Of a stretch of DNA of 64,000 nt, positions 1 through 64,000 are shown piece by piece. The DNA is from Candidatus Parvarchaeum acidiphilum ARMAN-4 (GTDB lineage Archaea; Nanobdellota; Nanobdellia; Parvarchaeales; Parvarchaeaceae), in contig GG730040.1 in the NCBI GenBank assembly GCA_002412065.1, positions 2,311 through 66,310 on the forward strand. The letters run 5' to 3'. The notes beneath the pieces were generated by a model. The model ran no database searches. It had not been told where the DNA came from and saw nothing but the letters and a program-made list of their open reading frames with translations. Every line of letters begins with the position of its first letter. Positions within the stretch are counted from its first letter, which is position 1. The position numbers and the translations under genes were made by a program.

Positions 1-1243
1 ATGCATCAAGTGCCCAGAATACCCTAGTTACCCTAAGTGTGTTTTGTGAAACTGGTTCAGATATATCCCCGCCTGGTGGAGATACTGCCCCTATTATTGT
101 TGCTGCGCCGATTTTTCCGCTTAATATCCTAGCTCTACCAGCCCTTTCATAAAATTCACCTACTCTTCTACCTAAATAAGCCGGGTAACCTTCTTCTCCA
201 GGCATCTCTTCCAATCTTCCAGATAATTCTCTTAAAGCTTCTGCCCATCTTGAGGTACTGTCTGCCATTACTGCAACACTGTAGCCCATATCTCTATAAT
301 ATTCAGCAAGTGTTATTCCTGTGTATATGCTTGCTTCTCTTGCAGCTACTGGCATATTTGAAGTGTTTGCAATAAGTATGGTTCTATCCATTAAAGGTTT
401 TCCACTCTTCGGGTCTTTTAACTCTGGGAATGTCGCAAGTATCTCTGTCATTTCATTTCCTCTCTCACCGCATCCTACATAAACTATAACATCTGCATCA
501 GACCATTTTGCAAGTTGGTGCTGGATTACGGTTTTTCCAGATCCGAACGGCCCTGGAACTGCTGCAGTCCCTCCCATTGCAACAGGAAACATTGTGTCTA
601 TCACTCTTTGTCCTGTTAAAAGAGGTATGTTTGGAGAAAGTTTCTCTTTTACTGGCCTTGCAGTTCTTACCGGCCATCTTGTCATAAGCTTGATTTCTTC
701 AGTTTTATTATTATCTTCTAATATTGCAATGTTTTCTTCTATTGTGTAGTCTCCTTCTTCTGCTATCTTTTTTATTACTCCTTTTTTGTTTGCAGGTACG
801 AGAACTTTATGTTTTATTAACGAAGTTTCTTTTACCTCTCCAATCTCCTCTCCAGGTTCAACAATTTTTCCTTCCTCAACTTTTGGTTTGAAATGCCATT
901 TCTTTTCTCTGTCTAATGAATTGACTTTTACTCCGCTGCTTATGAATGTTCCTTCTTTGTCAAGAATCTTATCTAGAGGCCTTTGTATACCATCAAATAT
1001 TGATCCTATCAATCCAGGCCCTAATTCTACAGAAAGAGGTTCATTACTATCAACTGCCTTTTCTCCTATCCTAAGTCCGCTTGTATCTTCATATACCTGT
1101 ATTATAGCGTTTTCACCCTCAATTTTTACAATCTCTCCAACTAGTTCATTGCCCCCTATAAATACAATATTATTCATCTTTGGGTCTTCAAGGCCTGAAA
1201 CCGTTACAACTGAACCAGAAATTCCTATTATTTTTCCTTCCAT
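1..1243 (-). CDS. atpA: A/V-type ATP synthase catalytic subunit A; start codon and N-terminal ~414 aa in window, CDS continues beyond the window start
   Basis: Reverse-strand translation starting at ATG 1243 gives [21 protein letters not shown]... with the P-loop GPFGSGKTV and conserved GERGNEM and [14 protein letters not shown] motifs of the A subunit. It is not in the ORF track because it has no stop inside the window. It sits directly downstream of atpF. Confidence 0.9.
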
Positions 1244-1244
1244 C

Positions 1245-1568
1245 TTATTTTAATTTTGTTATATCCACCCCTAATACTCTTTTTGCTAGGCTTTCTAGCG
1301 ACTCCTTATTTTCCTGTGTTTCCTGTGAAGGTATAAATAGCACCAGTGGGTCAACGCTTAAGTCCAATAAATTGCGTTCATTCTGGTCTGCATAATCTTT
1401 TATATCTTCTTCAGCTATTATAAGATTATATTCTTTGCTTTTTATTAATTTAATTACTTCTGTTAATGCCTCTTTTCCAGATAAATCAATAGAACTTTCA
1501 ATACCTGCAAGTTTTAATCCAAGTGAATCTCTTCTATCTCCTACAAAAATTATTCTTTTAAATTCCAT
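1245..1568 (-). CDS. atpF: A/V-type ATP synthase subunit F
   Basis: ORF 1245..1583. The likely true start is the internal Met ([23 protein letters not shown]), which matches the AtpF N-terminus and leaves only a short overlap with atpC. It is one nucleotide upstream of the atpA ATG. Confidence 0.75.
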
Positions 1569-2598
1569 ATCCAATATCAACAACTTTCTTTTCGATATTA
1601 TAATACTTTTTGAACCAGCTTAACCTTATTATATCCCGCTCTATCTCTGCGCTTATTATAAATGAAAGTGTAGATGCAACTGAAAGAGCATTAGCTCTGA
1701 ATATCTGTAGATATTTGTCATGTATAATCCTTTTTAACTCAACTTCGAAGTTGGCTATAAGCCCATCTTCTCTGTAAAGTTCAAGTGCTTCATTTAAGTC
1801 GTATGGTAAATCCTTTATAAAATCTACAATACTCATTTTTGTCATTTCATTTAATCTGTCGATATTTATTGATCCGCCCTTTATCAAAAGCTCCTTTGCC
1901 GGTTTTTTAAGCTCTATTTCTTTTATAACTGTCATGATATTTCTCAAGTCTATTAAACTCTGTATAAATCTAAGAACCGGGCCCTCATTCCCATTATAAA
2001 ATTTGAAGTTTCTTAGCAGATCCGTATAGTATTCTACGTCAAGCGCCAATGACATGCCCGAGACATCTCTGCTTAGTTCTGCAGATACGGAAAAAGGCAA
2101 TAAAACTCTTCCATAATTGTACCGTGTAAGGTAGTTTATGACTTCTACAATATCTTTTTGTTCTATTATGTTTCTGTATTCTTCTTTGCTGATTAATGAG
2201 CTCGAAAATCCTAGTGGAAAGCTTCTGCCTACCGTTAGTAAATTCTCAGTTATCTCTACATTTTTTCCTATAAGTTTAGCAGCAAGTATAAGTTTTATGT
2301 TTTGTATGTCTATTTTTGATAAGTAACTTCTTATCAATGTTTTTCCTATGCTAGGCAAAACTTGCATAGCAGATATGCAGTTATTTAAAAAATGCGTATT
2401 TATTATTATGTCTATGATATCGGGTTCCTTAAATCTATTGTAGAATTGGTCGATCTCATTTTTGTAGGAAGTATTTGAAAGAACGCTTAAAAATTCATCT
2501 TTCTTAGTTTCTTTTATTCTGTCAATTTCGTCTTTTCTTAAAAGGTTGAGATATAATGCTTTCACATGCCCATAAGCGCCTGCATAAGTAGAATCCAT
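1558..2598 (-). CDS. atpC: A/V-type ATP synthase subunit C (V0 d-like)
   Basis: 346-aa ORF in the canonical position between atpE and atpF. Length and helical composition fit subunit C. Confidence 0.75.
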   Translation of the reverse strand: MDSTYAGAYGHVKALYLNLLRKDEIDRIKETKKDEFLSVLSNTSYKNEIDQFYNRFKEPDIIDIIINTHFLNNCISAMQVLPSIGKTLIRSYLSKIDIQNIKLILAAKLIGKNVEITENLLTVGRSFPLGFSSSLISKEEYRNIIEQKDIVEVINYLTRYNYGRVLLPFSVSAELSRDVSGMSLALDVEYYTDLLRNFKFYNGNEGPVLRFIQSLIDLRNIMTVIKEIELKKPAKELLIKGGSINIDRLNEMTKMSIVDFIKDLPYDLNEALELYREDGLIANFEVELKRIIHDKYLQIFRANALSVASTLSFIISAEIERDIIRLSWFKKYYNIEKKVVDIGYGI

Positions 2599-3159
2599 TT
2601 ATGCCCCCAATTTTTGAATTATCTTTTTTGCTATTTTTTCTTCTAATGATTCTATTGTCTTTTTTAGTGATAAGTCTATGGAAAATTTTCCATCAGAAGA
2701 TTCTGCATAAACTCCAAACATGTTCTTTTTAGTGAGTTTCGCATTTTTTTCCTTTTTTCCAAAAACTTGCAGATCCTCTTTGTTCATGAATAATATTGCA
2801 TCCTCTCCGATTCTTTTTTTAGCCTCTTTTATTAATATTGTCATTAACTTTGAATATTCCTGTGTTTTGCTGAATTCTTCTTCCGAAGAATAAAGATTGT
2901 TCATGCTGTCTTTAAATGCTTCACTTACTGCCTTTTTTATTATCTGATCTTTCTCAACATGTATCTTAGCGTTTTCGATCGTTTCTTTTTCTTCTGTAAG
3001 GATCTCTTTTTTAGCTTGTGCTTCTTTTAGAATTTCTGATATTTTTTTATCAGTTTCTTTATTGGACTCGTTTGCTTTAAGCTGGGCTTCTATGATTATT
3101 TTTTTTACTTTTATATCTGTTTCTTTTTCTATGTGTTCAGCTATTTTCTCAAGACTCAT
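2599..3159 (-). CDS. atpE: A/V-type ATP synthase subunit E
   Basis: 186-aa charged coiled-coil protein (MSLEKIAEHIEKE...) with the typical subunit E profile. It is adjacent to atpK. Confidence 0.75.
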   Translation of the reverse strand: MSLEKIAEHIEKETDIKVKKIIIEAQLKANESNKETDKKISEILKEAQAKKEILTEEKETIENAKIHVEKDQIIKKAVSEAFKDSMNNLYSSEEEFSKTQEYSKLMTILIKEAKKRIGEDAILFMNKEDLQVFGKKEKNAKLTKKNMFGVYAESSDGKFSIDLSLKKTIESLEEKIAKKIIQKLGA

Positions 3160-3175
3160 ATTATCTGCTAATGCC

Positions 3176-3409
3176 TCAAAGTATCTGTAATAGCAATATT
3201 AATCCAAGTACAAATCCTATTATCCACAGCGTTTCAGGTATTACAAAGAAGAACAGTACCTGTCCAAATTTTTCTGGCTTTTCAGCAATGATTCCCATTC
3301 CTGCAGCACCTATTCCTTGCTGTGCCATTCCTGTACCTATTAAACCACCTGCTATTGCTATGGCTGCGGCTATTGCATATAAAGCGCCTGCGTCTGTTGT
3401 AACTACCAT
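3176..3409 (-). CDS. atpK: A/V-type ATP synthase proteolipid subunit K (c subunit)
   Basis: 77-aa two-helix hydrophobic hairpin with Gly/Ala-rich helices and a conserved acidic residue (VIPETLWIIG). It is the first gene of the minus-strand atp cluster. Confidence 0.85.
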   Translation of the reverse strand: MVVTTDAGALYAIAAAIAIAGGLIGTGMAQQGIGAAGMGIIAEKPEKFGQVLFFFVIPETLWIIGFVLGLILLLQIL

Positions 3410-3545
3410 ATTCTCTTACGTTTTTTTCTATTTTTAAGCTTTACTATTGTGCAATTGAATTAAAATCAATTTTTTACTTTAAATTTCAAAGAGAAAGCTT
3501 TAAAAAGGGTAATAAAGCGAAAGGTATTTATACTAGTTCATTCAT

Positions 3546-4049
3546 ATGGTTTATCGTAAACATATGGAAATAAACTCAATACCTGATGATGTAATAGAAT
3601 GCCTCTTTGATGCAATAGAAAAAGATAATAAACTTTATATTATCTTGAAAGAGGACAGCAAAGACAATGAAGAGAAGATAGAAAAAGTGTTTGGAAAAGA
3701 TGTTGAATTTCTAGACATGATGGAAATAATGCAGAGAAAGATGTTTTCAGAACTAATGGATGCAACAAGCGTTTTCGATAATGAGCCTTTCCTGAATAAA
3801 TTGGGCTTCAATGAGATAACCGAGATATTTTATGATCTTACAAAACTAGAGCAAAGCAGAAAAATGCTGTTTAATTATGCTCTTCTTGGTAGAAGGGGAA
3901 AAGAAGGATTATTACAGACTTTAGGAGGGGGTAGGCTAACAAAAAGCGCAATATTTGTACCTTCTGCAAATGAAAAGGGTGCAGAGGACTTTATAAAAAA
4001 GTGGAATGTTGAATACTTGAAAAAAAGAGTATTCATCTTAGGAGGGTAA
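3546..4049 (+). CDS. hypothetical protein (167 aa)
   Basis: Clean ORF immediately upstream of cdc48. No recognisable motif. Confidence 0.5.
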   Translation: MVYRKHMEINSIPDDVIECLFDAIEKDNKLYIILKEDSKDNEEKIEKVFGKDVEFLDMMEIMQRKMFSELMDATSVFDNEPFLNKLGFNEITEIFYDLTKLEQSRKMLFNYALLGRRGKEGLLQTLGGGRLTKSAIFVPSANEKGAEDFIKKWNVEYLKKRVFILGG

Positions 4050-4052
4050 AGT

Positions 4053-6344
4053 ATGGAAGATGATGACAAAATGGAAATAAGTTTGAAGGTTGCAGAAGCA
4101 CAGCAAGATGATATAGGACAAAATTTTGTAAGGATAGGAACGCCTTGGATGAAGCAGATAGGTGTCAGGCCGGGGGAGTTTGTAGAAATCGAAGGGAATA
4201 GAAAGACCGTTGCAAAAGTTGATAGAGCGCATCCTGGTGATTTAGGTTTGAATATAATCAGAATGGATGGTACTACAAGAAAGAATGCAAAAGCGGCCAT
4301 AGGTGAAAATGTAATAGTCAGGAAAGTAGAGGTTTATGAAGCTGATGTACTCAACCTTTCTCCTTTCTCTTCAAAATCTATACGCGGTGCAGAAAATGTG
4401 GTGGGTAGGTTACTTTTAGATAGAGCAATATCGAAGGGAGATATAATAACGCTTGGCAGTGGAGGCAGAAGCTCATTTGCTTCGTTTTTTGGAGATGATA
4501 ATGACATAATGCGTATATTTGAGAATACAGCATTTCCGTCTTTCCAATTCGGTTTCTCAGAGCTTCGTTTTTTGGTTACTTCTACATCACCAAAAGGATT
4601 TGTGATAATAACAGAAAATACTGACATAAACATATCGCCTGAACCTGTTAAACTTTCTGAGGAATCAAGAGTCAAGCATGTAAGCTATGAAGATGTAGGA
4701 GGTTTATCAGATGAAGTTTCAAAGATAAGGGAAATGGTCGAAATGCCATTGAAACACCCTGAGATATTTATGAGGTTGGGGATAACCCCTCCAAGAGGCG
4801 TTTTGCTTTACGGGCCTCCAGGAACAGGTAAAACTTTGCTTGCAAGGGCGGTTGCAGATGAAAGCGAAGCGCATTTCATAACAATAAACGGCCCAGAAGT
4901 AATGAGCAAGTGGGTTGGCGACGCAGAAAAGAAATTAAGAGAGATATTTGATGATGCAGAAAAGAACGCTCCGTCTATTATATTTATAGACGAAATAGAT
5001 GCAATAGCAACAAAAAGAGAGGAAAGCATAGGGGAAGTTGAACATAGAGTCGTATCGCAGCTTCTCACATTAATGGACGGTTTGAGAAGTAGAGGAAAGG
5101 TAATTGTAATAGCTGCTACCAATAGACCAAATGCAATAGACCCAGCATTGCGTAGACCTGGAAGATTTGACAGGGAAATAATGTTTGGAGTTCCAAATGA
5201 AAAAGGAAGACTGGAAATACTAAACATACACACTAGAAACATGCCTCTTGACAAGAATGTTAAACTTGAAGAGATTTCAAAGATAACGCACGGTTTTGTC
5301 GGTGCAGATATAGAGTCGCTTATAAAAGAAGCAGCAATGAATGTAATAAGAAGAAATATAAATGAGTTAAATGTTAAGGAGGGCGATAACATACCAAAGA
5401 CAGTTCTTGAAAAGCTTATAGTAACGATGGATGACTTCAGGGAAGCATTAAGGTTTGTAAGACCAAGTGCAATGCGTGAAGTTTTAGTTGAAAGACCAAG
5501 TGTTGGATGGGCAGATGTTGGTGGCTTAGAACAAGTTAAGGCGCAACTTAAAGAAGCAATAGACTGGCCTTTAAAACATCCAGACTCATTCAGAAGGGTA
5601 GGAATAACCCCGCCAAAAGGGATATTGCTTTACGGGCCTCCAGGAACAGGTAAAACTTTGCTTGCAAGAGCAGTCGCACATGAAACTGAATCGAATTTCA
5701 TTGCAATAAAAGGACCGGAGATATACAATAAATATGTTGGTGAAAGCGAGAAAAGGATAAGAGAAATATTTGATAAGGCAAGGCAGGTTTCTCCATCTAT
5801 CATTTTTATAGATGAGTTGGACAGTATAGCTTCTTCCAGGTCTAACTATGAAGGAAATAATGCAACCGAACAAGTAGTTAATCAATTACTTACAGAGTTG
5901 GATGGAATAGAACCTCTTAATAATGTAATTGTAATTGGAGCTACAAATAGGGTTGATAAGGTGGACTCTGCTATACTAAGAACTGGCAGATTTGATAATA
6001 TTGTGTTTGTTCCTCCTCCAGATGAAGATGGAAGGAAAGACATACTTAAGGTATATCTAAATAAGATGCCTATAGAAGGAGATAAAGAAGCTCTTATCGA
6101 TTACCTTATCAAAAAAACTGAAGGATACGTTGGCTCTGACTTGGAGAGGCTTTCTAAAGAAGCAGGTATGAACGCGCTTAGAAATAGTATCTCTGCAAGT
6201 AAAGTAACGAAAGAAGACTTTGAAAAGGCATTGGATCTAGTAAGGCCAAGCTTGACCACTGAAGACGCAAAGAAATACGAAGAAATGGCAAAGAAACTTT
6301 ACAGTAAAAAAGAGAAGGCGAAGGAGCTTAATTACTTCGGTTGA
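4053..6344 (+). CDS. cdc48: AAA+ ATPase Cdc48/VCP-like (N domain plus two AAA modules)
   Basis: Two Walker A sites ([15 protein letters not shown] twice), Walker B DEID/DELD and second-region-of-homology motifs. The N-terminal double-psi barrel region is present ([23 protein letters not shown]). Confidence 0.95.
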
Positions 6345-6345
6345 G

Positions 6346-7011
6346 ATGGATCACGAAGAAATATACAAGCTTATACTGAATGACGAACTTGGCTGGGAAC
6401 ACCTTATAACCACCATAATAAAGGACGAAGGAATGGATCCGATGGATATAGATCTTATAAAGATCGCCGACAGATTTGCTGCTTTAATCTCTAAAATAAA
6501 TCAAATAGATTTTAGATTTGGAGGCAAATTTGTTTATACTGCTGCGATACTCCTTAAAATGAAGTCTGATACCGTTGTAGATGAAATACTGGAATTAAAC
6601 GTCAAGAAACAGCATGAGGCCCAGCAAAGATACATAAAAGCCGTACCTTTTGATATAGCAGTAACATCAAAACTTCCTATTTTTAGAAGCAGGAAAATAA
6701 CCTTAACAGAATTAATAAATACCATAAGAGAAGCTATGCGCTATAACACAAAACAGAAGATAAACTTTGAATTAAAACTCAAGGAAGTAAAGATAGAAGA
6801 CAGAATAAGAACTCTTCTTTTAAAGTTGGCAAAGCTTTTCAATGCTAAGGAATTAGTATTATTTTCTGAGCTTGTAAATAAAAAGAACGATAGAAAAGAG
6901 ATAATCTACACCCTGCTTCCACTTTTGTTTATATCAAATATGAATAAAGTAGAGATATCGCAAAGCGAACCTTTTGAGGAGATATATATAAAGAGTAGGG
7001 TAAGCAGTTGA
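6346..7011 (+). CDS. scpA: segregation and condensation protein A (kleisin)
   Basis: DPMDIDLIKIADRFAALI...FRFGGKFVYTAAILLKMKSDTVV matches the ScpA N-terminal pattern. It is followed by scpB and lies near smc. Confidence 0.7.
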   Translation: MDHEEIYKLILNDELGWEHLITTIIKDEGMDPMDIDLIKIADRFAALISKINQIDFRFGGKFVYTAAILLKMKSDTVVDEILELNVKKQHEAQQRYIKAVPFDIAVTSKLPIFRSRKITLTELINTIREAMRYNTKQKINFELKLKEVKIEDRIRTLLLKLAKLFNAKELVLFSELVNKKNDRKEIIYTLLPLLFISNMNKVEISQSEPFEEIYIKSRVSS

Positions 7012-7070
7012 AATTTATTTGCTTGTGAACTTTTAAAATCAATAAATGCGACTATTAGTATAGGATTAAC

Positions 7071-7604
7071 ATGGTAAAGATAACTGAATATGTTGAGGCA
7101 CTTATATTCTCGTTCGGTGACGGTATAAGTCTTGAAGAGATTGTAAAAAGAACTAAATCTGACCCAATAATAATCAAAAAGGCAGTTAATGATCTAAATA
7201 AGTCTTATGAGGCTAGAAATAGCGCTTTTTACATATTAACCGAAGGGAATCTTTATAGGATGAGGTTGAGAAGTGATCTTTTGCACCTTGTACAAGATAA
7301 CTTAAGAACAGATATGAGTAAAGGAGTTCTAATGACCCTAAGTTTAATAGTGTTAAATGGGAAGATACCTCAAAGTGAACTTGTTAAAAAGAGAGGTAGC
7401 ATCTCATATCAGCATGTTAAGGAATTGCAGTCCAGGGGTTTAGTATCAGCAGCTATAGAAGATGGCAAAAAAATAATCAGAATTACACCTTTATTTTATG
7501 ACTATTTCGATGTCGATAAAAAAGAGTTCAAAGAAATAAAAGAAACTATCCAGGAAGAAGTAAAAAAAGAAGATGATAAGACTATAGAATATAAGGGGAA
7601 CTAA
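7071..7604 (+). CDS. scpB: segregation and condensation protein B
   Basis: EYVEALIFSFGDGISLEEIVK and a winged-helix repeat architecture fit ScpB. It is downstream of scpA. Confidence 0.7.
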   Translation: MVKITEYVEALIFSFGDGISLEEIVKRTKSDPIIIKKAVNDLNKSYEARNSAFYILTEGNLYRMRLRSDLLHLVQDNLRTDMSKGVLMTLSLIVLNGKIPQSELVKKRGSISYQHVKELQSRGLVSAAIEDGKKIIRITPLFYDYFDVDKKEFKEIKETIQEEVKKEDDKTIEYKGN

Positions 7605-8143
7605 AATACCACAACCTTACGGTTTATATTAATTTGAGGTTTTTCCTCCTTAACAGTGTTGTCTGGCTTTTTTGGCTCTTCAACGGCCTTTTTTTCAGTT
7701 TGTGGCACTTCTGCCGCCTTTACCTTTTCTATTGCTGATTTTATTGCATTTCCTATCGCAGTAAAATCACTTTCTTCCATTTTCTGTGGCTGCCAAACAT
7801 GATTTACAGTATCATCGTTATATCTGGGTATGAGGTGAATTAAAGCATGTGGAGTCACGCTGCCCTTTGTAAGCTCTTTGGTGTAAAGCATCTCTACGTT
7901 ATCTGGAGCTAGTGACAGGAGTATTGCGTATCCAACTGCTCTTGCAACACTTATGTACTGAAGAAACTCGTCCTGCGGCATTTCGTATATATTATTATAA
8001 TGTTTTTTTGGTATCATTATAACATGACCTTTGGAAGCAGGATTAATGTCTAAAACACCCATAACCATCTCATCTTCATATACCTCTTTTGAAGGCACTT
8101 TTTTGTTAGCTATCATGCAAAAAACGCATTTTTCCTCTTCCAT
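7601..8143 (-). CDS. HIT-family (histidine triad) hydrolase with Lys/Glu-rich C-terminal tail
   Basis: CVFCMIANKK...PASKGHVIMIPKKH...HALIHLIPR contains the HxHxHxx histidine triad. Confidence 0.8.
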   Translation of the reverse strand: MEEEKCVFCMIANKKVPSKEVYEDEMVMGVLDINPASKGHVIMIPKKHYNNIYEMPQDEFLQYISVARAVGYAILLSLAPDNVEMLYTKELTKGSVTPHALIHLIPRYNDDTVNHVWQPQKMEESDFTAIGNAIKSAIEKVKAAEVPQTEKKAVEEPKKPDNTVKEEKPQININRKVVVF

Positions 8144-8309
8144 AATTTTATTAAACGTTTAAAGTATTTATTCTTAAGTAAAATATTCTTGTGTTGCTTA
8201 TTATTTTCTTGTGCGATTCATTTATTGTTTATTCTAAAAATATACAATTATACGCTGTGAAAATTACGATTTATAAAAAGCTTTTAAATAACAAAAACTT
8301 TGTAGTATA

Positions 8310-8570
8310 ATGAAAGCAAAAAGCAACTTAAAGTTTGTCGACGAGGAGAAAAGAGCAGTCGATGCGGCGATCGGCCTTATTCTGTTCGGATTAGGAATAA
8401 CCCTTATAGTATTTGGCTTGGTTTCCATACTTTCGACAGCAGTTCTAAGTGGGTATTTCTACAAGACTGTTACAACTCCTCCATCGTCTTACATATACCC
8501 TTTATTTGAGGTAATAATAGGAATAGTAGTGTTTTCCTTCTCAATGTGGGTATTTAAGGCAAAAATATAA
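8310..8570 (+). CDS. small membrane protein (2 predicted TM helices)
   Basis: 86-aa ORF with two hydrophobic stretches and a TATA-like upstream region. Confidence 0.45.
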   Translation: MKAKSNLKFVDEEKRAVDAAIGLILFGLGITLIVFGLVSILSTAVLSGYFYKTVTTPPSSYIYPLFEVIIGIVVFSFSMWVFKAKI

Positions 8571-8669
8571 GCATTATTTTATTTTTTATTTTTTTTACTT
8601 TTATTCTTGGTGAAAAAAGGAAAGATTTATATACTTCTTTATTGCTAAGTATTATGTAGGTGATAAATT

Positions 8670-9467
8670 ATGGCATTATCGTTCAGTGAAGATTATATAG
8701 CAAAAATAAGGAGAATGTTTGGCTTAAACTTATATGAAGCAAAGGTTTGGCTGGCATTGCTTTCTCAAGGCAAGTCTACTTCAGGTAAATTAAGTGAAAT
8801 AGCCAATATACCCAAGTCAAGAGCATACGATATACTAGTTTCGCTTGAAAACGGAGGTTTTATAGTTAGGGATTTAAGCAAGCCTATAAGTTATAGGGCT
8901 ATTCCTCCTCAGGAATTGATAGAAAAACTAGAGGATAAGGCAAAGGAATCACTTGAACAGAAACTTGAAAAATTAAACAAGTTAAAAGGCAGTGCAATGT
9001 TAAATGACCTTCAAAATTTGTATGATAAAGGAATAAAATATGTTGATGAAGGCAAAGTTGCCAACTCATATCAAGGTTTAGATAATATATACTTCAGGAT
9101 AAAGAAAAGCATAAACTCCGCAAAGGGGGAAATTGTATTGATTACAACAGAACAGTCCTTAGAAAGCAAGATAAGTGCACTTGAAAGAGCACTTAAAAAG
9201 GCAAAAGCCAATAATGTGACAGTGCACGTTTATGCTCCAGTAAAGGATGTTAATGAGACATTAATGAATGAGATAAAACAGTTTGGCAAGTTAAACAAAA
9301 CAGACATTGACATAGGCAGATTTGTGATAGTAGACGGAAATGAGATATTTATATTCACTGAAAACGAGAGTGAAACTCATCCAAGTAACGAAGTAGTTCT
9401 TCACATAAAAGGCAAATATCTACCAGAGAAAATGAAAAAGCTGGTGTCCTCGCATGTTGTTAGCTAA
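8670..9467 (+). CDS. TrmB-family transcriptional regulator
   Basis: N-terminal wHTH LYEAKVWLALLSQGKSTSGKLSEIANIPKSRAYDILVSLENGGFIV is typical of TrmB-like sugar regulators. Confidence 0.7.
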   Translation: MALSFSEDYIAKIRRMFGLNLYEAKVWLALLSQGKSTSGKLSEIANIPKSRAYDILVSLENGGFIVRDLSKPISYRAIPPQELIEKLEDKAKESLEQKLEKLNKLKGSAMLNDLQNLYDKGIKYVDEGKVANSYQGLDNIYFRIKKSINSAKGEIVLITTEQSLESKISALERALKKAKANNVTVHVYAPVKDVNETLMNEIKQFGKLNKTDIDIGRFVIVDGNEIFIFTENESETHPSNEVVLHIKGKYLPEKMKKLVSSHVVS

Positions 9468-9529
9468 TGTCGTAAAAAGTCTGTGAATAGTTAGCATTTA
9501 ATATTTAGAATTTTTTTAGATAGTTAAAT

Positions 9530-12500
9530 ATGACTTATATAAAACAGGTAGAACTTGATAACTTTAAGTCCTTTGCAGGACATATAAAGTTTGATTTTGT
9601 AAACGGGTTCAACGCAATAGCTGGTGCAAATGGTTCAGGTAAAAGTAACTTAATTGATGCGCTTCTTTTTGTATTTGGAGGTTCCTCAAAAAAGGAGATG
9701 AGATCAGATATTCTTACAGATCTTATATTCAATGGAGGAAAAAATGGTAGGCAGGCAGAGCACGCCAAAGTCAATGTCATACTAGACAATTCAAAAAAAG
9801 AATTTCACGGAATTGAAGAAAATGAAGTTTCAATAAGCAGAAAGGTCGATAAAAACGGAAAAAGTGTTTACAGGGTAAATGGAAAGGCTTCTACCAGGGA
9901 AGAAGTCTTAAATGTATTATCTTTAGTAAAATTCAGGCAAGATGGATTTAACATAATCCCACAGGGAAGGATATTAGAAGTAGTTGGAACTTCTAATGAG
10001 GATAGGTTGAATCTTATAAATGATCTTTCCGGTATCAGTGTATTTGAAGATAAAAAAAGCAAAGCCATGAACGAAATGAGAAAAGTAGAGAGCAATATAT
10101 CAAAAATTGATACTGTTCTAAATGAAAAACGCAAATTAATGGCCCAACTAGAAAAAGACAAAACAAGAGCCATAGAATTTCAGCAGCTTAAAGAGAGGTA
10201 TTCGGCCCTACTTTCTAAGCAGTCAATGATAAAGAGAGATCTTGCATTTTCAGAGTTACAGTCTATACTTGAGCAACTCAAAGAAGCAGAGAAAGGAAAT
10301 GAAACACTAGCATCAGAAATTGAAAAGTTAAATGATCGTGTGAAAAAGATAAATGAAGAAATAAATGTTATAAACACAAAGGCCGAGGCAGAAGGAGAAA
10401 AAGAAATCCTTGATGCGGAAAACAAAGCAAAAGAATTTGATTCTGAGCTAGCCAGATTGAATGCGGTTCTTAAAAATGATAATGACCAATTGAATAATAT
10501 TATTACATCAATCGATGAATTATCAAAATCCCAAGAAGAGATTAAACAGCAGATAAAAACTGAAGAAAGCGAGAAAAAGAATCTAGAAGAAAAAATAGAT
10601 GCATTAAATTCAAAAAAGCTTCTCCTCATAGAAAGTGAATCGAAAACTCAGAATTATGTTAAAAATAGGAAGTATTAGAGAAGAAAATTTATGATATAGA
10701 TAAAAAAATATACGAGCAGAAAATTGCTCTGGCTAATTATCCAAAAATTGCAGAGATACAGGAGGCACTTACATCTTTTGATTCAAATAAAAATGAAATT
10801 GAGAAAACAATAAAGGAAATGACCTTATCATTTTCGGAGTTAAAGCCAGAAATTGACAAATTAAAAGCACAGGTAAAACGGGAAGCAGATGCAATATACC
10901 TACTCAGAGAGAATCTTTTTAATCAGAGGAATTCTTTGTCGTATCAGAACAAAGTAATTGAGATAGTTAATAGACTCAAAAAGGAAATAAATGGTATCTA
11001 TGGAACAGTCTCAGAGCTTTTCTCACTAAAAAATGAAGAGTACTCTATTCCAGTATTGAGATCAATAGGCAGGCGGTCAGAATTCATAGTTGTAGAAAAT
11101 GAAGAGGTAGCAAGGCAGTGTATAGATAAATTAAAATAAGACAAGCTGGGCTTTTACACATTTATACCTATAACTACAGTGAGAAGTAGTTATAACTTCA
11201 ATAAAATAGATGATACAAGAGTAATTGATTACATTATAAATCTTGTAAATTTCGAGCAAAATTTGCTTCGAGTAATGCAGTTTGTTTTTGGTGATACTAT
11301 ACTTGTAAGAGATTTTGATGCAGCAAAAGAACTTATAAGCAAATATAGGATGGTTTTACAGGACGGAACCGTGTTTGAGAGAACTGGGACTGTATCAGGA
11401 GGCCATTTCGATATACCAAATATCCTAAATGTTAATAAAAAGATAGCTGAGATAACTGCTGAGTTAGACACGCATTCAAAGCTAAAAGAAAAATACGATG
11501 AAGAAGTTATTGAGAAAGAATCAACTTTGAATTCTTTAATGACAGAAATTAAGGTAAGACAGAAAACTCTAGATGAAACAAAAATAAAAATTAATCAGCT
11601 TTTGAAAGAAAAATCAAAATTCACAGGCACAGAATCAGAAATTTCTGACAGCATAAGGGCTCTTGAAGGAGAAAAGACAAATTTAAGTTCAAAATTAGAA
11701 GAGCTTGAAAAAGACAAGCCAGAAAAAATAATAGACCACAAAAAAGAAATAGAAGCTTTGGATAGAGAAGTTAATGAGCTTCAGGTAAAGGTTGCTACTT
11801 CTGGCAACAAACTTTCTGCTGTTTTAATGTCAGAAATAAACAATCTTGAAAAAAGATTTTCGCAGCTTAATAAAGAAAGAGATAAATTTGAAAATGAAAT
11901 TGAAGAGGTACAAAATGCAATAAAAGATACTCAGGAAAACTATGATAAGGCTAGAAAAGAGCTTTCAGCTAGGTCAAATAATCTAAGCATGTTAAGAAAG
12001 AGGAGAAATGAGCTTTCAATTGAACTTGGAACGCTTCAAAAACAACATGACGATATATATAATCGCTCACAGAAGATAGTTTCAGATTTAAATGCTTTAA
12101 AGGTAAAAGAGGCCGGTTCAAAGGTTAAATTTGAAACCGCGGAAGAAGAATATAATAAGTATAAGGTTGATGGGGTAAAAATTGAGGAAGGAGAAACAAT
12201 TGAAAAAATAACAAAAGAGCTAAATCAATTAAACTCAAAGATAAATTCCTTTGGTCCTATAAATGAACTTGCGCTGAAAACATTTATGGAAACTCAGCAG
12301 CAATATGAGGAATTTAACGTAAAGCTAGAGAAATTAAATGAGGAAAAAGGAAGGATACTTGCAGTAATATCCGAGATAGAGCAGAAAAAATTAGAATCTT
12401 TTATGAAAACTTTATCGGATATAAACTCCATTTTTACAAAGGTTTTCAATTCAATTACAAAAGGAAAAGCAGAGCTTGTGCCAGAAGATCCTAATAATGT

Positions 12501-12855
12501 GTTTTCATCAGGTTTGGATATTGCGGTTGAGCTTCCAAATAAACGTGTAAGAAATATAAGAGGGTTAAGCGGAGGAGAACTTTCAGTGCTTGCTATATCT
12601 TTGATAATGGCATTGTCAAAATACACAGACGCAGTTTTCTATGTTCTAGATGAGGTGGATGCAGCTTTGGATGCTATCAATGCAGGAAATTTCTCTGCAC
12701 TTGTCAAGGCATATTCTGATTCATCACAGTTTATAATAATCTCTCACAATGAAACGACTCTTATAAATGCAGATGTAATATACGGTGTAACGATGAATGA
12801 CCAAGGGATAAGTAGGGTTGTACGTGTAAAAATGCCAGAGCAGAGCAATCAATAG
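9530..12855 (+). pseudogene. smc: SMC chromosome segregation ATPase disrupted into three ORFs (9530..10678, 10669/10819..11139, 11140/11179..12855) by a frameshift near 10660-10680 and an in-frame TAA at 11137-11139. May be an assembly error rather than a true pseudogene
   Basis: N-terminal head with Walker A GANGSGKSN. A hinge fragment ends ...ARQCIDKLK, then a TAA, then DKLGFYTFIPITT, which is the GRATFLPL-like hinge motif in the same frame. The C-terminal head has the signature LSGGELSVLAISLIMAL and Walker B FYVLDEVDAALD. The frame-1 reading is open from 10669 once the frame is shifted at the A5 run 10661-10665. Confidence 0.85.
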
Positions 12856-13658
12856 GCTATACTGCTTAGAACATCAGATATCTCAGTTAGTGTAAGTTCT
12901 TTAACTTGTTTATTTCCAATAGATTTAATCTTTTCTGGCAAATCTTGAAATACCTGTTTGCTTTCTTTTTTTGTTTTGGAATTAAGTGAGATAACCGCAT
13001 TCATAAATGCGTTTTTTAATAGCATCTCCCTTCTTCTGAATATCTCTTGGAATATGTCATTTTTTTTCTTTGTGATTTTTATCATCCTACTTGTTACTCT
13101 AGGGACAGGATAAAATGATTCTTTTTTTACTTCTGTTATTTCTTCAAATTTGAAAAATATTTTTTCTATAGAAGAGAATTTTGTTTCATTTTTATCTGAC
13201 AAAAGCTGTTTTGATATTGTATTTGGTATTATCATTACCCCCGAATAAAAATCATAGGAAGATAGTTTGTCAATTATCCTATCAGTAATATTATACGGCG
13301 GATTAGATATTATTTTATTAAATTTAGGGTATATCATCTCTAAAGCATCTGCATTTATAATCTGGACATTTGGATCTATTTCATATTTGTCGATTAAATA
13401 TGAGTAACATTTTATTTCCTTTTCAATTGCAATTATATGGCATTTTTTGCTAACTACGCTTTCTATGCTTCCGAATCCAGCTCCGATATCTAATACAATA
13501 TCAGATGGTTCTAATTTAGCATTTTCTATTTCTTCAGCAAGCACATCTTCATCCACTAAGAAATTCTGCCCGTTTTCATTGTCACTTTTTATTTTATCAT
13601 CTTCAACTAATCTTATTATTAAATCCTTCAATTGTCCCATATCACTTTGAATGACCAC
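12849..13658 (-). CDS. rsmA: 16S rRNA (adenine1518/1519-N6)-dimethyltransferase KsgA/Dim1
   Basis: GQNFLVDEDV, LDIGAGFGSIE (SAM-binding site) and ISNPPYNIT motifs. Confidence 0.9.
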   Translation of the reverse strand: MVIQSDMGQLKDLIIRLVEDDKIKSDNENGQNFLVDEDVLAEEIENAKLEPSDIVLDIGAGFGSIESVVSKKCHIIAIEKEIKCYSYLIDKYEIDPNVQIINADALEMIYPKFNKIISNPPYNITDRIIDKLSSYDFYSGVMIIPNTISKQLLSDKNETKFSSIEKIFFKFEEITEVKKESFYPVPRVTSRMIKITKKKNDIFQEIFRRREMLLKNAFMNAVISLNSKTKKESKQVFQDLPEKIKSIGNKQVKELTLTEISDVLSSIAY

Positions 13659-13920
13659 GGGGAGGTTTCAATCTTTCTACTAAATACTCTTGTCCACAAG
13701 ATTTACAATTAAACACATATTTCTCTTTATTTTTGCCATTTTCTCTGACTTTTTCAATTTTTAATTCTGATTCAAAATCGTTATCTTTTTTGCATTTCGG
13801 GCATTTAAACACATAATGAAAATTAGTTTCCCCGGTTTCTCTGTATATCATTAGTTTCTCACTTTTGTCGTCAAAACTAATAAACGATTTTTTTATAAAA
13901 TTAATTTTGTTTATGTCCAT
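13642..13920 (-). CDS. small zinc-ribbon protein (two CxxC pairs)
   Basis: CPKC...CKSC in a 92-aa basic protein. Confidence 0.5.
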   Translation of the reverse strand: MDINKINFIKKSFISFDDKSEKLMIYRETGETNFHYVFKCPKCKKDNDFESELKIEKVRENGKNKEKYVFNCKSCGQEYLVERLKPPRGHSK

Positions 13921-13954
13921 ACAAGAAAACGTTTTTTTTATTTTATATATCTTT

Positions 13955-14608
13955 TTATTCTATTTTTATACGATTTAATTCTCCGCTTTCTTTTATCCAG
14001 ATAGACCAGCAAAGTTCAGTCTGGCTAATACCATATCTTTTACTTATTTTCATCCCTTCACTTATGCATTCATAAGGGTTTTTTAGAGGTTTAAAATTTC
14101 TGGTTATCCAATTCATTATAACTTTATCTGGCATTATAGTGTCTACTCCACTCTGTATACGGAGGTATTGGAAAGTGCTTAATCCTACTCCTTTTATTCT
14201 TCCGATTTCATCTTCTTTAAATTTAAATGGATCAGCATTTTTGGCCCATTCCTTTAAAGCTTCTATCTCGCTTTTTTTAGGGTCTTTTTTAGATATAACC
14301 TTACATATTTCTTTCATTGCAGCCCATACCCTCTTGTTTTTGAATAATGTGAGCAGCTCATTTTTGTTTATTTTGCTAAAATCAGAGCAGTTTAAAACTT
14401 TCCCACTTTTTATATATTTTTCACGAAAATAATTTACTTTTGGTAGAACTACAGTGAAATAGTTTAATCCAGTGCTGTCTAGGCAGGAATCTAATATAAT
14501 CAAAACGGCATTTCCACCCCACCGTTTACCTTTTTTGCATAGCTTAGCAAATCTTTCAGCTTCGGTTTTTATTTCACTTCCGAAAAGCTTTAATTCATTA
14601 TCTTTCAT
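13955..14608 (-). CDS. HhH-GPD superfamily DNA glycosylase-like protein (AGOG/Ogg/MagIII-like)
   Basis: IGRIKGVGLSTFQYLRIQSGVDTIMPDKVIMNWI fits a helix-hairpin-helix followed by a Gly/Asp loop with a candidate catalytic Asp. Confidence 0.45.
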   Translation of the reverse strand: MKDNELKLFGSEIKTEAERFAKLCKKGKRWGGNAVLIILDSCLDSTGLNYFTVVLPKVNYFREKYIKSGKVLNCSDFSKINKNELLTLFKNKRVWAAMKEICKVISKKDPKKSEIEALKEWAKNADPFKFKEDEIGRIKGVGLSTFQYLRIQSGVDTIMPDKVIMNWITRNFKPLKNPYECISEGMKISKRYGISQTELCWSIWIKESGELNRIKIE

Positions 14609-14654
14609 TATTAAACAATAAATGTAGCTTATATTTATTATATTTAGTTTTTAC

Positions 14655-14690
14655 TACGTGTAAAAATATATATAAAGGTAAAAAGCATAA
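14655..14690 (+). promoter_or_regulatory. TATA-box-like element upstream of the rpl2-rps19-rpl22-rps3-rpl29 operon
   Basis: aaaatatatataaagg lies ~30 nt upstream of the rpl2 ATG in an AT-rich 100-nt spacer. Confidence 0.3.
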
Positions 14691-14711
14691 GTAGAGTATT
14701 ATTTCAATAAT

Positions 14712-15413
14712 ATGAAAGTACCAAGGTCAAGAAGAAGGGGAAAGAGCAGAGTTTTCAGAGTCAACGATTTCAAAGCCATCGGCAAGGTAAAACTCCCAAA
14801 CTCAAGTGAGCCTATGAATGCAAGAGTAATAAAACTTATTCATGATCCTTACAGAACAGCTCCGCTTATGCAGTTAAAATTTGAGAATGGTTCTACATCC
14901 TTTTTGCCCGCATTTGTTGGGGCGTATGAAGGAATGATAATAACTTATATGAAAGGTGACAGTATAAAAGAGGGCTCGGTTTTAAGGCTTGGAGATATGC
15001 CAACCGGTACAAACGTATACAATGTTGAGTTAAAAGCTGGCGATGGCGGTAAATTAATAAGATCTGGTGGTAACAGCGCAAGGATAATGGAAAATAATGG
15101 CAATGAAGTTGCACTTTCGCTTTCAAGCGGCAAGATTCTTAGATTAAAGCAAGACTGCAGAGCAGTTGTTGGTAAAATAGCTAATGCAGGCAGAAAAGAA
15201 AAACCATTTTATAAGGCTGGAAATAAGTATCACCTCATAAAAGCCAGAAGCAAATATTGGCCTATGAATGCGGCAGTTGCAATGAATGCTTATGAACATA
15301 AGTTTGGAGGTAAAAGAAGAAGTACTCAGCACAAGTCTAAGAGCTCTGCAAGGAACTCACCTCCAGGTGCAAAAGTAGGAGCTATCGCCCCTAAGAGGAC
15401 AGGTGTTAGGTAA
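14712..15413 (+). CDS. rpl2: ribosomal protein uL2
   Basis: C-terminal YWPMNAAVAMNAYEHKFGG corresponds to the conserved MNPVDHPHGGG region. Basic N-terminus and the expected position upstream of S19. Confidence 0.9.
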   Translation: MKVPRSRRRGKSRVFRVNDFKAIGKVKLPNSSEPMNARVIKLIHDPYRTAPLMQLKFENGSTSFLPAFVGAYEGMIITYMKGDSIKEGSVLRLGDMPTGTNVYNVELKAGDGGKLIRSGGNSARIMENNGNEVALSLSSGKILRLKQDCRAVVGKIANAGRKEKPFYKAGNKYHLIKARSKYWPMNAAVAMNAYEHKFGGKRRSTQHKSKSSARNSPPGAKVGAIAPKRTGVR

Positions 15414-15799
15414 TGGAAGAGTATAAATTCAGAGGCAAAAGCATAGATGATCTCAAAAAGATGTCAATTCAGGAGCTTATGGTAATAGCGAATGCAGATT
15501 TTAGGAGGGCTTTTAAAAGGGGCTTATCACCTGAAGAAAAGGCATTTTTAAAAAATATGGATAAAAAGTCTGCAAAGTCTAAGAACATAAGAACACATAT
15601 GAGAGAAATGTTTATACTTCCAAGTTTAGTTGGATTGACAATACATGTATACAACGGAAAAGAATTCATACCTATCGAGATAAAACCTTCAATGGTGTTT
15701 CATCGTCTTGGAGAATTTGCATTAAGTACAAAACAGGTTAAACATGGTTCTCCAGGTATGAAAGCTACACGTTCAAGCGGTTTTGTGCCAATTAAGTAA
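15413..15799 (+). CDS. rps19: ribosomal protein uS19
   Basis: FRGKSIDDLKKMS...HVYNGKEFIPIEIKPSMVFHRLGEFALSTK is the S19 signature. Confidence 0.9.
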   Translation: MEEYKFRGKSIDDLKKMSIQELMVIANADFRRAFKRGLSPEEKAFLKNMDKKSAKSKNIRTHMREMFILPSLVGLTIHVYNGKEFIPIEIKPSMVFHRLGEFALSTKQVKHGSPGMKATRSSGFVPIK

Positions 15800-15801
15800 A
15801 T

Positions 15802-16383
15802 ATGATAACGAAATTACAAGTGAAAAGAGAAGGGATGCCGATATCCGTTAAGCATACTCATGAAATAATTGAGGCTGTTAAAGGTAAGGAAATCTCAAAA
15901 GCCACTACTTTTCTAAAAAAAGTACTTCTTAAGGAAGAATATGTCCCATTTAGAAAATACCCTAGTAAAGGACATAAGCATGGTGTACCAGCAGGTTATC
16001 CTCAAAAGGCGACAAAGCAGGTAATCTCAATGCTTCAAGAACTCAAAGCGAATGCAAAGAATATGGGTTTTGATGATTCAAAGATAGTTATAAGCAGTTA
16101 TGCATTAGGAAGAGGAGGTTATCCTAGGTTCTCAAGCGGTACAGTTTATAGACACGGTAAAAGAACTAATCTTACTATCTATTCAATGATTGATCAAGAG
16201 CGAAAGATGCCTCAAAAGAAGGCTGCTGTTGAAAAGAAAACAGAAGAGGATGTTGAGAAGAAAGAAACTAGCACCGAAGTAAAAAATGATAATCCAGAAA
16301 AAATTGAAGAAAAAACAGATAAAGTTGAAGAACAGCAAACTAATAAAAGCGTAGAAAGTAATGATTTGAAGGCGGAGAAATAA
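15802..16383 (+). CDS. rpl22: ribosomal protein uL22 with Lys/Glu-rich C-terminal extension
   Basis: ISVKHTHEIIEAVKGKEISKATTFLKKV...ISSYALGRGG. Position between S19 and S3. Confidence 0.85.
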   Translation: MITKLQVKREGMPISVKHTHEIIEAVKGKEISKATTFLKKVLLKEEYVPFRKYPSKGHKHGVPAGYPQKATKQVISMLQELKANAKNMGFDDSKIVISSYALGRGGYPRFSSGTVYRHGKRTNLTIYSMIDQERKMPQKKAAVEKKTEEDVEKKETSTEVKNDNPEKIEEKTDKVEEQQTNKSVESNDLKAEK

Positions 16384-16384
16384 A

Positions 16385-17056
16385 ATGTTACCGAAAAAAA
16401 TAGTTGCAAATAGAGTTAATGATGAAACAGCTAGGGAATATCTTTTCAAGAAATTTAGCAGGTTTGGAATAAGCGATATAAGAATAGAAAAGACTCCGTT
16501 AGGTATGAAAATTGTTATAAAGACTCCAAAGCCAGGTGCAATAATTACAAGAGCTAATCAAATACTAAGAGAAAGTTCAAAAGAGCTTGGTGAGTATTTC
16601 AATCAAGAATCTCCAAGAATAGAAGTAGAAGGCTCGCAGGATCCTAATCTGGATCCAGCAATAGTTGCAGATTCAATAGCTTTTAAGATAGCTAAATACG
16701 GCCCAATGAAGTACAAAGTGGTTGCTCACAAAGCAATGGACAGTATAATGTCTGCTGGTGCTAGAGGCGTAGAAATAGAGATAGGTGGAGTAATCAAAGA
16801 AAGAGCTGCGCATTTTAAGTTTAGGCCTACTGGAAGTGTTATGCCGAAAACAGGCCAAGTAGAATTTTTCGGCGTCAGAAGCGCTAAAAAGCAATTAGTA
16901 CTTAAAAGAGGATCAATAGGGATAAAAGTTACAATAGTTGTGCCAACTGAAAACATAGGAGGAGTAAAAATAAATGATGGAAGAAAATCTGAAGGACTTG
17001 GAAATGGAACTTCTGAAAATGAACATAAAGAAGACGCAGGGGCTCCAGCCAGCTGA
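16385..17056 (+). CDS. rps3: ribosomal protein uS3
   Basis: KH-domain region FSRFGISDIRIEKTPLGMKIVIKTPKPGAIITRANQ. Operon position. Confidence 0.9.
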   Translation: MLPKKIVANRVNDETAREYLFKKFSRFGISDIRIEKTPLGMKIVIKTPKPGAIITRANQILRESSKELGEYFNQESPRIEVEGSQDPNLDPAIVADSIAFKIAKYGPMKYKVVAHKAMDSIMSAGARGVEIEIGGVIKERAAHFKFRPTGSVMPKTGQVEFFGVRSAKKQLVLKRGSIGIKVTIVVPTENIGGVKINDGRKSEGLGNGTSENEHKEDAGAPAS

Positions 17057-17150
17057 TGCTGGTAAGTACAGGCATTTAAAGAAGAAGGTAGCTCAGCTGA
17101 AGAATGAGCTTAGACAGAAAGAGCTTTTAAGCTCTAAGTCAAGTAAATAG
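16974..17150 (+). CDS. rpl29: ribosomal protein uL29 (58 aa), overlapping the 3' end of rps3 by ~83 nt in another frame
   Basis: MMEENLKDLEMELLKMNIKKTQGLQPADAGKYRHLKKKVAQLKNELRQKELLSSKSSK is a coiled-coil with the KxxKKxIARxxT-like L29 core, in the canonical position after S3. It is missing from the ORF track only because it is under 60 aa. Confidence 0.55.
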   Translation: MMEENLKDLEMELLKMNIKKTQGLQPADAGKYRHLKKKVAQLKNELRQKELLSSKSSK

Positions 17151-17160
17151 TTTTTTATAT
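17151..17160 (+). terminator. oligo-T tract immediately after rpl29 stop (archaeal-type terminator candidate)
   Basis: A TTTTTT run begins one nucleotide after the TAG. Confidence 0.3.
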
Positions 17161-17299
17161 AGTTCCTGCAAAAGCGATGTATCTGTATAATAAGATTATA
17201 GACTTTCTGCAATAGATGGCAAATCAAGTAAATATCTTTTATTTATTTAAAAAAGGCTTTATGTTAGTAAAAAGCTTCTATTCTTATACTAAAAGATAA

Positions 17300-18166
17300 T
17301 TACCCATTTATCAAATCAAATAAAGTATCTAACTGTGCCCTTTTTGCTTCAATCTGTGCCTTCATTTTCTTATATTCATCTTCACTTATTTTACCAGAAA
17401 CAAAATTTCTTTCTAAGTCTGCAGATTCCTTCTCTATCTCTCTTAATTTGGTGTTTAGTTTGGTTGATCCTTGCGGCCCCATCGAAAGACTATTTGACAC
17501 ATTGTTTGCCAATTGTCGTTTATCTAATTTATTTCCATATTTTCTTGACAGTTCACTATACATTTCTGTCATATCTCCTTCCAATTTAGAATATGAGTCT
17601 TTATCCTTGAATTTACAGTCTCCTGCAAGAACTACTCTAACATTTGCGGATTCTTCTGTTGGGTCATAAACACCTATTATTTTTGCCCACAGGAATATTG
17701 GAACAATCTTTTTTATTTCAAAAAACAACAAAGCAAGCACAAAAAACGCTATCATTCCGTAAAGTACTAACGCAGATGACGAATAGCTAAAGTGCGTTAT
17801 ATTAGTGTAGATATTTGTTCTGTATGAGACTAAAAGTAATGCTAAAAGGATTACGCCGATTATAAGGCATGCTTTCCAGGCAATTGGGTATTTTGAGCCT
17901 TTTTTATTATCTTTCGCGCTTTTCAATAGTGCCCTTATAGGTTTTGCGTTTCCTCCGCGAAAGGTTTCTTCTAATTCATTATCTTGGAATTTTGCAAGTT
18001 CATTTAGTAATATCTTATAATCCATATCTGTCATGTATTCAGATACTTGGTTTCTTAATACTTGTGGATCATCACTTTTAATGTAAAGATCATAGAACAC
18101 ATGTCTTTTCTCTAATTCTTGAGTATCAAATTCTTTTTCGTAGTTCTTTATGCTGAAGCCAATCAT
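17300..18166 (-). CDS. membrane protein with C-terminal SHOCT-like motif
   Basis: Two central TM helices. The C-terminal SGKISEDEYKKMKAQIEAKRAQL resembles the SHOCT short C-terminal domain. Confidence 0.5.
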   Translation of the reverse strand: MIGFSIKNYEKEFDTQELEKRHVFYDLYIKSDDPQVLRNQVSEYMTDMDYKILLNELAKFQDNELEETFRGGNAKPIRALLKSAKDNKKGSKYPIAWKACLIIGVILLALLLVSYRTNIYTNITHFSYSSSALVLYGMIAFFVLALLFFEIKKIVPIFLWAKIIGVYDPTEESANVRVVLAGDCKFKDKDSYSKLEGDMTEMYSELSRKYGNKLDKRQLANNVSNSLSMGPQGSTKLNTKLREIEKESADLERNFVSGKISEDEYKKMKAQIEAKRAQLDTLFDLING

Positions 18167-18266
18167 AAAAATATATGATTTCGTTTAAATAAATAAGTAT
18201 TATTTGCATTATAACGTTTGATTATAGCACTAAAACCATTTATTTAAAAAAATACTAACTAATCAA

Positions 18267-18743
18267 ATGGATTTAGGATCTATTGGGTTTTTGGTAATAT
18301 CTGCGCTGCTTATATCTACAGCTATACTTATGGTATCCACTAAAAACCTTATACACTCTCTTTTATACATGTTCATGTTTGTAATCTCTGTAACTGCAAT
18401 GATTCTTTATTTAAATGCAGTCTTTTTAGGTATAGCAGAGCTTATAATATATAATGGAGGAATAGTACTTTTGTTAGCCATTGGCATAAGCTCAATGCCA
18501 GAGGGCACTGTAACAAGGCTAAATTCCAAGCTCTCGTTTGCTCTTCCAGTAATAGTTCTTGCAGTAACATCGTTTCTACTTTTGAAAATGCCTTCTAGTT
18601 CATATTCTTCTAGTTTAAATTACACAAATTTCGGAACATACTTCTTCCAAAATTACGCAGGCTTGCTTCTAGTTCTTGCTTTTACCGCAATAGCGAGTAT
18701 ATTCTCAACAATATATATTATAAGTAAAGGTGAAAAAGTATGA
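18267..18743 (+). CDS. nuoJ: NADH-quinone oxidoreductase (complex I-like) subunit J
   Basis: 158-aa, 5-TM protein with the GIAELIIYNGGIVLL motif. First gene of the J-K-L-M-N order. Confidence 0.7.
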   Translation: MDLGSIGFLVISALLISTAILMVSTKNLIHSLLYMFMFVISVTAMILYLNAVFLGIAELIIYNGGIVLLLAIGISSMPEGTVTRLNSKLSFALPVIVLAVTSFLLLKMPSSSYSSSLNYTNFGTYFFQNYAGLLLVLAFTAIASIFSTIYIISKGEKV

Positions 18744-19042
18744 TACCCGAAGAATATTTCCTGCTGCTTACAAGTATACTTTTTGTTATTGGGATTTACG
18801 GTATATTATCAAGGAGAGAAGGGATATCCATTATCATCTCTTCAGAAATTATAGTTAATGCGGCGATAATAAACTTTGTATCTGCTGCTAATTTTTATTC
18901 AGCATTGAATGGAATAAGCTACGCGTTGATAACTCTAATAATGATAGTATTTGAAACAGTCGTTTTTATCGCTTTAATGGTGATCTTCTCAAGAAAGACA
19001 GGTTCTCTTTCAATATCCAAGTTAGGGAGGTATAAAGGTTAA
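18740..19042 (+). CDS. nuoK: complex I-like subunit K
   Basis: 100-aa 3-TM protein (LFVIGIYGILSRRE...), ND4L-like. Confidence 0.75.
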   Translation: MIPEEYFLLLTSILFVIGIYGILSRREGISIIISSEIIVNAAIINFVSAANFYSALNGISYALITLIMIVFETVVFIALMVIFSRKTGSLSISKLGRYKG

Positions 19043-19043
19043 T

Positions 19044-20795
19044 ATGCTATACTTAATTCTGATACCATTGCTTATTTCTGCCATTTTAATACCCCTACTG
19101 AAGGAAAGGAAGAGGCTAAGTTGGTTAGTTGCTTTGTCTGCAACTTTAGTATCCTTCCTGCTTTCAATTTTCTTCTTTATTTTATATTTTAATAAAAATG
19201 TAATAGAAAGTTATAACTGGTTCTCATTTGGGGGTTTATCTTTCTCCTTGTCATTTATTGGAAACAATCTGACAATTTTCATGGCTTTACTTGTTTCATT
19301 TATATCAATAATGGTTCTTTTGTTTGCAGGCGCTTATATAAAAAAGGAAAAGCAGGCCCGTTTCTATTCTGAGATGTCTTTTTTTATATTTTCTATGCTA
19401 GGTCTAGTTCTATCAAATAGCTTGCTTTTATTTTTTATATTTTGGGAATTTGTAGGCATAACCTCTTATCTTCTTATTGGATTTTGGTATGATCGGGAAG
19501 GGCCGGCTGTATCAAGTAAGAAAGCACTTCTAATAACAAGAGTAGGAGATCTTTCATTCCTCACTGCTATAATAATAATATTTTCTTCGATCAAGACCTT
19601 TTCGATATCAACACTTCTGGTATCGATTTATTCTATGCCCACAACAGTAATAATATTAACCGGATCTCTTTTTACAATTGCAGCGCTTTCAAAAGCCGCT
19701 CAGTTCCCATTTTATACCTGGTTAATAGATGCTAAGGAAGGTCCTACTCCAGTAAGTTCTTTGCTTCATTCTGCTACAATGGTTGCAGCAGGTGCTTACC
19801 TGTTAGTAAGGCTGCTTCCGCTTATTTCTGCAGCCGGCCTTCAGAATCTAATAGTTATTTTAGGATTTGTTACCGCATTTATTGGTGCATTATTAGGTTT
19901 AAGAGAAAGGCATCTGAAAAAGATACTTGCTTATTCAACGATAGAAAGCTTGGCTTTCATGTTTATAGCTATAGGCACTTTGAATGCAGGAGGAGCTATA
20001 TTTTACTTATTTACACATGCAGTTTTCAAGTCAATGCTTTTTGTAATAAGCGGGGCGCTTGCGCTTACATTTGGAACATATGACCTATATGAACTCAGCA
20101 AAAATAAGTTAGGAGGTATCTGGCTTACTATACCTTCTTTTATTGGTTTTGCTTCAATTTCTGCCATCCCTCCCTTTATGAGTTTTTTCGCCCATTCTGC
20201 ACTTACATATAATTTCAATATATTCGAGAATATAGCATTTATTTTTGTAGCGTTTCTCACTGCGCTTTTTTCCTTTAGAGCGTTTTTTGTTATTTTTAGG
20301 ATTAAGGCAACTAAAGGGATAAAAAAAGAATTTAATCTTCTCTTCCCTATAATATTACTTTCGATTATATCTACTATAGGGGGGATCTTCTTGTTCTTTT
20401 TCAAGGATATAATAACTATTGAATACTCATTTGATATTTTCTCATTTATAGCACTTGCTTCAACTTTGTTTGGGGTATTTGTTTCGTATGAGTTCTTTTA
20501 TTTAAAGAAAGGCCAGTCATTTGTATCTAAAATGAATAGTTTAGGGTCAAAGCTTGCAAACTACAGGTATGAAAAATTTATAATCGCCGTAGGGAATGCA
20601 ATTTCAGATTTAGGTTTTTACTTCGGAAAGTTTGATTTTATGTTTTCGAACGCGATGTCCAGAGCTGCAGAATCGACCTTTGTATTATCCTCTAAAACAA
20701 GAGAAATTGAAAATGGAGATTCATTCAGGTATATAACAGCTGTTATTATAGGATTGACTGTTATTATACTAGTTGCGGTGGTTTTTGTATGGTAA
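19044..20795 (+). CDS. nuoL: complex I-like antiporter subunit L
   Basis: WLIDAKEGPTPVSSLLHSATMVAAGAYLLVR is the classic NuoL/MrpA motif. 583 aa. Confidence 0.9.
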   Translation: MLYLILIPLLISAILIPLLKERKRLSWLVALSATLVSFLLSIFFFILYFNKNVIESYNWFSFGGLSFSLSFIGNNLTIFMALLVSFISIMVLLFAGAYIKKEKQARFYSEMSFFIFSMLGLVLSNSLLLFFIFWEFVGITSYLLIGFWYDREGPAVSSKKALLITRVGDLSFLTAIIIIFSSIKTFSISTLLVSIYSMPTTVIILTGSLFTIAALSKAAQFPFYTWLIDAKEGPTPVSSLLHSATMVAAGAYLLVRLLPLISAAGLQNLIVILGFVTAFIGALLGLRERHLKKILAYSTIESLAFMFIAIGTLNAGGAIFYLFTHAVFKSMLFVISGALALTFGTYDLYELSKNKLGGIWLTIPSFIGFASISAIPPFMSFFAHSALTYNFNIFENIAFIFVAFLTALFSFRAFFVIFRIKATKGIKKEFNLLFPIILLSIISTIGGIFLFFFKDIITIEYSFDIFSFIALASTLFGVFVSYEFFYLKKGQSFVSKMNSLGSKLANYRYEKFIIAVGNAISDLGFYFGKFDFMFSNAMSRAAESTFVLSSKTREIENGDSFRYITAVIIGLTVIILVAVVFVW

Positions 20796-22201
20796 ACTTA
20801 ACACTCCTTTTGATTGTTCCAGCATTAGGCATACTCTTAATTATATTAAGAAGATTTTATGAAAAGTTCGTTTCTCCAGAAATAATTGTATTTTCTGTTA
20901 TGGTATTGAATGCCATTTTGTTTGGATTAGGTTTGGTTTTTGGTTTTGGTAATTTTAGTGTAAATATAAACTCAAGTATAAGTTTAGCATTTTCTCTCCA
21001 AGAGAATTTCATAACCATACCATTTCTTTTTCTTGCAACGGTCGTGCCTCTTGCTATACTGTTGTTTGCTGTGAAGGAAATAAAAGAAAGTAAGGATATT
21101 TTCTATATTTTTTATCTTCTTGTTTACCTATCAGTTATATCCGTTTTTATATCCTCTAATCTGTTAATATTCTTTGTTTTTTGGGAGGTCGCAGTTCTAT
21201 CCCTTTTCTTTATTACAGGATTATGGGGAGACAAGAAAAAAGGAAAGAAAGCCGCAATGAAATTTTTAGTGTTTACACAGTTTGGAAGTCTCACTTTACT
21301 TGCAGTCTTTATACTTCTTTTTCTTTACACCGGCAGTTTCAATTTTTCTGTAATTGCATCAAAAATGTCTTTGTTGCCTTCTTATATTGAGTACATCGCA
21401 TTTTTCCTTCTTCTTATAACAGTTATGATAAAGATGCCAATATTTCCGTTGCATGGTTGGCTTTTAGATTCCTACTATTATTCCCCTTCTTCTGGAACAA
21501 TGTTCTTGTCAAGCATGCTTTCAAAATTAGGAGGATTTGCCTTTATTCTATTTGGTTTTGGTCTTTTTAGAAATGTGCTAATTGCCTTTCGTTTGCCGCT
21601 TATTTCTTTAGGAGTTTTTACTGCTGTATACATTGCATTTACAGCTTCTGGTCAAAAGGACCTGAAAAAACTTCTTTCTTATTCAAGTATGTTTTATATG
21701 GCCCTGATTTTTATAGGAGTATCTTCTGGGGTTAATACTGCTATTGCAGGTTCTATTTTATTGATGGTAAGTCATGCTTTCATAATAACGTTGTTGTTTG
21801 GAGTTTCGTATATACTACTAAAGAGGACAGGTACAAATGAGATGGAAAGTATGGGAGGTATTATGTCGAAGATGCCGATACTTTCTTTTTTCTTGGTATT
21901 TGGCATATTTGCAAGTCTAGGCATACCTGGTTTATCTAATTTTCCCGGAGAACTCTTGATATTTATAGGTTCATATAGTGTTGCAGGGATATCTCTTATC
22001 GCTATATTCGGAATAATGCTATCAACTAATTATTATCTAAGGGTTATTAAACAGTCTTTATTTGGGCAATTAAAAAAGACATTTGCAAGTTTGAAGGATA
22101 TATCAAGGGCCGAAGTAATAACTATGGGTTTCTTGTCGTTTTTTATACTTTTAATTGGATTATTCCCTTCATTATTACTAAACACCCTTGGAGGATTATA
22201 A
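20789..22201 (+). CDS. nuoM: complex I-like antiporter subunit M
   Basis: 470-aa polytopic protein with the NuoM/ND4 pattern (HGWLLDSYYYSPSSGTMFLSS). Confidence 0.8.
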   Translation: MVNLTLLLIVPALGILLIILRRFYEKFVSPEIIVFSVMVLNAILFGLGLVFGFGNFSVNINSSISLAFSLQENFITIPFLFLATVVPLAILLFAVKEIKESKDIFYIFYLLVYLSVISVFISSNLLIFFVFWEVAVLSLFFITGLWGDKKKGKKAAMKFLVFTQFGSLTLLAVFILLFLYTGSFNFSVIASKMSLLPSYIEYIAFFLLLITVMIKMPIFPLHGWLLDSYYYSPSSGTMFLSSMLSKLGGFAFILFGFGLFRNVLIAFRLPLISLGVFTAVYIAFTASGQKDLKKLLSYSSMFYMALIFIGVSSGVNTAIAGSILLMVSHAFIITLLFGVSYILLKRTGTNEMESMGGIMSKMPILSFFLVFGIFASLGIPGLSNFPGELLIFIGSYSVAGISLIAIFGIMLSTNYYLRVIKQSLFGQLKKTFASLKDISRAEVITMGFLSFFILLIGLFPSLLLNTLGGL

Positions 22202-23555
22202 AATGGAATACCTAAATCCACAATACGTTTTATTTGCTGGGATACTAGCTATTATACTTCTTGATTTTTTAAGGCATAGTGCAAAAAGTGATAAGAAGGC
22301 CTTTTTGCATTATCTAACTGCCGCTGTTTTTGGCCTTGCATTTATTTTTGATATTTTGTACGGCAATATGGATATAAGCTTGTTTTCGGAAGTTTCTTAT
22401 TCTCAGTTTGTGGTCGGCTTTATGTTATTTATCTCATTTTTTGTATATCTATTTATAATATCAGATAAGAATGATCATAGTATTGCATTAGATATATCCT
22501 ACCTATCTGCTGTTCTTGGTTCAACGCTTGTGGTAATATCAAGCAATTTAATCTCCTTATTTTTATCAATCGAGTTACTATCAATAGCGTCATATGCATT
22601 GGTTTACATGTATAAATCAGGGAATGCACTAGAAGGCGCTGTAAAATATCTTTCAACTGGCATAATCTCAATGGTTATTTTGATCTTTGGAATATCGCTT
22701 ATATATGCTGGGGCAGGTACACTGTCTTTCTCTTCCCTGCACGTAATTTCGTATCTCCCATTTATTGCTGGTGTTGCAATAGTTATAGCAGGGCTTGGAT
22801 TTAAATCAACATTGGTTCCTTTTCACATGTGGGCTCCTGATACTTATGAGGCCTCAAAAAGCTCTGTTACAGCATTTATATCTTCTGTATCCAAAGCAGC
22901 AGGCTTAATTGCAATGATAAGAATATTTTTCTTTGCATTGCCAGTTTCTTCAGCATTTGTAACGGTTCTTTTCCTTTCAATAGCTCTTATAACAATCTTT
23001 TTGAGCGCATTTCTTGCGTCTGTGCAAGACAGGATAAAGAGAATACTTGCGTATTCAAGCATTTCACAGGCAGGTTTTGCATTCATAAGCATAGCAGTTC
23101 TTACAACAAGAGGGATAAATGCTGCAATATTTTATATATTTGCATTTGCAGTAGCAGATGCAATAGTGTTCCTTGCATATGATATGTTTGAGAACAAAAA
23201 GATTATCTATAAAAAACAAAGCAATTCAATTACGCAAGTTTCAAGGATAAGTGCAATAGCTTTTTTTATAGGAATATTGTCACTTGCAGGGTTTCCACCG
23301 ACAATAGGATTTTTTGGAAAGCTTTTAATCTTTTATGCCTTGTTTAGCAGTGGTTACTTTTTAGTTGTTATACTTACATTTTTCGCTCTTCTGGTTTCTA
23401 CTTTCTATTATTTTAATATACTGTCAGAAATGCATGTTGTTGATAAAATAATTAAAAATAAAAATAAAATAAAAATAAAAACCGAACAAAGGATAAAAGA
23501 AACAATCCTAATTATACTTACATTAGCTCTTTTTGTAGGGGTAATATTTGCATAA
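22188..23555 (+). CDS. nuoN: complex I-like antiporter subunit N, with Lys/Asn-rich low-complexity C-terminal insertion
   Basis: PFHMWAPDTYEASKSSVTAFIS is the NuoN/ND2 motif. An A-rich coding repeat at 23441-23500 encodes IIKNKNKIKIKTEQRIKE. Confidence 0.8.
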   Translation: MEDYKMEYLNPQYVLFAGILAIILLDFLRHSAKSDKKAFLHYLTAAVFGLAFIFDILYGNMDISLFSEVSYSQFVVGFMLFISFFVYLFIISDKNDHSIALDISYLSAVLGSTLVVISSNLISLFLSIELLSIASYALVYMYKSGNALEGAVKYLSTGIISMVILIFGISLIYAGAGTLSFSSLHVISYLPFIAGVAIVIAGLGFKSTLVPFHMWAPDTYEASKSSVTAFISSVSKAAGLIAMIRIFFFALPVSSAFVTVLFLSIALITIFLSAFLASVQDRIKRILAYSSISQAGFAFISIAVLTTRGINAAIFYIFAFAVADAIVFLAYDMFENKKIIYKKQSNSITQVSRISAIAFFIGILSLAGFPPTIGFFGKLLIFYALFSSGYFLVVILTFFALLVSTFYYFNILSEMHVVDKIIKNKNKIKIKTEQRIKETILIILTLALFVGVIFA

Positions 23556-23588
23556 GTAAAGAATTATAATTAATATAAATTCTGCTTA

Positions 23589-24293
23589 ATGATTCATATG
23601 GAAATAGAGGACTTTGATTTTAGATTCAAGAAGGGTTCTAGGGCCGTTTTTGTCGGAGATTATGCAATAGTTGGTGATATTCACCTCGGTTTCGAAGAAG
23701 AAATAAACGATTATGGTTACAATATCTGGGAAAAAACCGATGAAATAACTGGTAAATTAACAGCATTAAACTCAAAAAAACTTATTTTGTTAGGGGATAT
23801 CCGTAAAGAGTACACTCAAATAAAACCAAAAGAGGGCGGTGTTCTAATTAAATTTTTCTCGAATTTATCCAACAATTTTGATGAAGTAATTTTAACAAAA
23901 GGAAATCATGATGGTGGAATAGAGAAGATAACTGGCAGGTTTAACAACATTTTTGTTAAAAACGAGTTTATACACAACAAAATCGGTTTTATGCATGGAC
24001 ATGCATTTCCCTCGATGGAATTTATTAATAGTGTAAATACCCTCTGCATGAGCCACATACACCCTTCATTTACTTTTAAAGATTCAAATGGGGTAACATA
24101 CAAAGAAGACTGCTTTTTAATGCTTAAAATAAAGCTGCCAAAAACTGAATATCCTTCATCTAAGCTAAAAAATGCTTTAGTTCTGCCAAAATTTAATCCT
24201 TACATTGGAAGTTCTACAGAAATAAACAACAGGGGAATACTAAAATACTCCAAAATAGAAACAAGAATGACTTTAGATTTGGCAGTATTTTAA
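23589..24293 (+). CDS. calcineurin-like metallophosphoesterase
   Basis: GDIHLG and GNHD metal-binding motifs in the correct order. Confidence 0.7.
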   Translation: MIHMEIEDFDFRFKKGSRAVFVGDYAIVGDIHLGFEEEINDYGYNIWEKTDEITGKLTALNSKKLILLGDIRKEYTQIKPKEGGVLIKFFSNLSNNFDEVILTKGNHDGGIEKITGRFNNIFVKNEFIHNKIGFMHGHAFPSMEFINSVNTLCMSHIHPSFTFKDSNGVTYKEDCFLMLKIKLPKTEYPSSKLKNALVLPKFNPYIGSSTEINNRGILKYSKIETRMTLDLAVF

Positions 24294-24333
24294 AAAGGAA
24301 TGGTTATAAATTAAAACCCTCCTTATAAATAAT

Positions 24334-25265
24334 ATGAGTCCAGGAGAGTTTTGGGTTTTTGTAATTGGTATACTAGCATTTATTGTGCTTTTTCTCTTGA
24401 GCATTTTTATCCCAAGCTTATTTTATGCGTTTATTCTCATTTTTATAATATTGTTAGCAGTAATCTTCTTTATCACTTTTGTAAAAAAATACAGCCAGTT
24501 TGAAAGAGGCATAATATTTAGACTGGGAAAGTTTAATCGTATAGCTGGTCCTGGCTGGGCGATAGTATTACCTTTTTTCGAAGAGGATACAAAAAAGTAG
24601 ATGTAAGAGTTAAAATGATGGAAATAACTTCATCAGACATATTTACTTCTGATGACCTGAAAATTTCCCTAGAAGGTACTATATATTATCAGATTGTGGA
24701 CCCTGAAAAGGCGACTTTGCAGATCGACAATTATGGGCAAGGGTTGTCAAACTTAGTTCAGTCCGCAATAAGGAATGCAATAGCTTCTTTAACTATGAGG
24801 CAGGTTTTTGGCAGCCTTGACAGGCTAAATGACATACTTGCAGATGCAATAAGACATATGACCTGGAAGTGGGGTATAGATGTACCTTCTGTTCAGGTTA
24901 GATCAGTTTCTCCTTCAAATGAGGTTATACAAGCTATGCAGCAGCCGGAGATTGCGGCTAATTTGTTGCAGGCCCAGCGGTTTAAGGCTGAAGCACAGAA
25001 AATAGTTATGGAAGCTATAGGAGAAGGCAGCAAGTCACTGGATGATAAATCCATAGTGTATCTCTATCTTCAGGCCCTTAAGCAGATAGGTGAATCTAGC
25101 TCTTCAAAGATAGTACTACCAATGCAGTTTATGCAAAACGCAGGAAGCATGCTTGGCGGGATAGCAGGTCTTTCTACAACTGCGCTTGCTTCTTTAGGTG
25201 GACAGGAAAATGTTCAGAATGTTATAGATAAAATAAAAGAGAAGATATCTCAAGTAAATTCTTAA
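24334..25265 (+). pseudogene. SPFH/band-7 (stomatin/prohibitin-like) membrane protein split by a frameshift at an A6 run (24591-24596) into ORFs 24334..24600 and 24615..25265. Possible sequencing artefact
   Basis: N-terminal TM plus GIIFRLGKFNRIAGPGWAIVLPFFEE continues in the other frame as KKVDVRVKMMEITSSDIFTSDDLKISLEGTIYYQIVDPEKA, the SPFH core. The reading is uninterrupted when one A is removed. Confidence 0.8.
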
Positions 25266-25321
25266 TTTAATTGATCTAATATTCTATATATCTCTTGTAA
25301 GTTCTCTATTACAAAATCAGG

Positions 25322-25975
25322 TTAACTTTTAGAGATTTTATGTTTTTCTTCGTTGTATTTGTCAAAAAGCACAGTCTTCATACCTGCCGCCTTTGCATTG
25401 TCTATGTCTATTTCTGGAGTATCACCTACAAATAATACCTCATCTATTTTAAGTTTCAGCATTGCAGCTGTTTTTTTAAAAGCATTAGGGTCATGTTTAC
25501 TTTCCAGTATATTATTTCTTGCAATTACCTTTACATCAAACTTTCCATTGTAGTCAAATTTATCTAGAGTTGTTTTTTTAAGGCCAGGGTAAAGACCTTC
25601 TCCCGTTAATATTCCTATCTTTAAATTCCTCTTTTTAAGTCCATTCAATACCTCGTCTACTCCCTCTGTAAACTCCATCCGGTTAATAAGGTGGCTCTCA
25701 AAAATTTCTGAATATATATCTATTTGTTTTGCGTCTATGTCTAAACCACTTTCTTCTGCAAATATCTCATAGAAAAGTCGTTTGTATCTTTTAAGAGGGT
25801 CTACACGATCAAACTTTTTTTGGACTTTTTTCTTTATACTATCAAAGGTTTTCAAATCCATTGTTTTAAAATCTTCTTGCATCTTATTTAAAATTAATTT
25901 ATTAGCGTTGTCTATTGTTTTTGAAGAATTTATCAAGGTGTTATCAAAATCGAATATTATTCCTTTTATTTTCAT
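25322..25975 (-). CDS. HAD-superfamily hydrolase
   Basis: IKGIIFDFDNTLINS (motif I DxDxT) and VLFVGDTPEIDIDNAKAAGMKTVLF (motif IV). Confidence 0.8.
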   Translation of the reverse strand: MKIKGIIFDFDNTLINSSKTIDNANKLILNKMQEDFKTMDLKTFDSIKKKVQKKFDRVDPLKRYKRLFYEIFAEESGLDIDAKQIDIYSEIFESHLINRMEFTEGVDEVLNGLKKRNLKIGILTGEGLYPGLKKTTLDKFDYNGKFDVKVIARNNILESKHDPNAFKKTAAMLKLKIDEVLFVGDTPEIDIDNAKAAGMKTVLFDKYNEEKHKISKS

Positions 25976-25987
25976 ATTATTAAATAA

Positions 25988-26058
25988 GCCTCCGACGGGT
26001 GCTGGCCCCGCGACCTTCTGCTTACAAGGCAGACGCTCTACCGCTGAGCTACGGAGGC
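25988..26058 (-). tRNA. tRNA-Thr (anticodon TGT) with non-canonical T-loop
   Basis: Minus-strand sequence GCCUCCG-U-A-GCUC-AGCGGUA-GAGC-G-UCUGC-CUUGUAA-GCAGA-AGGUC-GCGGG-GCCAGCA-CCCGU-CGGAGGC. The cloverleaf folds, with UGU at positions 34-36 and discriminator U. The T-loop GCCAGCA deviates from the UUCRANY consensus. Confidence 0.7.
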
Positions 26059-26127
26059 TTAATAAATCTAATTTAATAGTCTATTACATTCAAGTAAACT
26101 TATATATTTTATGTTTGTTGTTAATTT

Positions 26128-26757
26128 ATGTTATACATGGAAGAATACGAAGTAATTGAGCATTTAAAATCTAATCCAAAGCTCGCTGAAAATAAATTTT
26201 TGATAGTCGCAATAAATTACAAAGAACCGACTTATATAAAATTTCTAAGCGATTCTGATTTTAAAGTCGGAGATAAGGTAATGGTTGATAACAGTGATGT
26301 TTTTTTAAATCAGAAAAAAATAAGCCAGATATCTGAAGTAAAAAAGGCAAATGACATAAAGATTGATACTAGGTACGACATAAAATATACAGGAGGTTAT
26401 TCAATGGACGGTAAGAAAGTTTACTTGGACGAACATTTCCCTAAAAATATAAATGTTGACGGTAAAACCATTGATACTATAGAAAGTATTGACAGACATC
26501 ATGAAGTTACTGAAAAATGGCTTATAGACGATGCGTATGAGTATGCATATGCGCATGAGATTGCTACTAAAATTGAAAGAGAGTACGTTGAATCCTTAGG
26601 CATAAATTGGGATGATTATTGCAAGGAAGTAAATAAAAATCTGCATGAGGTTTATGCTTCAAAGGCCGAAAAGACTCCCTCCGATTTGGATTTAGCGCCA
26701 TATTTTTACTCAAAAGATGAAAAAGCGTTAAAGGAAATAAGAGAAACCAAAAATTAG
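26128..26757 (+). CDS. hypothetical protein (209 aa)
   Basis: Clean ORF with no recognised motif. Confidence 0.45.
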   Translation: MLYMEEYEVIEHLKSNPKLAENKFLIVAINYKEPTYIKFLSDSDFKVGDKVMVDNSDVFLNQKKISQISEVKKANDIKIDTRYDIKYTGGYSMDGKKVYLDEHFPKNINVDGKTIDTIESIDRHHEVTEKWLIDDAYEYAYAHEIATKIEREYVESLGINWDDYCKEVNKNLHEVYASKAEKTPSDLDLAPYFYSKDEKALKEIRETKN

Positions 26758-26811
26758 TGTGTTTTTATTTTTTGTATTAAAGCATTAATACAATTTAGAG
26801 TTATTTTTAGT

Positions 26812-27561
26812 ATGGATGTAAAATTTATAGATGCACATGCACACATAAGCGATAATTCATTGTTAAGTACTAGAGAGGAGTTTCTAGAAAAGATTTCAGA
26901 TTCTTATATTATACTAAACTCTGGCGAAAATAAGGAAGATAGCAAAAGAATATTAAATGATAGCAAAAATTACAAATTCTTACTGCCTTGTATAGGGTTA
27001 CACCCAAATAAAATAGCATATATGAGTTATGACAAGGCTCAAGAGGAGTTTAATTATATATTAGAAAACATAGACCAGTTTTTTGCAGTTTCTGAAATCG
27101 GTTTGGATTATAAAGGGAAAGATATATACCAAAACGAGCAGGAAAAAGAATTCCTTTACAAGATACTAGAATTATCTGAGGAGAAAAATAAGGTTTGTAT
27201 AATTCATAGTAGAAAGGCAATAGATGATATTTTTGACGCTGTTTCTAGCTTTAAATTAAAGGTAATATTACATAACTTTGAAGGTAACCTAAGACACCTA
27301 AATAAGGCGGATGAATTAGGAATAAACATCAGCATATCCACTGGTTTTATGAAGTTCAAAAAAGACAATATAATTAAAAATGTAAACTTGAGTAGGTTGT
27401 CTACCGAAACTGATTCTCCTGAGTTAAGTCCCGATAATAAGCTAAATACTCCTTTGAATATACAAAAACTATTAAATTATATATCTAGTATAAAAAAGAT
27501 GGGAGTAGAGGATATAAAATCAGCCGTATATAAAAATTTTATGGAGCTATTCTATGATTGA
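26812..27561 (+). CDS. tatD: TatD-family metal-dependent hydrolase
   Basis: FIDAHAHISD, GLHP and EIGLDY motifs of the TatD/amidohydrolase fold. Confidence 0.8.
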   Translation: MDVKFIDAHAHISDNSLLSTREEFLEKISDSYIILNSGENKEDSKRILNDSKNYKFLLPCIGLHPNKIAYMSYDKAQEEFNYILENIDQFFAVSEIGLDYKGKDIYQNEQEKEFLYKILELSEEKNKVCIIHSRKAIDDIFDAVSSFKLKVILHNFEGNLRHLNKADELGINISISTGFMKFKKDNIIKNVNLSRLSTETDSPELSPDNKLNTPLNIQKLLNYISSIKKMGVEDIKSAVYKNFMELFYD

Positions 27562-28467
27562 ATATGTTTTTTTGGGCACAAGCTCAGCTTTCCCAACGGT
27601 AAAAAGAAATCATCCAGGAGTTTATTTAATGATAAACGGGGACAGAATACTTTTAGATTGTGGCGAAGGAATTCAAAGACAAGTAAGAAAAGCAGGGCTG
27701 AGCCCATCTATAGATTATATTTTTATAACTCATTGGCATGGAGATCATTCTCTTGGGTTGGGGGGTATAATCCAAAGCTTAAACATGATGAAAGCAGTAA
27801 AACACTAAAAATATTTGGCCCTCTCAACACAGCTAATAGTGTAAAAAATATTATGCTTGCTTATAAATTTTATAATACTTTAGATTTAAAAGTAATTTCA
27901 TTGAATGCTCCTAAAGAAAAGATAATATTAACGAATAATAATTATGAAGTCTCTGCAATCAATGTAAAGCATTCTGTTAAATGTATTGCTTATAAAATAA
28001 AAGAAAAAGATGTAAGGAATATCTATATAGATAAAATTGCTAAAAAAGGGATAAAACCTGGAAAATTCCTAAGCAAGCTTAAAGAAGGAAAGGATATTGT
28101 GTATAATGGCATTAAATTAAAGTATAAAGAACTTACCTACGTTAAGAGAGGAAAGTCTATTGCTTATGTTACTGATTTAAGGTATAGTCGGGAGATTATT
28201 CCTTTTATAAAAGGAGTGGATACATTGATATTAGAAAGCACGTTTGGTGAGGAATTCAATAAATCTTACGAATTTTTTCATCTTAATATCAAAGAAGCAA
28301 TGTTGCTAGCTAAAAGTTCTGGGGCTAAAGAAGTCCAGTTTGTACATACAAGTCAAAGATATGAAAATGATAATTCAATGGTTAAAAGTGCCGCAGCAAT
28401 TTATTCTAAACTAAAATGCAATTTTAAGTACTCTTTTCCAGATGATTTCGATAAATTTGTAGTATAA
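27554..28467 (+). pseudogene. rnz: ribonuclease Z (tRNA 3' processing metallo-beta-lactamase) split by a frameshift near 27780-27800 into ORFs 27554..27808 and 27658..28467. Possible sequencing artefact
   Basis: LDCGEGIQRQVRKAGLSPSIDYIFITHWHGDHSLGLGGIIQSLNMM carries the HxHxDH motif. The other frame continues SSKTLKIFGPLNTANSVKNI... with the later beta-lactamase motifs. Confidence 0.8.
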
Positions 28468-28534
28468 TCACTGTAGACATTGCTGTTTCCATAATGGAAA
28501 CTTATTTAAATTTAATCCTCTTTATAAAAAAGGT

Positions 28535-29563
28535 ATGAATTCGTTAACAGTAAGTGTTATAGGGCCGTATAGATCTGGAAAATCCACTCTTGTTAATAAA
28601 CTTCAGCAGAGAAAAGGTGCGGAAGAAGATGTATCTTTTTTCTTTTTTAAATATGGCGGAAAGAATGTTACTTTGATAGATACACCTGGGGATATGGATA
28701 ACCCGACTACGTTAGCTTCAGTTCTTACTCTATCTGATAGCATAATCTTCTGTGTTTCTCCCGAAAATGGAGTTAACCTTCAAGTAGGTGAGCAGATAAT
28801 AATGGCCAGCTCCATTGGCATAAAACATGGGTTGATATGCATAACAAAAGCAGACATATCCACATCAGAAGAGATATCCAAACTTGAAAAACAACTTTCT
28901 GCAATTATAAAAGGAACATCCATGGAAAATTTTGAGATTACGGTTATAGATATAAACAATGATCAGAGCATGGCAGATATAAGAGCAAAAATTTCAAGCT
29001 TTCCTTACTACTCAGAAAATATAGAGAAGCCGTTTAAAATTTTTATAGATCATGCTTTTGAATCAAAAGGCATGTCTGTTGCTGTTGGTACTATGCCAAC
29101 TGGTAAGATAGGGATACATTCCGAGGGGGTTATAGCACCAGCACCTTTTACCAAAGATATCTCTATAAATTCTATCCAGATCAATCAGGAAGACATGCAG
29201 TCTGCAGAAGCCGGAGACAGAGTAGGCGTTGCAATAAAAGGTGTGTGGCCCTGGGATCTGCCAAGAGGGGTTGAAATAAGAAAGAAAAGTAGTTTTAGAG
29301 ATATTAATGAAGGGGATTTAACTGTGGATATAAGCCCATTATACAAACAGGAAATAATAAATGATGTAAAGCTTAATTTAATAGTGAATTGGCAGAATAT
29401 TGTCGTTACTCTTAGTAATGTAAAGCGTGAAAATAACAAAGTAACTGCTCATTTTGTTGCTGACAAAAATTTCTGTTTTGATGAAAATGATAAAATGCTA
29501 CTAATAAATAAAGATCTTCCAATAAGGTTTTTGAGAGTAGTTGGCAAAGCTATAATATCCTAA
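28535..29563 (+). CDS. divergent translation-factor-family GTPase (G domain plus beta-barrel domain II, no domain III)
   Basis: G1 GPYRSGKST, G3 DTPGD and G4 TKAD. Domain-II-like GTMPTGKIGIHSEGVIAP...AGDRVGVAIKGV. Confidence 0.55.
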   Translation: MNSLTVSVIGPYRSGKSTLVNKLQQRKGAEEDVSFFFFKYGGKNVTLIDTPGDMDNPTTLASVLTLSDSIIFCVSPENGVNLQVGEQIIMASSIGIKHGLICITKADISTSEEISKLEKQLSAIIKGTSMENFEITVIDINNDQSMADIRAKISSFPYYSENIEKPFKIFIDHAFESKGMSVAVGTMPTGKIGIHSEGVIAPAPFTKDISINSIQINQEDMQSAEAGDRVGVAIKGVWPWDLPRGVEIRKKSSFRDINEGDLTVDISPLYKQEIINDVKLNLIVNWQNIVVTLSNVKRENNKVTAHFVADKNFCFDENDKMLLINKDLPIRFLRVVGKAIIS

Positions 29564-30214
29564 TTAGCCAAGAAGTACATTTTCAATTATCAAAGCTGGA
29601 AGTTTACTTACTGTCTCTTCATCAAAATCTGTTTCTTTTGTTAATAGTTCTCCCATTATCTTTTCAGCATCTTCTTTAGAAATCTTATTTTCGCTCAAAT
29701 CCTTGCTTATCTCCCTGTATCTAACTGAATCTATCATAGGAAAGTTCTCATAGGTTTTTATATAAGCTTCCATCTCTTTTTTGTAATTCTTAGCTTCTTC
29801 AATATCTATGATTTCTTTCCATAATTTGACTTCTTTTTCAGCAGTTTCGTTGCTGTCCGAAGCATGTACTAAATTTATCCCTTTTGTTGTTCCGTATCTT
29901 CCTCTTATCGACAAAGGATCTGCTTTTTCGCACATTGTCTTTCCCAGCAATGTTCTTACCTTCTCAACTACATTATCTCCGCTTGCTATTATTACTGCAA
30001 GTTCAGTAGCCGACATAAAATTCACTAGGTTGTCATAGAAAAATTTCCCTTTATGCTCTACATAATGCTTATCTGATAAAAATTCCTTTTTAGGTTTTAT
30101 AATATTAAAAAATTTTATTTCTAGCTCAAGATCCAATATATTTTTTAATGCTCTTGCACCCGAGTATCTCCTTACTATCCCGTCTGGCTTAAGTAATATT
30201 AACATTTCTTCCAT
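29564..30214 (-). CDS. ndk: nucleoside diphosphate kinase with ~70-aa C-terminal extension
   Basis: LILLKPDGIVRRY...HYVEHKGKFFYDNLVNFMSA...NLVHASDS (catalytic His). Confidence 0.85.
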   Translation of the reverse strand: MEEMLILLKPDGIVRRYSGARALKNILDLELEIKFFNIIKPKKEFLSDKHYVEHKGKFFYDNLVNFMSATELAVIIASGDNVVEKVRTLLGKTMCEKADPLSIRGRYGTTKGINLVHASDSNETAEKEVKLWKEIIDIEEAKNYKKEMEAYIKTYENFPMIDSVRYREISKDLSENKISKEDAEKIMGELLTKETDFDEETVSKLPALIIENVLLG

Positions 30215-30353
30215 TTCCTAATTAATTTTTTATAATATAAATAGATTCTACCCTTTGTTTAAATTTAATGGTGTTATAAATTCATAAAAAATAATTAGTT
30301 AACTTTATTACTGATAATGACTTATTTACTGTAATTAACTAGAGGTTAAAAAT

Positions 30354-32069
30354 ATGAGATCACCAATATGCGCTTTTTTAGGACACGTAGATGCAGGCAA
30401 AACTAGTATAATGGACGCGATAAGAGACACGATGAATGCCTATAAAGAGAGTGGGGGGCTTACTCAAAATATTGGTTCAACAGAGGTTCCAACTGACAGA
30501 ATAAAAGAGATAGCTAGCGATCTTCTCTCAAAATTTAATATAAATATAAAAGTACCAAGTATTCTATTCATTGATTCACCAGGTCATGAGGCTTTTGTTA
30601 CTTTAAGAAAGAGAGGCGCATCAATTGCAGATATAGTAATACTGACAGTAGACATAACAGAAGGTATCCAAAATCAAACAATAGAATCAATAGAGATACT
30701 GAAATCTTATAAGACTCCCTTTCTAATAGCTCTTACAAAAATTGATACAATAAGAGGGTTCTACAAGCAAGAAAATAAGTCTTTTCTAGAGTTTATATCA
30801 AAACAGAATCAGGATTATATTCAAAAGCTTGATGAAAAGATATACAACCTAATTGCTGATTTTTCAATTTATGGTTTTCAGGCTGAAAGATATGATAGGG
30901 TAAAAGAATTCACCAAAGAAATTTCAATAATTCCTCTATCTTCAATTAATAGTATCGGAATAAAAGATTTAATTGTAATGATAATAGGGTTAAGCCAAAG
31001 ATACTTAGAACTAGATAAACAGACCTCAAATAGTGCGGCAATACTTGAGGAAAAGAATGTAAAAGGATTAGGTAAAGTATATGATGCTATAGTTTATTCT
31101 GGCAAGATATCGGTAGGGGATAAAGTGATCGTACAAACTCAGAATGGTACAATTGAAAATAAGATAAAGGGGATTATGCGTCTTATCCCAATGGAAGAAA
31201 GTCGGGAAAATTTTGGTAAATATGATAGCTTATCTTCAATTGAAGCAACAGCTCCAATAAGACTGATTCTGAGAGAGCCGAATGCTATGATAGGCACATC
31301 AATAACTGCTTTTGTTTCAGATGAAGAAAAGAATAAAATAATAGAGGAAATAAACGCAGAAAATGTGGGTTATAACAATGATGAAAGTAAAGGTTTGGTG
31401 GTTTGTGCCGATTCTATAGGCAGTATAGATGCTATAAGGAACATAGCAAAATCATTTGGGATAGAAATTGGAAAGACAAAGATAGGTGAGCCATCAAAAA
31501 TGGATATAACGACCGCTAGTATAAACGGTGGCGCATTGATATGTTTTAATGTTCCTATCTCTAGGCAGACGGAAAGCATGGCAGAAGAATACAGTGTCAA
31601 GATAATAAGTGCAAATTCTATATACACCCTTTTTGATAGCTATAATGAGTTCGAGAAAGAATTAAAGAACATGAATCTAGAAAAAAAATTAGAACGTTTG
31701 AAGTTGCCTTCTAAATTTGTTTTTATTAAAGGAAACATATTCCGTAGATCCAGCCCGTGTGTTTTTGGTGTTGAAGTATTAGGAGGAGAGATAAGACAAA
31801 ATTATCCGATAATAAATGTTAAAGGAGAAAGAGTTGGCAGGATTCTAGATATAGAATCAGATAAGACAAAATTAAACAGGGCAATTATAGGTGATAAGGT
31901 GGCTATAAGCATAGATGACGCAGTTTACGGCAGAAACATAATCGATGGCGATATACTTTATACTGACATAAGTATGCCTGATGTTATGAAGTTTGATGAT
32001 GTGGCAGAGGAACTAACTTCAGACTACAGAGAAGTATTGTCAGAAATACGAAAGATAAAAGGGATTTAG
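30354..32069 (+). CDS. infB: translation initiation factor aIF5B (IF2 homologue)
   Basis: PICAFLGHVDAGKTSIMDAIR (G1), DSPGHEAF (G3) and TKID (G4), plus the C-terminal beta-barrel domains. Confidence 0.85.
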   Translation: MRSPICAFLGHVDAGKTSIMDAIRDTMNAYKESGGLTQNIGSTEVPTDRIKEIASDLLSKFNINIKVPSILFIDSPGHEAFVTLRKRGASIADIVILTVDITEGIQNQTIESIEILKSYKTPFLIALTKIDTIRGFYKQENKSFLEFISKQNQDYIQKLDEKIYNLIADFSIYGFQAERYDRVKEFTKEISIIPLSSINSIGIKDLIVMIIGLSQRYLELDKQTSNSAAILEEKNVKGLGKVYDAIVYSGKISVGDKVIVQTQNGTIENKIKGIMRLIPMEESRENFGKYDSLSSIEATAPIRLILREPNAMIGTSITAFVSDEEKNKIIEEINAENVGYNNDESKGLVVCADSIGSIDAIRNIAKSFGIEIGKTKIGEPSKMDITTASINGGALICFNVPISRQTESMAEEYSVKIISANSIYTLFDSYNEFEKELKNMNLEKKLERLKLPSKFVFIKGNIFRRSSPCVFGVEVLGGEIRQNYPIINVKGERVGRILDIESDKTKLNRAIIGDKVAISIDDAVYGRNIIDGDILYTDISMPDVMKFDDVAEELTSDYREVLSEIRKIKGI

Positions 32070-32887
32070 GGCCAATTTTTAATTGCCTTTTCATATAGTT
32101 CTATACTATCACATGGGAGCCATTTTCCAGAGTAAATAAATCCATCAATTATTCTTTTCTCTACAACCTTCTCAAATACATTTGAAATGTTTGATTCTCC
32201 AGAAGGTATGAAACTTAGAAATGCAGGATTTATAACATATATACCGGCATTCACAAGATGGGAGACCTGTTCTATTTTAGGTTTTTCTATGAATTTTACT
32301 ATCTTGTTGCCTTCCATTTCAACAACCCCGAACTGTGAAACGCCATCCCTAAGAACTAAAGCTATTGTTGCCATTGCTTTTTCTTTTTTATGGAATTCAT
32401 ATATCTTGTTTAAGTCAAAATCAAATAAGTTATCTCCATTTAAAACGATAAAATCCTCCTGGAAAAGGTTCTGATTCTTTTTTATTGCTCCACCTGTGCC
32501 TACAGGAGTAGTTTCTTCAGAGTATCTTATTCTTACCCCAAATTTACTTCCATCCCCGAAGTATTCTTTAATCCTGCTTCCTAAATACCCTATGGAGATT
32601 ATTATATCTACAAATTCAGCTTTTTTTAACTGTTCTATTATATGTTCTAGTATCGGCCGGCCATTCACAAGCATCATAGGCTTTGGTATCTCATATGTAA
32701 GTGGTCTCAGTCTTGTTCCGGATCCTCCAGCAAGTATCAGGGCCATCTTGTTTTTATTCGGCTCAAAATGTTCTTTTATAAAACGCTCAATAGCTATTGA
32801 TCGATTAGGTATATTTATACCATCAACGGTTTTGTCAATTTTTTCTAGAGTTTTTTCGTTTATTGTAATGGTTATCCTTTTCTTCAT
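32066..32887 (-). CDS. sugar-phosphate nucleotidyltransferase with N-terminal ribbon-helix-helix-like extension
   Basis: ALILAGGSGTRLRPLTYEIPKPMM is the NTP-transferase signature. The N-terminal 45 aa (KRITITINEKTLEKIDK...NRSIAIERFIKEH) looks like a CopG/RHH fold. Confidence 0.75.
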   Translation of the reverse strand: MKKRITITINEKTLEKIDKTVDGINIPNRSIAIERFIKEHFEPNKNKMALILAGGSGTRLRPLTYEIPKPMMLVNGRPILEHIIEQLKKAEFVDIIISIGYLGSRIKEYFGDGSKFGVRIRYSEETTPVGTGGAIKKNQNLFQEDFIVLNGDNLFDFDLNKIYEFHKKEKAMATIALVLRDGVSQFGVVEMEGNKIVKFIEKPKIEQVSHLVNAGIYVINPAFLSFIPSGESNISNVFEKVVEKRIIDGFIYSGKWLPCDSIELYEKAIKNWP

Positions 32888-32905
32888 ACTAATTCATACT
32901 TTGTA

Positions 32906-34054
32906 TTATTTATAAGGCTTTTGCATTATTTCATTTACAGTATCATCTAGATTCATTATAAATCTCTTTTCATCATAGACTTTTGATTTTTTAGCGCCTT
33001 CTACAAGTTTAGTGTAAAATTTACGGTTCAATACGCTGTTAAGTGCGTTCGCTATGCTTTTTTCATCTGCATTTACAAGCAGGCCATTTTCTTCATTTTT
33101 TATAAATTCTTTTGGGCCCCCTTCATTTACAGCTATTACTGGTTTTCTGTATGCAAGTGATTCTAAGGGAGTATACCCAGTATCCTCATTTATCGCAAGG
33201 AATAAAGTAACGTAGCACTTTTTATAAAGATCAGTAAGTTCTTTTTCTGAAAGGTTATCTTTTACAATTATATTCGCGCTGCCTAGTTTTTTTATTTCTT
33301 TAAAATATTCTTTGTCTTCCGCGAATCCTCCCAATACTAATTTAAAGCCATGTTTAGGGAGTTCTGACATTTTGAACGCATTTATTGCAAGTTCTTGTCT
33401 TTTATACTTAATAAAACGGCTTGGATAAAATATAATTTTTTCTGTTTTTGAGGTTTTATTTATCTTTGGGTATTTAGCATACGGGCCCAAATTAAATATT
33501 TTTTTATTGTCGATTAAATGGTAACTGACAAGTCTGTTTCTAACCTCCTCACTGAATACAATCGAGTAATCTATTCGTTTCCACGCCAATCTTTCTAATA
33601 TCTTATATACAGATACTGCAAAAGGTAGAATTATTCTATTTTTAATGCTTTCTTTTTTGTAATAATTATACATAGTATGAGCTACTCTTAATGGGGTATG
33701 GCACATAGCTACTGTTCTTTGGTGCTTATTCCTAAATGTTATAATTTCTGATATTCCTGCTGTGGAGATAATAAAAATATCATAGCTTTTCAAGTTAGGG
33801 ATTTTAGCTAGTATAAGCGACTTAAACAAATTAAATCCTCTTGTAACAAATCCGCTTAATTTTGCATTTCCAAGTACATTTATATTATATTTATTAAATT
33901 CATCGAATGTTTGGTTTTTGTCATAAAAAAAGGTAAAAACATCTGTTTGATATCGTTTATCTTCCAGAAACTTAAGGATAACCCTTTCTACCCCTCCCTT
34001 ACTTTTTAGCCATGGCACGAATATTGCCATTTTTATTTTCTTATTTTGTACCAT
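32906..34054 (-). CDS. glycosyltransferase family 4 (GT-B, group 1)
   Basis: C-terminal E-x7-E-like region GYTPLESLAYRKPVIAVNEGGPKEFI. Confidence 0.75.
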   Translation of the reverse strand: MVQNKKIKMAIFVPWLKSKGGVERVILKFLEDKRYQTDVFTFFYDKNQTFDEFNKYNINVLGNAKLSGFVTRGFNLFKSLILAKIPNLKSYDIFIISTAGISEIITFRNKHQRTVAMCHTPLRVAHTMYNYYKKESIKNRIILPFAVSVYKILERLAWKRIDYSIVFSEEVRNRLVSYHLIDNKKIFNLGPYAKYPKINKTSKTEKIIFYPSRFIKYKRQELAINAFKMSELPKHGFKLVLGGFAEDKEYFKEIKKLGSANIIVKDNLSEKELTDLYKKCYVTLFLAINEDTGYTPLESLAYRKPVIAVNEGGPKEFIKNEENGLLVNADEKSIANALNSVLNRKFYTKLVEGAKKSKVYDEKRFIMNLDDTVNEIMQKPYK

Positions 34055-34091
34055 TCAATATTTAATACTTAAACAACCAATATTAATATTT

Positions 34092-34775
34092 ATGTTAGAT
34101 AATCGTAAAGGTCAGTACTCTGTAGAATACACGATAATAATTGGTATTGGACTAAGCATTATTGCAGCATTTTTAATATATATCACCTTTTTTTACGGTT
34201 CTTTTTCATTGAGTTCATCAGCAAGTCAGATAAAAACTTTATCCGATACAATTGCAAATCATGTTAACTATATAGCCTCAGAAGGTCCAGGGTCTATGCA
34301 AACCTTTCCAATAACCCTTCCATTGTTGCAACAACAATATTCTTTTTTCTGTGGGGATATAATAAAATTGCAGACAACTACAGAATTGGGCGTTTCTAAA
34401 CCTGGTGAAAACGTGTCAGGGATGTTACCTTTAACGAGCGGAACATTTGATGCATTTGCACGAGCTGAAAATGGTAGTGCAATAATTGGGCTTCGTTTCT
34501 TAATTTCATATGTTCTTGGGTCTTACTCAGTTTCTTCTAATACCCTGTCTTATTCCCTTTCTTTTTATAACTACTCTGGGGATCTTAAAGGAACGGCTTT
34601 TAATATTTCATTGTTGTCTACAGGGGGGGCTTATATAACAAGTGCAAAGTCATCTACTACTTCAGGTCAGGCCTCAGGCACCCTCACATTGCCTTCTTCA
34701 GCCCCTGTTGAATATGTGCTTGAAGTTACTCCATCCGGATCGGGAGATTATTATTCTACTTGCGTAACGGGGTAA
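34092..34775 (+). CDS. archaeal type IV pilin-like protein (class III signal peptide)
   Basis: N-terminus MLDNRKG|QYSVEYTIIIGIGLSIIAAFLIY is a basic region, then a Gly at -1 and a hydrophobic helix. The mature domain is Ser/Thr-rich. Confidence 0.7.
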   Translation: MLDNRKGQYSVEYTIIIGIGLSIIAAFLIYITFFYGSFSLSSSASQIKTLSDTIANHVNYIASEGPGSMQTFPITLPLLQQQYSFFCGDIIKLQTTTELGVSKPGENVSGMLPLTSGTFDAFARAENGSAIIGLRFLISYVLGSYSVSSNTLSYSLSFYNYSGDLKGTAFNISLLSTGGAYITSAKSSTTSGQASGTLTLPSSAPVEYVLEVTPSGSGDYYSTCVTG

Positions 34776-34873
34776 TCTCTTGCTAATAAACGATTTTAAT
34801 ATTAGATTTTTTATATAAAAACAATAAAAACGAAAGCTTTATATACTACTTAGTTCCATAGTATTTAAATCTT

Positions 34874-35797
34874 ATGAAAGTAGTAACAAGCAAATATAAC
34901 ATCAAATGTCCCTCATGCGGTAGCACTTCAGTAATGTATGATAAGACAACTGGGGAATTAGTCTGCCAAAATTGCGGATATGTGATAGAGAGCGATACTA
35001 TAGACTACGGTAGGGAATGGCGTTCTTTTGAGGATGAAAGAGATGAAGGAAAAGGAAGGATGGGCTCTCCTTTAAGCTATGCAAAGTACGATAAAGGTAC
35101 AAGTACAGTAATTGGAAAAGCAAGTGAATCTATAAAACTCTCAAATGCAAATAGAAGAACTTTTTATAAATTAAGGAAATGGCAGCCTAGGATATCTACA
35201 GCATACGAAAGAAACCTAAAGTTTGCATTGACTGAATTAAGACATGCAAGTAATCGTTTACATGTTTCGAATATAATACAGGAAGAAGCAGCTAAAATGT
35301 ACAGAGAAGCGATAACAAGAAGACTTGTAAGAGGAAGATCAATGGAAAGTGTTATAGCAGGTGCGCTTTATGCCGCTGCAAGAAAACACAATAGACCTAT
35401 TACACTGGATGAGATATCTGAAACTTTTGAAGTTGAAAGAAAAGAAGTAGGGAAGGCTTACAGATTATTGTGCAGGGAACTAGGAATAAAAATATTACCA
35501 AGTTCACCAAGCGATTATATCTATAAATTTGCATCAGAATTAGGGGTTTCGAATAAAACTGTTTCGGATGCTGTAAAACTGCTTAAAGAAGCAGAAGACA
35601 AAGGGCTTACAAGTGGAAAAGGCCCAATGGGAATAGCAGCAGCAGTGCTTTATGTTGCAACTCTTATAAACAAAGAAAAGAAGACACAGAGAGATGCTGC
35701 AAAAGCCGCGGGTATAACGGAAGTTACTATAAGGAACAGGTACAAAGAGCTTTACAGAGTCTTAAACCTAAAAGAACGATTTAAGATAGATGATTAA
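34874..35797 (+). CDS. tfb: transcription initiation factor TFB (TFIIB)
   Basis: Zn ribbon CPSCGS...CQNCG followed by two cyclin-fold repeats. Confidence 0.9.
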   Translation: MKVVTSKYNIKCPSCGSTSVMYDKTTGELVCQNCGYVIESDTIDYGREWRSFEDERDEGKGRMGSPLSYAKYDKGTSTVIGKASESIKLSNANRRTFYKLRKWQPRISTAYERNLKFALTELRHASNRLHVSNIIQEEAAKMYREAITRRLVRGRSMESVIAGALYAAARKHNRPITLDEISETFEVERKEVGKAYRLLCRELGIKILPSSPSDYIYKFASELGVSNKTVSDAVKLLKEAEDKGLTSGKGPMGIAAAVLYVATLINKEKKTQRDAAKAAGITEVTIRNRYKELYRVLNLKERFKIDD

Positions 35798-35843
35798 GCA
35801 CAAGTATTAAAAATCTTTATTAATTGCTTGTATATTTATTGTT

Positions 35844-36923
35844 ATGGAGCTTTTTAATGAAGGTCAGGTTATATTCTATGCAGAAGATAAGCAGCTTAAA
35901 AAGGCAGGAGTATTCTTTAATCCTAAAAGAGAATTTGATAGAGATCTTAATGTTCTTGTAGTGTCATCTTTAATAAGTAATAAATCAGCGGGTTTAGAAC
36001 TATTTTCTGGTAGTGGGATAAGGGGTTTAAGGCTGTGTATAGAAAGTAATAAGTTTAACAAATTTACATTTAATGACATAAAATCATATGATACAGTAAA
36101 AAGAAATCTCGAACTTAATAAGAAAAGATTATTAAGCACTGATAAAACTGTAAATAATACCGATGCGACTTTATTTGAATCAAGCAGTAAATACGATTAT
36201 ATAGACATAGATCCTTTTGGCTCTCCAGTCTTTTACTTAGATTCTGCATTGAATTTATTAAAGAGAGGAGGTGTACTTGCAGTTAGCGCTACTGATACAG
36301 CGGCACTTCTTGGTAGCGCCCAAAAAGCCTGTCTAAGAAAATACGGTTCAGTATCACCTCAAACTTCATACAGCAATGAATTAGGGATAAGGATTCTTAT
36401 AAAGAAAGTAATCGAATATGGATTAAATCATTCTATAAATCTTGTACCTATCCTATTTAATTTTGAAGGCAATTTTATTCGTGTTTACTTTAAGGCAGAT
36501 CCTTCAAAAATTAAACCAAGCATTGGGTATGCTTATCAGTGTTATAAGTGTCCTAATAGGGTAACAAAAGCATTATTGAAGTGTGATTATTGTGGTGGCA
36601 GGATGCATAAAATTGGTCCAATGTGGCTTGGAAGCTTGCACAATGAAAAATATTTAAATAAAATGATTTCATCCTTGAAAAAGAACAGGATGAAATTTTC
36701 AGATAAAGCTTCGCTCAAACTTATGAATTATCTAAATGCAGTTTTGAGCGAATTGCCAGTATTCTCTTATTATACTACAAGTGAGATATCCTCCTTTTTA
36801 AAGCAACCAGAAATAAAGATATCAAAATTTAAGAACAGAACAGTTCTATCCCCAAAAGGTTTTAGAACAAAAAATAGTTTCTCCAATCTTATAGCTACTT
36901 TGGATTCGAAACAATCAGAATAG
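35844..36923 (+). CDS. trm1: tRNA (guanine26-N2)-dimethyltransferase Trm1
   Basis: IDIDPFGSPVFYLDSALNLLKRGGVLAVSATD plus a C-terminal Cys cluster. Confidence 0.8.
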   Translation: MELFNEGQVIFYAEDKQLKKAGVFFNPKREFDRDLNVLVVSSLISNKSAGLELFSGSGIRGLRLCIESNKFNKFTFNDIKSYDTVKRNLELNKKRLLSTDKTVNNTDATLFESSSKYDYIDIDPFGSPVFYLDSALNLLKRGGVLAVSATDTAALLGSAQKACLRKYGSVSPQTSYSNELGIRILIKKVIEYGLNHSINLVPILFNFEGNFIRVYFKADPSKIKPSIGYAYQCYKCPNRVTKALLKCDYCGGRMHKIGPMWLGSLHNEKYLNKMISSLKKNRMKFSDKASLKLMNYLNAVLSELPVFSYYTTSEISSFLKQPEIKISKFKNRTVLSPKGFRTKNSFSNLIATLDSKQSE

Positions 36924-37166
36924 CTTTATTTCTTGATTCATTGCTTGTCCAGGCAATCCTCTTCTAAATCTGATAACTACTCTTCCTTAATCACCGTGCG
37001 CCCTTACAATCACGCCCTTTATAGACGACTTTGAGAATGCAATTTCCACCTTTTTCCCGATGAATTTTTTGGCTTCTTCTCTGCTATTTACCTTTTCTAT
37101 GCTGGCTATAGCCTGATTAACTTTTTGTGTCTTTCTTCCTCTTCTATAAGATAATACTTTTGCCAT
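36915..37166 (-). pseudogene. rpl35ae: ribosomal protein eL33 (L35Ae) with in-frame TAA at 36987-36989. Possible substitution error or genuine pseudogene
   Basis: MAKVLSYRRGRKTQKVNQAIASIEKVNSREEAKKFIGKKVEIAFSKSSIKGVIVRAHGD, then a stop, then GRVVIRFRRGLPGQAMNQEIKLF. The stop sits exactly where the conserved HGN-S-GVVRAKF motif continues. Confidence 0.75.
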
Positions 37167-37167
37167 A

Positions 37168-38271
37168 TCACTCCTCCTTTTGTAGATATTTATCCTTTAT
37201 TTCTTTGTCTGTCTGCTTTAATAAATCTTTATCTATTATAGGTTTTGCCTCGCCCTTAGTTTCTCTTATTTTATCTATTATAGAAGTTATCTTTTCTACT
37301 AAATATTTACTGTCTTTAAGCTTCTTATCAAAGTCCTCTCCAGTTATTGTTTTTACCTCTCCGTGATCTATCTTTTTGAACCATTTCACTATTTCTTCTA
37401 CTTTTTCAGCGTCTTCTTTAGTAAGGACCTTCTCTTTTGTTACTGCTATTTCATCTAATTCTTTTGCTACTTGTTTAGGCACAGGAGGCAGATATCCATA
37501 CTCCATTAAGAGTGCCTGCCCGGCTGAAACTACTGAATTATAAAGATCAAGGCTTAATTTTGTAGTTAATACATTTTCAGCAAGCATTATAAGGCCCTCT
37601 GCGCTTTCTATATTATTGTTTATAGACTCTTGTGTTGGCACTATATTACCAGTTTTATACAGCATTTGTATCGGAACGAAAAAGCCAGTATCATAGACTG
37701 CTACACCGTCTCTTAATAATGTAAGTATAACTGGATTAGGTTTTATTATAGATCCCCAAAATTCTGATAGAGGGTATGCCTGTGCATGTATCTTATCAGA
37801 GAAATCCCTTGCTATCTCTGCCATTTTTGCAAATAATCTGTCCCTTAACTGTTCCAAGGTGAATTTTTGTATGTCTGTGTCATCTACTATAAATGCTATG
37901 TCTATATCAGATGTGCTTGTCATTCCAGTTTTTGTTTTTGAACTGCCGAATATCACAATTGATTTTATGTATCTTCTAAAAAGACTCAATACCCGTAGGA
38001 AATAAGCCCTTATTGAATTGGCGTCTTTAGATGGAAGAACTTTGTTTAGAACATCAAATGATAAGCCAGCAAGCTGTCCTGGAGGTTCTACTGATTCAGC
38101 GTTTTCACCTTCTCCAACTTCTAAGCCTATAAAAGAACCCATGTAATCTACTCTCTCGTTAAGTTCATCTATCTTTGATGATAGTGCGTCTATAGTTGAA
38201 AAAAGCTTGTTTAAAGTTGCTTCTATCGGGTTTATATTCTCAGTTTGATGCATAATACCTCCATTTATCAA
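37168..38271 (-). CDS. Pol-beta-superfamily nucleotidyltransferase domain protein (N-terminal coiled coil, central minimal NTase, helical C-terminal region, KE-rich tail)
   Basis: IVIFGSSKTKTGMTSTSDIDIAFIVDD matches the GS-x(9-13)-DxD NTase motif. Its stop lies 1 nt from the rpl35ae start on the same strand. Confidence 0.6.
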   Translation of the reverse strand: MINGGIMHQTENINPIEATLNKLFSTIDALSSKIDELNERVDYMGSFIGLEVGEGENAESVEPPGQLAGLSFDVLNKVLPSKDANSIRAYFLRVLSLFRRYIKSIVIFGSSKTKTGMTSTSDIDIAFIVDDTDIQKFTLEQLRDRLFAKMAEIARDFSDKIHAQAYPLSEFWGSIIKPNPVILTLLRDGVAVYDTGFFVPIQMLYKTGNIVPTQESINNNIESAEGLIMLAENVLTTKLSLDLYNSVVSAGQALLMEYGYLPPVPKQVAKELDEIAVTKEKVLTKEDAEKVEEIVKWFKKIDHGEVKTITGEDFDKKLKDSKYLVEKITSIIDKIRETKGEAKPIIDKDLLKQTDKEIKDKYLQKEE

Positions 38272-38416
38272 ACTATAACGCTGATTATTTATAAGCCTTT
38301 GCTAAAATTTTTATAATCCTAGTATTAATAAACAAATTTTTATAAAAAATACAATTTTTCTGCTTAAATCTGTAATTTGTATATATTATTTAAATTAGTA
38401 GTATCTAATAAGATTT
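38272..38416. promoter_or_regulatory. AT-rich divergent intergenic region with TATA-like elements (candidate promoters for 37168..38271 and 38417..40147)
   Basis: tttataatc and tatatatta elements within ~30-40 nt of the flanking start codons. Confidence 0.3.
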
Positions 38417-40147
38417 ATGAACGTAAGAGAAATAAGTCAAATAGCAAAAAAATTTGCAGAGCCATCTACAAATGTTGGTTATCTAGAGCAATGGATAAGG
38501 GAATTAGAAGCCAGAGCCTCTAGTAGCGATTCTCATTATAGAGGAGAAATAGACTTTAGGTACGCTTCTCAGGAAGAATTACCGGATCCGGGGTTTGTTG
38601 GAAATGCAGCAGGTTATCATTTCACTAAGGATATACTAAAAAGATACCATTTTCAGCCAGAGTATTACTCTGTAATGCAGATGTTCGCAGCAATAGGTTA
38701 TAAACCACTTAGACTTGCAGAATCAGTAGATCCATCAGCTTTATCAAGCTTGATGAGTATGGCATTTGAAAAGCGAAAAAATCTAGAAGACAGGGTTATG
38801 CAGCTTTTAGGAACTATAAATACAATCTTAAAATCTCTCGTTTCCACAATTAATTCGCTTACAGAGCTTGATAGAAATCTTTATTTTTATGATGAATTAA
38901 AAGACCATGATAAAGAGAAATCGGAAGCAGCAGAATTGGCATTAAAAAGGATATTCCTTGATGTTGTTGACGCTAGAAAAGGGGGAGCAAGTCTTTCGGC
39001 ACTTTCAAGATCTCCTACACAAAGTCAGGGTGGCCCGGGTTTCATAGATATAATGTCAGTTTTCTATCAGGTAAAAAGCCTTAAGGATATTCAGCAGATT
39101 GATAGAAATGAACAGTACAAAAATATACTTAAGAACAGGTATATAGAATATGAAAAATGGAAGGAGATAAACGGAAATGAACTTCGACGCAGGAAATCGC
39201 TTTATTTAGAGTATCTTAAGAGCCAGATGGGTTCATTTAATCTATATGTGGATTGGTGTTCTAGTTATCTTTCAATTCTTTCAAAAATGGGCTGGAATAC
39301 GATTACTAAGGCAAAGGATTACTTTAATAAGGCTTCAAAGCCGGATATATTCGAAAATCAAAGCTTTTCCGTTACGGCGTTTGCATATAAATCAATTTAT
39401 GCAGGAGAGTACACAGCGGAATATGTAAAGCTGTTTAAAAGTAAAGGCCCGGAAATCCCTATACATGTAGAACCTAAAAGTCTGGCAGGCAATCTTAGCG
39501 CAAGAGGGTACGAGGAGCATAAAAGGTCCTTTATTTATGACAGGATAAAAAAATATGGGCCTCTTGTTATAGCAGGTGTAAAGCTACAGATGGATTTTAA
39601 AGAAAAACCAAGTAAGGAGCCAATACAACCGCCTTACGAAGGGACTATTTACTTTAATCTATTTCCGTATTGTTTTACTCCCGAAGAATTTTATCTTTAT
39701 AAGAAAGCTCAAATATCAAAGATACAGAAGACTGTATTCGCTTCTGTTGACCAGACCGTTTTTAATTCTTTAAGCGTCATAAAAAAGGATCTAGACAAGT
39801 ACGTTAAAGAAGCCGAGGAAGAAGAAAAAGCAAAGTCAAAGGAGAAAAAGCCGCAAAAGGATTACGCTTTCTTAGATATTTATAGGGCCTTTAAAGATGA
39901 TATCTCAGGCGTTTCAAAGTCTTTTTCAAGTATTGCTCCCTCAGAAAAGCATAAAACCAGATTTGACGAAGACCAGGCAGAGATATATGAAATGCTTGTT
40001 AATTCCAAACGTTTTGGTAGTATAAGTATTAAAAGAGCGCTTGAAATGGGTTTATTTATCTCAAATAGCGATTCAACATATATATACGATGAGCTTAAGA
40101 GAAGAGTTGGTCTGCTTAATTGGAAGGCCCCTTTTTCGGTGAATTAA
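38417..40147 (+). CDS. large hypothetical protein (576 aa), no recognisable domain. First gene of a cluster of small pilin-like genes
   Basis: Clean ORF with no P-loop, TM helix or signal peptide. Followed directly by 4 tiny membrane/pilin-like ORFs. Confidence 0.55.
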   Translation: MNVREISQIAKKFAEPSTNVGYLEQWIRELEARASSSDSHYRGEIDFRYASQEELPDPGFVGNAAGYHFTKDILKRYHFQPEYYSVMQMFAAIGYKPLRLAESVDPSALSSLMSMAFEKRKNLEDRVMQLLGTINTILKSLVSTINSLTELDRNLYFYDELKDHDKEKSEAAELALKRIFLDVVDARKGGASLSALSRSPTQSQGGPGFIDIMSVFYQVKSLKDIQQIDRNEQYKNILKNRYIEYEKWKEINGNELRRRKSLYLEYLKSQMGSFNLYVDWCSSYLSILSKMGWNTITKAKDYFNKASKPDIFENQSFSVTAFAYKSIYAGEYTAEYVKLFKSKGPEIPIHVEPKSLAGNLSARGYEEHKRSFIYDRIKKYGPLVIAGVKLQMDFKEKPSKEPIQPPYEGTIYFNLFPYCFTPEEFYLYKKAQISKIQKTVFASVDQTVFNSLSVIKKDLDKYVKEAEEEEKAKSKEKKPQKDYAFLDIYRAFKDDISGVSKSFSSIAPSEKHKTRFDEDQAEIYEMLVNSKRFGSISIKRALEMGLFISNSDSTYIYDELKRRVGLLNWKAPFSVN

Positions 40148-40149
40148 TT

Positions 40150-40323
40150 ATGAACAGCAAAGGACAAATGCCAACAACTGAGATTATAGCAATAATACTT
40201 GCCATAATAGTACTTTCAGCAGGTATTGTAATAGCAATTCTATTTAAAGGGGCTGGAGCGACAATCTCTAAGGATATGACTAATGTTTTTTCCTTCAGCT
40301 GGCTTTACGGTAAGGGCATATGA
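40150..40323 (+). CDS. small pilin-like protein (class III signal peptide)
   Basis: Starting at the internal Met: MNSKG|QMPTTEIIAIILAIIVLSAGIVIAILF. Confidence 0.5.
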   Translation: MNSKGQMPTTEIIAIILAIIVLSAGIVIAILFKGAGATISKDMTNVFSFSWLYGKGI

Positions 40324-40490
40324 GCGAAAAAGGAGTTGTAAGCGGTATTTTTCTTTATATTATATTGATAATAATCGGTATATTACTAATAATCTTTTTT
40401 CTAGAGATCTTTACACCTTACAAGTTTACAGATCTTTTTAAGGCGTTTATATCAAAGTCAAACACCTTGAATGTGAGTAATTATGATTAA
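40320..40490 (+). CDS. small pilin-like/membrane protein (56 aa)
   Basis: MSEKG|VVSGIFLYIILIIIGILLIIFFLE. The ATG overlaps the previous stop (ATGA). Absent from the ORF track because it is under 60 aa. Confidence 0.45.
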   Translation: MSEKGVVSGIFLYIILIIIGILLIIFFLEIFTPYKFTDLFKAFISKSNTLNVSNYD

Positions 40491-40632
40491 TATGAATAAA
40501 AAAGGGGTAGAAAGCTACATTTTGCTTGTTATAATAACATTAATAGTACTGATTCTAATAGTTATATTCTACCTTTTTCTTTTCTCTCCAGGTACACTGC
40601 ATAAACTCATTCCTTCGGTGCCAATTATATAA
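40483..40632 (+). CDS. small pilin-like/membrane protein (49 aa)
   Basis: MINMNKKG|VESYILLVIITLIVLILIVIFYLF. Confidence 0.45.
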   Translation: MINMNKKGVESYILLVIITLIVLILIVIFYLFLFSPGTLHKLIPSVPII

Positions 40633-40633
40633 C

Positions 40634-40795
40634 ATGGAAGCAATTTGGTTTTATGTAATTGCTATTATCCTAGGGATAACTTTAGTTATCGTTTATATCC
40701 TGTTTGTAGGGCCTTCTGCATTGTCAAAAGATATCTCCGGGTTTTTTACAAGTATAAGCTCATCGATAACATCGGGATTTAAGAACGCATATTAA
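40634..40795 (+). CDS. small membrane protein (53 aa)
   Basis: MEAIWFYVIAIILGITLVIVYILFVG is a single TM helix followed by a Ser-rich tail. Confidence 0.4.
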   Translation: MEAIWFYVIAIILGITLVIVYILFVGPSALSKDISGFFTSISSSITSGFKNAY

Positions 40796-40827
40796 CATTT
40801 TTATACTTTCGATAGCTATTAGGGATT

Positions 40828-41403
40828 ATGATTACTTATAGTGAATTTCTTAGAATAAGAAGACAGGAACAGGAAGACAGCAGAACTCTTACAAAGTTCA
40901 CGGATGAAATGCTAGAAGAGATGAAAGAGTACATTGCAATAAATAAAAACTCACTGGAAGAAGCAAAGAAAATGAATGATGAGAAGAAGACTGAAGAAAT
41001 ATCTACACAGATAAAAAATGCAATATCTACCCTAGAACAAATAATAAATTTAAGGTTGCTTAAAATTGCAAGCATGTCAATATTAGATGCGGATAGTGAG
41101 CAGGCAAAAGCAAACATGCTTTCAAAGGAGATAATCCTATTTGATAATCTACTTGTTTTGTCTAAAGAACATAAAGCTGGAATAATAAACGAATTAAAAT
41201 TTATAGAGCCAAAAAAGCTGCAGAAAGTAGAAAGCGAGGATAGTGATGGCGAAAAAGTGGTAATAAAAATTCTTTCGGATATACCTAAATTTGTATGGAG
41301 AAATGATAAGTCCTATGGCCCATTCAGTTTTCCAAATATAATTGAAATAGACAAGGATGTAGCACAGATATTGATAAAAAGCGGTAAAGCCGAGAGTGCA
41401 TAA
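40828..41403 (+). CDS. GINS subunit (Gins51/Gins15-like)
   Basis: Helical N-terminal A-domain, then a beta-rich C-terminal B-domain (VVIKILSDIPKFVWRNDKSYGPFSFPNIIEIDKDVAQILIKSGKAE). Confidence 0.55.
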   Translation: MITYSEFLRIRRQEQEDSRTLTKFTDEMLEEMKEYIAINKNSLEEAKKMNDEKKTEEISTQIKNAISTLEQIINLRLLKIASMSILDADSEQAKANMLSKEIILFDNLLVLSKEHKAGIINELKFIEPKKLQKVESEDSDGEKVVIKILSDIPKFVWRNDKSYGPFSFPNIIEIDKDVAQILIKSGKAESA

Positions 41404-42930
41404 ATGACATTTTTCAAGGAAGAAATAGAGAATAGAGAATACCAAACTAAAATATTTGAAACAGCAAAGACGGGTAATACACTTGTAGTGTTGCCAACCG
41501 GTCTAGGTAAAACAATAATAAGTGCAATGCTAGCAAATTATCGTTTGGAAAAGTACCCCTCATCTAAAGTGCTTTTTCTGGCCCCTACAAAACCTCTTGC
41601 AAATCAGCATTACAGAACCTTCTCTTCATTGCTTTCGCTTAAACAAGGTATGGCCAGCGGTTCCGTTTCAAGTAGTAGTAGAGGAAAAATCTATGAAGAT
41701 GCTCAGATAATATTTGCAACACCACAGACAATCGAGAATGACATGGAAAAAAAAGTTATAGATTTTTCTGATTTTAGCCTTTTAATAGTTGACGAAGCAC
41801 ATCATGCAATAGGAAATTATTCATATGTTAAAATCGCAAAATTGTACTCAGAACAGTCCTTTCATCCGCTTTTGTTGGGTCTTACTGCTTCCCCAGCATC
41901 AGATAGAGAAAAAATAAAGACAATATGTAGTAATCTTCATATAGCAAATGTTGAGATTCGCTCAGATGATGATCAGGATGTTATACCTTATATACAAAAA
42001 AAGGAAATAAACGAAATAAAAGTTGATTTACCCCCAAAATTAATTGAATTGTCTAATGATATAAAACTTCTCATTAGCGAGTCAATAAGTGAGTTACAAG
42101 AAACAGGGTTGCTAAAAAACACACAGAAAAGCAGAATAAATAAGGTGACTATTCTTTTACTTCAAAAAAGCCTTCAAAGGCAAATGTTGAGTGGTAAAAG
42201 AAATTATTATCTTATCAGAGGGATAATAATTACCTCCAAGCTTTTGAAGCTTTATCATGCTTATAACCTGCTTTCAACTCAAAGTCTTACTGCTTTTCTT
42301 AATTTTTTGGAAAAGATACAAAAAGGAAAAGCAAAGACAGATAAAGAGCTTTCATCTAATAGCAGGTTTATTGAAATAACTAAACGAACTTCTGAATTAG
42401 TAGAGCAAGGAATTGAACATCCAAAATTAAAGCAGCTTGAATCAATTTTTTCTAATTACTTCAATGAAGAGAAAAAAGCGATAATCTTTGCGCAGTATCG
42501 TGACACAGTGGATGTTATATGCAATAGTATATCAAATCTACCAGGGGTAAGGCCTATAAAATTTATAGGACAAGGTAAAGGAGGGCTATCACAAAAAGAG
42601 CAGGTAAATATAATAAAGGATTTTGAGTCGGGAGTATACAATGTTCTTGTTTCCACCAGCGTTAGTGAAGAGGGCATGTCAATAAAAGGCGTGGATATTG
42701 CAATTTTTTACGAAACCATACCTAGTGCGATAAGAAACATACAAAGAAGAGGGAGGGTTGGCAGATTTTCAGCAGGCAGTATCTTTATACTAATAACCAG
42801 AGGCACCAACGATGAAGGCTATTATTGGCTTTCTAAAAAAAGAGAAAAGACAATGAAAAATATAATAAAGAACATAAAAGAAAATCCAAACACAATAAAA
42901 CAAGATGGGACACTACACCCTTTTATTTAA
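41404..42930 (+). CDS. hef: Hef/FANCM-like superfamily 2 helicase (helicase domains only, no ERCC4 nuclease domain)
   Basis: REYQTKIFETAKTGNTLVVLPTGLGKT (Q motif and Walker A), DEAH box LIVDEAHHAIGN, SAT-like LGLTASP, and helicase C-terminal motifs QRRGRVGR. Confidence 0.8.
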   Translation: MTFFKEEIENREYQTKIFETAKTGNTLVVLPTGLGKTIISAMLANYRLEKYPSSKVLFLAPTKPLANQHYRTFSSLLSLKQGMASGSVSSSSRGKIYEDAQIIFATPQTIENDMEKKVIDFSDFSLLIVDEAHHAIGNYSYVKIAKLYSEQSFHPLLLGLTASPASDREKIKTICSNLHIANVEIRSDDDQDVIPYIQKKEINEIKVDLPPKLIELSNDIKLLISESISELQETGLLKNTQKSRINKVTILLLQKSLQRQMLSGKRNYYLIRGIIITSKLLKLYHAYNLLSTQSLTAFLNFLEKIQKGKAKTDKELSSNSRFIEITKRTSELVEQGIEHPKLKQLESIFSNYFNEEKKAIIFAQYRDTVDVICNSISNLPGVRPIKFIGQGKGGLSQKEQVNIIKDFESGVYNVLVSTSVSEEGMSIKGVDIAIFYETIPSAIRNIQRRGRVGRFSAGSIFILITRGTNDEGYYWLSKKREKTMKNIIKNIKENPNTIKQDGTLHPFI

Positions 42931-43397
42931 TTGCCAGTTATCTCAGTCTCGCAAGTTCCACCAGCAGAGTATTTTACTCCGTCTATAGAAACATTGCTAC
43001 CAGAGGTATTACCTATTATTATAGTATTAATACTTGGGTCTTTAATGGTGAAATCACCTGAGAATGAATTAATTCCTGCGGTATAATTACCTATTCTGTA
43101 TATATTAGAAGGGTTGCCATTTAAGTTACTTGCAAATACACTGTAGACTAATCCTGGGCTCCCATCTGATACAACTATCTTGAATCTATTTTGTTGAGAT
43201 GATGTGCTTATATTTGTTACATTAGCGTTGCATGGTGCAGGAGATCCGCTTCCACTATTTACTATTCCAGAGGGTAATATAGCAAAATGAAATACTGAGC
43301 TGGCTATAACTACTCCTATTATTAAAAATGAGATTAAAAGAATTATAACTATGAAATAATCAACCAAACTTGTACCTTTTAATTTGTTACTGCGCAT
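42927..43397 (-). CDS. pilin-like protein (class III signal peptide); last gene of a surface-protein operon
   Basis: From the internal Met: MRSNKLKG|TSLVDYFIVIILLISFLIIGVVIASS. The mature part is Gly/Ser/Asn-rich with a single Cys pair. Confidence 0.6.
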   Translation of the reverse strand: MRSNKLKGTSLVDYFIVIILLISFLIIGVVIASSVFHFAILPSGIVNSGSGSPAPCNANVTNISTSSQQNRFKIVVSDGSPGLVYSVFASNLNGNPSNIYRIGNYTAGINSFSGDFTIKDPSINTIIIGNTSGSNVSIDGVKYSAGGTCETEITGN

Positions 43398-44863
43398 ATA
43401 TAAACTAAATTTCTCCCCAAAAAGTTTGGTTTTGATATCCCTATCTGCTGAGGCAGGGAAGCAACGAAGTAGATTAAAGACTGTGCACATTGCTCTAATC
43501 CTGTAGCGTACAAAGCCGAATAAGCAATTTTGCCGGCATATGTAACTGCGTTAGGTGCAATATCATCCTTACATATAGAGTTATTAAAGCATTCTGCAGT
43601 TCCGAATCCTGCAAGTCCTATTCCTACTAGCAATCCAGGATTTGATGGCGCAAGAAGATCAGCGCCTATTCCCGATGCAACTGCTCTTGAACATTCATCT
43701 TCTATCCCCGAACTAGGGTAATTGTTAAGGAATGTAGCAGGTTCACATTCACTTGGCAAGCTTATTGAACTAGGAGGGAGTCTTGTGCCAGCAAGAGAAT
43801 TTAAATAGACTATGTATATCTGGGCTTTGTTGATTGATTTGCTGCTGTTCGGAAGCACAAATCCACTGCTGCTTGCGTTGCTCAAATTTTTATAGCTGAA
43901 TATAAGATTATCTCCAGGTCTTAAGTAAGTCGCATATGATTCATTTACTATAGAAGTGCTTTTTACTGGCTCAGTCAAAACACAGGAAGATGGTGCTTCA
44001 TATGAATTTGTAGTACTGTCATACCCTACAGTACAATTATTTCCATTACAGAAGTTAGTATACAGGTCTGTACAAGAATCAGTTTTACCGCTAATTGTTG
44101 AACATGTGTCCAAGGTGGTGTTAAAGGAACAGCCTTGTGATTCTTCGCATAAATCACTAGATATATTCATTGCAGCTGTAGGGGGTTTTGAACCATTTAA
44201 AGGAATATACTTTGTTGCAGTATATCCTTGTGTAAATGGCTGGTAACCAGGTTCGCTTCTACAGTTAAAATAATTAGATGACTGGGCCTCGCATATACTA
44301 GGATTGCTTAAATCACATGTAAATCCGTTTAAATTTGTGCTAGTTAAAGGATCAGAGCAGGACTGCACTGAAGTATGATTAAGGCAACTAACTTCAGTAG
44401 TATAAGCATTGCTTTCAAGATAAGTTGTAAGGTTATTTATTGTAAAGTTTTTATTTATATTTACATTAATAGCTGCACATGTTGCAGGGGAACTAGTAAG
44501 TACAGTCAAACCTTGGTTTGCACCATACTGGTTCCAACAGCTGGCTAAATCAGTTGCTACTGTTGAGAATACTTGAGATGGCTGGGCGCTAGGCCCATAA
44601 CCGGAAGTTGAAGTAGTGCATCCGAAAAGAGGAGGAGCTATTCCCAGAGCCTTAAGTGTACCACTTAAACAAAAGAATTTTGATACGCAAAGCCCGTTAT
44701 AATAAAAATTAGTGAATTCAGAACTTGCATAGCATATACCGCTGTTTGAAAGCGTTATTCCTACTATTAAAAGATAGCCGGCAATTGCTACTATTACAAC
44801 TATGAATATTACTGCTAAGATTATAAATAAAATACTCTCTCCAGGTGTTTCTGCCATAATCAA
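43379..44863 (-). CDS. large membrane-anchored Ser/Thr/Cys-rich surface protein (494 aa)
   Basis: N-terminal TM anchor (ILFIILAVIFIVVIVAIAGYLLIVGI), ~25 Cys, many N-x-S/T sequons and low-complexity Ser/Thr/Asn. Confidence 0.65.
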   Translation of the reverse strand: MIMAETPGESILFIILAVIFIVVIVAIAGYLLIVGITLSNSGICYASSEFTNFYYNGLCVSKFFCLSGTLKALGIAPPLFGCTTSTSGYGPSAQPSQVFSTVATDLASCWNQYGANQGLTVLTSSPATCAAINVNINKNFTINNLTTYLESNAYTTEVSCLNHTSVQSCSDPLTSTNLNGFTCDLSNPSICEAQSSNYFNCRSEPGYQPFTQGYTATKYIPLNGSKPPTAAMNISSDLCEESQGCSFNTTLDTCSTISGKTDSCTDLYTNFCNGNNCTVGYDSTTNSYEAPSSCVLTEPVKSTSIVNESYATYLRPGDNLIFSYKNLSNASSSGFVLPNSSKSINKAQIYIVYLNSLAGTRLPPSSISLPSECEPATFLNNYPSSGIEDECSRAVASGIGADLLAPSNPGLLVGIGLAGFGTAECFNNSICKDDIAPNAVTYAGKIAYSALYATGLEQCAQSLIYFVASLPQQIGISKPNFLGRNLVYICAVTN

Positions 44864-44920
44864 TTAGTGTTTTTATTTAATAAATTAATATCTTGTTCAA
44901 TAATTTCACTCAAATTGTTT

Positions 44921-45811
44921 TTATTGTCCGGGTATACAAACGAATACTCTGCTTTGGCTGTATATCATGTAATTGCTTAATTTGCCACATAAAGGCACAT
45001 AATAGTCACACCCACTCGTTTCATTTACTACATTTAAAGAGGGGTTGCCATTACTAAGCGAGCTTACGGTTTCCCTAGTTTGGTTTGTAGTCTCATTTGA
45101 GTATGCGCATATAGCTAAGTTGTTTATTTCAGGTTGTTGGTATCTTGCAACGTATTTGCATTGGTCTGTAAAGCTTATATCGCAGTTTTTAATTCCATTT
45201 GAAGGATAACCAAAGTAAGTTACAGTATAACTTGAGTTTGAAAGGTTATCAGAAGGATTGATATAAGCAGCGTTTCCATTGCTTCCGTTTGTTATAAACA
45301 CCATTTGGAGAGGATAATTTCCATTGTAATTACTGTCGATATCACTTATAATAGATGAATAATTTAAATTTTTACTTTGGCTGATAATTGACCCTTTGTA
45401 ACAGTTAAATATTTGGTCTAGATTACTAGCTGATAGAATTTGAGACCCTATTACAGCGTTACTACCTGAGAATAAACTAAAACAGGAAGAGGCTTCAGTA
45501 TAAAATAAAGATGCAAAATTTGTGCTACCCTGTTCGTCTATATTTGAGGACTGGAGACATTCTTTTTGTACTTGTGCGGACTGCGTTGGGCTTACTAATA
45601 TATTCGAAAGCCCAAAAAATGAAGCTGCACTAGTTAGAGGAGATAAAAACGTGTTTACTATCTTATACTGTGTAAATGCCGTAAAGCAACTTAATCCAAA
45701 GTTCAATGTCCCGAAGGAAGTAATAAGGGAAAAAGATACAACTGCAAGTACTATACCCGCCACTATAACAAGTATAACAAAAGCTATTGTTAATAGGATG
45801 CCCTCCTCCAT
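44921..45811 (-). CDS. membrane-anchored Ser/Asn-rich, Cys-containing surface protein (296 aa)
   Basis: N-terminal TM (ILLTIAFVILVIVAGIVLAVVSF), multiple Cys and N-glycosylation sequons. Confidence 0.6.
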   Translation of the reverse strand: MEEGILLTIAFVILVIVAGIVLAVVSFSLITSFGTLNFGLSCFTAFTQYKIVNTFLSPLTSAASFFGLSNILVSPTQSAQVQKECLQSSNIDEQGSTNFASLFYTEASSCFSLFSGSNAVIGSQILSASNLDQIFNCYKGSIISQSKNLNYSSIISDIDSNYNGNYPLQMVFITNGSNGNAAYINPSDNLSNSSYTVTYFGYPSNGIKNCDISFTDQCKYVARYQQPEINNLAICAYSNETTNQTRETVSSLSNGNPSLNVVNETSGCDYYVPLCGKLSNYMIYSQSRVFVCIPGQ

Positions 45812-45972
45812 TACGAGCCACCGCCCAGCAGATTTCCAAAATATGCAAATGGAGAACTACTATGAGAACTTGCATAAAATAGGATTATCACTAGTCCTAT
45901 GATAGCTACAGCTGTTATTATAACTAGAATCAACCATATAATCCTCCATTCTACGCTTCCTTTATTATTCAT
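45811..45972 (-). CDS. micro membrane protein (53 aa) with class III-like N-terminus
   Basis: MNNKG|SVEWRIIWLILVIITAVAIIGLVIILFY. Its stop overlaps the next ATG (TAATG). Tightly packed between 45974..46483 and 44921..45811. Confidence 0.4.
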   Translation of the reverse strand: MNNKGSVEWRIIWLILVIITAVAIIGLVIILFYASSHSSSPFAYFGNLLGGGS

Positions 45973-45973
45973 A

Positions 45974-46483
45974 TTACTGTCCTATGCATGCTGCACAATA
46001 AGGCCCGTCCCCAGATATGCATGCAGGCACATTTATTGCACAGTTTTGTATGTCTGTTGCGTTGTTTGCTACTATCGTACTCTCAGAACAACTAAATAAA
46101 TCGGCCGTATTAGTTGGAGATACAACACTACATGCGCTTGTTATATTTGCAGGAGGGCTGGCCATGCACGATTCTACTAAAGAGGTGTTCCCTTGTCCAT
46201 TAACCCAATAATCATAATAACACCAATGTCGGATACAGGTCTGCACTGCTGTAGCCGCGTTGAAACATGCATTTTCATCATAGCAACGAAAAAGTGCTGT
46301 ACCCTCCATCCTATTTGGATATCCATATTCTGCGCTTGTGAACTGGTTCTGTAGTAAAGCGGTGGAAGTATCGCATCCTACTGGGAAAATAGAGGAATAA
46401 TTATTGTAAAACAGAAAGAACATAGTAAGTGCTATAACTATCCCGATAATGACTTCAAAGAATAGAAACTGTTCAACATCCAT
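45974..46483 (-). CDS. membrane-anchored cysteine-rich protein (169 aa, ~18 Cys)
   Basis: N-terminal TM (FFEVIIGIVIALTMFFLFY), then a Cys-dense domain (CYDENACFNAATAVQTCIRHWCYYDYW...CAACIGQ). Confidence 0.6.
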   Translation of the reverse strand: MDVEQFLFFEVIIGIVIALTMFFLFYNNYSSIFPVGCDTSTALLQNQFTSAEYGYPNRMEGTALFRCYDENACFNAATAVQTCIRHWCYYDYWVNGQGNTSLVESCMASPPANITSACSVVSPTNTADLFSCSESTIVANNATDIQNCAINVPACISGDGPYCAACIGQ

Positions 46484-46554
46484 TTCATTCTTAGAAGGTG
46501 TTAATTTAAATTGTTTTTACATTCCCAGTCTTTAATTAATAACGGCTTTAAAAA

Positions 46555-46962
46555 TTACAATCTTTCCTTATCCGCCATTATTATCTCAAACCATTTATTT
46601 TTACCGTCTTCTATAAGAAAATACGATCCAATGACTTGCATATTTTTGTAAACTTTCAAAGCTCTGTTTCTTGCGATTTTTTCCTTGCTAATTTCTAATT
46701 TATAATATAATCCACTTTTACTTGGTCTTCTAGCATGGTTAGGTCTTGGTCTTCTAAAATCCCCCTTGCTCACTCTAACTCTTACAACTATATAACCCTG
46801 TTTGGCCTTGTATCCTACCGTTTTGGCCTTTGCTATCTTTGTAGGTCTTTCTATTCTTTGTGTTATAGGCTGATTTCTTACTGCCTGTAAGATTTCTTTT
46901 TTTCTATTATCGTTTTTGTATAATGCCATCTCATTAGCATGTATATATTTATATGATCCCAT
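46555..46962 (-). CDS. rpl15e: ribosomal protein eL15 (L15e), C-terminally short (135 aa)
   Basis: MGSYKYIHANEMALYKN...VGYKAKQGYIVVRVRVSKGDFRRPRPNHARRPSKSG...WFEII aligns with the L15e core (MGAYKYI...GYKAKQGYVIYRIRVRRG...). Confidence 0.8.
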   Translation of the reverse strand: MGSYKYIHANEMALYKNDNRKKEILQAVRNQPITQRIERPTKIAKAKTVGYKAKQGYIVVRVRVSKGDFRRPRPNHARRPSKSGLYYKLEISKEKIARNRALKVYKNMQVIGSYFLIEDGKNKWFEIIMADKERL

Positions 46963-47006
46963 AAGGGATAAATTAAAATCTGTAAGTATAAATATCTAAC
47001 GTTATC

Positions 47007-47444
47007 TCAATTGATTATATTTCCGTTTGATGCTATGACTGGAGAGTATGAAATATTAGTTGGGGTATAATATATATAGCCGTTTCCACTGAAAGAACTT
47101 CCTAATGAGACCGAAGTTAAATTGCATTCTGTAGACTCTAAAGCAGGAAGATATGTTTTTGAGCATACAAAGTTGGTGTAATTTACTCCGGATATTATCA
47201 TTGATATCCCATCTATTTTTATATTCTCATTTAACAGGTTTTGGAATTCAATATAAAATGTAGATTTTGAAGGGATATAACCCTGCTGCAATACACGGAA
47301 ACCGGAGAATCCTGAATAACTTGGAGTTGATGTAGTCCCTGTCAGAGACGGGAAAAAAGTAAATATTATGTAAAAGATTGATGCTATTACTATTATAGCT
47401 ATCCCATACATTAGCACCATCTCAAGTGATTCCTGTGCTCTCAT
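47007..47444 (-). CDS. pilin-like protein (class III-type signal peptide)
   Basis: MRA|QESLEMVLMYGIAIIVIASIFYIIFTFF followed by a Ser/Thr/Asn/Tyr-rich beta-type domain. Confidence 0.55.
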   Translation of the reverse strand: MRAQESLEMVLMYGIAIIVIASIFYIIFTFFPSLTGTTSTPSYSGFSGFRVLQQGYIPSKSTFYIEFQNLLNENIKIDGISMIISGVNYTNFVCSKTYLPALESTECNLTSVSLGSSFSGNGYIYYTPTNISYSPVIASNGNIIN

Positions 47445-47519
47445 ACTTGTTTTATTGGTTTTTAAAATATAAGTATGTCTCTTTGATTATTAGAAAGATA
47501 TTTTAGTCACTTTAGATTA

Positions 47520-47590
47520 GCCTTGGGTGGGTTTCGAACCCACAACCTCCTGCTTACGAAGCAGACGCTCTGCCATTGAGCTACCAAGGC
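47520..47590 (-). tRNA. tRNA-Thr (anticodon CGT)
   Basis: Minus strand GCCUUGG-U-A-GCUC-AAUGGCA-GAGC-G-UCUGC-UUCGUAA-GCAGG-AGGUU-GUGGG-UUCGAAA-CCCAC-CCAAGGC. Canonical cloverleaf and T-loop. Confidence 0.9.
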
Positions 47591-47721
47591 ATAACATTAA
47601 AATTAATACTTAACATAAATGTATTTAATACGGGTAAATTTATTATTTTTAAGACTTACTTTTAGATAGCAAATGGCCTATAAAAATGAAAAATAATTTA
47701 ATTTAAAGCAAGTATCGTCAT

Positions 47722-47907
47722 TTAAGTCGTGAATGTTTTAAATTCCGCTTGCTTTTTGTTGATGTCTTTTTTATAAGTTTCATTGCTTACTGTATGGTTT
47801 TTAACCGTGAATGTCCTCCCGCAATAGAAGCATTTTACTTCTTTTAAAGCAGAAGTTTTTCTGTATTTACCGCATTTAGGGCACTTAACAATCCTGTAAA
47901 CAGTCAT
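47722..47907 (-). CDS. small zinc-ribbon protein (61 aa)
   Basis: CPKC...CFYC in a basic protein. Translationally coupled to the upstream minD-like gene (ATGA overlap). Confidence 0.5.
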   Translation of the reverse strand: MTVYRIVKCPKCGKYRKTSALKEVKCFYCGRTFTVKNHTVSNETYKKDINKKQAEFKTFTT

Positions 47908-48623
47908 ATTTTTATTAATTGCTTTGCTAGATTAGTTATATCCTTAGCAGCAAAGCTTTTTGGAGAAGACAAAACTAAAGGAACACCTATTTTTAATGCA
48001 TTATACACCTTTTTGTCATCCCTAATCCTCCATACGTTTTTTATTTCCATAAGGTCCTTTGTTTCTTTTTCTGTCATTTGATCTTTTATTCTGTTATTTA
48101 CTTTGTTTATTACAAGTCCAATTATATTGATATTTGCGTTTTCTAGTTCTTCTTTTAGTTTTTTAGCTTCTATTATAGAGGTTATATCCGGATTAGACAC
48201 TATAAGACTGCTGGCATTTTTGATTAGTTTTATAAAATTTATCTCATAAGACGGTCTTGAGTCTATTATTATGAAATCATATCTATCTTCAATCTTTTCA
48301 ATGTAACGGTTTATGTTTATTAGTTTGTTTGGCAGTCTGCTCTCTTCGGTTCTTGTTACCCTTGAAGGTAAAATGTGGAATTTGGGGTTATCTCCCATGT
48401 ATATGGCATTTTCAATTTCGGTTCTACCGTTCAATACATCTTCTAATGAGTACTTAAACCCAACAAAGCCATAATAAATCGCGACATGTGGAGTTTCTAG
48501 GTTTGCGTCTATAAGTAAGGCACTTTTATTTAATTCAGAAATAGCTGTAGCTAAGTTCACAGATGTAGTTGTTTTTCCTACACCGCCTTTTGGGCTCATC
48601 ACTACTATAATCTTAGCCGACAT
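47904..48623 (-). CDS. minD: MinD/ParA-family P-loop ATPase
   Basis: Deviant Walker A IVVMSPKGGVGKTTTSVNLA. Walker B-like FIIIDSRP. Confidence 0.85.
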   Translation of the reverse strand: MSAKIIVVMSPKGGVGKTTTSVNLATAISELNKSALLIDANLETPHVAIYYGFVGFKYSLEDVLNGRTEIENAIYMGDNPKFHILPSRVTRTEESRLPNKLININRYIEKIEDRYDFIIIDSRPSYEINFIKLIKNASSLIVSNPDITSIIEAKKLKEELENANINIIGLVINKVNNRIKDQMTEKETKDLMEIKNVWRIRDDKKVYNALKIGVPLVLSSPKSFAAKDITNLAKQLIKI

Positions 48624-48655
48624 ATTAATAATAAAAGATGAACTAATTAATATTT

Positions 48656-49180
48656 ATGGATACTGAGAAAAAGTGCGTAATTTGTGGCCGAGAGGCAGTT
48701 TTTTACTCAGCATACCTAAAGCAGGATCTTTGTAAAAAACACTTTGAAAGAATGCTGATAAAAAGAGTTAAGTCAAACATGAATTCATATAAAATAAAAA
48801 ATCAGAATTTTAAATTAGGCAGCGAAAACAAATGTGGAAAAGAATTTTTAAAATTTGTTTTTAGGGGCATGGAAAGTGAGAATGGAAAAGAGTTATGTTC
48901 TTATACTCTGGAGGATTTTGCGATTTCAGTTATGAGCTTTTTTCTTTTTCATGAACCTTCTAATAAAAAAATAGAAGGCAATGAAAAGTTTGATCCGCTG
49001 TTTAATGTTTCTGAGAAAGAAATAATTAGCTTTTTTAGGCTAAAAAAAATCAAATTAAATGAAATAAAAAGGAACAAGAAGGAAGAAACGGTTCTCTCAT
49101 TTTTAAGAGACATAGAAGAACGTCGTCCAGGGGGCATGATTTCTTTAGTAAAAGCAGGGATAAACTTAGGAATTATTTAG
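48656..49180 (+). CDS. hypothetical protein with N-terminal Cys-x2-Cys (174 aa)
   Basis: MDTEKKCVICGRE...LCKKHF; otherwise unrecognised. Confidence 0.4.
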   Translation: MDTEKKCVICGREAVFYSAYLKQDLCKKHFERMLIKRVKSNMNSYKIKNQNFKLGSENKCGKEFLKFVFRGMESENGKELCSYTLEDFAISVMSFFLFHEPSNKKIEGNEKFDPLFNVSEKEIISFFRLKKIKLNEIKRNKKEETVLSFLRDIEERRPGGMISLVKAGINLGII

Positions 49181-49445
49181 CTTTATAATACCTTTTATTT
49201 ACTGTGTTACCCCAACTAAAATTTCCAATTTCATTTTTATTCTCAACTGTCACCTTTCCCTCCTTTAATGCAAGGTACAAATAATGGTAGACAAGCCTGC
49301 TTGAAATTTTTCTCCCTGTTTTTTTGAGCGTTTTATATATCTCATAACCGGTTTTGTTGCCATTTGATAGCTCGGCTAATATTGCTTCCATAAGCTCTTT
49401 GTCTATTTTTCTTACCATTTTAGCTACATTGTGGCATCGATTCAT
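49173..49445 (-). CDS. small winged-helix transcriptional regulator (PadR/ArsR-like)
   Basis: LMEAILAELSNGNKTGYEIYKTLKKTGRKISSRLVYHYLYLALKEGKV is a typical recognition helix and wing. Confidence 0.5.
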   Translation of the reverse strand: MNRCHNVAKMVRKIDKELMEAILAELSNGNKTGYEIYKTLKKTGRKISSRLVYHYLYLALKEGKVTVENKNEIGNFSWGNTVNKRYYKAK

Positions 49446-49926
49446 TTATAGAAAGGCATATGTACTTTAATATATCATTATAAGCAGTTTGATTGTTTGC
49501 GAATCCGCCAACCTTATAGTACTTTCCATTAAATATGATCATCGGAACGCGGTTTATCCCTACCTGATTAAATATTGAAACTGCTGAATCTGGCAAGTTA
49601 TCAGTTGTATTGCTATTGTATGCAGATATATTAAATTTCCAAGCACAAAAATACCCACTGTAAAATGTATTGTTTCCCCATAAACCAAAAAGGGAAGTTA
49701 CATTTTGAAATGAATTCACAGTATCTGTGCAAGTTCTGCAATTATCAGCATAATAAATAATTAATGAAGGCTCATTCTGTGAGCATAGCCCTGACATGTT
49801 TAAGTTAGTTTCATGAAATGAATAAAAGTTGTTTAATGAATAAGTTTGGTAATAAAAGAATATCGCTATTATTAAAAGCACAACGATTATAACAGTATAC
49901 AAATAATATCTAAATCTAGTTAGCAT
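49420..49926 (-). CDS. membrane-anchored thioredoxin-fold protein with CxxC (extracytoplasmic thiol-disulfide oxidoreductase candidate)
   Basis: N-terminal TM (YLYTVIIVVLLIIAIFFYY), then LIIYYADNCRTCTD (CxxC) and RVPMIIFNGKYY (thioredoxin-fold cis-Pro region). Several N-x-S/T sequons. Confidence 0.6.
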   Translation of the reverse strand: MLTRFRYYLYTVIIVVLLIIAIFFYYQTYSLNNFYSFHETNLNMSGLCSQNEPSLIIYYADNCRTCTDTVNSFQNVTSLFGLWGNNTFYSGYFCAWKFNISAYNSNTTDNLPDSAVSIFNQVGINRVPMIIFNGKYYKVGGFANNQTAYNDILKYICLSINESMPQCS

Positions 49927-50215
49927 AAAATGAAATGTTTAATTTTTCTATTTCGTTTTGGCTGCAGCTGTTTCCTTTATTGACTATGCATATGTTAGTG
50001 TAATTGCCTAAATCCTTATAGACATAACTGTAGGCGGGGGATGAAAAATAAGAAGGATCAACTATAAGATTGAATATTTTTGAATAGCTACAGGAAGTTG
50101 CATTTATAAGTCTATAAACTTGAAATTGAAAAGGGCTGTATATCCCAGTTTCATTGTTATAATTGAAGATATGCCCGTTTCCCTTAAAAACAATGTTTAT
50201 AGTCATCTGTTTCAT
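49916..50215 (-). CDS. hypothetical small protein (99 aa), Cys- and N-sequon-containing
   Basis: ORF in the operon with flanking secreted proteins. No TM. Confidence 0.3.
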   Translation of the reverse strand: MKQMTINIVFKGNGHIFNYNNETGIYSPFQFQVYRLINATSCSYSKIFNLIVDPSYFSSPAYSYVYKDLGNYTNICIVNKGNSCSQNEIEKLNISFYAN

Positions 50216-50240
50216 TTTTAATAAGGAGTTTATTATATCA

Positions 50241-50811
50241 CTATAATTTGTGCTCCCTTTTGAATAAATTTAAGTCATATTTCAGTGGATTAACGATCGA
50301 ATAATTCTGTAATCCAGATGCGGCTATCTCAGAATAATATGCCTTCATCTGTGAATAAGTGATATTAAAAAGTTGTATTATCTCAGTAGAGTTAAGTTTA
50401 TTATCTATAAATTGGTAAAGCTGGCTTTCTGCAGCAGTGCAGTTTGTGTAATTTTCAACACTGCACATTGATACAAGAGAGATATCTCTTAATATATCGC
50501 TGTATTCTTTTTGTACTTCTGACGAATTTATGGGTATTGTCGGAGCAAGAGGTTCCATTTCATAAGTACACTCATTAAACGATTGAGTTGTTTGATAATC
50601 CCCCATAGAAATAGTATAAGTCTTTGTCCGATAGCATACTTAAATTTATATTGTAACTGGAAATAAAATCCCCAAGTTTTATGCTGTTTGAGAGATTTTG
50701 AGGCTTGTTTATAAAAGTCGGCTTAAAGGGGTAAACATACAATATTGCAGTAAAAGCTGCAAGTAATATAACCAATACAATTAGTACTTTTATTACGCCA
50801 TTACTTTCCAT
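50241..50811 (-). CDS. membrane-anchored small secreted protein, probably one gene split at a G5 run (50581-50585) into ORFs 50575..50811 and 50241..50606
   Basis: The upstream ORF gives a TM anchor (VIKVLIVLVILLAAFTAILYVY) ending ...YYFYGGLSNNSIV*. Removing one G fuses it to YQTTQSFNECTYEMEP..., a 4-Cys N-sequon-rich domain. Confidence 0.4.
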
Positions 50812-51598
50812 CAGCTAATTTTTCGCTTATTTTCTTTGCGGTTTCTTCTGGTGAATAATTTATTCTGTTTATTCCTAGAATATCAATAGGATCAATATTT
50901 CCAGACATAACTTCTATCTCAAAGTGTTCTGCTCCTGACTGTTTTATACAAAAAGTTATGTCCTTTTTGATTTTTTTAGTTATTTTAATCAAAAAGTTTG
51001 CTATATCAAACGCCAAAACATTATCTATTTCCTCTGCAGGAGTGTGTTTTATAGTCGTTATCCTGAGAAGCTCGTTCTTTTTCGGTGAAAATGGAGTATA
51101 AGCTATTAATTTCTCTGTTTTGTATACTTCTCTGTTGCCAGTATAGTTTAAGCTTTCACATACATGGCATTTTTCGGTATTATGCATTGGTACCGGCAAA
51201 ACAACTAAATCCCAGTAATCATGACCATTAACATACCTGCTTACAGAGATGTTCTTCCCTAAGTCGTAATTTTTCAATTCGTTAAGTCTCTCGCTTATTA
51301 TTATCAAAAGTTTCTCTATATCATCAGCAGAATAGCTTAAAAAGTTTGAAGAATGCTTTTCATTTTCTACAATTAATTCTTCGTATCCGTGTGCATTGGA
51401 GTGTTTAAAAAATGTTCCTTCCAACTGGTATTTAGAAGGCTGTACTCTATCTTTCACTTCATATATCTTTATATATCCTCCTTTAAACTCTATTGATTTT
51501 ATGCTATTTTTTAGCGGCATACATTCCCTGCAGCCAGCTTTTTCATTGCTTAGCAGGTCAAATGTCAGATCTACTGGGTCTAACCTAAACTCTTCCAT
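50801..51598 (-). CDS. hypothetical protein, possible GalT/HIT-like nucleotidyltransferase fold
   Basis: Cys pairs GCRECMP and CHVCES, and a His-containing FKHSNAHGYEELIVENEKH. The match is weak. Confidence 0.25.
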   Translation of the reverse strand: MEEFRLDPVDLTFDLLSNEKAGCRECMPLKNSIKSIEFKGGYIKIYEVKDRVQPSKYQLEGTFFKHSNAHGYEELIVENEKHSSNFLSYSADDIEKLLIIISERLNELKNYDLGKNISVSRYVNGHDYWDLVVLPVPMHNTEKCHVCESLNYTGNREVYKTEKLIAYTPFSPKKNELLRITTIKHTPAEEIDNVLAFDIANFLIKITKKIKKDITFCIKQSGAEHFEIEVMSGNIDPIDILGINRINYSPEETAKKISEKLADGK

Positions 51599-53176
51599 TT
51601 AGCCCTCCAATCTCCCGATTATTCTTGCGTATGCTGGCCTTGTAATGAGCAAACCTATTAATGAAGCCAATATTGTGGTAAGTGCGAATCCTGCGAATAA
51701 ACTTGCAGTTGAAAACAGCAATGGGAACATTATCGCTGCGAAGGAAAAGAAGGAAACAAATATTATGAAAAAGGCCCTACTTATTCTCTTTTTAGTAACA
51801 GCATACTCTATTTGGGAAGAACCCCTTCTCATTTCATCAGTTATTATTATCTGGTCATCAACCGAGATACCTATGCTTGCTATTATACCTGCCATGCTTG
51901 GTATATCTAAAGTCCAATGTATTACTGCAGCTACGCCGATAACTATGAATATTTCCGTTATACTTGTTATAAGTATTAATGAAGATATCTTATAATCCCT
52001 ATATCTCAAAAATATTACTACACTTACAAGTATGAATGCAATTAAAAGTAAAACATATATCTGCTTTATAAATTGGCTGCCCGCAGTTGGCGAAACCGAG
52101 CTTATTGAAACTATTTTTAATGGGACTGGAAGGCTTCCAGATTGCATGACTGCTTGTAGGGTTTTCATGTCTGCAGTAGCCTGTTGTTGGTCTGTGCCGC
52201 TTCCTTCTATTGTTATTGCACCGTTAAAGTTTGTTAATATATTCTCCGAGATTAAGAGTGGTTGGCCCTGCTCTACCCCGTTTAGATATAAATGTATTCT
52301 TTTATTGAAGTAACCTGGGTTAGTAGTAGATGGCTTTAATGCTTTTACCGCATCTTCAAAGTTCTTTGCTGCGCCTGAAGCAAGCTGTATACCAAACTGG
52401 AATTGGTAGCCGTTTGATGCGCTTGGAGGTTGGTAAACCCCAAATGGACAGCCAGAAGAAAGACACACGTCTAATATGCTATCGCTTGAATTGCTACTGT
52501 TAAACACTGTAACATTTCCTATGGTTGCATAGAATTTACCCTGATTCTGTATCAATGATAAAGCCTGGCTTTCTCCTATATTTGGCATGCTTACCATTAT
52601 AAATGAATTTCCAGAAAGAGCTTGTACTGTGCTGACAGTAGTACCGCTTATGCCATATACATCCAATCTTTTTGAAAGAGTAGTTTCCAAGTTTGAAATA
52701 ATCGTAGAATTATAGCTTGTAGAGTTTGGGACCACCTCTATCTGTGTACCGCCTATTATGTCTAGCCCATAGTTCAAGTGGGTGTATGGAACGTTTTCTG
52801 TTTGTATTGTTGATGAATTAAAGGTTGTGTTCGGTTCTACGAATATGTGTGTTGTATTGCTTATAAGAATATACGGGAAAATCTCATTTTCATAGGTTAA
52901 ACTCAATGAAGTATTGACTATTGCGCTTTTGTTCAATTGTGCGTAGAATTGCTGGATGTTATGTACTGGAACTCCGTCTACAGCAGTTATTATAGACCCT
53001 GTTTGCAAACCTATAACACCTCTTGAACTCAAATTTCCTATGTATGAGTTGACAGGCATATACACTACCTGTGCACCATTAACATTTGTAAGATTTGGCT
53101 GTATTGCAAGGAAAGATACTACTACCAATACAATCATTAATATTATCCTCCAGTCATAAAAGATCGATTTTACCAT
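51599..53176 (-). CDS. secD: protein-export membrane protein SecD
   Basis: N-terminal TM, a large extracytoplasmic domain, then six C-terminal TM helices (ISVDDQIIITDEMRRG...). Immediately downstream of secF. Confidence 0.75.
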   Translation of the reverse strand: MVKSIFYDWRIILMIVLVVVSFLAIQPNLTNVNGAQVVYMPVNSYIGNLSSRGVIGLQTGSIITAVDGVPVHNIQQFYAQLNKSAIVNTSLSLTYENEIFPYILISNTTHIFVEPNTTFNSSTIQTENVPYTHLNYGLDIIGGTQIEVVPNSTSYNSTIISNLETTLSKRLDVYGISGTTVSTVQALSGNSFIMVSMPNIGESQALSLIQNQGKFYATIGNVTVFNSSNSSDSILDVCLSSGCPFGVYQPPSASNGYQFQFGIQLASGAAKNFEDAVKALKPSTTNPGYFNKRIHLYLNGVEQGQPLLISENILTNFNGAITIEGSGTDQQQATADMKTLQAVMQSGSLPVPLKIVSISSVSPTAGSQFIKQIYVLLLIAFILVSVVIFLRYRDYKISSLILITSITEIFIVIGVAAVIHWTLDIPSMAGIIASIGISVDDQIIITDEMRRGSSQIEYAVTKKRISRAFFIIFVSFFSFAAIMFPLLFSTASLFAGFALTTILASLIGLLITRPAYARIIGRLEG

Positions 53177-53177
53177 A

Positions 53178-54113
53178 TCACACCTTAGCTACCTGTTTTT
53201 CTACCTCTTTAAATTTCAAGCCGTATAACTGAGTAGAACCATTTAATATCCAGACTGTAAAGTCATCAAATATAACTCCTATTATCAGTATTATTGCTAT
53301 TTCATGAAGAGTCGAATTAGTTGTTCCTAGGAACAGAATAAGAAATGTTACCAAAGCTGCAGCATCCATGGTAAGTGAAGTTTTTATGGTTTTAGCTAAA
53401 CGATAATGCATACTTGCTTCCTCTCTTTTCAATATGTTTGTTGCCAATATTATATTTCGATCTGCAGAATAACCCATTATCATAAGTATTCCTGCAATAG
53501 AAGCAGTTGAAAAGCTAAATCCTATAATGTCAAGAACCCCCACAATATTGATTACATCACTTATTATACTTATTACATTTGAAAATGCCTGCCACATGCT
53601 TCTAAAGTAGAAAAGAGAAACAGCTGCTACAAGCACGAATGCTATACCTAGCAATATCAAAGAGCTGTAAAGAGAGCTTTGAGCAAGCGTTGCACTTACA
53701 AAGTCTACGCTTGAATCTTTGCTGTTTACAGGTATTTTAAGTACGCTTGAAATGCTGTTTTCCAATAAAGTTGTATTTACATTCTTTCCAACGGTTATTG
53801 AATACCCTGTTATAGTATTTGTAAACGGCGCTTTTACGACGCTTACCGTGACGCTTTGTTTAAGATCTGTTCCCAAAGAGCTTGCTATCAGCGTAGGAGA
53901 AATACTTTGGTTTGTACTAATTACTATGTTTGTCCCTCCCGCTAGTGATATTCCTTCATTCACAATTTGGCCGTGAACATGGTAATAATAGCCTATAAAT
54001 GAAGCAAAAAATATAACGAAAATTATGGGTATAAATATCATTTTTCTATAGTTCTTAAGATAATATTCAACTACATTATCTATCGTTTTGCTCACCTCAT
54101 TTCTTATACCCAT
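53178..54113 (-). CDS. secF: protein-export membrane protein SecF
   Basis: 311 aa, N-terminal TM plus periplasmic domain, then a 5-TM bundle (GILMIMGYSADRNIIL). Confidence 0.75.
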   Translation of the reverse strand: MGIRNEVSKTIDNVVEYYLKNYRKMIFIPIIFVIFFASFIGYYYHVHGQIVNEGISLAGGTNIVISTNQSISPTLIASSLGTDLKQSVTVSVVKAPFTNTITGYSITVGKNVNTTLLENSISSVLKIPVNSKDSSVDFVSATLAQSSLYSSLILLGIAFVLVAAVSLFYFRSMWQAFSNVISIISDVINIVGVLDIIGFSFSTASIAGILMIMGYSADRNIILATNILKREEASMHYRLAKTIKTSLTMDAAALVTFLILFLGTTNSTLHEIAIILIIGVIFDDFTVWILNGSTQLYGLKFKEVEKQVAKV

Positions 54114-54178
54114 AAAGAATTTCTAAGCTCTGATTTTATTAATTCTTAATGTATTTGCGCTTTTAAAGGCTTTTTGTT

Positions 54179-54913
54179 CTATTTTTTAAAGTAGTATCCG
54201 TCATATAAAGCGTTGGCTTTTTCCTTGTCCTGTAGTGTGTAATACAACTGTAACATTACCCTTTTTAAAGGCTTTTTCCAGAGATTTTTTCCCTTTGTAA
54301 GATTGTAATCCAATAAAAATTCTTTATCATCATCATTTTTACAGTAGCTCCATATATTGTCTTTAAGCATGTAGATTTTGTATAATTCAACATCACCATT
54401 GTACTTTTTATCTTTCTCCTGTGTTATTGTCCTGCTTATAGCCCTTGCAACTTTATACCTTTCGTTCTCTGTCAAATGAGCAGCGTTTATCGAAAGAGAA
54501 AACCTTACCTCATCTAGGCCATTAAATATCTCATTTAGTTTAAATGAATTATATGCGTTTTCAACTATGTTTATTTTCTTTAGTATGTTCTTTTTTCTGT
54601 GTTTGAGTAACTCATCGGCCCTTGCTGTCTCCACCTCAATTATCTCACACACATTTTTGCCGTTATCGTTGTAAAGTAAAATAATGTCTGCGTTCCAACA
54701 ATCTATTCCGGGTTCCGTTAATAATTTTTTATTTTTGTAGTGTTTTCTTTCTTTATTATAAAGTCTCAATGGGTATTCTCCATCTGCATAATCTATATCT
54801 TTCTTTTTTTCGATATAAGAAAAAGTTGAAACCTGCATTAATTTATGGATTATAGAGGGATTTTGGTCTATAGTATTCGTTATCAGTAACTCTTCAAGTC
54901 CTCTCTTCCCCAC
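54179..54913 (-). CDS. hypothetical protein (244 aa, Lys/Tyr/Asn-rich)
   Basis: Clean ORF with no motif recognised. Confidence 0.4.
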   Translation of the reverse strand: MGKRGLEELLITNTIDQNPSIIHKLMQVSTFSYIEKKKDIDYADGEYPLRLYNKERKHYKNKKLLTEPGIDCWNADIILLYNDNGKNVCEIIEVETARADELLKHRKKNILKKINIVENAYNSFKLNEIFNGLDEVRFSLSINAAHLTENERYKVARAISRTITQEKDKKYNGDVELYKIYMLKDNIWSYCKNDDDKEFLLDYNLTKGKNLWKKPLKRVMLQLYYTLQDKEKANALYDGYYFKK

Positions 54914-54964
54914 ATGTAAAATAGACCATAAATAGTATAAATATCCTCTGCTTTTAATCTAAAT

Positions 54965-55618
54965 ATGAAAGGCCAGTTTTCATTTGAATTCATGATAGAT
55001 GTTGCATTTGTTTTAGTTCTAATAGCCTTCATAGCAGTTTTCTTTGCGCATATCTCCGCTGGAAATCCAACGGTTTCAGATATGAATGGGATTTGTTATG
55101 AGATGGCCGATTCAATAAATTCCATGGCAAACTCCAATGGTTTTCAAACTATACAGTACTTGCCGTTACTTACATTTACAAAACAGGAGAATTACACAAT
55201 AAACGTTTCAAATGGAATAATAATAATATATGAAAAGTCACTTTATGGAGGAAAATTACTTGCAGGGCAGGATTTAACTTCATGCGGTGCAGATACTGCG
55301 CTCACAGAAAATGAATCATTTGGTTTATCAAATCTTGTTTTGTATACAAACCAAACAAACATTGCATTGGCCTATGCTTATGCCAATTACTCCGGCAACC
55401 TCCCAAATTACATCTTTGTAGGCGGATTTACAGGTGCGGTTAATTTGTCATTGGACTATTCAAATGGTACTATCACTACATTAGATGTTCAGAATTCGCC
55501 ATTTACATACTTTGCAGATACAAAATCTATTCCATTACCGGCTGGTGTTTATAATTTTGTAGCAACTAGCGTGGCCTCTCCTGACATTTACGTCGATTTG
55601 CCTTTTTCAGTCGGTTAA
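54965..55618 (+). CDS. archaeal type IV pilin-like protein (class III signal peptide)
   Basis: MKG|QFSFEFMIDVAFVLVLIAFIAVFFAHI. The mature domain is Asn/Thr/Tyr-rich. Confidence 0.7.
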   Translation: MKGQFSFEFMIDVAFVLVLIAFIAVFFAHISAGNPTVSDMNGICYEMADSINSMANSNGFQTIQYLPLLTFTKQENYTINVSNGIIIIYEKSLYGGKLLAGQDLTSCGADTALTENESFGLSNLVLYTNQTNIALAYAYANYSGNLPNYIFVGGFTGAVNLSLDYSNGTITTLDVQNSPFTYFADTKSIPLPAGVYNFVATSVASPDIYVDLPFSVG

Positions 55619-55685
55619 TTTTATTTTTTTACTTTTTTAAAAGGTAAACATAAAGCTTAAATATGATTATTTTTTAATGTAACCT

Positions 55686-56162
55686 ATGGCAAAAGGACAG
55701 TCAGCATTAGAATACATGATGACTTATGGTTGGGCAATACTAATCATAGTTATCGTAGCTGTAATCTTGTATTCTATGGGAATTTTCAACCCTAGAGCAA
55801 GTGTAACTGCAACAAGTAGTGGGTTCAGCCCATTCGCAGCAAGTGCAGCAGTCTGCAGTAGCAGTAGTAGTAAATTAACAGTAGCTTTTACTGTTGGTGG
55901 ACTACCTAACGGAGCTTCTTCTGCAACCATAACTGGAGCAAGTTACTCGTCTGGAAGTGGAATTAGTCCGGCTATTAACTCTGGCACAGCAAGCCCAACG
56001 GTGGTGTCTTCTGGTAGCAGCTTTAATGTAACCTTCAGCACTGTAACATGTACACCAGGGGTTGGATTTAGTGCTTCTGGTGTAGTGAACTACTCCGTTA
56101 CAACAGCAGCAGGTACTGCAACTTACTCTGCAACAGGAACAATAGCAGGAACAGGCAGCTAA
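55686..56162 (+). CDS. archaeal type IV pilin-like protein (class III signal peptide), Ser/Thr/Ala/Gly-rich
   Basis: MAKG|QSALEYMMTYGWAILIIVIVAVILYS, then a low-complexity S/T/A/G domain. Confidence 0.7.
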   Translation: MAKGQSALEYMMTYGWAILIIVIVAVILYSMGIFNPRASVTATSSGFSPFAASAAVCSSSSSKLTVAFTVGGLPNGASSATITGASYSSGSGISPAINSGTASPTVVSSGSSFNVTFSTVTCTPGVGFSASGVVNYSVTTAAGTATYSATGTIAGTGS

Positions 56163-56169
56163 AAATGAT

Positions 56170-56205
56170 TTGATTTTTTATTTTTTTATTTAATTTTTAT
56201 TGCCT
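56170..56205 (+). terminator. T-rich tract after the pilin gene (candidate archaeal terminator)
   Basis: Begins 8 nt after the stop: gatttgattttttatttttttatttaatttttattg. Confidence 0.25.
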
Positions 56206-56224
56206 TGTTGATGTAACTGTTAAT

Positions 56225-56899
56225 CTAGTATTTTTGTTTTACACCGTACAGTATGCTTGTTTTAAAGTGGCTATCCAGTTTTTTCAAGTATTGTTCTGTT
56301 TTACTTTTAATTTTTCCCATGTTTTCAGAGGATAGCTTGAAATTGCTTATAGCATTAACAGGATCTCTTTTTTTCTTGTCGTTTATAGCTGAATTCGAAA
56401 AATAGCTAGAAAAGCTTTCTAAGGCCTCATTGACTTCATTTTTGTAAATAAAACTTGATATTGCGGTTATCCCTGCAATAGCTTCGATATAATTTTTTGA
56501 TTTAGATAATGCATACCTTGTGGCTTCAGATTCGGGGAAGGTTTTTGTAATGGAATAGTAATCTTTACTTATTTCAAGCAGTTTATAAAAATAATCGTTA
56601 ACGTTCTTATTTTTGTAGTTTATGCCGTGAGAATGGCCTAATTCATGATAAATTATAAATTTACAGCCTTCTTCTAATTCATTTAAATTCTTGTTTTCTA
56701 ATATAAAATACATCATGCGTTTCATTTTATTGGATATCCATATATTGTTATTTCCTAAAGAATACGCAATAGAATCACTGCAGTTTGGCAGCAAATTCCT
56801 GATAATTTTAAAGTCCTCCTCTATTCCAAGTTTTTTTGATATAAAATTACGATATTCCAAGTTATCTTTTAGCAAATTTGAAAGACTCTTGTTTTTCAT
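56225..56899 (-). CDS. hypothetical protein with HExxH zinc-metallopeptidase-like motif
   Basis: FIIYHELGHSHGINY contains HELGH. No signal peptide. Confidence 0.4.
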   Translation of the reverse strand: MKNKSLSNLLKDNLEYRNFISKKLGIEEDFKIIRNLLPNCSDSIAYSLGNNNIWISNKMKRMMYFILENKNLNELEEGCKFIIYHELGHSHGINYKNKNVNDYFYKLLEISKDYYSITKTFPESEATRYALSKSKNYIEAIAGITAISSFIYKNEVNEALESFSSYFSNSAINDKKKRDPVNAISNFKLSSENMGKIKSKTEQYLKKLDSHFKTSILYGVKQKY

Positions 56900-57171
56900 T
56901 TGTTTTTTAGATTTAAACTGGTATAAAAATGTTTATTTTGCAATTAGAACTAAAAAGAACTTAGTATATAATTTATAAAATACTAAATAGCTTTTATAAA
57001 AGGAGAAATAATTTACAGTTATTTTTATGCTTTTCCCGATGATAGTTATACTTCTGTTTGTTATTGAAATAATATTGATAATACTGCCTTTTTATAAATA
57101 ATGCTTTTTTTATTAAAATTCTTAATTAAATTTGGAAAAGTTTAATAAGAATGATTAGTTTTAGATAATTA
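56900..57171. promoter_or_regulatory. 272-nt AT-rich divergent intergenic region (candidate promoters for 56225..56899 and the HAD gene)
   Basis: Multiple TATA-like tracts (ttttataaa, tttataaata). No ORF. Confidence 0.25.
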
Positions 57172-57900
57172 ATGTTTACTACTAACAGAATAGATATCAA
57201 AGGAGTAGTGTTTGATTTTGATAACACTTTGGTTGATACAAAAACTACAATATATGAGGGTTATAAATTAGTTTTCTTTGAAATAGCTAAAAAATTTAAT
57301 ATAGATAAAGAAAGTTTAATTTCCTCTGCAAATCATTTTCAGGAAGAAAGAATCAAGGTATTAACAAGGTCTAAAGTCTCTTACGATCATGCAGAGTGGA
57401 TAAGTTTAATAGCAGAAAATGCAGGGATAAAATTAAATCAGGATGAAAATGAATATTACAAAAAGCTTTTTTATAATTATGTCTTGAATAATCAGAGATT
57501 CTCAAACAAAACAGATGAGCTTCTAACTCAACTTAAAAAAGAAGGGAAAAAATTAGCATTGTTGAGCGAAAAAGACTCAGTACCGGGTTTAAAGGCTGAA
57601 AGAATAAGCAAAGTGCCATTTCACAGTTATTTTGATTTAATAGTAATAGCAGGCGAAACAATTCCTTTTACAAAGTCAAAAGATGGTTCTAGGGTATTTA
57701 CAGAAACTGCAAAACTTTTGGGTTTAAATCCAAACGAGATAGTAATGGTGGGAGACAGGTTGGATTTAGACATACAAAACGCAAAGGAATCTGGAATGAA
57801 TGCAATTTTATTCACAGGCTACATAAAATCAGAGGAAAAAAGTAAATATAAACCAGATTTTGTAGTAGATAATCTGTTAAATCTAAGTAGTATTATATAA
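57172..57900 (+). CDS. HAD-superfamily hydrolase (paralogue of 25322..25975)
   Basis: IKGVVFDFDNTLVDT and MVGDRLDLDIQNAKESGMNAILF. Confidence 0.8.
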   Translation: MFTTNRIDIKGVVFDFDNTLVDTKTTIYEGYKLVFFEIAKKFNIDKESLISSANHFQEERIKVLTRSKVSYDHAEWISLIAENAGIKLNQDENEYYKKLFYNYVLNNQRFSNKTDELLTQLKKEGKKLALLSEKDSVPGLKAERISKVPFHSYFDLIVIAGETIPFTKSKDGSRVFTETAKLLGLNPNEIVMVGDRLDLDIQNAKESGMNAILFTGYIKSEEKSKYKPDFVVDNLLNLSSII

Positions 57901-57939
57901 TTTATTATATAATATTCAATAATTTGAAAATCTGGACTT

Positions 57940-58929
57940 TTAAAGCATTATTATGATTCTTCCGCTCTTTTCTTTGTTGTTGATCTCTTTGAATGCTTCC
58001 TTTGCTTCCTGAAAATTGAATTTTTTCCAAGTTTTTACTTTTAGGTCTCCTGATTTATTTACTACCTCAGAAAATTGCTTGATTGAACCTCCAGTTGAGC
58101 CCAATATGCTTAGCTGTTTGCTATAAAGCTGCGAAATATCTATCTGTGCATTACTCCCAGTTTCTGTTCCGAATGTAACCATTCTTCCATTTTTACCTAA
58201 AAGGGAATAACCCAAATCCCATAATTTCGTACCTATAGAATCAATCACTACATCTACCATTTTTGAATCTGTTATCTTTTTTACTTCTTCTAATGCGTTT
58301 TCGTATCCAACTACGTAATCAGCACCAAAATCTTTAACCCAATCCTTACTTGAAATTGCAATTGTCTTTGCACCAAACATTTTAGCAAATTGAAGTGCAA
58401 ATATTCCCGTATTACCAGAAGCTCCAACTACAGCGATAAATTCATCTTTTCTAATATTAGCCCTATTTAATGCATTGTAAGACGTAAGAGCAGCTACTGG
58501 CAAGCTAGCAGCTAATTCAAAACTTGTAGAATCTGGTATCTTAAAAGCATTCTTTTGATTTATTACTGCGTATTCTGTTAAGCCGCCATTAGATCCAATG
58601 CTAAATATATATCCATTATCGCAAAGCATTTCCTCTCCGCTTAAGCAATAATGGCACGTTCCATCAAAATATCTATTATAAACGCTTACCCTATCTCCTT
58701 TTTTGAGTGCCTTTACTTCTTCTCCAACCTCTTCTATTTCTCCTGCAAATTCCGCTCCAGGGATTATTTCAGATTTTACTGGTATCAAATCAATTACCAT
58801 TGAGTCAATGGGGTTTAGTCCAATTGCCTTTACCTTTACAAGGACTTCATCATGTTTTAATTTTGGTCTGTTTATTTCCTTTAAATTTAAGTTGTCTATT
58901 CCGTTTTTGCTTAAAACCCATGCTTTCAT
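57940..58929 (-). CDS. zinc-dependent medium-chain dehydrogenase/reductase (alcohol dehydrogenase-like)
   Basis: GAEFAGEIEEVGEEVKALKKGDRV, CHYC...C structural-zinc-like Cys cluster, and Rossmann AVVGASGNTGIFALQFAK. Confidence 0.8.
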   Translation of the reverse strand: MKAWVLSKNGIDNLNLKEINRPKLKHDEVLVKVKAIGLNPIDSMVIDLIPVKSEIIPGAEFAGEIEEVGEEVKALKKGDRVSVYNRYFDGTCHYCLSGEEMLCDNGYIFSIGSNGGLTEYAVINQKNAFKIPDSTSFELAASLPVAALTSYNALNRANIRKDEFIAVVGASGNTGIFALQFAKMFGAKTIAISSKDWVKDFGADYVVGYENALEEVKKITDSKMVDVVIDSIGTKLWDLGYSLLGKNGRMVTFGTETGSNAQIDISQLYSKQLSILGSTGGSIKQFSEVVNKSGDLKVKTWKKFNFQEAKEAFKEINNKEKSGRIIIML

Positions 58930-59076
58930 ATCGTATAAGATATATTTGATAATATAAAAACTTTTTAGTTTAAGACTTATTATAGTCTTTACAAGGAAGG
59001 CTTATTTTAGTTATAATAACTACAATTAAGTGGCTTTTAATTTAATTATATATACTACCTATAATCTTAAAGTAAG

Positions 59077-60840
59077 ATGAAACTTGAAGAAACTCTTTCA
59101 AATGAGGATTACTTAAAAAATGTTATTCATAAAGTGAGTATTTTAGGTCCAGACATAATACCTACAATAGAAAATACCGTTTCAAAATATAATGGATATG
59201 CAGCTAAGTCAGTTGCTTTCAGTTTGCTAAATCTTGCTTATTACAAAAAAGATAAGGACATAACCTTAGAGATATTGCACACTATTGACAATTATAGCGG
59301 AGTTGTAGGAGAATATATGCTAGATCATATTGTCCGTTTCGCAAATATTATCCAAGATAAAAATACAATAATAAATTTTGCTAGAATAATGTCGCTTAAA
59401 AAGGTAGTAAATACGCTAAATATGTATAAGAGCAATGCTTCTGAAATCATCGTTTGGAATTCTTTAAAACTGGCTAAAGACATGGTTTTATACAAATCAG
59501 AAGTTAGTAATCTAAACTATAATTTAAGTGATCCGACATTGCAAGCCTTTAATTTTAATAACTTTATTGATATAATGTCAGATCAAACTATAGTTGATAC
59601 TATTGAAAAATATAAAGGAGAAAATATAAAAGAAGTTGCAAAAGAATTAGTAAAAATTGCTTTTAGGACTAGATCTACTGGAGCGGTTATTGCTGCTTGT
59701 AATATAGCAAAAACTGTGGGGTTGAATGCTTTTGAATTTCTTTCATCACGCGATTTTATCACTATATCTGAGGAAGGATTAGATAAACTTATTAATGACA
59801 CAAAAAGTTTTGATTCTGTATTGCCTTATCTAAAATCTAATGGTGAACTTCCAAAGCCTACTAAGTACAATATAAATAAATACCAGGACATAGCTAATGA
59901 ATACCTTTCAAGTTCTTATAACATAAATAAAAAACTTAATTTAAATCAGATACTTATGCTGTTTTCAGTTAATGATCATGATAGAAAAGATGTAATAAAT
60001 CTTGTGAATAACTCAATAGAAACAAACTCAAAACTTTATTCTTTAGTTAGTGGGGGGGATCCAAAATTGGATATAGATAAAGAAAAATTGTCATATCTAT
60101 TGTTGATAGCAGTAACTGGCTCAAGGGACAAAAATATAGAGCAAGAAGCTTTTAATTTTCTTTCTAAAATAGTTGGAGAGAGCGTTGTTAGAAAAGCTAA
60201 GCATTCTTTTAATTCTCAATATAAAGCAAAATTAATTGGTGATATCTCAAATTATGTTAAGAATGGAGATGTAAACAGCGCAATAAACCTGTTAAAAGAT
60301 ACTAAAGATGAAAGTATAAACGATATTTTATCTGTAGCAGGGTATAAAGACGGAGATTTAATTATTGCCGGGAAAAATACTGTCTTGTCTACGCAAAGCA
60401 ACAATCCATTAGATTACGACAGCAGATTACAAATTGCATGTGTTTATCTTCCAAGTGATTATGAAGGAGGCATAGAAGCATACTGTAAAGACAAAAGGTT
60501 TAATCTCATAAGATATGATATAAACGGTAAAAGTTTAGGCAGCGCAATTTGTTACCTTGAAAATGGAGTTTTTCTTGTTGACTCTGTAGAAGGACATAGG
60601 ACATTTCGAAAACCTAATGTATTCTCTATAGTTTATCAAGATTTAATAGATAGAGCTAAAGAGAACAGGGCAAAACAGATTATATTCAACACAACAGGCA
60701 GAAATGAAACCCCTCAAGAATTTATAAATTACGTTAAAAAAATAAATTTTAATAAAGGCAATACAAAAATGAACTTAAATACCAATGGTAACCTAGAAGC
60801 AAAAAGGTCTTTTGTATCCGGTTATATTGTAAACTTATAA
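59077..60840 (+). CDS. large hypothetical protein (587 aa)
   Basis: Clean ORF, Asn/Lys/Ile-rich, with no motif recognised. Confidence 0.45.
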   Translation: MKLEETLSNEDYLKNVIHKVSILGPDIIPTIENTVSKYNGYAAKSVAFSLLNLAYYKKDKDITLEILHTIDNYSGVVGEYMLDHIVRFANIIQDKNTIINFARIMSLKKVVNTLNMYKSNASEIIVWNSLKLAKDMVLYKSEVSNLNYNLSDPTLQAFNFNNFIDIMSDQTIVDTIEKYKGENIKEVAKELVKIAFRTRSTGAVIAACNIAKTVGLNAFEFLSSRDFITISEEGLDKLINDTKSFDSVLPYLKSNGELPKPTKYNINKYQDIANEYLSSSYNINKKLNLNQILMLFSVNDHDRKDVINLVNNSIETNSKLYSLVSGGDPKLDIDKEKLSYLLLIAVTGSRDKNIEQEAFNFLSKIVGESVVRKAKHSFNSQYKAKLIGDISNYVKNGDVNSAINLLKDTKDESINDILSVAGYKDGDLIIAGKNTVLSTQSNNPLDYDSRLQIACVYLPSDYEGGIEAYCKDKRFNLIRYDINGKSLGSAICYLENGVFLVDSVEGHRTFRKPNVFSIVYQDLIDRAKENRAKQIIFNTTGRNETPQEFINYVKKINFNKGNTKMNLNTNGNLEAKRSFVSGYIVNL

Positions 60841-61006
60841 TCTCTGTATCGCTCAGTATTACAATTTTTTGATTTTTAACATTATATTTCGTTAGTAAAT
60901 TTTAAACTAATATATAAAAATCCTACTAAAGGATTCGCAAGCAATTTTAATCTACATAACTAAATTACTTAATTTAAAGAGATAAGAGATATTACTAATT
61001 AAAGCA

Positions 61007-61079
61007 TGCCCCGACCGGGATTTGAACCCGGGTTTCCGCCTCGAAAGGGCGATGTCCTTGGCCTCTAGACTATCGGGGC
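61007..61079 (-). tRNA. tRNA-Glu (anticodon TTC)
   Basis: Minus strand GCCCCGA-UA-GUCU-AGAGGCCAAG-GAC-A-UCGCC-CUUUCGA-GGCGG-AAAC-CCGGG-UUCAAAU-CCCGG-U-CGGGGC-A. Canonical fold. Confidence 0.9.
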
Positions 61080-61133
61080 ATACCTCATTTAAAAACTATT
61101 TAAACATTTAAAGTTTGGTGCGTTTAAATAAGT

Positions 61134-62354
61134 ATGCCAAATGTTACATTTTATTTTGAAGTACACCAGCCTTACAGACTAAAAAGAGTATATTCCTTTA
61201 TAGAGAACAAGGAATTTATAGACCTGGACAAAAACACGGAAATATTCAGCAAGGTTGCAGATAAGTGCTATATACCAATGACCAAATTGCTTATAGATCT
61301 TGTAAAGGAATACCAAGAATTTAAGGTAAGTTTTTCCTTGACAGGGGTGTTTATGGAGCAGGCAGAGACATTCAAGCCGGAAGTAATTCAGCTTTTTCAG
61401 CAGTTATTTGATACAGGAAATATGGAATTGCTAGATGAAACCTATTATCATTCTCTTTCGTCTCTAATAAGCAAAGATGAGTTCATAGAGCAAGTAAAGC
61501 AGCACAAATCGTTGATGTATAAATATTTTAAATTTCACCCCAAAGTTTTTAGAAATACAGAAGCTATGTATTCAAATGAAATCGCTGACACAGTTTCAAA
61601 GATGGGCTACAAAGGAATAATCTCAGAGGGCTGGGATAGAGTACTGGGTTGGCGTTCTCCAAACTATGTATATACCGATCCAACAGAAAAAATAAAAGTC
61701 CTTATGAGAAATTACAAGTTGAGTGATGATATTGCTTTTAGGTTTTCAACCCCAACTTGGAATGAATTTCCTTTAACAGGTGAGAAATATTCAAATTGGA
61801 TTGCAAACAATGAAGGTGAGACAATAAATCTATTTATGGACTATGAAACTTTCGGGGAGCATCAATGGAAAGAAACTGGCATATTTGATTTTATGAAAGA
61901 TCTGCCCGGCAAGCTTATAAGTAAGGGAATAGGTTTCAGTACTGTATCAGAAGCTATAAAACAAAAAGCAGTAGGGGTGGTTGACGTTCCATATTATCTC
62001 TCTTGGGCAGATATGGATAGAGATTTGTCAGCATGGCTAGGGAATCAAATGCAGGATGCTGCTTTCCAGAAACTCAAATCTATGGAGAAAGAGGTTATGC
62101 TTACTGGGAGTGAAGAATTGATAAAGAGATGGAGACTACTGCAAACATCCGATAACTTTTATTATATGTGCACAAAATGGTTTTCTGATGGAGATATCCA
62201 CAAATATTTTAATGCTTATTCCTCTCCTTACGTTGCTTATTTAAATTATATGAATATAATCTCACAGCTTGATTCAATGGTTAAAACCTTTTTAAAGCTG
62301 CATCATAAGCCTGGAGATAAACCGGAAGAAATTTTTCCCAACCAAATTGATTAG
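61134..62354 (+). CDS. glycoside hydrolase family 57-like alpha-glucan-active enzyme
   Basis: N-terminal VTFYFEVHQPYRL resembles the GH57 motif. Adjacent to a glycogen synthase gene. Confidence 0.55.
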   Translation: MPNVTFYFEVHQPYRLKRVYSFIENKEFIDLDKNTEIFSKVADKCYIPMTKLLIDLVKEYQEFKVSFSLTGVFMEQAETFKPEVIQLFQQLFDTGNMELLDETYYHSLSSLISKDEFIEQVKQHKSLMYKYFKFHPKVFRNTEAMYSNEIADTVSKMGYKGIISEGWDRVLGWRSPNYVYTDPTEKIKVLMRNYKLSDDIAFRFSTPTWNEFPLTGEKYSNWIANNEGETINLFMDYETFGEHQWKETGIFDFMKDLPGKLISKGIGFSTVSEAIKQKAVGVVDVPYYLSWADMDRDLSAWLGNQMQDAAFQKLKSMEKEVMLTGSEELIKRWRLLQTSDNFYYMCTKWFSDGDIHKYFNAYSSPYVAYLNYMNIISQLDSMVKTFLKLHHKPGDKPEEIFPNQID

Positions 62355-64000
62355 CTAGATCATTTGCCGAAATTTTCAATTTAAGTAGATCATCTTCACT
62401 CATAAGCGCTATTTTTATCATGTCTTCTGCTATATTTGTAATAACTGCGTCTCTTTTCTTGCCAAGCATGTTTTCAACGAAAACACCTTTGTATCCTTTC
62501 CCATAATCTTTTAGTAAATATTGTCCGAATCCACTGAAATCAGAGGTAAATGAAATTGACATGTAAGCTGCGGCCTCTAAAGGAGTATATCCAAAGGGTT
62601 CGTATTTTGACAAGAAAAAGCCTGCAGTTGAAAGTGCTAGCATCTCATAATAAGTCAGATTTAAAAGTTCATCACCTACTGCAAGGTATTTTGGATAGAA
62701 TATAACTTTTACATGGTTTTCTGCTGAGTTTTCAAGTTTATTTTCGTGTAGTTTGTTTAGTATTGCATCATTATTTTCAGGATATGACAGTATAAAAGGA
62801 GTAAGTGGTGGATTTGTAGGCTTAGGTCTTCTAAGCTGCTTAATAAGCCTTTTTGAATCATTTATAATCTTGCTGTAGGCTTTGTCAACTGTATCTTCTT
62901 CAACTTCAACCGAAGACGATATTACTGAATCAAAGTTTTTTACATCTTCATCTAATGCAGATTTTGCGCTTACGTAAGTAAGGTAGTTTGCGACTACATC
63001 ATTTCTCACGCCGATAGTACCGGAAGGAACCGCTATAAGCGCTATTACATAATTGCCATCTGTCATCATTTTATCAAGTTTTCCTAGGGCATCTATAAAA
63101 ACATCATATCCTTTGTCATAAAATTCATACCTACCGCTAGTTACAAAGACTTTTAGATTGCTAGGGTTAATGTCATAATAAGGAAGGAAATAGGCATTAA
63201 CAAAATTATCAAGTTTCTTCTTAGCATTAACTCTCATAGAAGTCAGTTCTTCAGCCTTTGGTAAATCAGATGTATCTATTCCATTTATTGTTACAAAATC
63301 CGGCTTCTTCCCAAGTATTACACTAGCTTCTTTGGAAACTACGCTACTTACTGCTGTGAATATTGTTGCATTGAATGCCCCTGCTTTTTCAGTGAAATGT
63401 TTTGCTGCTACCCCATATTTGTAAGGCATATCTGGAGTTATTCCAGTATTAGAAATAACATAAACATTCGTGTTTCCCCCAGAATATGAGATAGCTCTCC
63501 CTAGAACAGTGGCATGAACAGTAAATACTGTGGGTACTTTAACATTTTTATATTTTAGATAAAGTATTGAACCGGCTGAAAGCCATTCATGTACCTGTAC
63601 AACTAAAGGCTGCTTAATAGTTTTGCTCAATGCTTCTATCACTGTTCCTGCTGCATATGACCATGCCAATGGTTCATTGTAATCCGATGGTGAATTTAAA
63701 GAGTCAATTTTGAAATTGTCCCAAAAGTCCTTTTTTACTTCATTTAAATGCTTGTTTTCAAATTCCTTTGCGTCGATTAATATCAAGTTTACATCATTTG
63801 CAGAAGACCATTTTCCAAAGTACATTTTAACCCATCAATTTTTATATTTCCCACGGCATCTTTTATGTATTGCGGAGGAGGGCTTTCTATGAATTCTACT
63901 GCGGCTTGATTTGGGTTGTAAAAACCTATTGCTAAATAATTTTCTCCAAATTGTTTTTTGATATATGCCGATTTTGAGGTTAAAACAGTCCATATTCCAC
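62281..64000 (-). pseudogene. glycogen(starch) synthase-like GT-B glycosyltransferase (GT3-like). N-terminal exon-like part is in another frame upstream of 63825 (frameshift at a T/A4 run 63825-63828) and continues past the window end
   Basis: The ORF 62281..63825 starts MYFGKWSSANDVNLILIDAKEF...HEWLSAGSILYLK...TVHATVLGR. The +1 frame upstream reads ...GIWTVLTSKSAYIKKQFGENYLAIGFYNPNQAAVEF...NIKIDGLK, the GGIYTVLKSKAP-type N-terminus, with no stop up to position 64000. Adding one A restores ...DGLKMYFGKW. Confidence 0.7.

Follow-up and report, generated by a model that had tools for sequence, protein, structure and literature searches.

Conserved pilin-like and cysteine-rich genes of ARMAN-4 that probably belong to a type IV pilus-like system

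Candidatus Parvarchaeum acidiphilum ARMAN-4, an acid-mine archaeon, carries seven co-directional ORFs on the minus strand (42927-47444; BJBARM4_0144-0150) that raise the question of what system is encoded by short pilin-like and large cysteine-rich anchored proteins grouped with a ribosomal protein gene. Positions are those of the window, the whole 64-kb stretch of DNA that was analysed. In the peptides below, a slash marks the predicted cleavage site.

47007..47444, minus strand: 145-aa pilin-like protein, predicted class III signal (MRA/QESLEM) and a 20-residue hydrophobic helix
46986..46996, minus strand: TATA-like box GATATTTATAC, 24-34 nt 5' of the eL15 start codon, putative promoter element
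46555..46962, minus strand: ribosomal protein eL15, 135 aa, C-terminally short (PF00827, 115 bits)
45974..46483, minus strand: 169-aa N-terminally anchored protein, 12 conserved Cys, first gene of a four-gene core
45811..45972, minus strand: 53-aa micro-pilin-like protein, MNNKG/SVEW, then a hydrophobic helix
44921..45811, minus strand: 296-aa N-terminally anchored protein, probably a remote paralogue of the 494-aa protein; 10 invariant Cys
43379..44857, minus strand: 492-aa N-terminally anchored protein (494 aa from TTG), 24 invariant Cys, of a DPANN family found 3' of an ATPase/TadC pair
42927..43397, minus strand: 156-aa pilin-like protein, MRSNKLKG/TSLVDY, then a hydrophobic helix

The seven ORFs proposed in the initial annotation are real, six of them being annotated in GenBank for ARMAN-4 (EEZ93217, EEZ93219-EEZ93223), and they are tightly packed, with intergenic gaps of 44, 71 and 1 nt, a 1-nt overlap and a gap of 57 nt. 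The stop codon of the 53-aa gene overlaps the start of the 296-aa gene (TAATG) and the coordinates give an overlap of 19 nt between the 494-aa and 156-aa genes. Read from its TTG start, the 494-aa ORF had no exact sequence match; its most likely start is the ATG at 44857 (492 aa), which corresponds to the start in all homologues, and the gap to the 296-aa gene is 63 nt from this ATG and 57 nt from the TTG. The last gene, initially read as 187 aa, is annotated as 156 aa from 43397 (MRSNKLKG...).

Synteny extends over the whole neighbourhood in L001 and L002, where the 494-aa orthologue is ~47-48% identical to that of ARMAN-4, and in a relative where it is 81% identical. All six non-eL15 genes have intact frames, constant lengths and invariant Cys in relatives with a 494-aa orthologue down to ~47% identical, and dN/dS is <=0.1 wherever computable (0.08, 0.03, 0.07, 0.10 and 0.09 for the 145-, 169-, 53-, 494- and 156-aa genes, respectively), a value that for the 53-aa gene indicates a real gene. 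For the 296-aa gene dS was saturated, with a dN of 0.11 in the same range as other cluster genes. Purifying selection on the cluster genes is as strong as on housekeeping neighbours. Slow, housekeeping-like evolution of this kind is unusual for pilins and adhesins. Such conservation strongly disfavours, and makes very improbable, a decaying pilus locus that has lost its motor and retains only non-functional genes, despite the missing ATPase and TadC genes at the locus, the loss of the basic signal residue in the 296- and 494-aa proteins, and a frameshifted neighbouring gene at 49919-50814. Moreover, the ARMAN-4 genome reportedly retains one arCOG01818 ATPase, one arCOG01812 TadC and one FlaK, as well as one arCOG00589 FlhG/MinD, with no pilin recognised (Rao et al. 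2023, Table S6, the source on which the presence of the ATPase, TadC and FlaK in the genome rests here).

The reading of the cluster as a seven-gene operon is not supported. TATA-like boxes lie ~25-33 nt 5' of four genes (145, eL15, 169 and 494), the eL15 box is kept at equal distance in relatives (GATATTTATAC in L001 and AGTTATTTATAC in L002), and there is a T5 run after the stop codon of eL15. A single operon is improbable; the cluster may comprise ~4 transcription units (145; eL15; 169-53-296; 494-156). Given its own conserved TATA-like box and T5 run, eL15 is most likely its own transcription unit, a housekeeping neighbour outside the fibre system. The assignment of this gene as eL15 holds (PF00827, 115 bits, spanning profile positions 3-137 of 191; NCBIfam, 135.7 bits vs a cutoff of 178), and Parvarchaeota consistently have a protein of 134-137 aa; solved archaeal chains named eL15 have 189-196 aa, with one of 169 aa. 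That a ribosomal gene should be embedded here had seemed odd, a puzzle that dissolves on comparison with the ATPase-linked loci of other DPANN contigs (see below), in which ATPase and platform genes lie directly 5' of the 169-like gene, where Parvarchaeum has eL15.

Each of the six non-eL15 proteins has exactly one N-terminal hydrophobic segment, and a canonical class III-type [KR]-[GA] site is present in only three of them (145, 53 and 156 aa). None of the pilin models of Pfam and NCBIfam recognises any cluster protein. The 145-aa protein, without a match in Pfam or NCBIfam searches, is named 'Archaeal Type IV pilin N-terminal domain-containing protein' in UniRef, retains the motif R-A/Q-x-S-L-E in L001 and L002, and is weakly similar to a class III protein at 55686-56162 (E = 2e-4). 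In the same two relatives the 53-aa protein keeps NKKG/SVEWRI. The 156-aa protein had no match in Pfam; in its acidic +5 and aromatic +6 residues it resembles Flp and archaeal QxSxEF/Y pilins.

The three larger proteins are of a different composition, with 3.4-7.1% Cys (vs 0.37% for long ORFs across the window, a 10-19x difference) and 8-10% charged residues (vs 23.5%), which suggests an extracytoplasmic character. The 169-aa protein has 12 Cys, not the 18 first counted, in all three orthologues, and all 24 Cys of the 494-aa and all 10 of the 296-aa protein are invariant in relatives down to 43-47% identity, so that the label 'low-complexity' given to the latter two is misleading. N-x-S/T sequons had been called dense, but they are no more frequent than expected from composition (in a shuffle test 0.13-0.45 of shuffles reached the observed count); several sequons are nonetheless invariant in family alignments. 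The 494-aa family has 26 matches among 1.8 billion representatives, and the 296-aa family forms 28 clusters, only from Parvarchaeota-like archaea. Probable distant paralogy of the two is suggested by L006_2396, a match of the 296 family that is also matched by the iterated 494-family profile (E = 4e-21); a direct hhalign comparison of the families was negative.

Archaeal prepilin peptidases are known to need a basic residue at -2. This residue is missing from all three Cys-rich proteins: the N-termini of two read MAETPG/E and MEEG/I, and the 169-aa protein has not even the Gly, leaving all three without a canonical [KR]-[GA] site. They could on these grounds be general envelope glycoproteins, wall- or S-layer-like, held by an uncleaved helix and independent of a pilus motor, their proximity to pilin-like genes, and in other lineages to ATPase/TadC, being no more than the grouping of genes for exported proteins in compact genomes. 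Such a role would fit the housekeeping-like rate and dN/dS expected of an essential envelope component, a composition typical of acid-exposed exoproteins, and the separation, in Parvarchaeum, from the ATPase and TadC genes. Genes for SecD/SecF and for an anchored thioredoxin-like protein also lie near the cluster. However, homology of the large proteins to S-layer or characterised families, which had been proposed as a test, was sought by Pfam, NCBIfam and PDB profile searches and none was found, including any S-layer domain; together with the gene order described below, this leaves the envelope role unlikely.

The initial statement that no assembly ATPase, platform protein or prepilin peptidase is nearby is correct for the 64-kb window, where searches for a T2SSE ATPase, a TadC-like platform and a polytopic peptidase gave no candidate. 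Other genes flank the cluster:

47904..48623, minus strand: MinD/FlhG-like P-loop ATPase, 239 aa (Pfam AAA_31, CbiA, ParA), upstream of the cluster
47519..47590, minus strand: tRNA-Thr (CGU) (ARAGORN, Rfam)
40150..40795, plus strand: m1-m4, four pilin-like micro-protein genes, 49-57 aa, with SKG/Q, EKG/V and KKG/V sites (m1, 40150-40323; m2, 40320-40490; m3, 40483-40632; m4, 40634-40795)
38417..40147, plus strand: 576-aa soluble protein, always directly 5' of m1-m4 in Parvarchaeum

The MinD/FlhG-like gene and the 576-aa gene are both syntenic in L001, L002 and L090. The former is probably the arCOG00589 FlhG listed for ARMAN-4 and a regulatory partner of the pilus system, arCOG00589 being the regulator most often associated with T4P loci in archaea (Makarova et al. 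2016); the tRNA-Thr gene lies between the MinD/Zn-ribbon genes and the 145-aa gene and sets the cluster apart from the genes upstream. Orthologues of m1-m3 retain class III-like sites, as do those of the three pilin-like proteins of the cluster (145, 53 and 156 aa), and m1 and m2 have dN/dS of 0.05-0.08. The m1 HMM matches the micro-gene immediately 3' of the 494-family gene in L004 (E = 4.7e-8) and L064 (E = 1.8e-7), and the m4 HMM matches L006_5109 (E = 3e-7), pointing to membership of m1-m4 in the same system as the cluster. The 576-aa protein has no relatives in Pfam, NCBIfam or PDB, and may, at a guess from its position, be an accessory component. Its candidacy as a relative of T2SSE ATPases was rejected, as comparison shows no relation.

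Other DPANN contigs encode, directly 3' of a T2SSE ATPase gene followed by a TadC-like one, proteins distantly homologous to the 169-, 296- and 494-aa proteins and in the same order, which supports the original suggestion of a pilin-type surface-fibre locus. The order in L004 is T2SSE ATPase (PF00437), a 671-aa polytopic TadC-like protein, a 156-aa Cys-rich protein, a 52-aa TM micro-ORF, ~316 and 469 aa, and a 52-aa micro-protein; in L006 it is TadC-like, 137, 40, 327, 535, 52 and 62 aa, then pilins starting MKAQG/LP. First-pass matches came from HMMs built from Parvarchaeum sequences only. The 169 HMM matches the gene directly after the TadC-like gene (L004, E = 2.5e-15; L006, E = 8e-8), the 296 HMM its positional equivalent in L004 (E = 1.6e-5) and, after one iteration, in L006, and the 494 HMM matches L004 (E = 1e-39) and L006 (E = 6e-27) as well as genes that follow the ATPase-TadC pair in L011 (Nanobdellati; E = 4.7e-8) and in L009 (E = 7.8e-5). 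The counterpart of the 53-aa gene is positional, a TM micro-ORF of 40-52 aa in L004 and L006 with no significant similarity. An iterated 494 profile gave full-length ~300-aa matches in 18 of the DPANN ATPase loci, the Woesearchaeota-type link coming partly from this profile, which can drift. The 169-, 53-, 296- and 494-aa genes form a conserved core, found in full in ATPase-linked loci of two contig families only (L004/L005 and L006/L007). The 494-family homologues in these loci carry canonical class III signals (MSKKG/L, MKLNKKG/E, MHLSRKG/I), and members in L006 and L011 with KKG/ signals are flanked by micro-pilins and MKxQG/LP pilins. This arrangement, and the core order directly after ATPase-TadC in L004 and L006, speak against pilus-independent envelope glycoproteins.

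The motor pair itself, a ~757-aa ATPase with a long N-terminal extension and a ~680-aa TadC-like partner, occurs in at least 580 DPANN species representatives, with 494-family members recurring 3' of it. On this basis the system could conceivably be, in place of an adhesive pilus, a type IV filament-like machine specific to DPANN that serves to contact a host or transfer material (pseudopilus/secretion or cell-bridge), with the 494-family protein engaging a host membrane, for example via a conserved Gly-rich, moderately hydrophobic segment (~residues 400-420) that has counterparts in L004 and L006. The literature also ties pili to DPANN-host contact and describes pili-like ARMAN-Thermoplasmatales connections. 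We nevertheless consider such a machine improbable; the segment falls under the transmembrane threshold (Kyte-Doolittle 1.29).

Similar known systems include the archaeal T4P loci catalogued by Makarova, Koonin and Albers (2016), above all the complex ones of Methanococci and Thermococci, which combine several minor pilins with a FleN/MinD ATPase and two additional membrane proteins. As in these, class III-type signals occur in several small ARMAN-4 proteins, the cluster neighbours a MinD/FlhG-family ATPase gene, the genome reportedly encodes a FlaK-type peptidase, and the pilin set lies away from the ATPase/TadC module, a common separation (Makarova et al. 2016). Unlike in these, no ARMAN-4 protein belongs to a recognised pilin arCOG or Pfam family, the micro-proteins have only 49-57 aa, and the core of Cys-rich anchored proteins of 169, 296 and 492 aa is without counterpart in described systems. 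DPANN 'dark matter' islands, in which ATPase and TadC are followed by unannotated signal-peptide proteins read as divergent pilins (Makarova, Wolf and Koonin 2019, Fig. 2A), are resembled by L004, L006, L008, L009 and L011, whereas in ARMAN-4 the signature genes ATPase and TadC are absent from the locus, which would therefore escape the 2019 approach, is interrupted by eL15, and is split into two convergent clusters around GINS and Hef. Bacterial Tad/Flp systems share very short, nearly helix-only pilins, Gly at -1 and, for some ARMAN-4 subunits (TSLVDY in the 156-aa protein), an acidic residue at +5 and an aromatic one at +6, and a TadB/C-like platform, one homologue being annotated 'Flp pilus assembly protein TadB'; we take the ParA/MinD-type ATPase of the ARMAN-4 locus to be comparable to TadZ. 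They differ in that the ARMAN-4 system has no outer-membrane secretin or TadD/RcpA-type component, an archaeal FlaK-type peptidase and not TadV, and large Cys-rich subunits without Tad counterpart. Minor-pilin tip complexes include one large subunit, as with GspK of the T2SS and the PilY1/PilC-type adhesins of T4P. The encoding of small pilin-like proteins with one or two much larger ones in ARMAN-4 is a functional analogy only, as no sequence or fold similarity of the large proteins to these complexes was detected.

Overall, we favour, with a probability of roughly 0.65, the explanation that the cluster holds the pilin-like and Cys-rich subunit genes of the single type IV pilus-like system of ARMAN-4, with motor genes elsewhere. 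From sequence we infer how its products would be processed, assembled and positioned, and their role in adhesion. The 145-, 53- and 156-aa proteins would be prepilin-like, as would three of the four micro-proteins encoded on the opposite strand, all of them entering the membrane via the N-terminal helix and being cut after [KR]-[GA] by the FlaK-type prepilin peptidase, and the ATPase/TadC motor encoded elsewhere in the genome would pull subunits into a filament. Beside them, and apart from eL15 as an unrelated housekeeping gene with its putative own promoter, the 169-, 53-, 296- and 494-aa core would act as an accessory or minor-subunit module of the pilus machine. The 296- and 494-aa proteins may derive from class III signal-bearing ancestors; since the basic -2 residue appears to have been lost in the Parvarchaeum 169-, 296- and 494-aa proteins, these may remain membrane-anchored. 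The locus would then be a lineage-specific variant of the archaeal type IV pilus-like locus, in which the 296- and 494-aa proteins, most likely at the filament tip or base as an adhesin or priming complex, would present disulfide-locked, low-charge and probably N-glycosylated ectodomains suited to ~pH 1.

An ORF call of the window confirmed as real the seven minus-strand ORFs picked out in the initial annotation, and an exact-sequence look-up identified them as BJBARM4_0144–0150 of Candidatus Parvarchaeum acidiphilum ARMAN-4, a member of the DPANN archaea found in acid mine drainage. Cluster genes are named by product length, and the features needed first are as follows.

42927–47444 (−): the cluster, in transcription order 145, eL15, 169, 53, 296, 494 and 156
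46555–46962 (−): eL15, within the cluster
40150–40795 (+): four opposite-strand micro-protein genes, m1–m4
38417–40147 (+): p576, a gene for a soluble 576-aa protein

Consecutive ORFs are separated by 44, 71 and 1 nt, overlap by 1 nt, and are then separated by 57 nt, while the 494-aa and 156-aa genes overlap by 19 nt if the latter is read from its annotated start (43397). For the 494-aa ORF, the ATG at 44857 is the most likely start, in line with every homologue, and gives a product of 492 aa. The final pilin gene has an annotated length of 156 aa (N-terminus MRSNKLKG...), and the 169-aa protein, described as having 18 Cys, has 12 by count.

The cluster had been presented as a single operon of seven genes, one of them an embedded ribosomal gene, but as a functional unit this finds no support: short gaps and a shared direction are seen, yet the 145, eL15, 169 and 494-aa genes each have a TATA-like element ~25–33 nt 5' of the start codon, with a T5 run after the stop codon of eL15. 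The box before eL15 (GATATTTATAC, 46986–46996) is found equally far upstream in both L001 and L002, two Parvarchaeum-type relatives. With the 53, 296 and 156-aa genes abutting or overlapping the preceding gene, the simplest reading of these signals would be four transcription units (145 / eL15 / 169-53-296 / 494-156), and translational coupling is likely confined to 169-53-296 and 494-156. The identity of eL15 is clear (PF00827, 115 bits; cutoff 27), though the match covers only profile positions 3–137 of 191 and the NCBIfam score (135.7) falls under the equivalog cutoff (178). At 135 aa, it is without ~55 C-terminal residues of the eL15 chains solved in archaeal ribosomes, which have 189–196 aa apart from one of 169 aa; this short form is kept across Parvarchaeota. 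The slot directly 5' of the 169-like gene is occupied by ATPase and platform genes in the homologous loci of other lineages and by eL15 in Parvarchaeum; the presence of eL15 is therefore best explained as a side effect of rearrangement within a compact genome, with no functional link to the cluster.

All six non-ribosomal cluster proteins carry a single N-terminal hydrophobic segment. The 169, 296 and 494-aa proteins are rich in Cys (3.4–7.1%, compared to 0.37% for the window's long ORFs) and poor in charged residues (8–10%, compared to 23.5%). The N-x-S/T sequons, previously described as dense, do not exceed the expectation from an Asn/Ser/Thr-rich composition in a shuffle test, though several are invariant. 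Pfam and NCBIfam searches with all seven proteins and their neighbours recognised only eL15, GINS, Hef and MinD; homology to S-layer, adhesin or other characterised surface-protein domains, which the initial annotation had named as refuting its reading, was sought and not encountered. PDB sequence-profile searches with the 494 and 296 families (the homologue sets of these two proteins) returned nothing at E up to 10, and AlphaFold2 models were too poor for interpretation (494 family, 21 sequences, pLDDT 58, pTM 0.42; 296 family, 20 sequences, pLDDT 43).

A class III-type (prepilin-type) leader, defined as a short N-terminus with a basic residue at −2, Gly/Ala/Ser at −1 and then a helix of ~20 hydrophobic residues, was present in six proteins, both in ARMAN-4 and in the orthologues.

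Candidate class III cleavage sites (/ = cleavage)
145 aa: MRA/QESLEM
53 aa: NKG/SVEW
156 aa: KLKG/TSLVDY
m1: SKG/Q
m2: EKG/V
m3: KKG/V

The 169, 296 and 494-aa proteins (MDVEQF..., MEEG/I... and MAETPG/E...) lack the basic −2 residue and fail the motif, and in Parvarchaeum they may stay membrane-anchored. Distant members of the 494 family start with canonical class III signals (MKLNKKG/E, MSKKG/L); the three Cys-rich proteins are therefore pilin-like by ancestry, though the ARMAN-4 copies fail the motif. The L011 locus, on a DPANN contig, also encodes a Cys-rich protein of 1092 aa, distinct from these, that starts MHLSRKG/I. Curated pilin and class III models (Pfam, NCBIfam) recognised no cluster protein, with nothing for the 145-aa and 156-aa proteins even at E up to 5, and only in UniRef does the name of the 145-aa protein include a pilin N-terminal domain. 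A published census lists neither an arCOG02420 nor an arCOG03871 pilin in ARMAN-4 (Rao et al. 2023, Table S6). Three further genes encode canonical class III-type N-termini.

34092–34775 (+): MLDNRKG/QYSVEY, with a sub-threshold Pfam Class_IIIsignal match (E 0.03)
54965–55618 (+): MKG/QFSFEF
55686–56162 (+): MAKG/QSALEY

Pilin-like genes are therefore scattered across the 64-kb window.

The absence of assembly genes near the cluster, noted at the outset, extends to the whole window: a Pfam/NCBIfam and ORF scan of the 64 kb found no assembly ATPase, TadC-like protein or polytopic peptidase candidate. For ARMAN-4, the census lists one arCOG01818 ATPase, one arCOG01812 TadC and no recognised pilin, along with one FlaK (K07991) and one FlhG/MinD (Rao et al. 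2023, Table S6), the last of which we take to be the gene at 47904–48623. In an earlier survey, with ARMAN and DPANN outside its coverage, the ATPase/TadC module was often located, and evolving, apart from the pilin set, and FleN/MinD ATPases were the commonest regulators at archaeal type IV pilus loci (Makarova et al. 2016).

Homologues of the cluster genes do adjoin such machinery in other DPANN contigs, and it was distant relatives of the 494-aa protein that decided what the cluster is taken to be. In L004, a T2SSE-family ATPase (PF00437, 757–762 aa) is followed by a 671-aa polytopic protein, a 156-aa Cys-rich anchored protein, a 52-aa TM micro-ORF, a ~316-aa anchored protein, a 469-aa homologue of the 494-aa protein and a 52-aa micro-protein; L006/L007 hold the same row from the polytopic protein on, followed by typical pilins starting MKAQG/LP.... 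Relatives of the polytopic protein give weak T2SSF (PF00482) matches, and one bears a TadB annotation; a protein search started from the L004 platform protein did not extend to any sequence from Parvarchaeum. HMMs built from Parvarchaeum sequences only matched the genes of L004.

Matches of Parvarchaeum-only HMMs to L004 genes
169: E 2.5e-15
296: E 1.6e-5
494: E 1e-39
m1 (opposite-strand micro-protein): E 4.7e-8

The 169 HMM also matched L006 (E 8e-8), the m1 HMM matched the micro-gene right after the 494-family gene in L064 (Woesearchaeota, E 1.8e-7), and the 494 HMM matched genes 3' of ATPase–TadC in L011 (Nanobdellati, E 4.7e-8) and L009 (E 7.8e-5). For m1, only non-iterated matches were used, as the iterated profile grew fast to 83 matches and was deemed unreliable for short hydrophobic peptides. 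An iterated 494 profile reached 18 DPANN ATPase loci with near full-length matches (~300 aa) and likewise matched the 296-like gene of L006, which suggests that the 296 and 494-aa proteins are distant paralogues, though iterated profiles can drift. By hhalign, the probability was 16% for the 494 family against the 296 family and 14% for the 296 family against its L004/L006 positional equivalents; homology in both comparisons is backed solely by HMM searches of the fetched loci. The ~757-aa ATPase type, with its long N-terminal extension, occurs in at least 580 GTDB species representatives; the 80 listed are almost entirely Woese-, Nano- or Pacearchaeota or entries under the label ‘uncultured Methanosarcinales’, with a single entry labelled Armatimonadota.

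In 14 of the non-Parvarchaeum loci among L009 and L010–L089, the 8–9 kb flanks fetched around the DPANN-type T2SSE ATPase include a gene for a Hef-type helicase, and in ARMAN-4 Hef and GINS (40828–42930) lie between the two pilin-like clusters. This neighbourhood looks old.

Among 5.8 billion clusters, both large-protein families were found in Parvarchaeota-like archaea only, with 27 clusters for the 494 family and 28 for the 296 family, and a 494-family profile found just 26 matches among 1.8 billion representatives. Length is constant within each family and Cys are invariant (24/24 in the 494-aa and 10/10 in the 296-aa protein). The whole neighbourhood is syntenic in L001 and L002 (494-aa orthologue ~47–48% identical) and in L090, a third Parvarchaeum-type relative (81% identical), with one arm ordered SecF, SecD, four unannotated genes, MinD and the seven-gene cluster, and the opposing arm, converging on the cluster, ordered Hef, GINS, four micro-genes and a ~580-aa gene. 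Compared to L090, every cluster gene has a dN of ~0.08–0.16, and dN/dS is at most ~0.1 wherever dS is estimable, the 53-aa gene, m1 and m2 included, though dS is saturated, with no defined value for the 296-aa gene, m3, Hef and p576, which leaves the ratios rough. The same holds for eL15, GINS and MinD, the housekeeping genes nearby, whose values resemble those of the cluster genes. The cluster genes are functional and strongly constrained, and are not fast-evolving surface antigens. That the locus is a decaying relic is contradicted by this conservation and is extremely improbable. Generic envelope glycoproteins would be consistent with such slow change and with the lack of cleavage sites, but would not account for the repeated ATPase–TadC linkage, and this explanation is considered unlikely.

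Several neighbouring genes in ARMAN-4 were also characterised.

49919–50814 (−): orthologue of a sequon-rich L090 protein (303 aa, N-terminally anchored, intact at 2777–3688), here split over three frames (tblastn, 60–70% identity, frames −3, −1, −2)
49420–49926 (−): 168-aa N-terminally anchored protein with YYADNCRTC and, later, NRVP(M/L)IIFNG, conserved in L090
47722–47907 (−): 61-aa zinc-ribbon protein with two CxxC pairs and a 4-nt overlap at the stop of the MinD-like gene, just 5' of tRNA-Thr and the first pilin-like gene

The split ORF is either a pseudogene or the product of two assembly frameshift errors. The 168-aa protein has no Pfam match; by eye, its motifs resemble the CxxC and cis-Pro loop of thioredoxin-fold oxidoreductases, and it could serve the numerous Cys-rich exported proteins encoded nearby as an extracytoplasmic disulfide catalyst. 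L090 has two extra minus-strand genes (5874–7185; 127 and 169 aa) in the interval from MinD to the 145-aa pilin-like gene, where ARMAN-4 has the zinc-ribbon gene and tRNA-Thr only. In Parvarchaeum, p576 is always directly 5' of the four micro-pilin-like genes, and it has no Pfam, NCBIfam or PDB relatives; it was considered as a degenerate assembly ATPase and dismissed, as hhalign gave 0.1%, a Walker motif was not seen and the PDB search returned nothing.

The explanation we favour, at a probability of roughly two in three, is a type IV pilus-like mechanism of FlaK-trimmed pilins, a distant motor and a Cys-rich core module. The small class III proteins would insert into the membrane and be trimmed by FlaK, and the distant ATPase/TadC motor would assemble them into a filament, to which the conserved core (169, 53, 296 and 494 aa) would contribute an accessory or minor-subunit module. 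The core ectodomains would be disulfide-locked, low in charge and probably glycosylated, suited to pH ~1, and would serve as an adhesin at the filament tip or as an anchor at its base. The data above demonstrate homology, synteny, motifs and selection, from which processing, assembly, location and adhesion follow by inference. ARMAN/Parvarchaeota are ultrasmall and depend on hosts. A further, improbable, alternative is a DPANN machine for host contact or transfer in place of an adhesive pilus. In its fullest form, a comparably long shot, the 169/53/296/494 module and the micro-pilins would be the working end of a DPANN-wide ATPase/TadC-driven apparatus touching the host cell membrane (a bridge, transfer or feeding structure), with the disulfide-locked 494-family protein as the host-membrane-engaging element and the constraint in Parvarchaeum housekeeping-like because the symbiont cannot live without the module.

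As a pilus-like system, the ARMAN-4 locus would be a lineage-specific variant of the DPANN ‘dark matter’ type IV pilus-like loci outlined broadly by Makarova et al. (2019). New here is a candidate pilin set for Parvarchaeum, reported absent by the published census (Rao et al. 2023), whose missing candidate subunits are supplied by the cluster, the convergent micro-protein cluster and the three other class III-type genes of the window. Also new are the conserved four-gene core of Cys-rich proteins, linked to an ATPase/TadC pair widespread in DPANN, and the unusually strong constraint under which the cluster genes evolve so slowly. These proteins offer concrete targets for proteomics, cryo-ET antibody labelling and structural work on how symbiont and host touch.

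Follow-up and report, generated by a model that had tools for sequence, protein, structure and literature searches.

A membrane-anchored thioredoxin-fold CxxC protein encoded with SecDF in Candidatus Parvarchaeum acidiphilum ARMAN-4

Three groups of thioredoxin-fold proteins are the closest described relatives in design of the protein analysed here: classical thioredoxin, the bacterial proteins of the TlpA, ResA, StoA and CcmG type, and the DsbA-type oxidases. TlpA, ResA, StoA and CcmG are reductases that are fed by CcdA or DsbD and serve the maturation of cytochrome c or of the spore coat. DsbA-type oxidases, such as those of E. coli and Vibrio, donate disulfides outside the membrane, and their Gram-positive representatives BdbD and MdbA are tethered to it. 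The residue that precedes the cis-Pro of these folds provides a lead, and only a lead, to the type of activity: Val or Ile fits DsbA as well as thioredoxin, and Thr is found in DsbC, DsbG and CcmG. Thiol-disulfide exchange depends on a thiolate, a state that the very low external pH of the ARMAN-4 habitat disfavours. Extracellular disulfide formation is poorly understood in archaea, and even more so in those ultrasmall DPANN archaea that live in strong acid, a setting unfavourable to thiolate chemistry. A DsbA lipoprotein has been annotated in Haloferax (PMC6098224). Our literature search for disulfide systems of Parvarchaeota or ARMAN archaea returned nothing specific.

The gene described here lies in a window of 64 kb, by which we mean the whole stretch of 64,000 nucleotides that was analysed, and appears in the ORF listing as a single open reading frame with an ATG start (Table 1). 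It is a real gene, and an exact-sequence match identifies its 168-residue product as BJBARM4_0155, a protein of the tiny acid-mine archaeon Candidatus Parvarchaeum acidiphilum ARMAN-4. UniRef names exactly this protein 'Thioredoxin domain-containing protein', so that its thioredoxin domain is no new recognition. The original prediction described a signal anchor followed by CRTC and then by a cis-Pro region, RVPMIIFNGK. Reading the reverse complement by hand gives TGC AGA ACT TGC for C-R-T-C (residues 63–66) and codons for R-V-P-M-I-I-F-N-G-K, so both motifs are confirmed on the DNA, and the anchor is the only hydrophobic segment of the protein. As for the cis-Pro region, P128 is invariant in the family and is positioned directly ahead of a strand; the cis state of V127–P128 is presumed only.

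Table 1. Features of the locus, with positions in the window.
Feature	Position	Strand	Basis
Cluster of sequon-rich exported proteins with N-terminal anchors; no more than candidate substrates	42927..46483	-	sequences, Cys and sequon counts
Small winged-helix protein, PadR-like (weak)	49173..49445	-	Pfam PadR E=0.013, sub-threshold; synteny
Thioredoxin-fold CxxC protein gene, 168 aa, membrane-anchored	49420..49926	-	ORF, homologue family, AF2 model, Foldseek, exact identity
RVPMIIFNGK, residues 126–135: presumed cis-Pro loop (V127–P128), strand beta-3 and turn	49522..49551	-	DNA, conservation, model
CRTC motif, C63 and C66, N-terminus of helix alpha-1	49729..49740	-	DNA reading, conservation, DSSP, hhalign
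Signal anchor, residues ~7–27, preceded by R4 and R6, predicted N-in/C-out	49846..49908	-	hydropathy, charge positions
Partner: ~297 aa, single-pass, sequon-heavy, six invariant Cys	49916..50811	-	tblastn, invariant Cys
265-aa protein, function unassigned, probably cytoplasmic; between SecD and partner gene	50801..51598	-	no Pfam/NCBIfam/PDB match
SecD	51599..53176	-	NCBIfam SecD E=4.5e-80, Pfam SecD_SecF_C; upstream in every related locus
SecF	53178..54113	-	NCBIfam SecF E=1.3e-34; conserved synteny

Homologues of this Trx-like protein form about 30 sequence clusters with 31–88% identity, all from Parvarchaeales-type archaea, and their conservation in fixed synteny excludes a chance open reading frame. 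In the alignment of 28 sequences on which the conservation counts are based, CxxC is present in 26, and the dipeptide between its cysteines varies freely, giving CPTC, CPAC or CPSC in some members. P128 is present in every sequence, preceded by V in 23 and by I in five, and the C48/C94 pair is likewise found in 28 of 28. Both C157 and C167 are gone from one member (P0021), and both C63 and C66 from two others (P0024 and P0025), in which CxxC has become TTSV or TTST at an unchanged syntenic position. Loss in pairs is the pattern expected of disulfide partners. C48–C94 and C157–C167 are putative structural disulfides. The two CxxC-less orthologues keep both of these pairs, P128 and the remaining fold, and an N-T-T sequon is newly present where CxxC was lost. 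One genome with a CxxC-less orthologue is GCA_021794235.1.

Pfam and NCBIfam scans of the 168-residue protein gave no match. Thioredoxin-clan matches among the individual family members are confined to one to three of the 28 and are sub-threshold: Redoxin (0.0014, one member) and AhpC-TSA (0.002, two members), all under the gathering score, and Thioredoxin_3 (0.067). In PDB sequence searches, neither the single sequence nor either of two profiles found a thioredoxin or DsbA at significance (best E~0.1). The lowest E-values in the PDB sequence searches belong to designed Kelch propellers, aligned on VPxIVFNGKYYKVGGF. They were rejected because one short motif is matched repeatedly: the matched repeats are individually insignificant, the query holds a single copy and the model contains no propeller. 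A repeat protein recovered by exhaustive search (P0022) matches residues 113–139 only and was rejected as a homologue.

The structure was predicted with AlphaFold2 for residues 36–168, with the anchor trimmed and the 28-sequence alignment, distant members included, as input; an earlier run with 18 close homologues reached a pLDDT of 55 and was set aside. The model (pLDDT 90.9, pTM 0.87) runs beta-CxxC-alpha-(hairpin)-beta-alpha-alpha-Pro-beta-beta-alpha. Its strand 19–24 is followed by C63 and C66 (model residues 28 and 31), and the helix assigned by DSSP to model residues 31–42 begins at C66. Two short helices (model residues 65–69 and 78–88) are all that separates the Pro loop from the central strand, and P128 stands directly ahead of strand 94–97. 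In a Foldseek search of the PDB, thioredoxins, TrxP, StoA and DsbD-C make up nearly all of the top 50 (probability 0.99–1.00, E 9e-5 to 3e-3, TM 0.45–0.61), with one unrelated chain, 5xoc_B, among them; TlpA-like proteins are also among the matches. Comparison with E. coli TrxA by hhalign (E=4e-5) puts CRTC in register with CGPC. The predicted structure thus shows a thioredoxin fold with CxxC at the canonical active-site position, and on this the AlphaFold2 model, Foldseek and hhalign agree with the original prediction. The DsbA-like architecture that had also been put forward does not hold: the helical insert is missing, DsbA is not among the Foldseek top 50, and hhalign gives DsbA a probability of 1.9%. 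Similarity to DsbA in phmmer (E=0.1–1.7) is confined to the C-terminal third; matches at E~0.1 cover residues 95–157, and RVPMIIFNGK is there aligned with the GVP loop of Vibrio DsbA. On inspection, peroxiredoxin chemistry was rejected because the PxxxTxxC context is missing, and Sco-like copper binding, which needs CxxxC and a His, was rejected as well.

The Kyte-Doolittle 19-residue mean rises to 2.5 in the sole hydrophobic segment. One to five K/R are found within the first 12 residues in 24 of the 27 other aligned relatives. The three relatives without them are P0015 and P0030, which have no initial Met and are probably truncated at the N-terminus, and P0025, whose sequence starts within the hydrophobic segment. 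The ectodomain carries seven N-glycosylation sequons, where shuffled sequences would lead one to expect 3.6 (P=0.04); those at N43, N75 and N99 are kept in 27–28 of the 28 sequences. The density of 4.2 sequons per 100 aa compares with 2.1–5.0 in the other anchored proteins versus 0–1.5 in cytoplasmic proteins of at least 100 aa. Positive charges ahead of the anchor and conserved sequons place the domain outside the cell. These features argue strongly for N-glycosylation and for a type-II (N-in, C-out) orientation, with the domain extracytoplasmic as in the original prediction; a cytoplasmic orientation is not predicted.

The original prediction placed the gene next to SecDF, and this adjacency is correct and conserved across related loci. 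From SecF through the Trx-like gene, all genes lie on the same strand without intergenic gaps, and the order SecF–SecD–partner–Trx holds even in the most distant family members. The gene of the 265-residue protein is less constant, being found in loci L001–L009 and L011 and missing from L010 and L012, which are the most distant ones. The stop of the partner gene overlaps the start of the Trx-like gene by 11 nt in the window (ATGCTAACTAG); the overlap is 4 nt in the most distant loci and 11–14 nt in closer ones. In the window the partner gene is broken into three ORFs (50575–50811, 50241–50606 and 49916–50215), and tblastn with the ARMAN-5 partner orthologue finds matches in three frames; the frame is shifted by two +1 insertions that contigs of ~99% identity do not have. 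The partner family is restricted to Parvarchaeota and comprises 28 clusters, compared with 29 for the Trx-like family. PDB sequence searches with the partner and with the 265-residue protein gave no match for either. An internal duplication of the partner, suggested by a repeated C...C-x7-C spacing, was rejected because hhalign of the two halves gave a probability of 0.7%. On the other side, the longest ORF of the winged-helix gene shares 26 nt with the Trx-like gene at the latter's 3' end; in relatives, its protein is called as 81–93 aa.

The proteins exported from this region appear to need disulfides. The cysteine count is even in 11 of 11 exported proteins of the window (24, 12, 10, 6, 6, 2 and so on), which has a chance of 0.5^11, or ~5e-4, if even and odd counts are equally likely. 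Three of them, of 169, 296 and 494 aa (43379–46483), have 12, 10 and 24 Cys, respectively, and a 187-aa ORF at 42927–43490 has four, or two from the start that is used in relatives. The counts in this cluster are the same in the ARMAN-5 and L003 orthologues. The original prediction had the Trx-like gene adjoining genes for Cys-rich surface proteins. This applies to the immediate upstream gene, which encodes the six-Cys, membrane-anchored partner and is frameshifted in the window, but not to the strongly Cys-rich ones, which lie 3–7 kb away. L003, the one locus of a CxxC-less orthologue that was read, retains its 6-, 12-, 10- and 24-Cys neighbours intact in every cysteine. At least one lineage can therefore do without CxxC, and the Trx-like protein is no indispensable or sole general catalyst there. 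This weakens the suggestion of the original prediction that the protein could form the many disulfides of its Cys-rich neighbours.

A search for a VKOR/DsbB-like redox partner, which the original prediction called for, covered the 64-kb window and found none; CcdA/DsbD candidates are likewise absent from it. The multi-pass membrane proteins in the window are SecD, SecF and Cys-free subunits at 18267–23555, the last judged without a family search. Published surveys report a cytochrome bd quinol oxidase for Parvarchaeum, which makes a quinone pool plausible, and few complex III/IV genes, so that a ResA/CcmG-type reductase has little evident purpose and there is little sign of c-type cytochrome maturation (PMC10134863).

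The explanation that we favour, and hold to be reasonably probable though far from certain, is that an anchored, glycosylated thioredoxin-fold CxxC protein of the SecDF operon exchanges disulfides with exported proteins as they emerge. The CxxC dithiol/disulfide, presumed to be redox-active, would face the outside of the cytoplasmic membrane, on a protein made from one tight operon with SecF, SecD and the ~297-residue partner, and would swap disulfides with cysteines of proteins leaving the Sec translocon. Redox potential, and hence the direction of exchange, is not readable from sequence; donation, that is, an oxidase rather than a reductase, seems most likely, with the Val or Ile ahead of the presumed cis-Pro as a lead only and with the few complex III/IV genes reported leaving a reductase little to do. 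A substrate thiolate would attack the oxidised C63–C66 disulfide, and the resulting mixed disulfide on C63 would be resolved into a substrate disulfide and reduced CxxC. The co-translated partner would be the first substrate, possibly followed by other exported Cys proteins. Re-oxidation may proceed through an unseen quinone-linked partner or directly in the Fe(III)/O2-rich acid habitat. Foldseek TM values of only ~0.5, the insignificant family HMMs and PDB sequence matches, the loss of CxxC in P0024 and P0025, the absence of a re-oxidising or reducing partner from the 64-kb window and the disfavoured thiolate state at very low external pH weigh against this explanation, as does the tight translational coupling to a single partner, which would be more natural for a dedicated subunit than for a housekeeping enzyme.

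The same fold and topology would also suit an extracytoplasmic reductase or isomerase like TlpA, ResA, CcmG or DsbG, an explanation that we regard as fairly unlikely. Such a protein would keep chosen exported cysteines reduced, or rescue over-oxidised or mis-paired ones, with electrons drawn from the cytoplasm via a CcdA/DsbD-type protein. TlpA, ResA and CcmG have the same layout of an anchor followed by a compact domain that is free of the DsbA helical insert, and StoA, the C-terminal domain of DsbD, TrxP and TlpA-like proteins are among the fold matches. Redoxin and AhpC-TSA are the best sub-threshold Pfam matches of family members, some of which have CPTC, CPAC or CPSC. However, a CcdA/DsbD-like multi-pass Cys protein is absent from the 64-kb window, the few complex III/IV genes reported (PMC10134863) give little sign of c-type cytochrome maturation, and the even Cys counts indicate a need for oxidation rather than reduction. 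The StoA-type match, with an rmsd of 7.8 Å in the Foldseek alignment, is poorer than those to plain thioredoxins. V or I, not T, precedes the conserved Pro.

That two syntenic orthologues have lost CxxC while the other Cys pairs, P128 and the fold remain would be readily understood if the Trx-like protein mainly served the ~297-residue surface protein, as its non-catalytic subunit or its dedicated chaperone, possibly at SecDF. CxxC would then be a third structural disulfide and the fold a binding scaffold, as in the redox-inactive domains of protein disulfide isomerase. The N-T-T sequon that arises at the lost CxxC, the start/stop overlap with the partner conserved throughout the family, and the 29 versus 28 clusters, consistent with an obligate pair, point the same way. 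We nevertheless rate this explanation as unlikely. Retention of CxxC in 26 of 28 sequences with a free dipeptide is typical of a functional redox motif, CxxC lies exactly at the canonical active-site position, and the V/I-Pro loop, conserved here, is what catalytic thioredoxin-fold enzymes use to bind substrate. It is very improbable that the protein is a plain thioredoxin or glutaredoxin of the cytoplasm, or that the ORF arose by chance and carries a Kelch-like motif. Although the compartment does not follow from a thioredoxin fold by itself, and Kelch propellers lead the PDB sequence matches by E-value, the hydrophobic N-terminus of 20 residues, the conserved sequons, the two extra conserved Cys pairs, the presence of the Kelch motif in a single copy and some 30 clusters in fixed synteny have effectively refuted this explanation already.

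A bolder explanation, which we consider quite doubtful, is that the Trx-like protein and the ~297-residue partner constitute a lineage-specific two-protein disulfide relay that is physically coupled to SecDF and operates without DsbB or VKOR. Oxidative folding would then take place where proteins leave the translocon, on the side of the membrane that is exposed to acid, and the oxidant would be either the partner or Fe(III)/O2 of the environment. If true, archaea would have a way of forming extracytoplasmic disulfides that has not been described before. The locus, in which the partner and the link to SecDF are fixed, is a concrete candidate for testing, and the CxxC-less orthologues provide a natural control, indicating that disulfide-rich surface proteins are not made by way of the Trx-like protein alone. 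In practice the gain is a modest one; fold and general role are of a familiar kind, and a UniRef label exists.

Like the DsbA-type oxidases, the Trx-like protein is proposed to be a disulfide donor outside the membrane, and it shares with BdbD and MdbA the tether to it. It also has the V-Pro loop followed by xxxxNGK, which is the source of the only DsbA sequence matches (E~0.1). Unlike DsbA, it is without the inserted helical domain of ~65 residues (four to five helices in DsbA), its motif is not CPHC, and no DsbB or VKOR is seen in the 64-kb window. With TlpA, ResA, StoA and CcmG (the structure 3erw is among the matches) it has in common the N-terminal anchor, the compact thioredoxin domain facing outward, small inserts with no helical domain, and the weak Redoxin/AhpC-TSA matches of a few members. 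In contrast to these reductases, it has V or I rather than T before the Pro, its structural match to them is worse than that to plain thioredoxin, and no corresponding electron-supplying partner, as searched for in the 64-kb window, or client is evident. The best structural matches are classical thioredoxins, including E. coli TrxA, spinach Trx m (1fb0) and a Methanosarcina Trx (3hz4), which have the same beta-alpha-beta / beta-beta-alpha core, a helix-start CGPC with which the CxxC aligns, and a hydrophobic residue and a Pro ahead of strand beta-4. The differences from these thioredoxins are a membrane-anchored, extracytoplasmic location, C[RK]TC in place of CGPC, a beta-hairpin insert of nine residues after helix alpha-1 (hhalign), two extra conserved Cys pairs, several conserved sequons, and a sequence similarity that is insignificant. 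The protein is closer to a plain thioredoxin or a TlpA-type domain with a beta-hairpin insert than to DsbA, and it is a known kind of protein in a lineage-restricted form.

The Trx-like gene is one ORF with an ATG start, and its 168-residue product has the exact sequence of BJBARM4_0155 of Candidatus Parvarchaeum acidiphilum ARMAN-4, which is named 'Thioredoxin domain-containing protein' in UniRef and is present on many acid-mine-drainage contigs. The window is accordingly DNA of ARMAN-4 type, with a G+C content of 33%. Direct reading of the DNA confirms both motifs of the original prediction: CRTC occupies residues 63-66 (bases 49729-49740) and RVPMIIFNGK residues 126-135 (bases 49522-49551). 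The protein has six cysteines (48, 63, 66, 94, 157 and 167), seven N-x-S/T sequons and a sole hydrophobic segment (residues ~7-27), which is preceded by R4 and R6. It matches no Pfam or NCBIfam model, and a few family members give sub-threshold matches to Redoxin, AhpC-TSA, Thioredoxin_3 and Thioredoxin_7. A first AlphaFold2 run with close homologues as input was poor (pLDDT 55); a deeper alignment with the anchor removed gave a pLDDT of 90.9 and a pTM of 0.87, the five models ranging from 84 to 91. The predicted order of secondary-structure elements is the thioredoxin arrangement. In a Foldseek search of 350,542 PDB chains, the top 50 matches (E 9e-5 to 3e-3, probability 0.99-1.00, TM 0.45-0.61) are nearly all thioredoxins, TrxP, StoA, DsbD C-terminal domains and TlpA-like proteins; 5xoc_B is the single unrelated chain, and DsbA is absent from these 50. 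Against E. coli reference sequences, hhalign aligned the family profile with TrxA (E=4e-5, probability 70%), placing CRTC on CGPC and a 9-residue insertion, the beta-hairpin, after the active-site helix, whereas the probability for DsbA was 1.9%. The sole DsbA sequence signal is non-significant (E~0.1, residues 95-157, V-P loop in register). We assign the protein to the compact thioredoxin/TlpA type of thioredoxin-fold domain. The DsbA part of the proposed DsbA/TlpA likeness does not hold, since the protein lacks the inserted helical domain.

Features of the window and of the AlphaFold2 model of the Trx-like protein (model residues numbered without the anchor)
Feature	Position	Strand	Remark
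SecF	53178-54113	-	
SecD	51599-53176	-	
265-aa protein	50801-51598	-	probably cytoplasmic; between SecD and partner gene
Partner, ~297 aa	49916-50811	-	single-pass
Trx-like gene	49420-49926	-	
Small winged-helix protein	49173-49445	-	
174-aa protein	48656-49180	+	convergent with operon
MinD/ParA-type ATPase	47904-48623	-	
61-aa zinc-ribbon protein	47722-47907	-	double CxxC
Four orphan anchored proteins	42927-46483	-	
Three Cys-rich members of the four	43379-46483	-	169, 296 and 494 aa; 12, 10 and 24 Cys
Fourth member, 187-aa ORF	42927-43490	-	4 Cys, or 2 from relatives' start
Class III-like N-terminus	47007-47444	-	
Class III-like N-terminus	54965-55618	+	
Class III-like N-terminus	55686-56162	+	
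Class III-like N-terminus	34092-34775	+	
Membrane subunits	18267-23555		Cys-free
Cys-containing membrane protein	17300-18166		weak CdvA and acyltransferase matches
Model strand	residues 19-24		
Model CxxC	residues 28-31		
Model helix	residues 31-42		
Model beta-hairpin	residues 47-54		
Model strand	residues 59-64		
Model helices	residues 65-69, 78-88		
Model Pro93	residue 93		before strand 94-97
Model strands	residues 94-97, 101-104		
Model helix	residues 110-124		

Searching 5.8 billion proteins by word index gave 17 homologue clusters, to which an exhaustive HMMER profile search across 1.84 billion representatives added just 4 more real ones; one further cluster was discarded as a repeat-protein artefact. 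After a second profile search the family totals 29 clusters, and its named members are all of Parvarchaeales type (ARMAN-4, ARMAN-5, Acidifodinimicrobium, Rehaiarchaeum and one 'Nanoarchaeota archaeon'). In an alignment of 28 sequences (35-89% identical within the aligned domain and 31-88% along the full length), C48, C94 and P128 are invariant, and C157 and C167 nearly so. CxxC is present in 26 of the 28, with a freely varying middle dipeptide (RT, KT, PA, PT, PS, TT, QA, QT, KY or KS). Cysteines are lost only pairwise, C157 with C167 in homologue P0021 and C63 with C66 in P0024 and P0025, which is the pattern expected of three disulfide-forming pairs.

The domain was proposed to be extracytoplasmic, and both charges and sequons support this against the alternative that would refute it, a CxxC domain in the cytoplasm. 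The 37 residues after the hydrophobic segment contain no basic residue, and 24 of the 27 other relatives carry one to five K/R within their first 12 residues, ahead of that segment. The three exceptions comprise two sequences that are not Met-initiated and are probably truncated, and P0025, which begins inside the segment. Seven sequons lie in the ectodomain, where shuffles that preserve composition give 3.6 ± 1.6 (P=0.04), and those at N43, N75 and N99 are conserved in 28, 27 and 28 of 28 sequences. Its density of 4.2 sequons per 100 aa falls within that of the N-terminally anchored proteins of the window (2.1-5.0), whereas window proteins of at least 100 aa without a predicted membrane segment have 0-1.5. 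Archaeal N-glycosylation is located at the outer face of the membrane, so the conservation of sequons points to the outside. Taken together, charges, sequon excess, the within-window comparison and glycosylation biology strongly imply that the domain lies outside the membrane, and it is extremely improbable that the ORF arose by chance or encodes a cytoplasmic thioredoxin. A cleaved signal peptide was rejected by inspection: no small-x-small site is present, and the hydrophobic segment is longer than such a peptide allows.

The genes from SecF to the winged-helix protein lie on one strand, gapless or overlapping. ARMAN-5, ARMAN-4-like contigs and more distant lineages share this gene order. 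L010 (from Rehaiarchaeum) and L012, the loci furthest removed, lack the 265-aa and winged-helix genes; what they keep, with 4-nt overlaps, is SecF and SecD, the gene for a protein of 295-296 aa, and the Trx-like gene. Their ~296-aa proteins share the anchor and a 'VFGCN' cysteine with the 297-aa partner family and have a C-x6-C pair in place of its C-x7-C; their profile match to that family is weak or undetectable. SecDF, the partner and the Trx-like protein thus form a conserved module. The end of the partner gene overlaps the beginning of the Trx-like gene by 11 nt (ATGCTAACTAG), which suggests translational coupling. The near-equal cluster numbers of the two families (29 Trx-like, 28 partner) suggest one copy per genome, although a paralogue may lie elsewhere. 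The partner belongs to an orphan family and has 15-17 sequons. Its six cysteines never vary in members of Parvarchaeum type, and the distant clade has four of them. In the window the partner gene is broken into three ORFs (78, 121 and 99 aa) by two single-base insertions near 50576 and 50257, each within a small substitution cluster, as judged against three otherwise ~99% identical contigs (L007-L009) with an intact gene. The cause is an error in sequence or assembly, or else a pseudogene specific to the strain; all six cysteine codons are still there. The 265-aa protein, whose gene overlaps the partner gene by 11 nt, has CRECxP and CHVC motifs and no match in Pfam, NCBIfam or the PDB. The 174-aa protein is conserved in synteny; its only match is Pfam TtuA_LIM_N (E=1.2e-5), the N-terminal LIM-type zinc finger of TtuA and NcsA, which are tRNA 2-thiolation enzymes, and the remainder of the protein matches nothing. 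The zinc-ribbon gene start overlaps the end of the ATPase gene by 4 nt, and this pair is also conserved in related loci.

The Cys-rich surface-protein genes had been noted as neighbours as well. Linkage to SecDF is conserved, but the 12-, 10- and 24-Cys proteins are syntenic only in Parvarchaeum/Acidifodinimicrobium-type loci and are absent from L010 and L012. They belong to four successive sequon-rich orphan proteins with N-terminal anchors, whose cysteine positions are conserved in ARMAN-5 and in locus L003; in the 169-aa member, a C-x-x-C motif (CAAC, CPAC or CPPC) is conserved three residues before the end of the chain. All 11 anchored or exported window proteins have an even number of cysteines (24, 12, 10, 6, 6 for the three partner pieces summed, and 2 in the remainder), for which chance gives ~5e-4 if even and odd are taken as equally likely; the SecD outer domain has two, and many cytoplasmic proteins have zero or an odd number. 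These even counts support pervasive extracytoplasmic disulfide bonding and hence a demand for oxidation, not reduction. The SecD pair (VCLSSGCP, residues ~238-243, also in the ARMAN-5 and L003 orthologues) may form a disulfide in the translocon accessory itself. Four further proteins have N-termini resembling the class III, type IV pilin-like signal peptides of archaea (such as MAKGQSALEYMMTYGWAILII and MRAQESLEMVLMYG) and exactly two cysteines each; a weak Pfam Class_IIIsignal match (E=0.031) is seen only in that at 34092-34775.

The analysis shows the fold of the protein, its motif positions, its conservation and its synteny, whereas activity, direction, substrates and recycling are inferred. 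The favoured reading, somewhat more likely than not, is an outward-facing, glycosylated, membrane-tethered thiol-disulfide oxidoreductase acting on Sec-exported proteins. It would probably donate disulfides to proteins leaving the Sec translocon, and the co-translated partner would be its first or main client. A TlpA/ResA/DsbG-like reductase or isomerase is unlikely, because the even counts point to oxidation. Moreover, surveys of Parvarchaeum genomes report cytochrome bd quinol oxidase and few complex III/IV genes (PMC10134863), so that a quinone sink is plausible and a cytochrome-c-maturation reductase seems unnecessary. The multi-pass membrane proteins in the 64-kb window are SecD, SecF and the Cys-free subunits, and a family search of the only other Cys-containing membrane protein (17300-18166) gave weak CdvA and acyltransferase matches but none to VKOR, DsbB or CcdA. 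A SecDF-coupled two-protein disulfide relay operating without DsbB or VKOR at an acid-exposed membrane would be a more novel but distinctly improbable reading. Locus L012 encodes a thioredoxin-reductase-like flavoprotein (Pyr_redox_2, 9844-10797) 3.3 kb downstream of its Trx-like gene; the window has none at the equivalent position, and the flavoprotein probably represents an ordinary cytoplasmic system.

The CxxC-less orthologues bear on a largely non-catalytic partner subunit, in which CxxC would be a structural disulfide. P0024 (L003, 8001-8522) and P0025 (L004) occupy exactly the orthologous position and read ...YGPNTTSVNTE... and ...YGPNTTSTYTE... in place of CxxC, so that an N-T-T sequon has arisen where the active site used to be; both retain the V-P loop as well as C48/C94 and C157/C167. 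At L003, the only locus of this kind that was read, six cysteines remain in the partner, and the neighbours have 12, 10 and 24 at unchanged positions, so a disulfide-rich surface proteome persists without CxxC in at least one lineage. Possible readings are a second catalyst, spontaneous oxidation in that habitat, and a core role of the family other than catalysis; we regard the non-catalytic subunit as rather doubtful.

Membrane-anchored CxxC proteins with a thioredoxin fold outside the cytoplasm are familiar from bacteria. In haloarchaea, DsbA-like lipoproteins have been annotated (PMC6098224). The thioredoxin domain of this exact protein was already flagged by UniRef. Specific to the present case are an orphan sequence family confined to Parvarchaeales, a fixed SecDF-partner-Trx operon, the predicted extra disulfide pairs and glycosylation, and a lineage in which CxxC has been lost.
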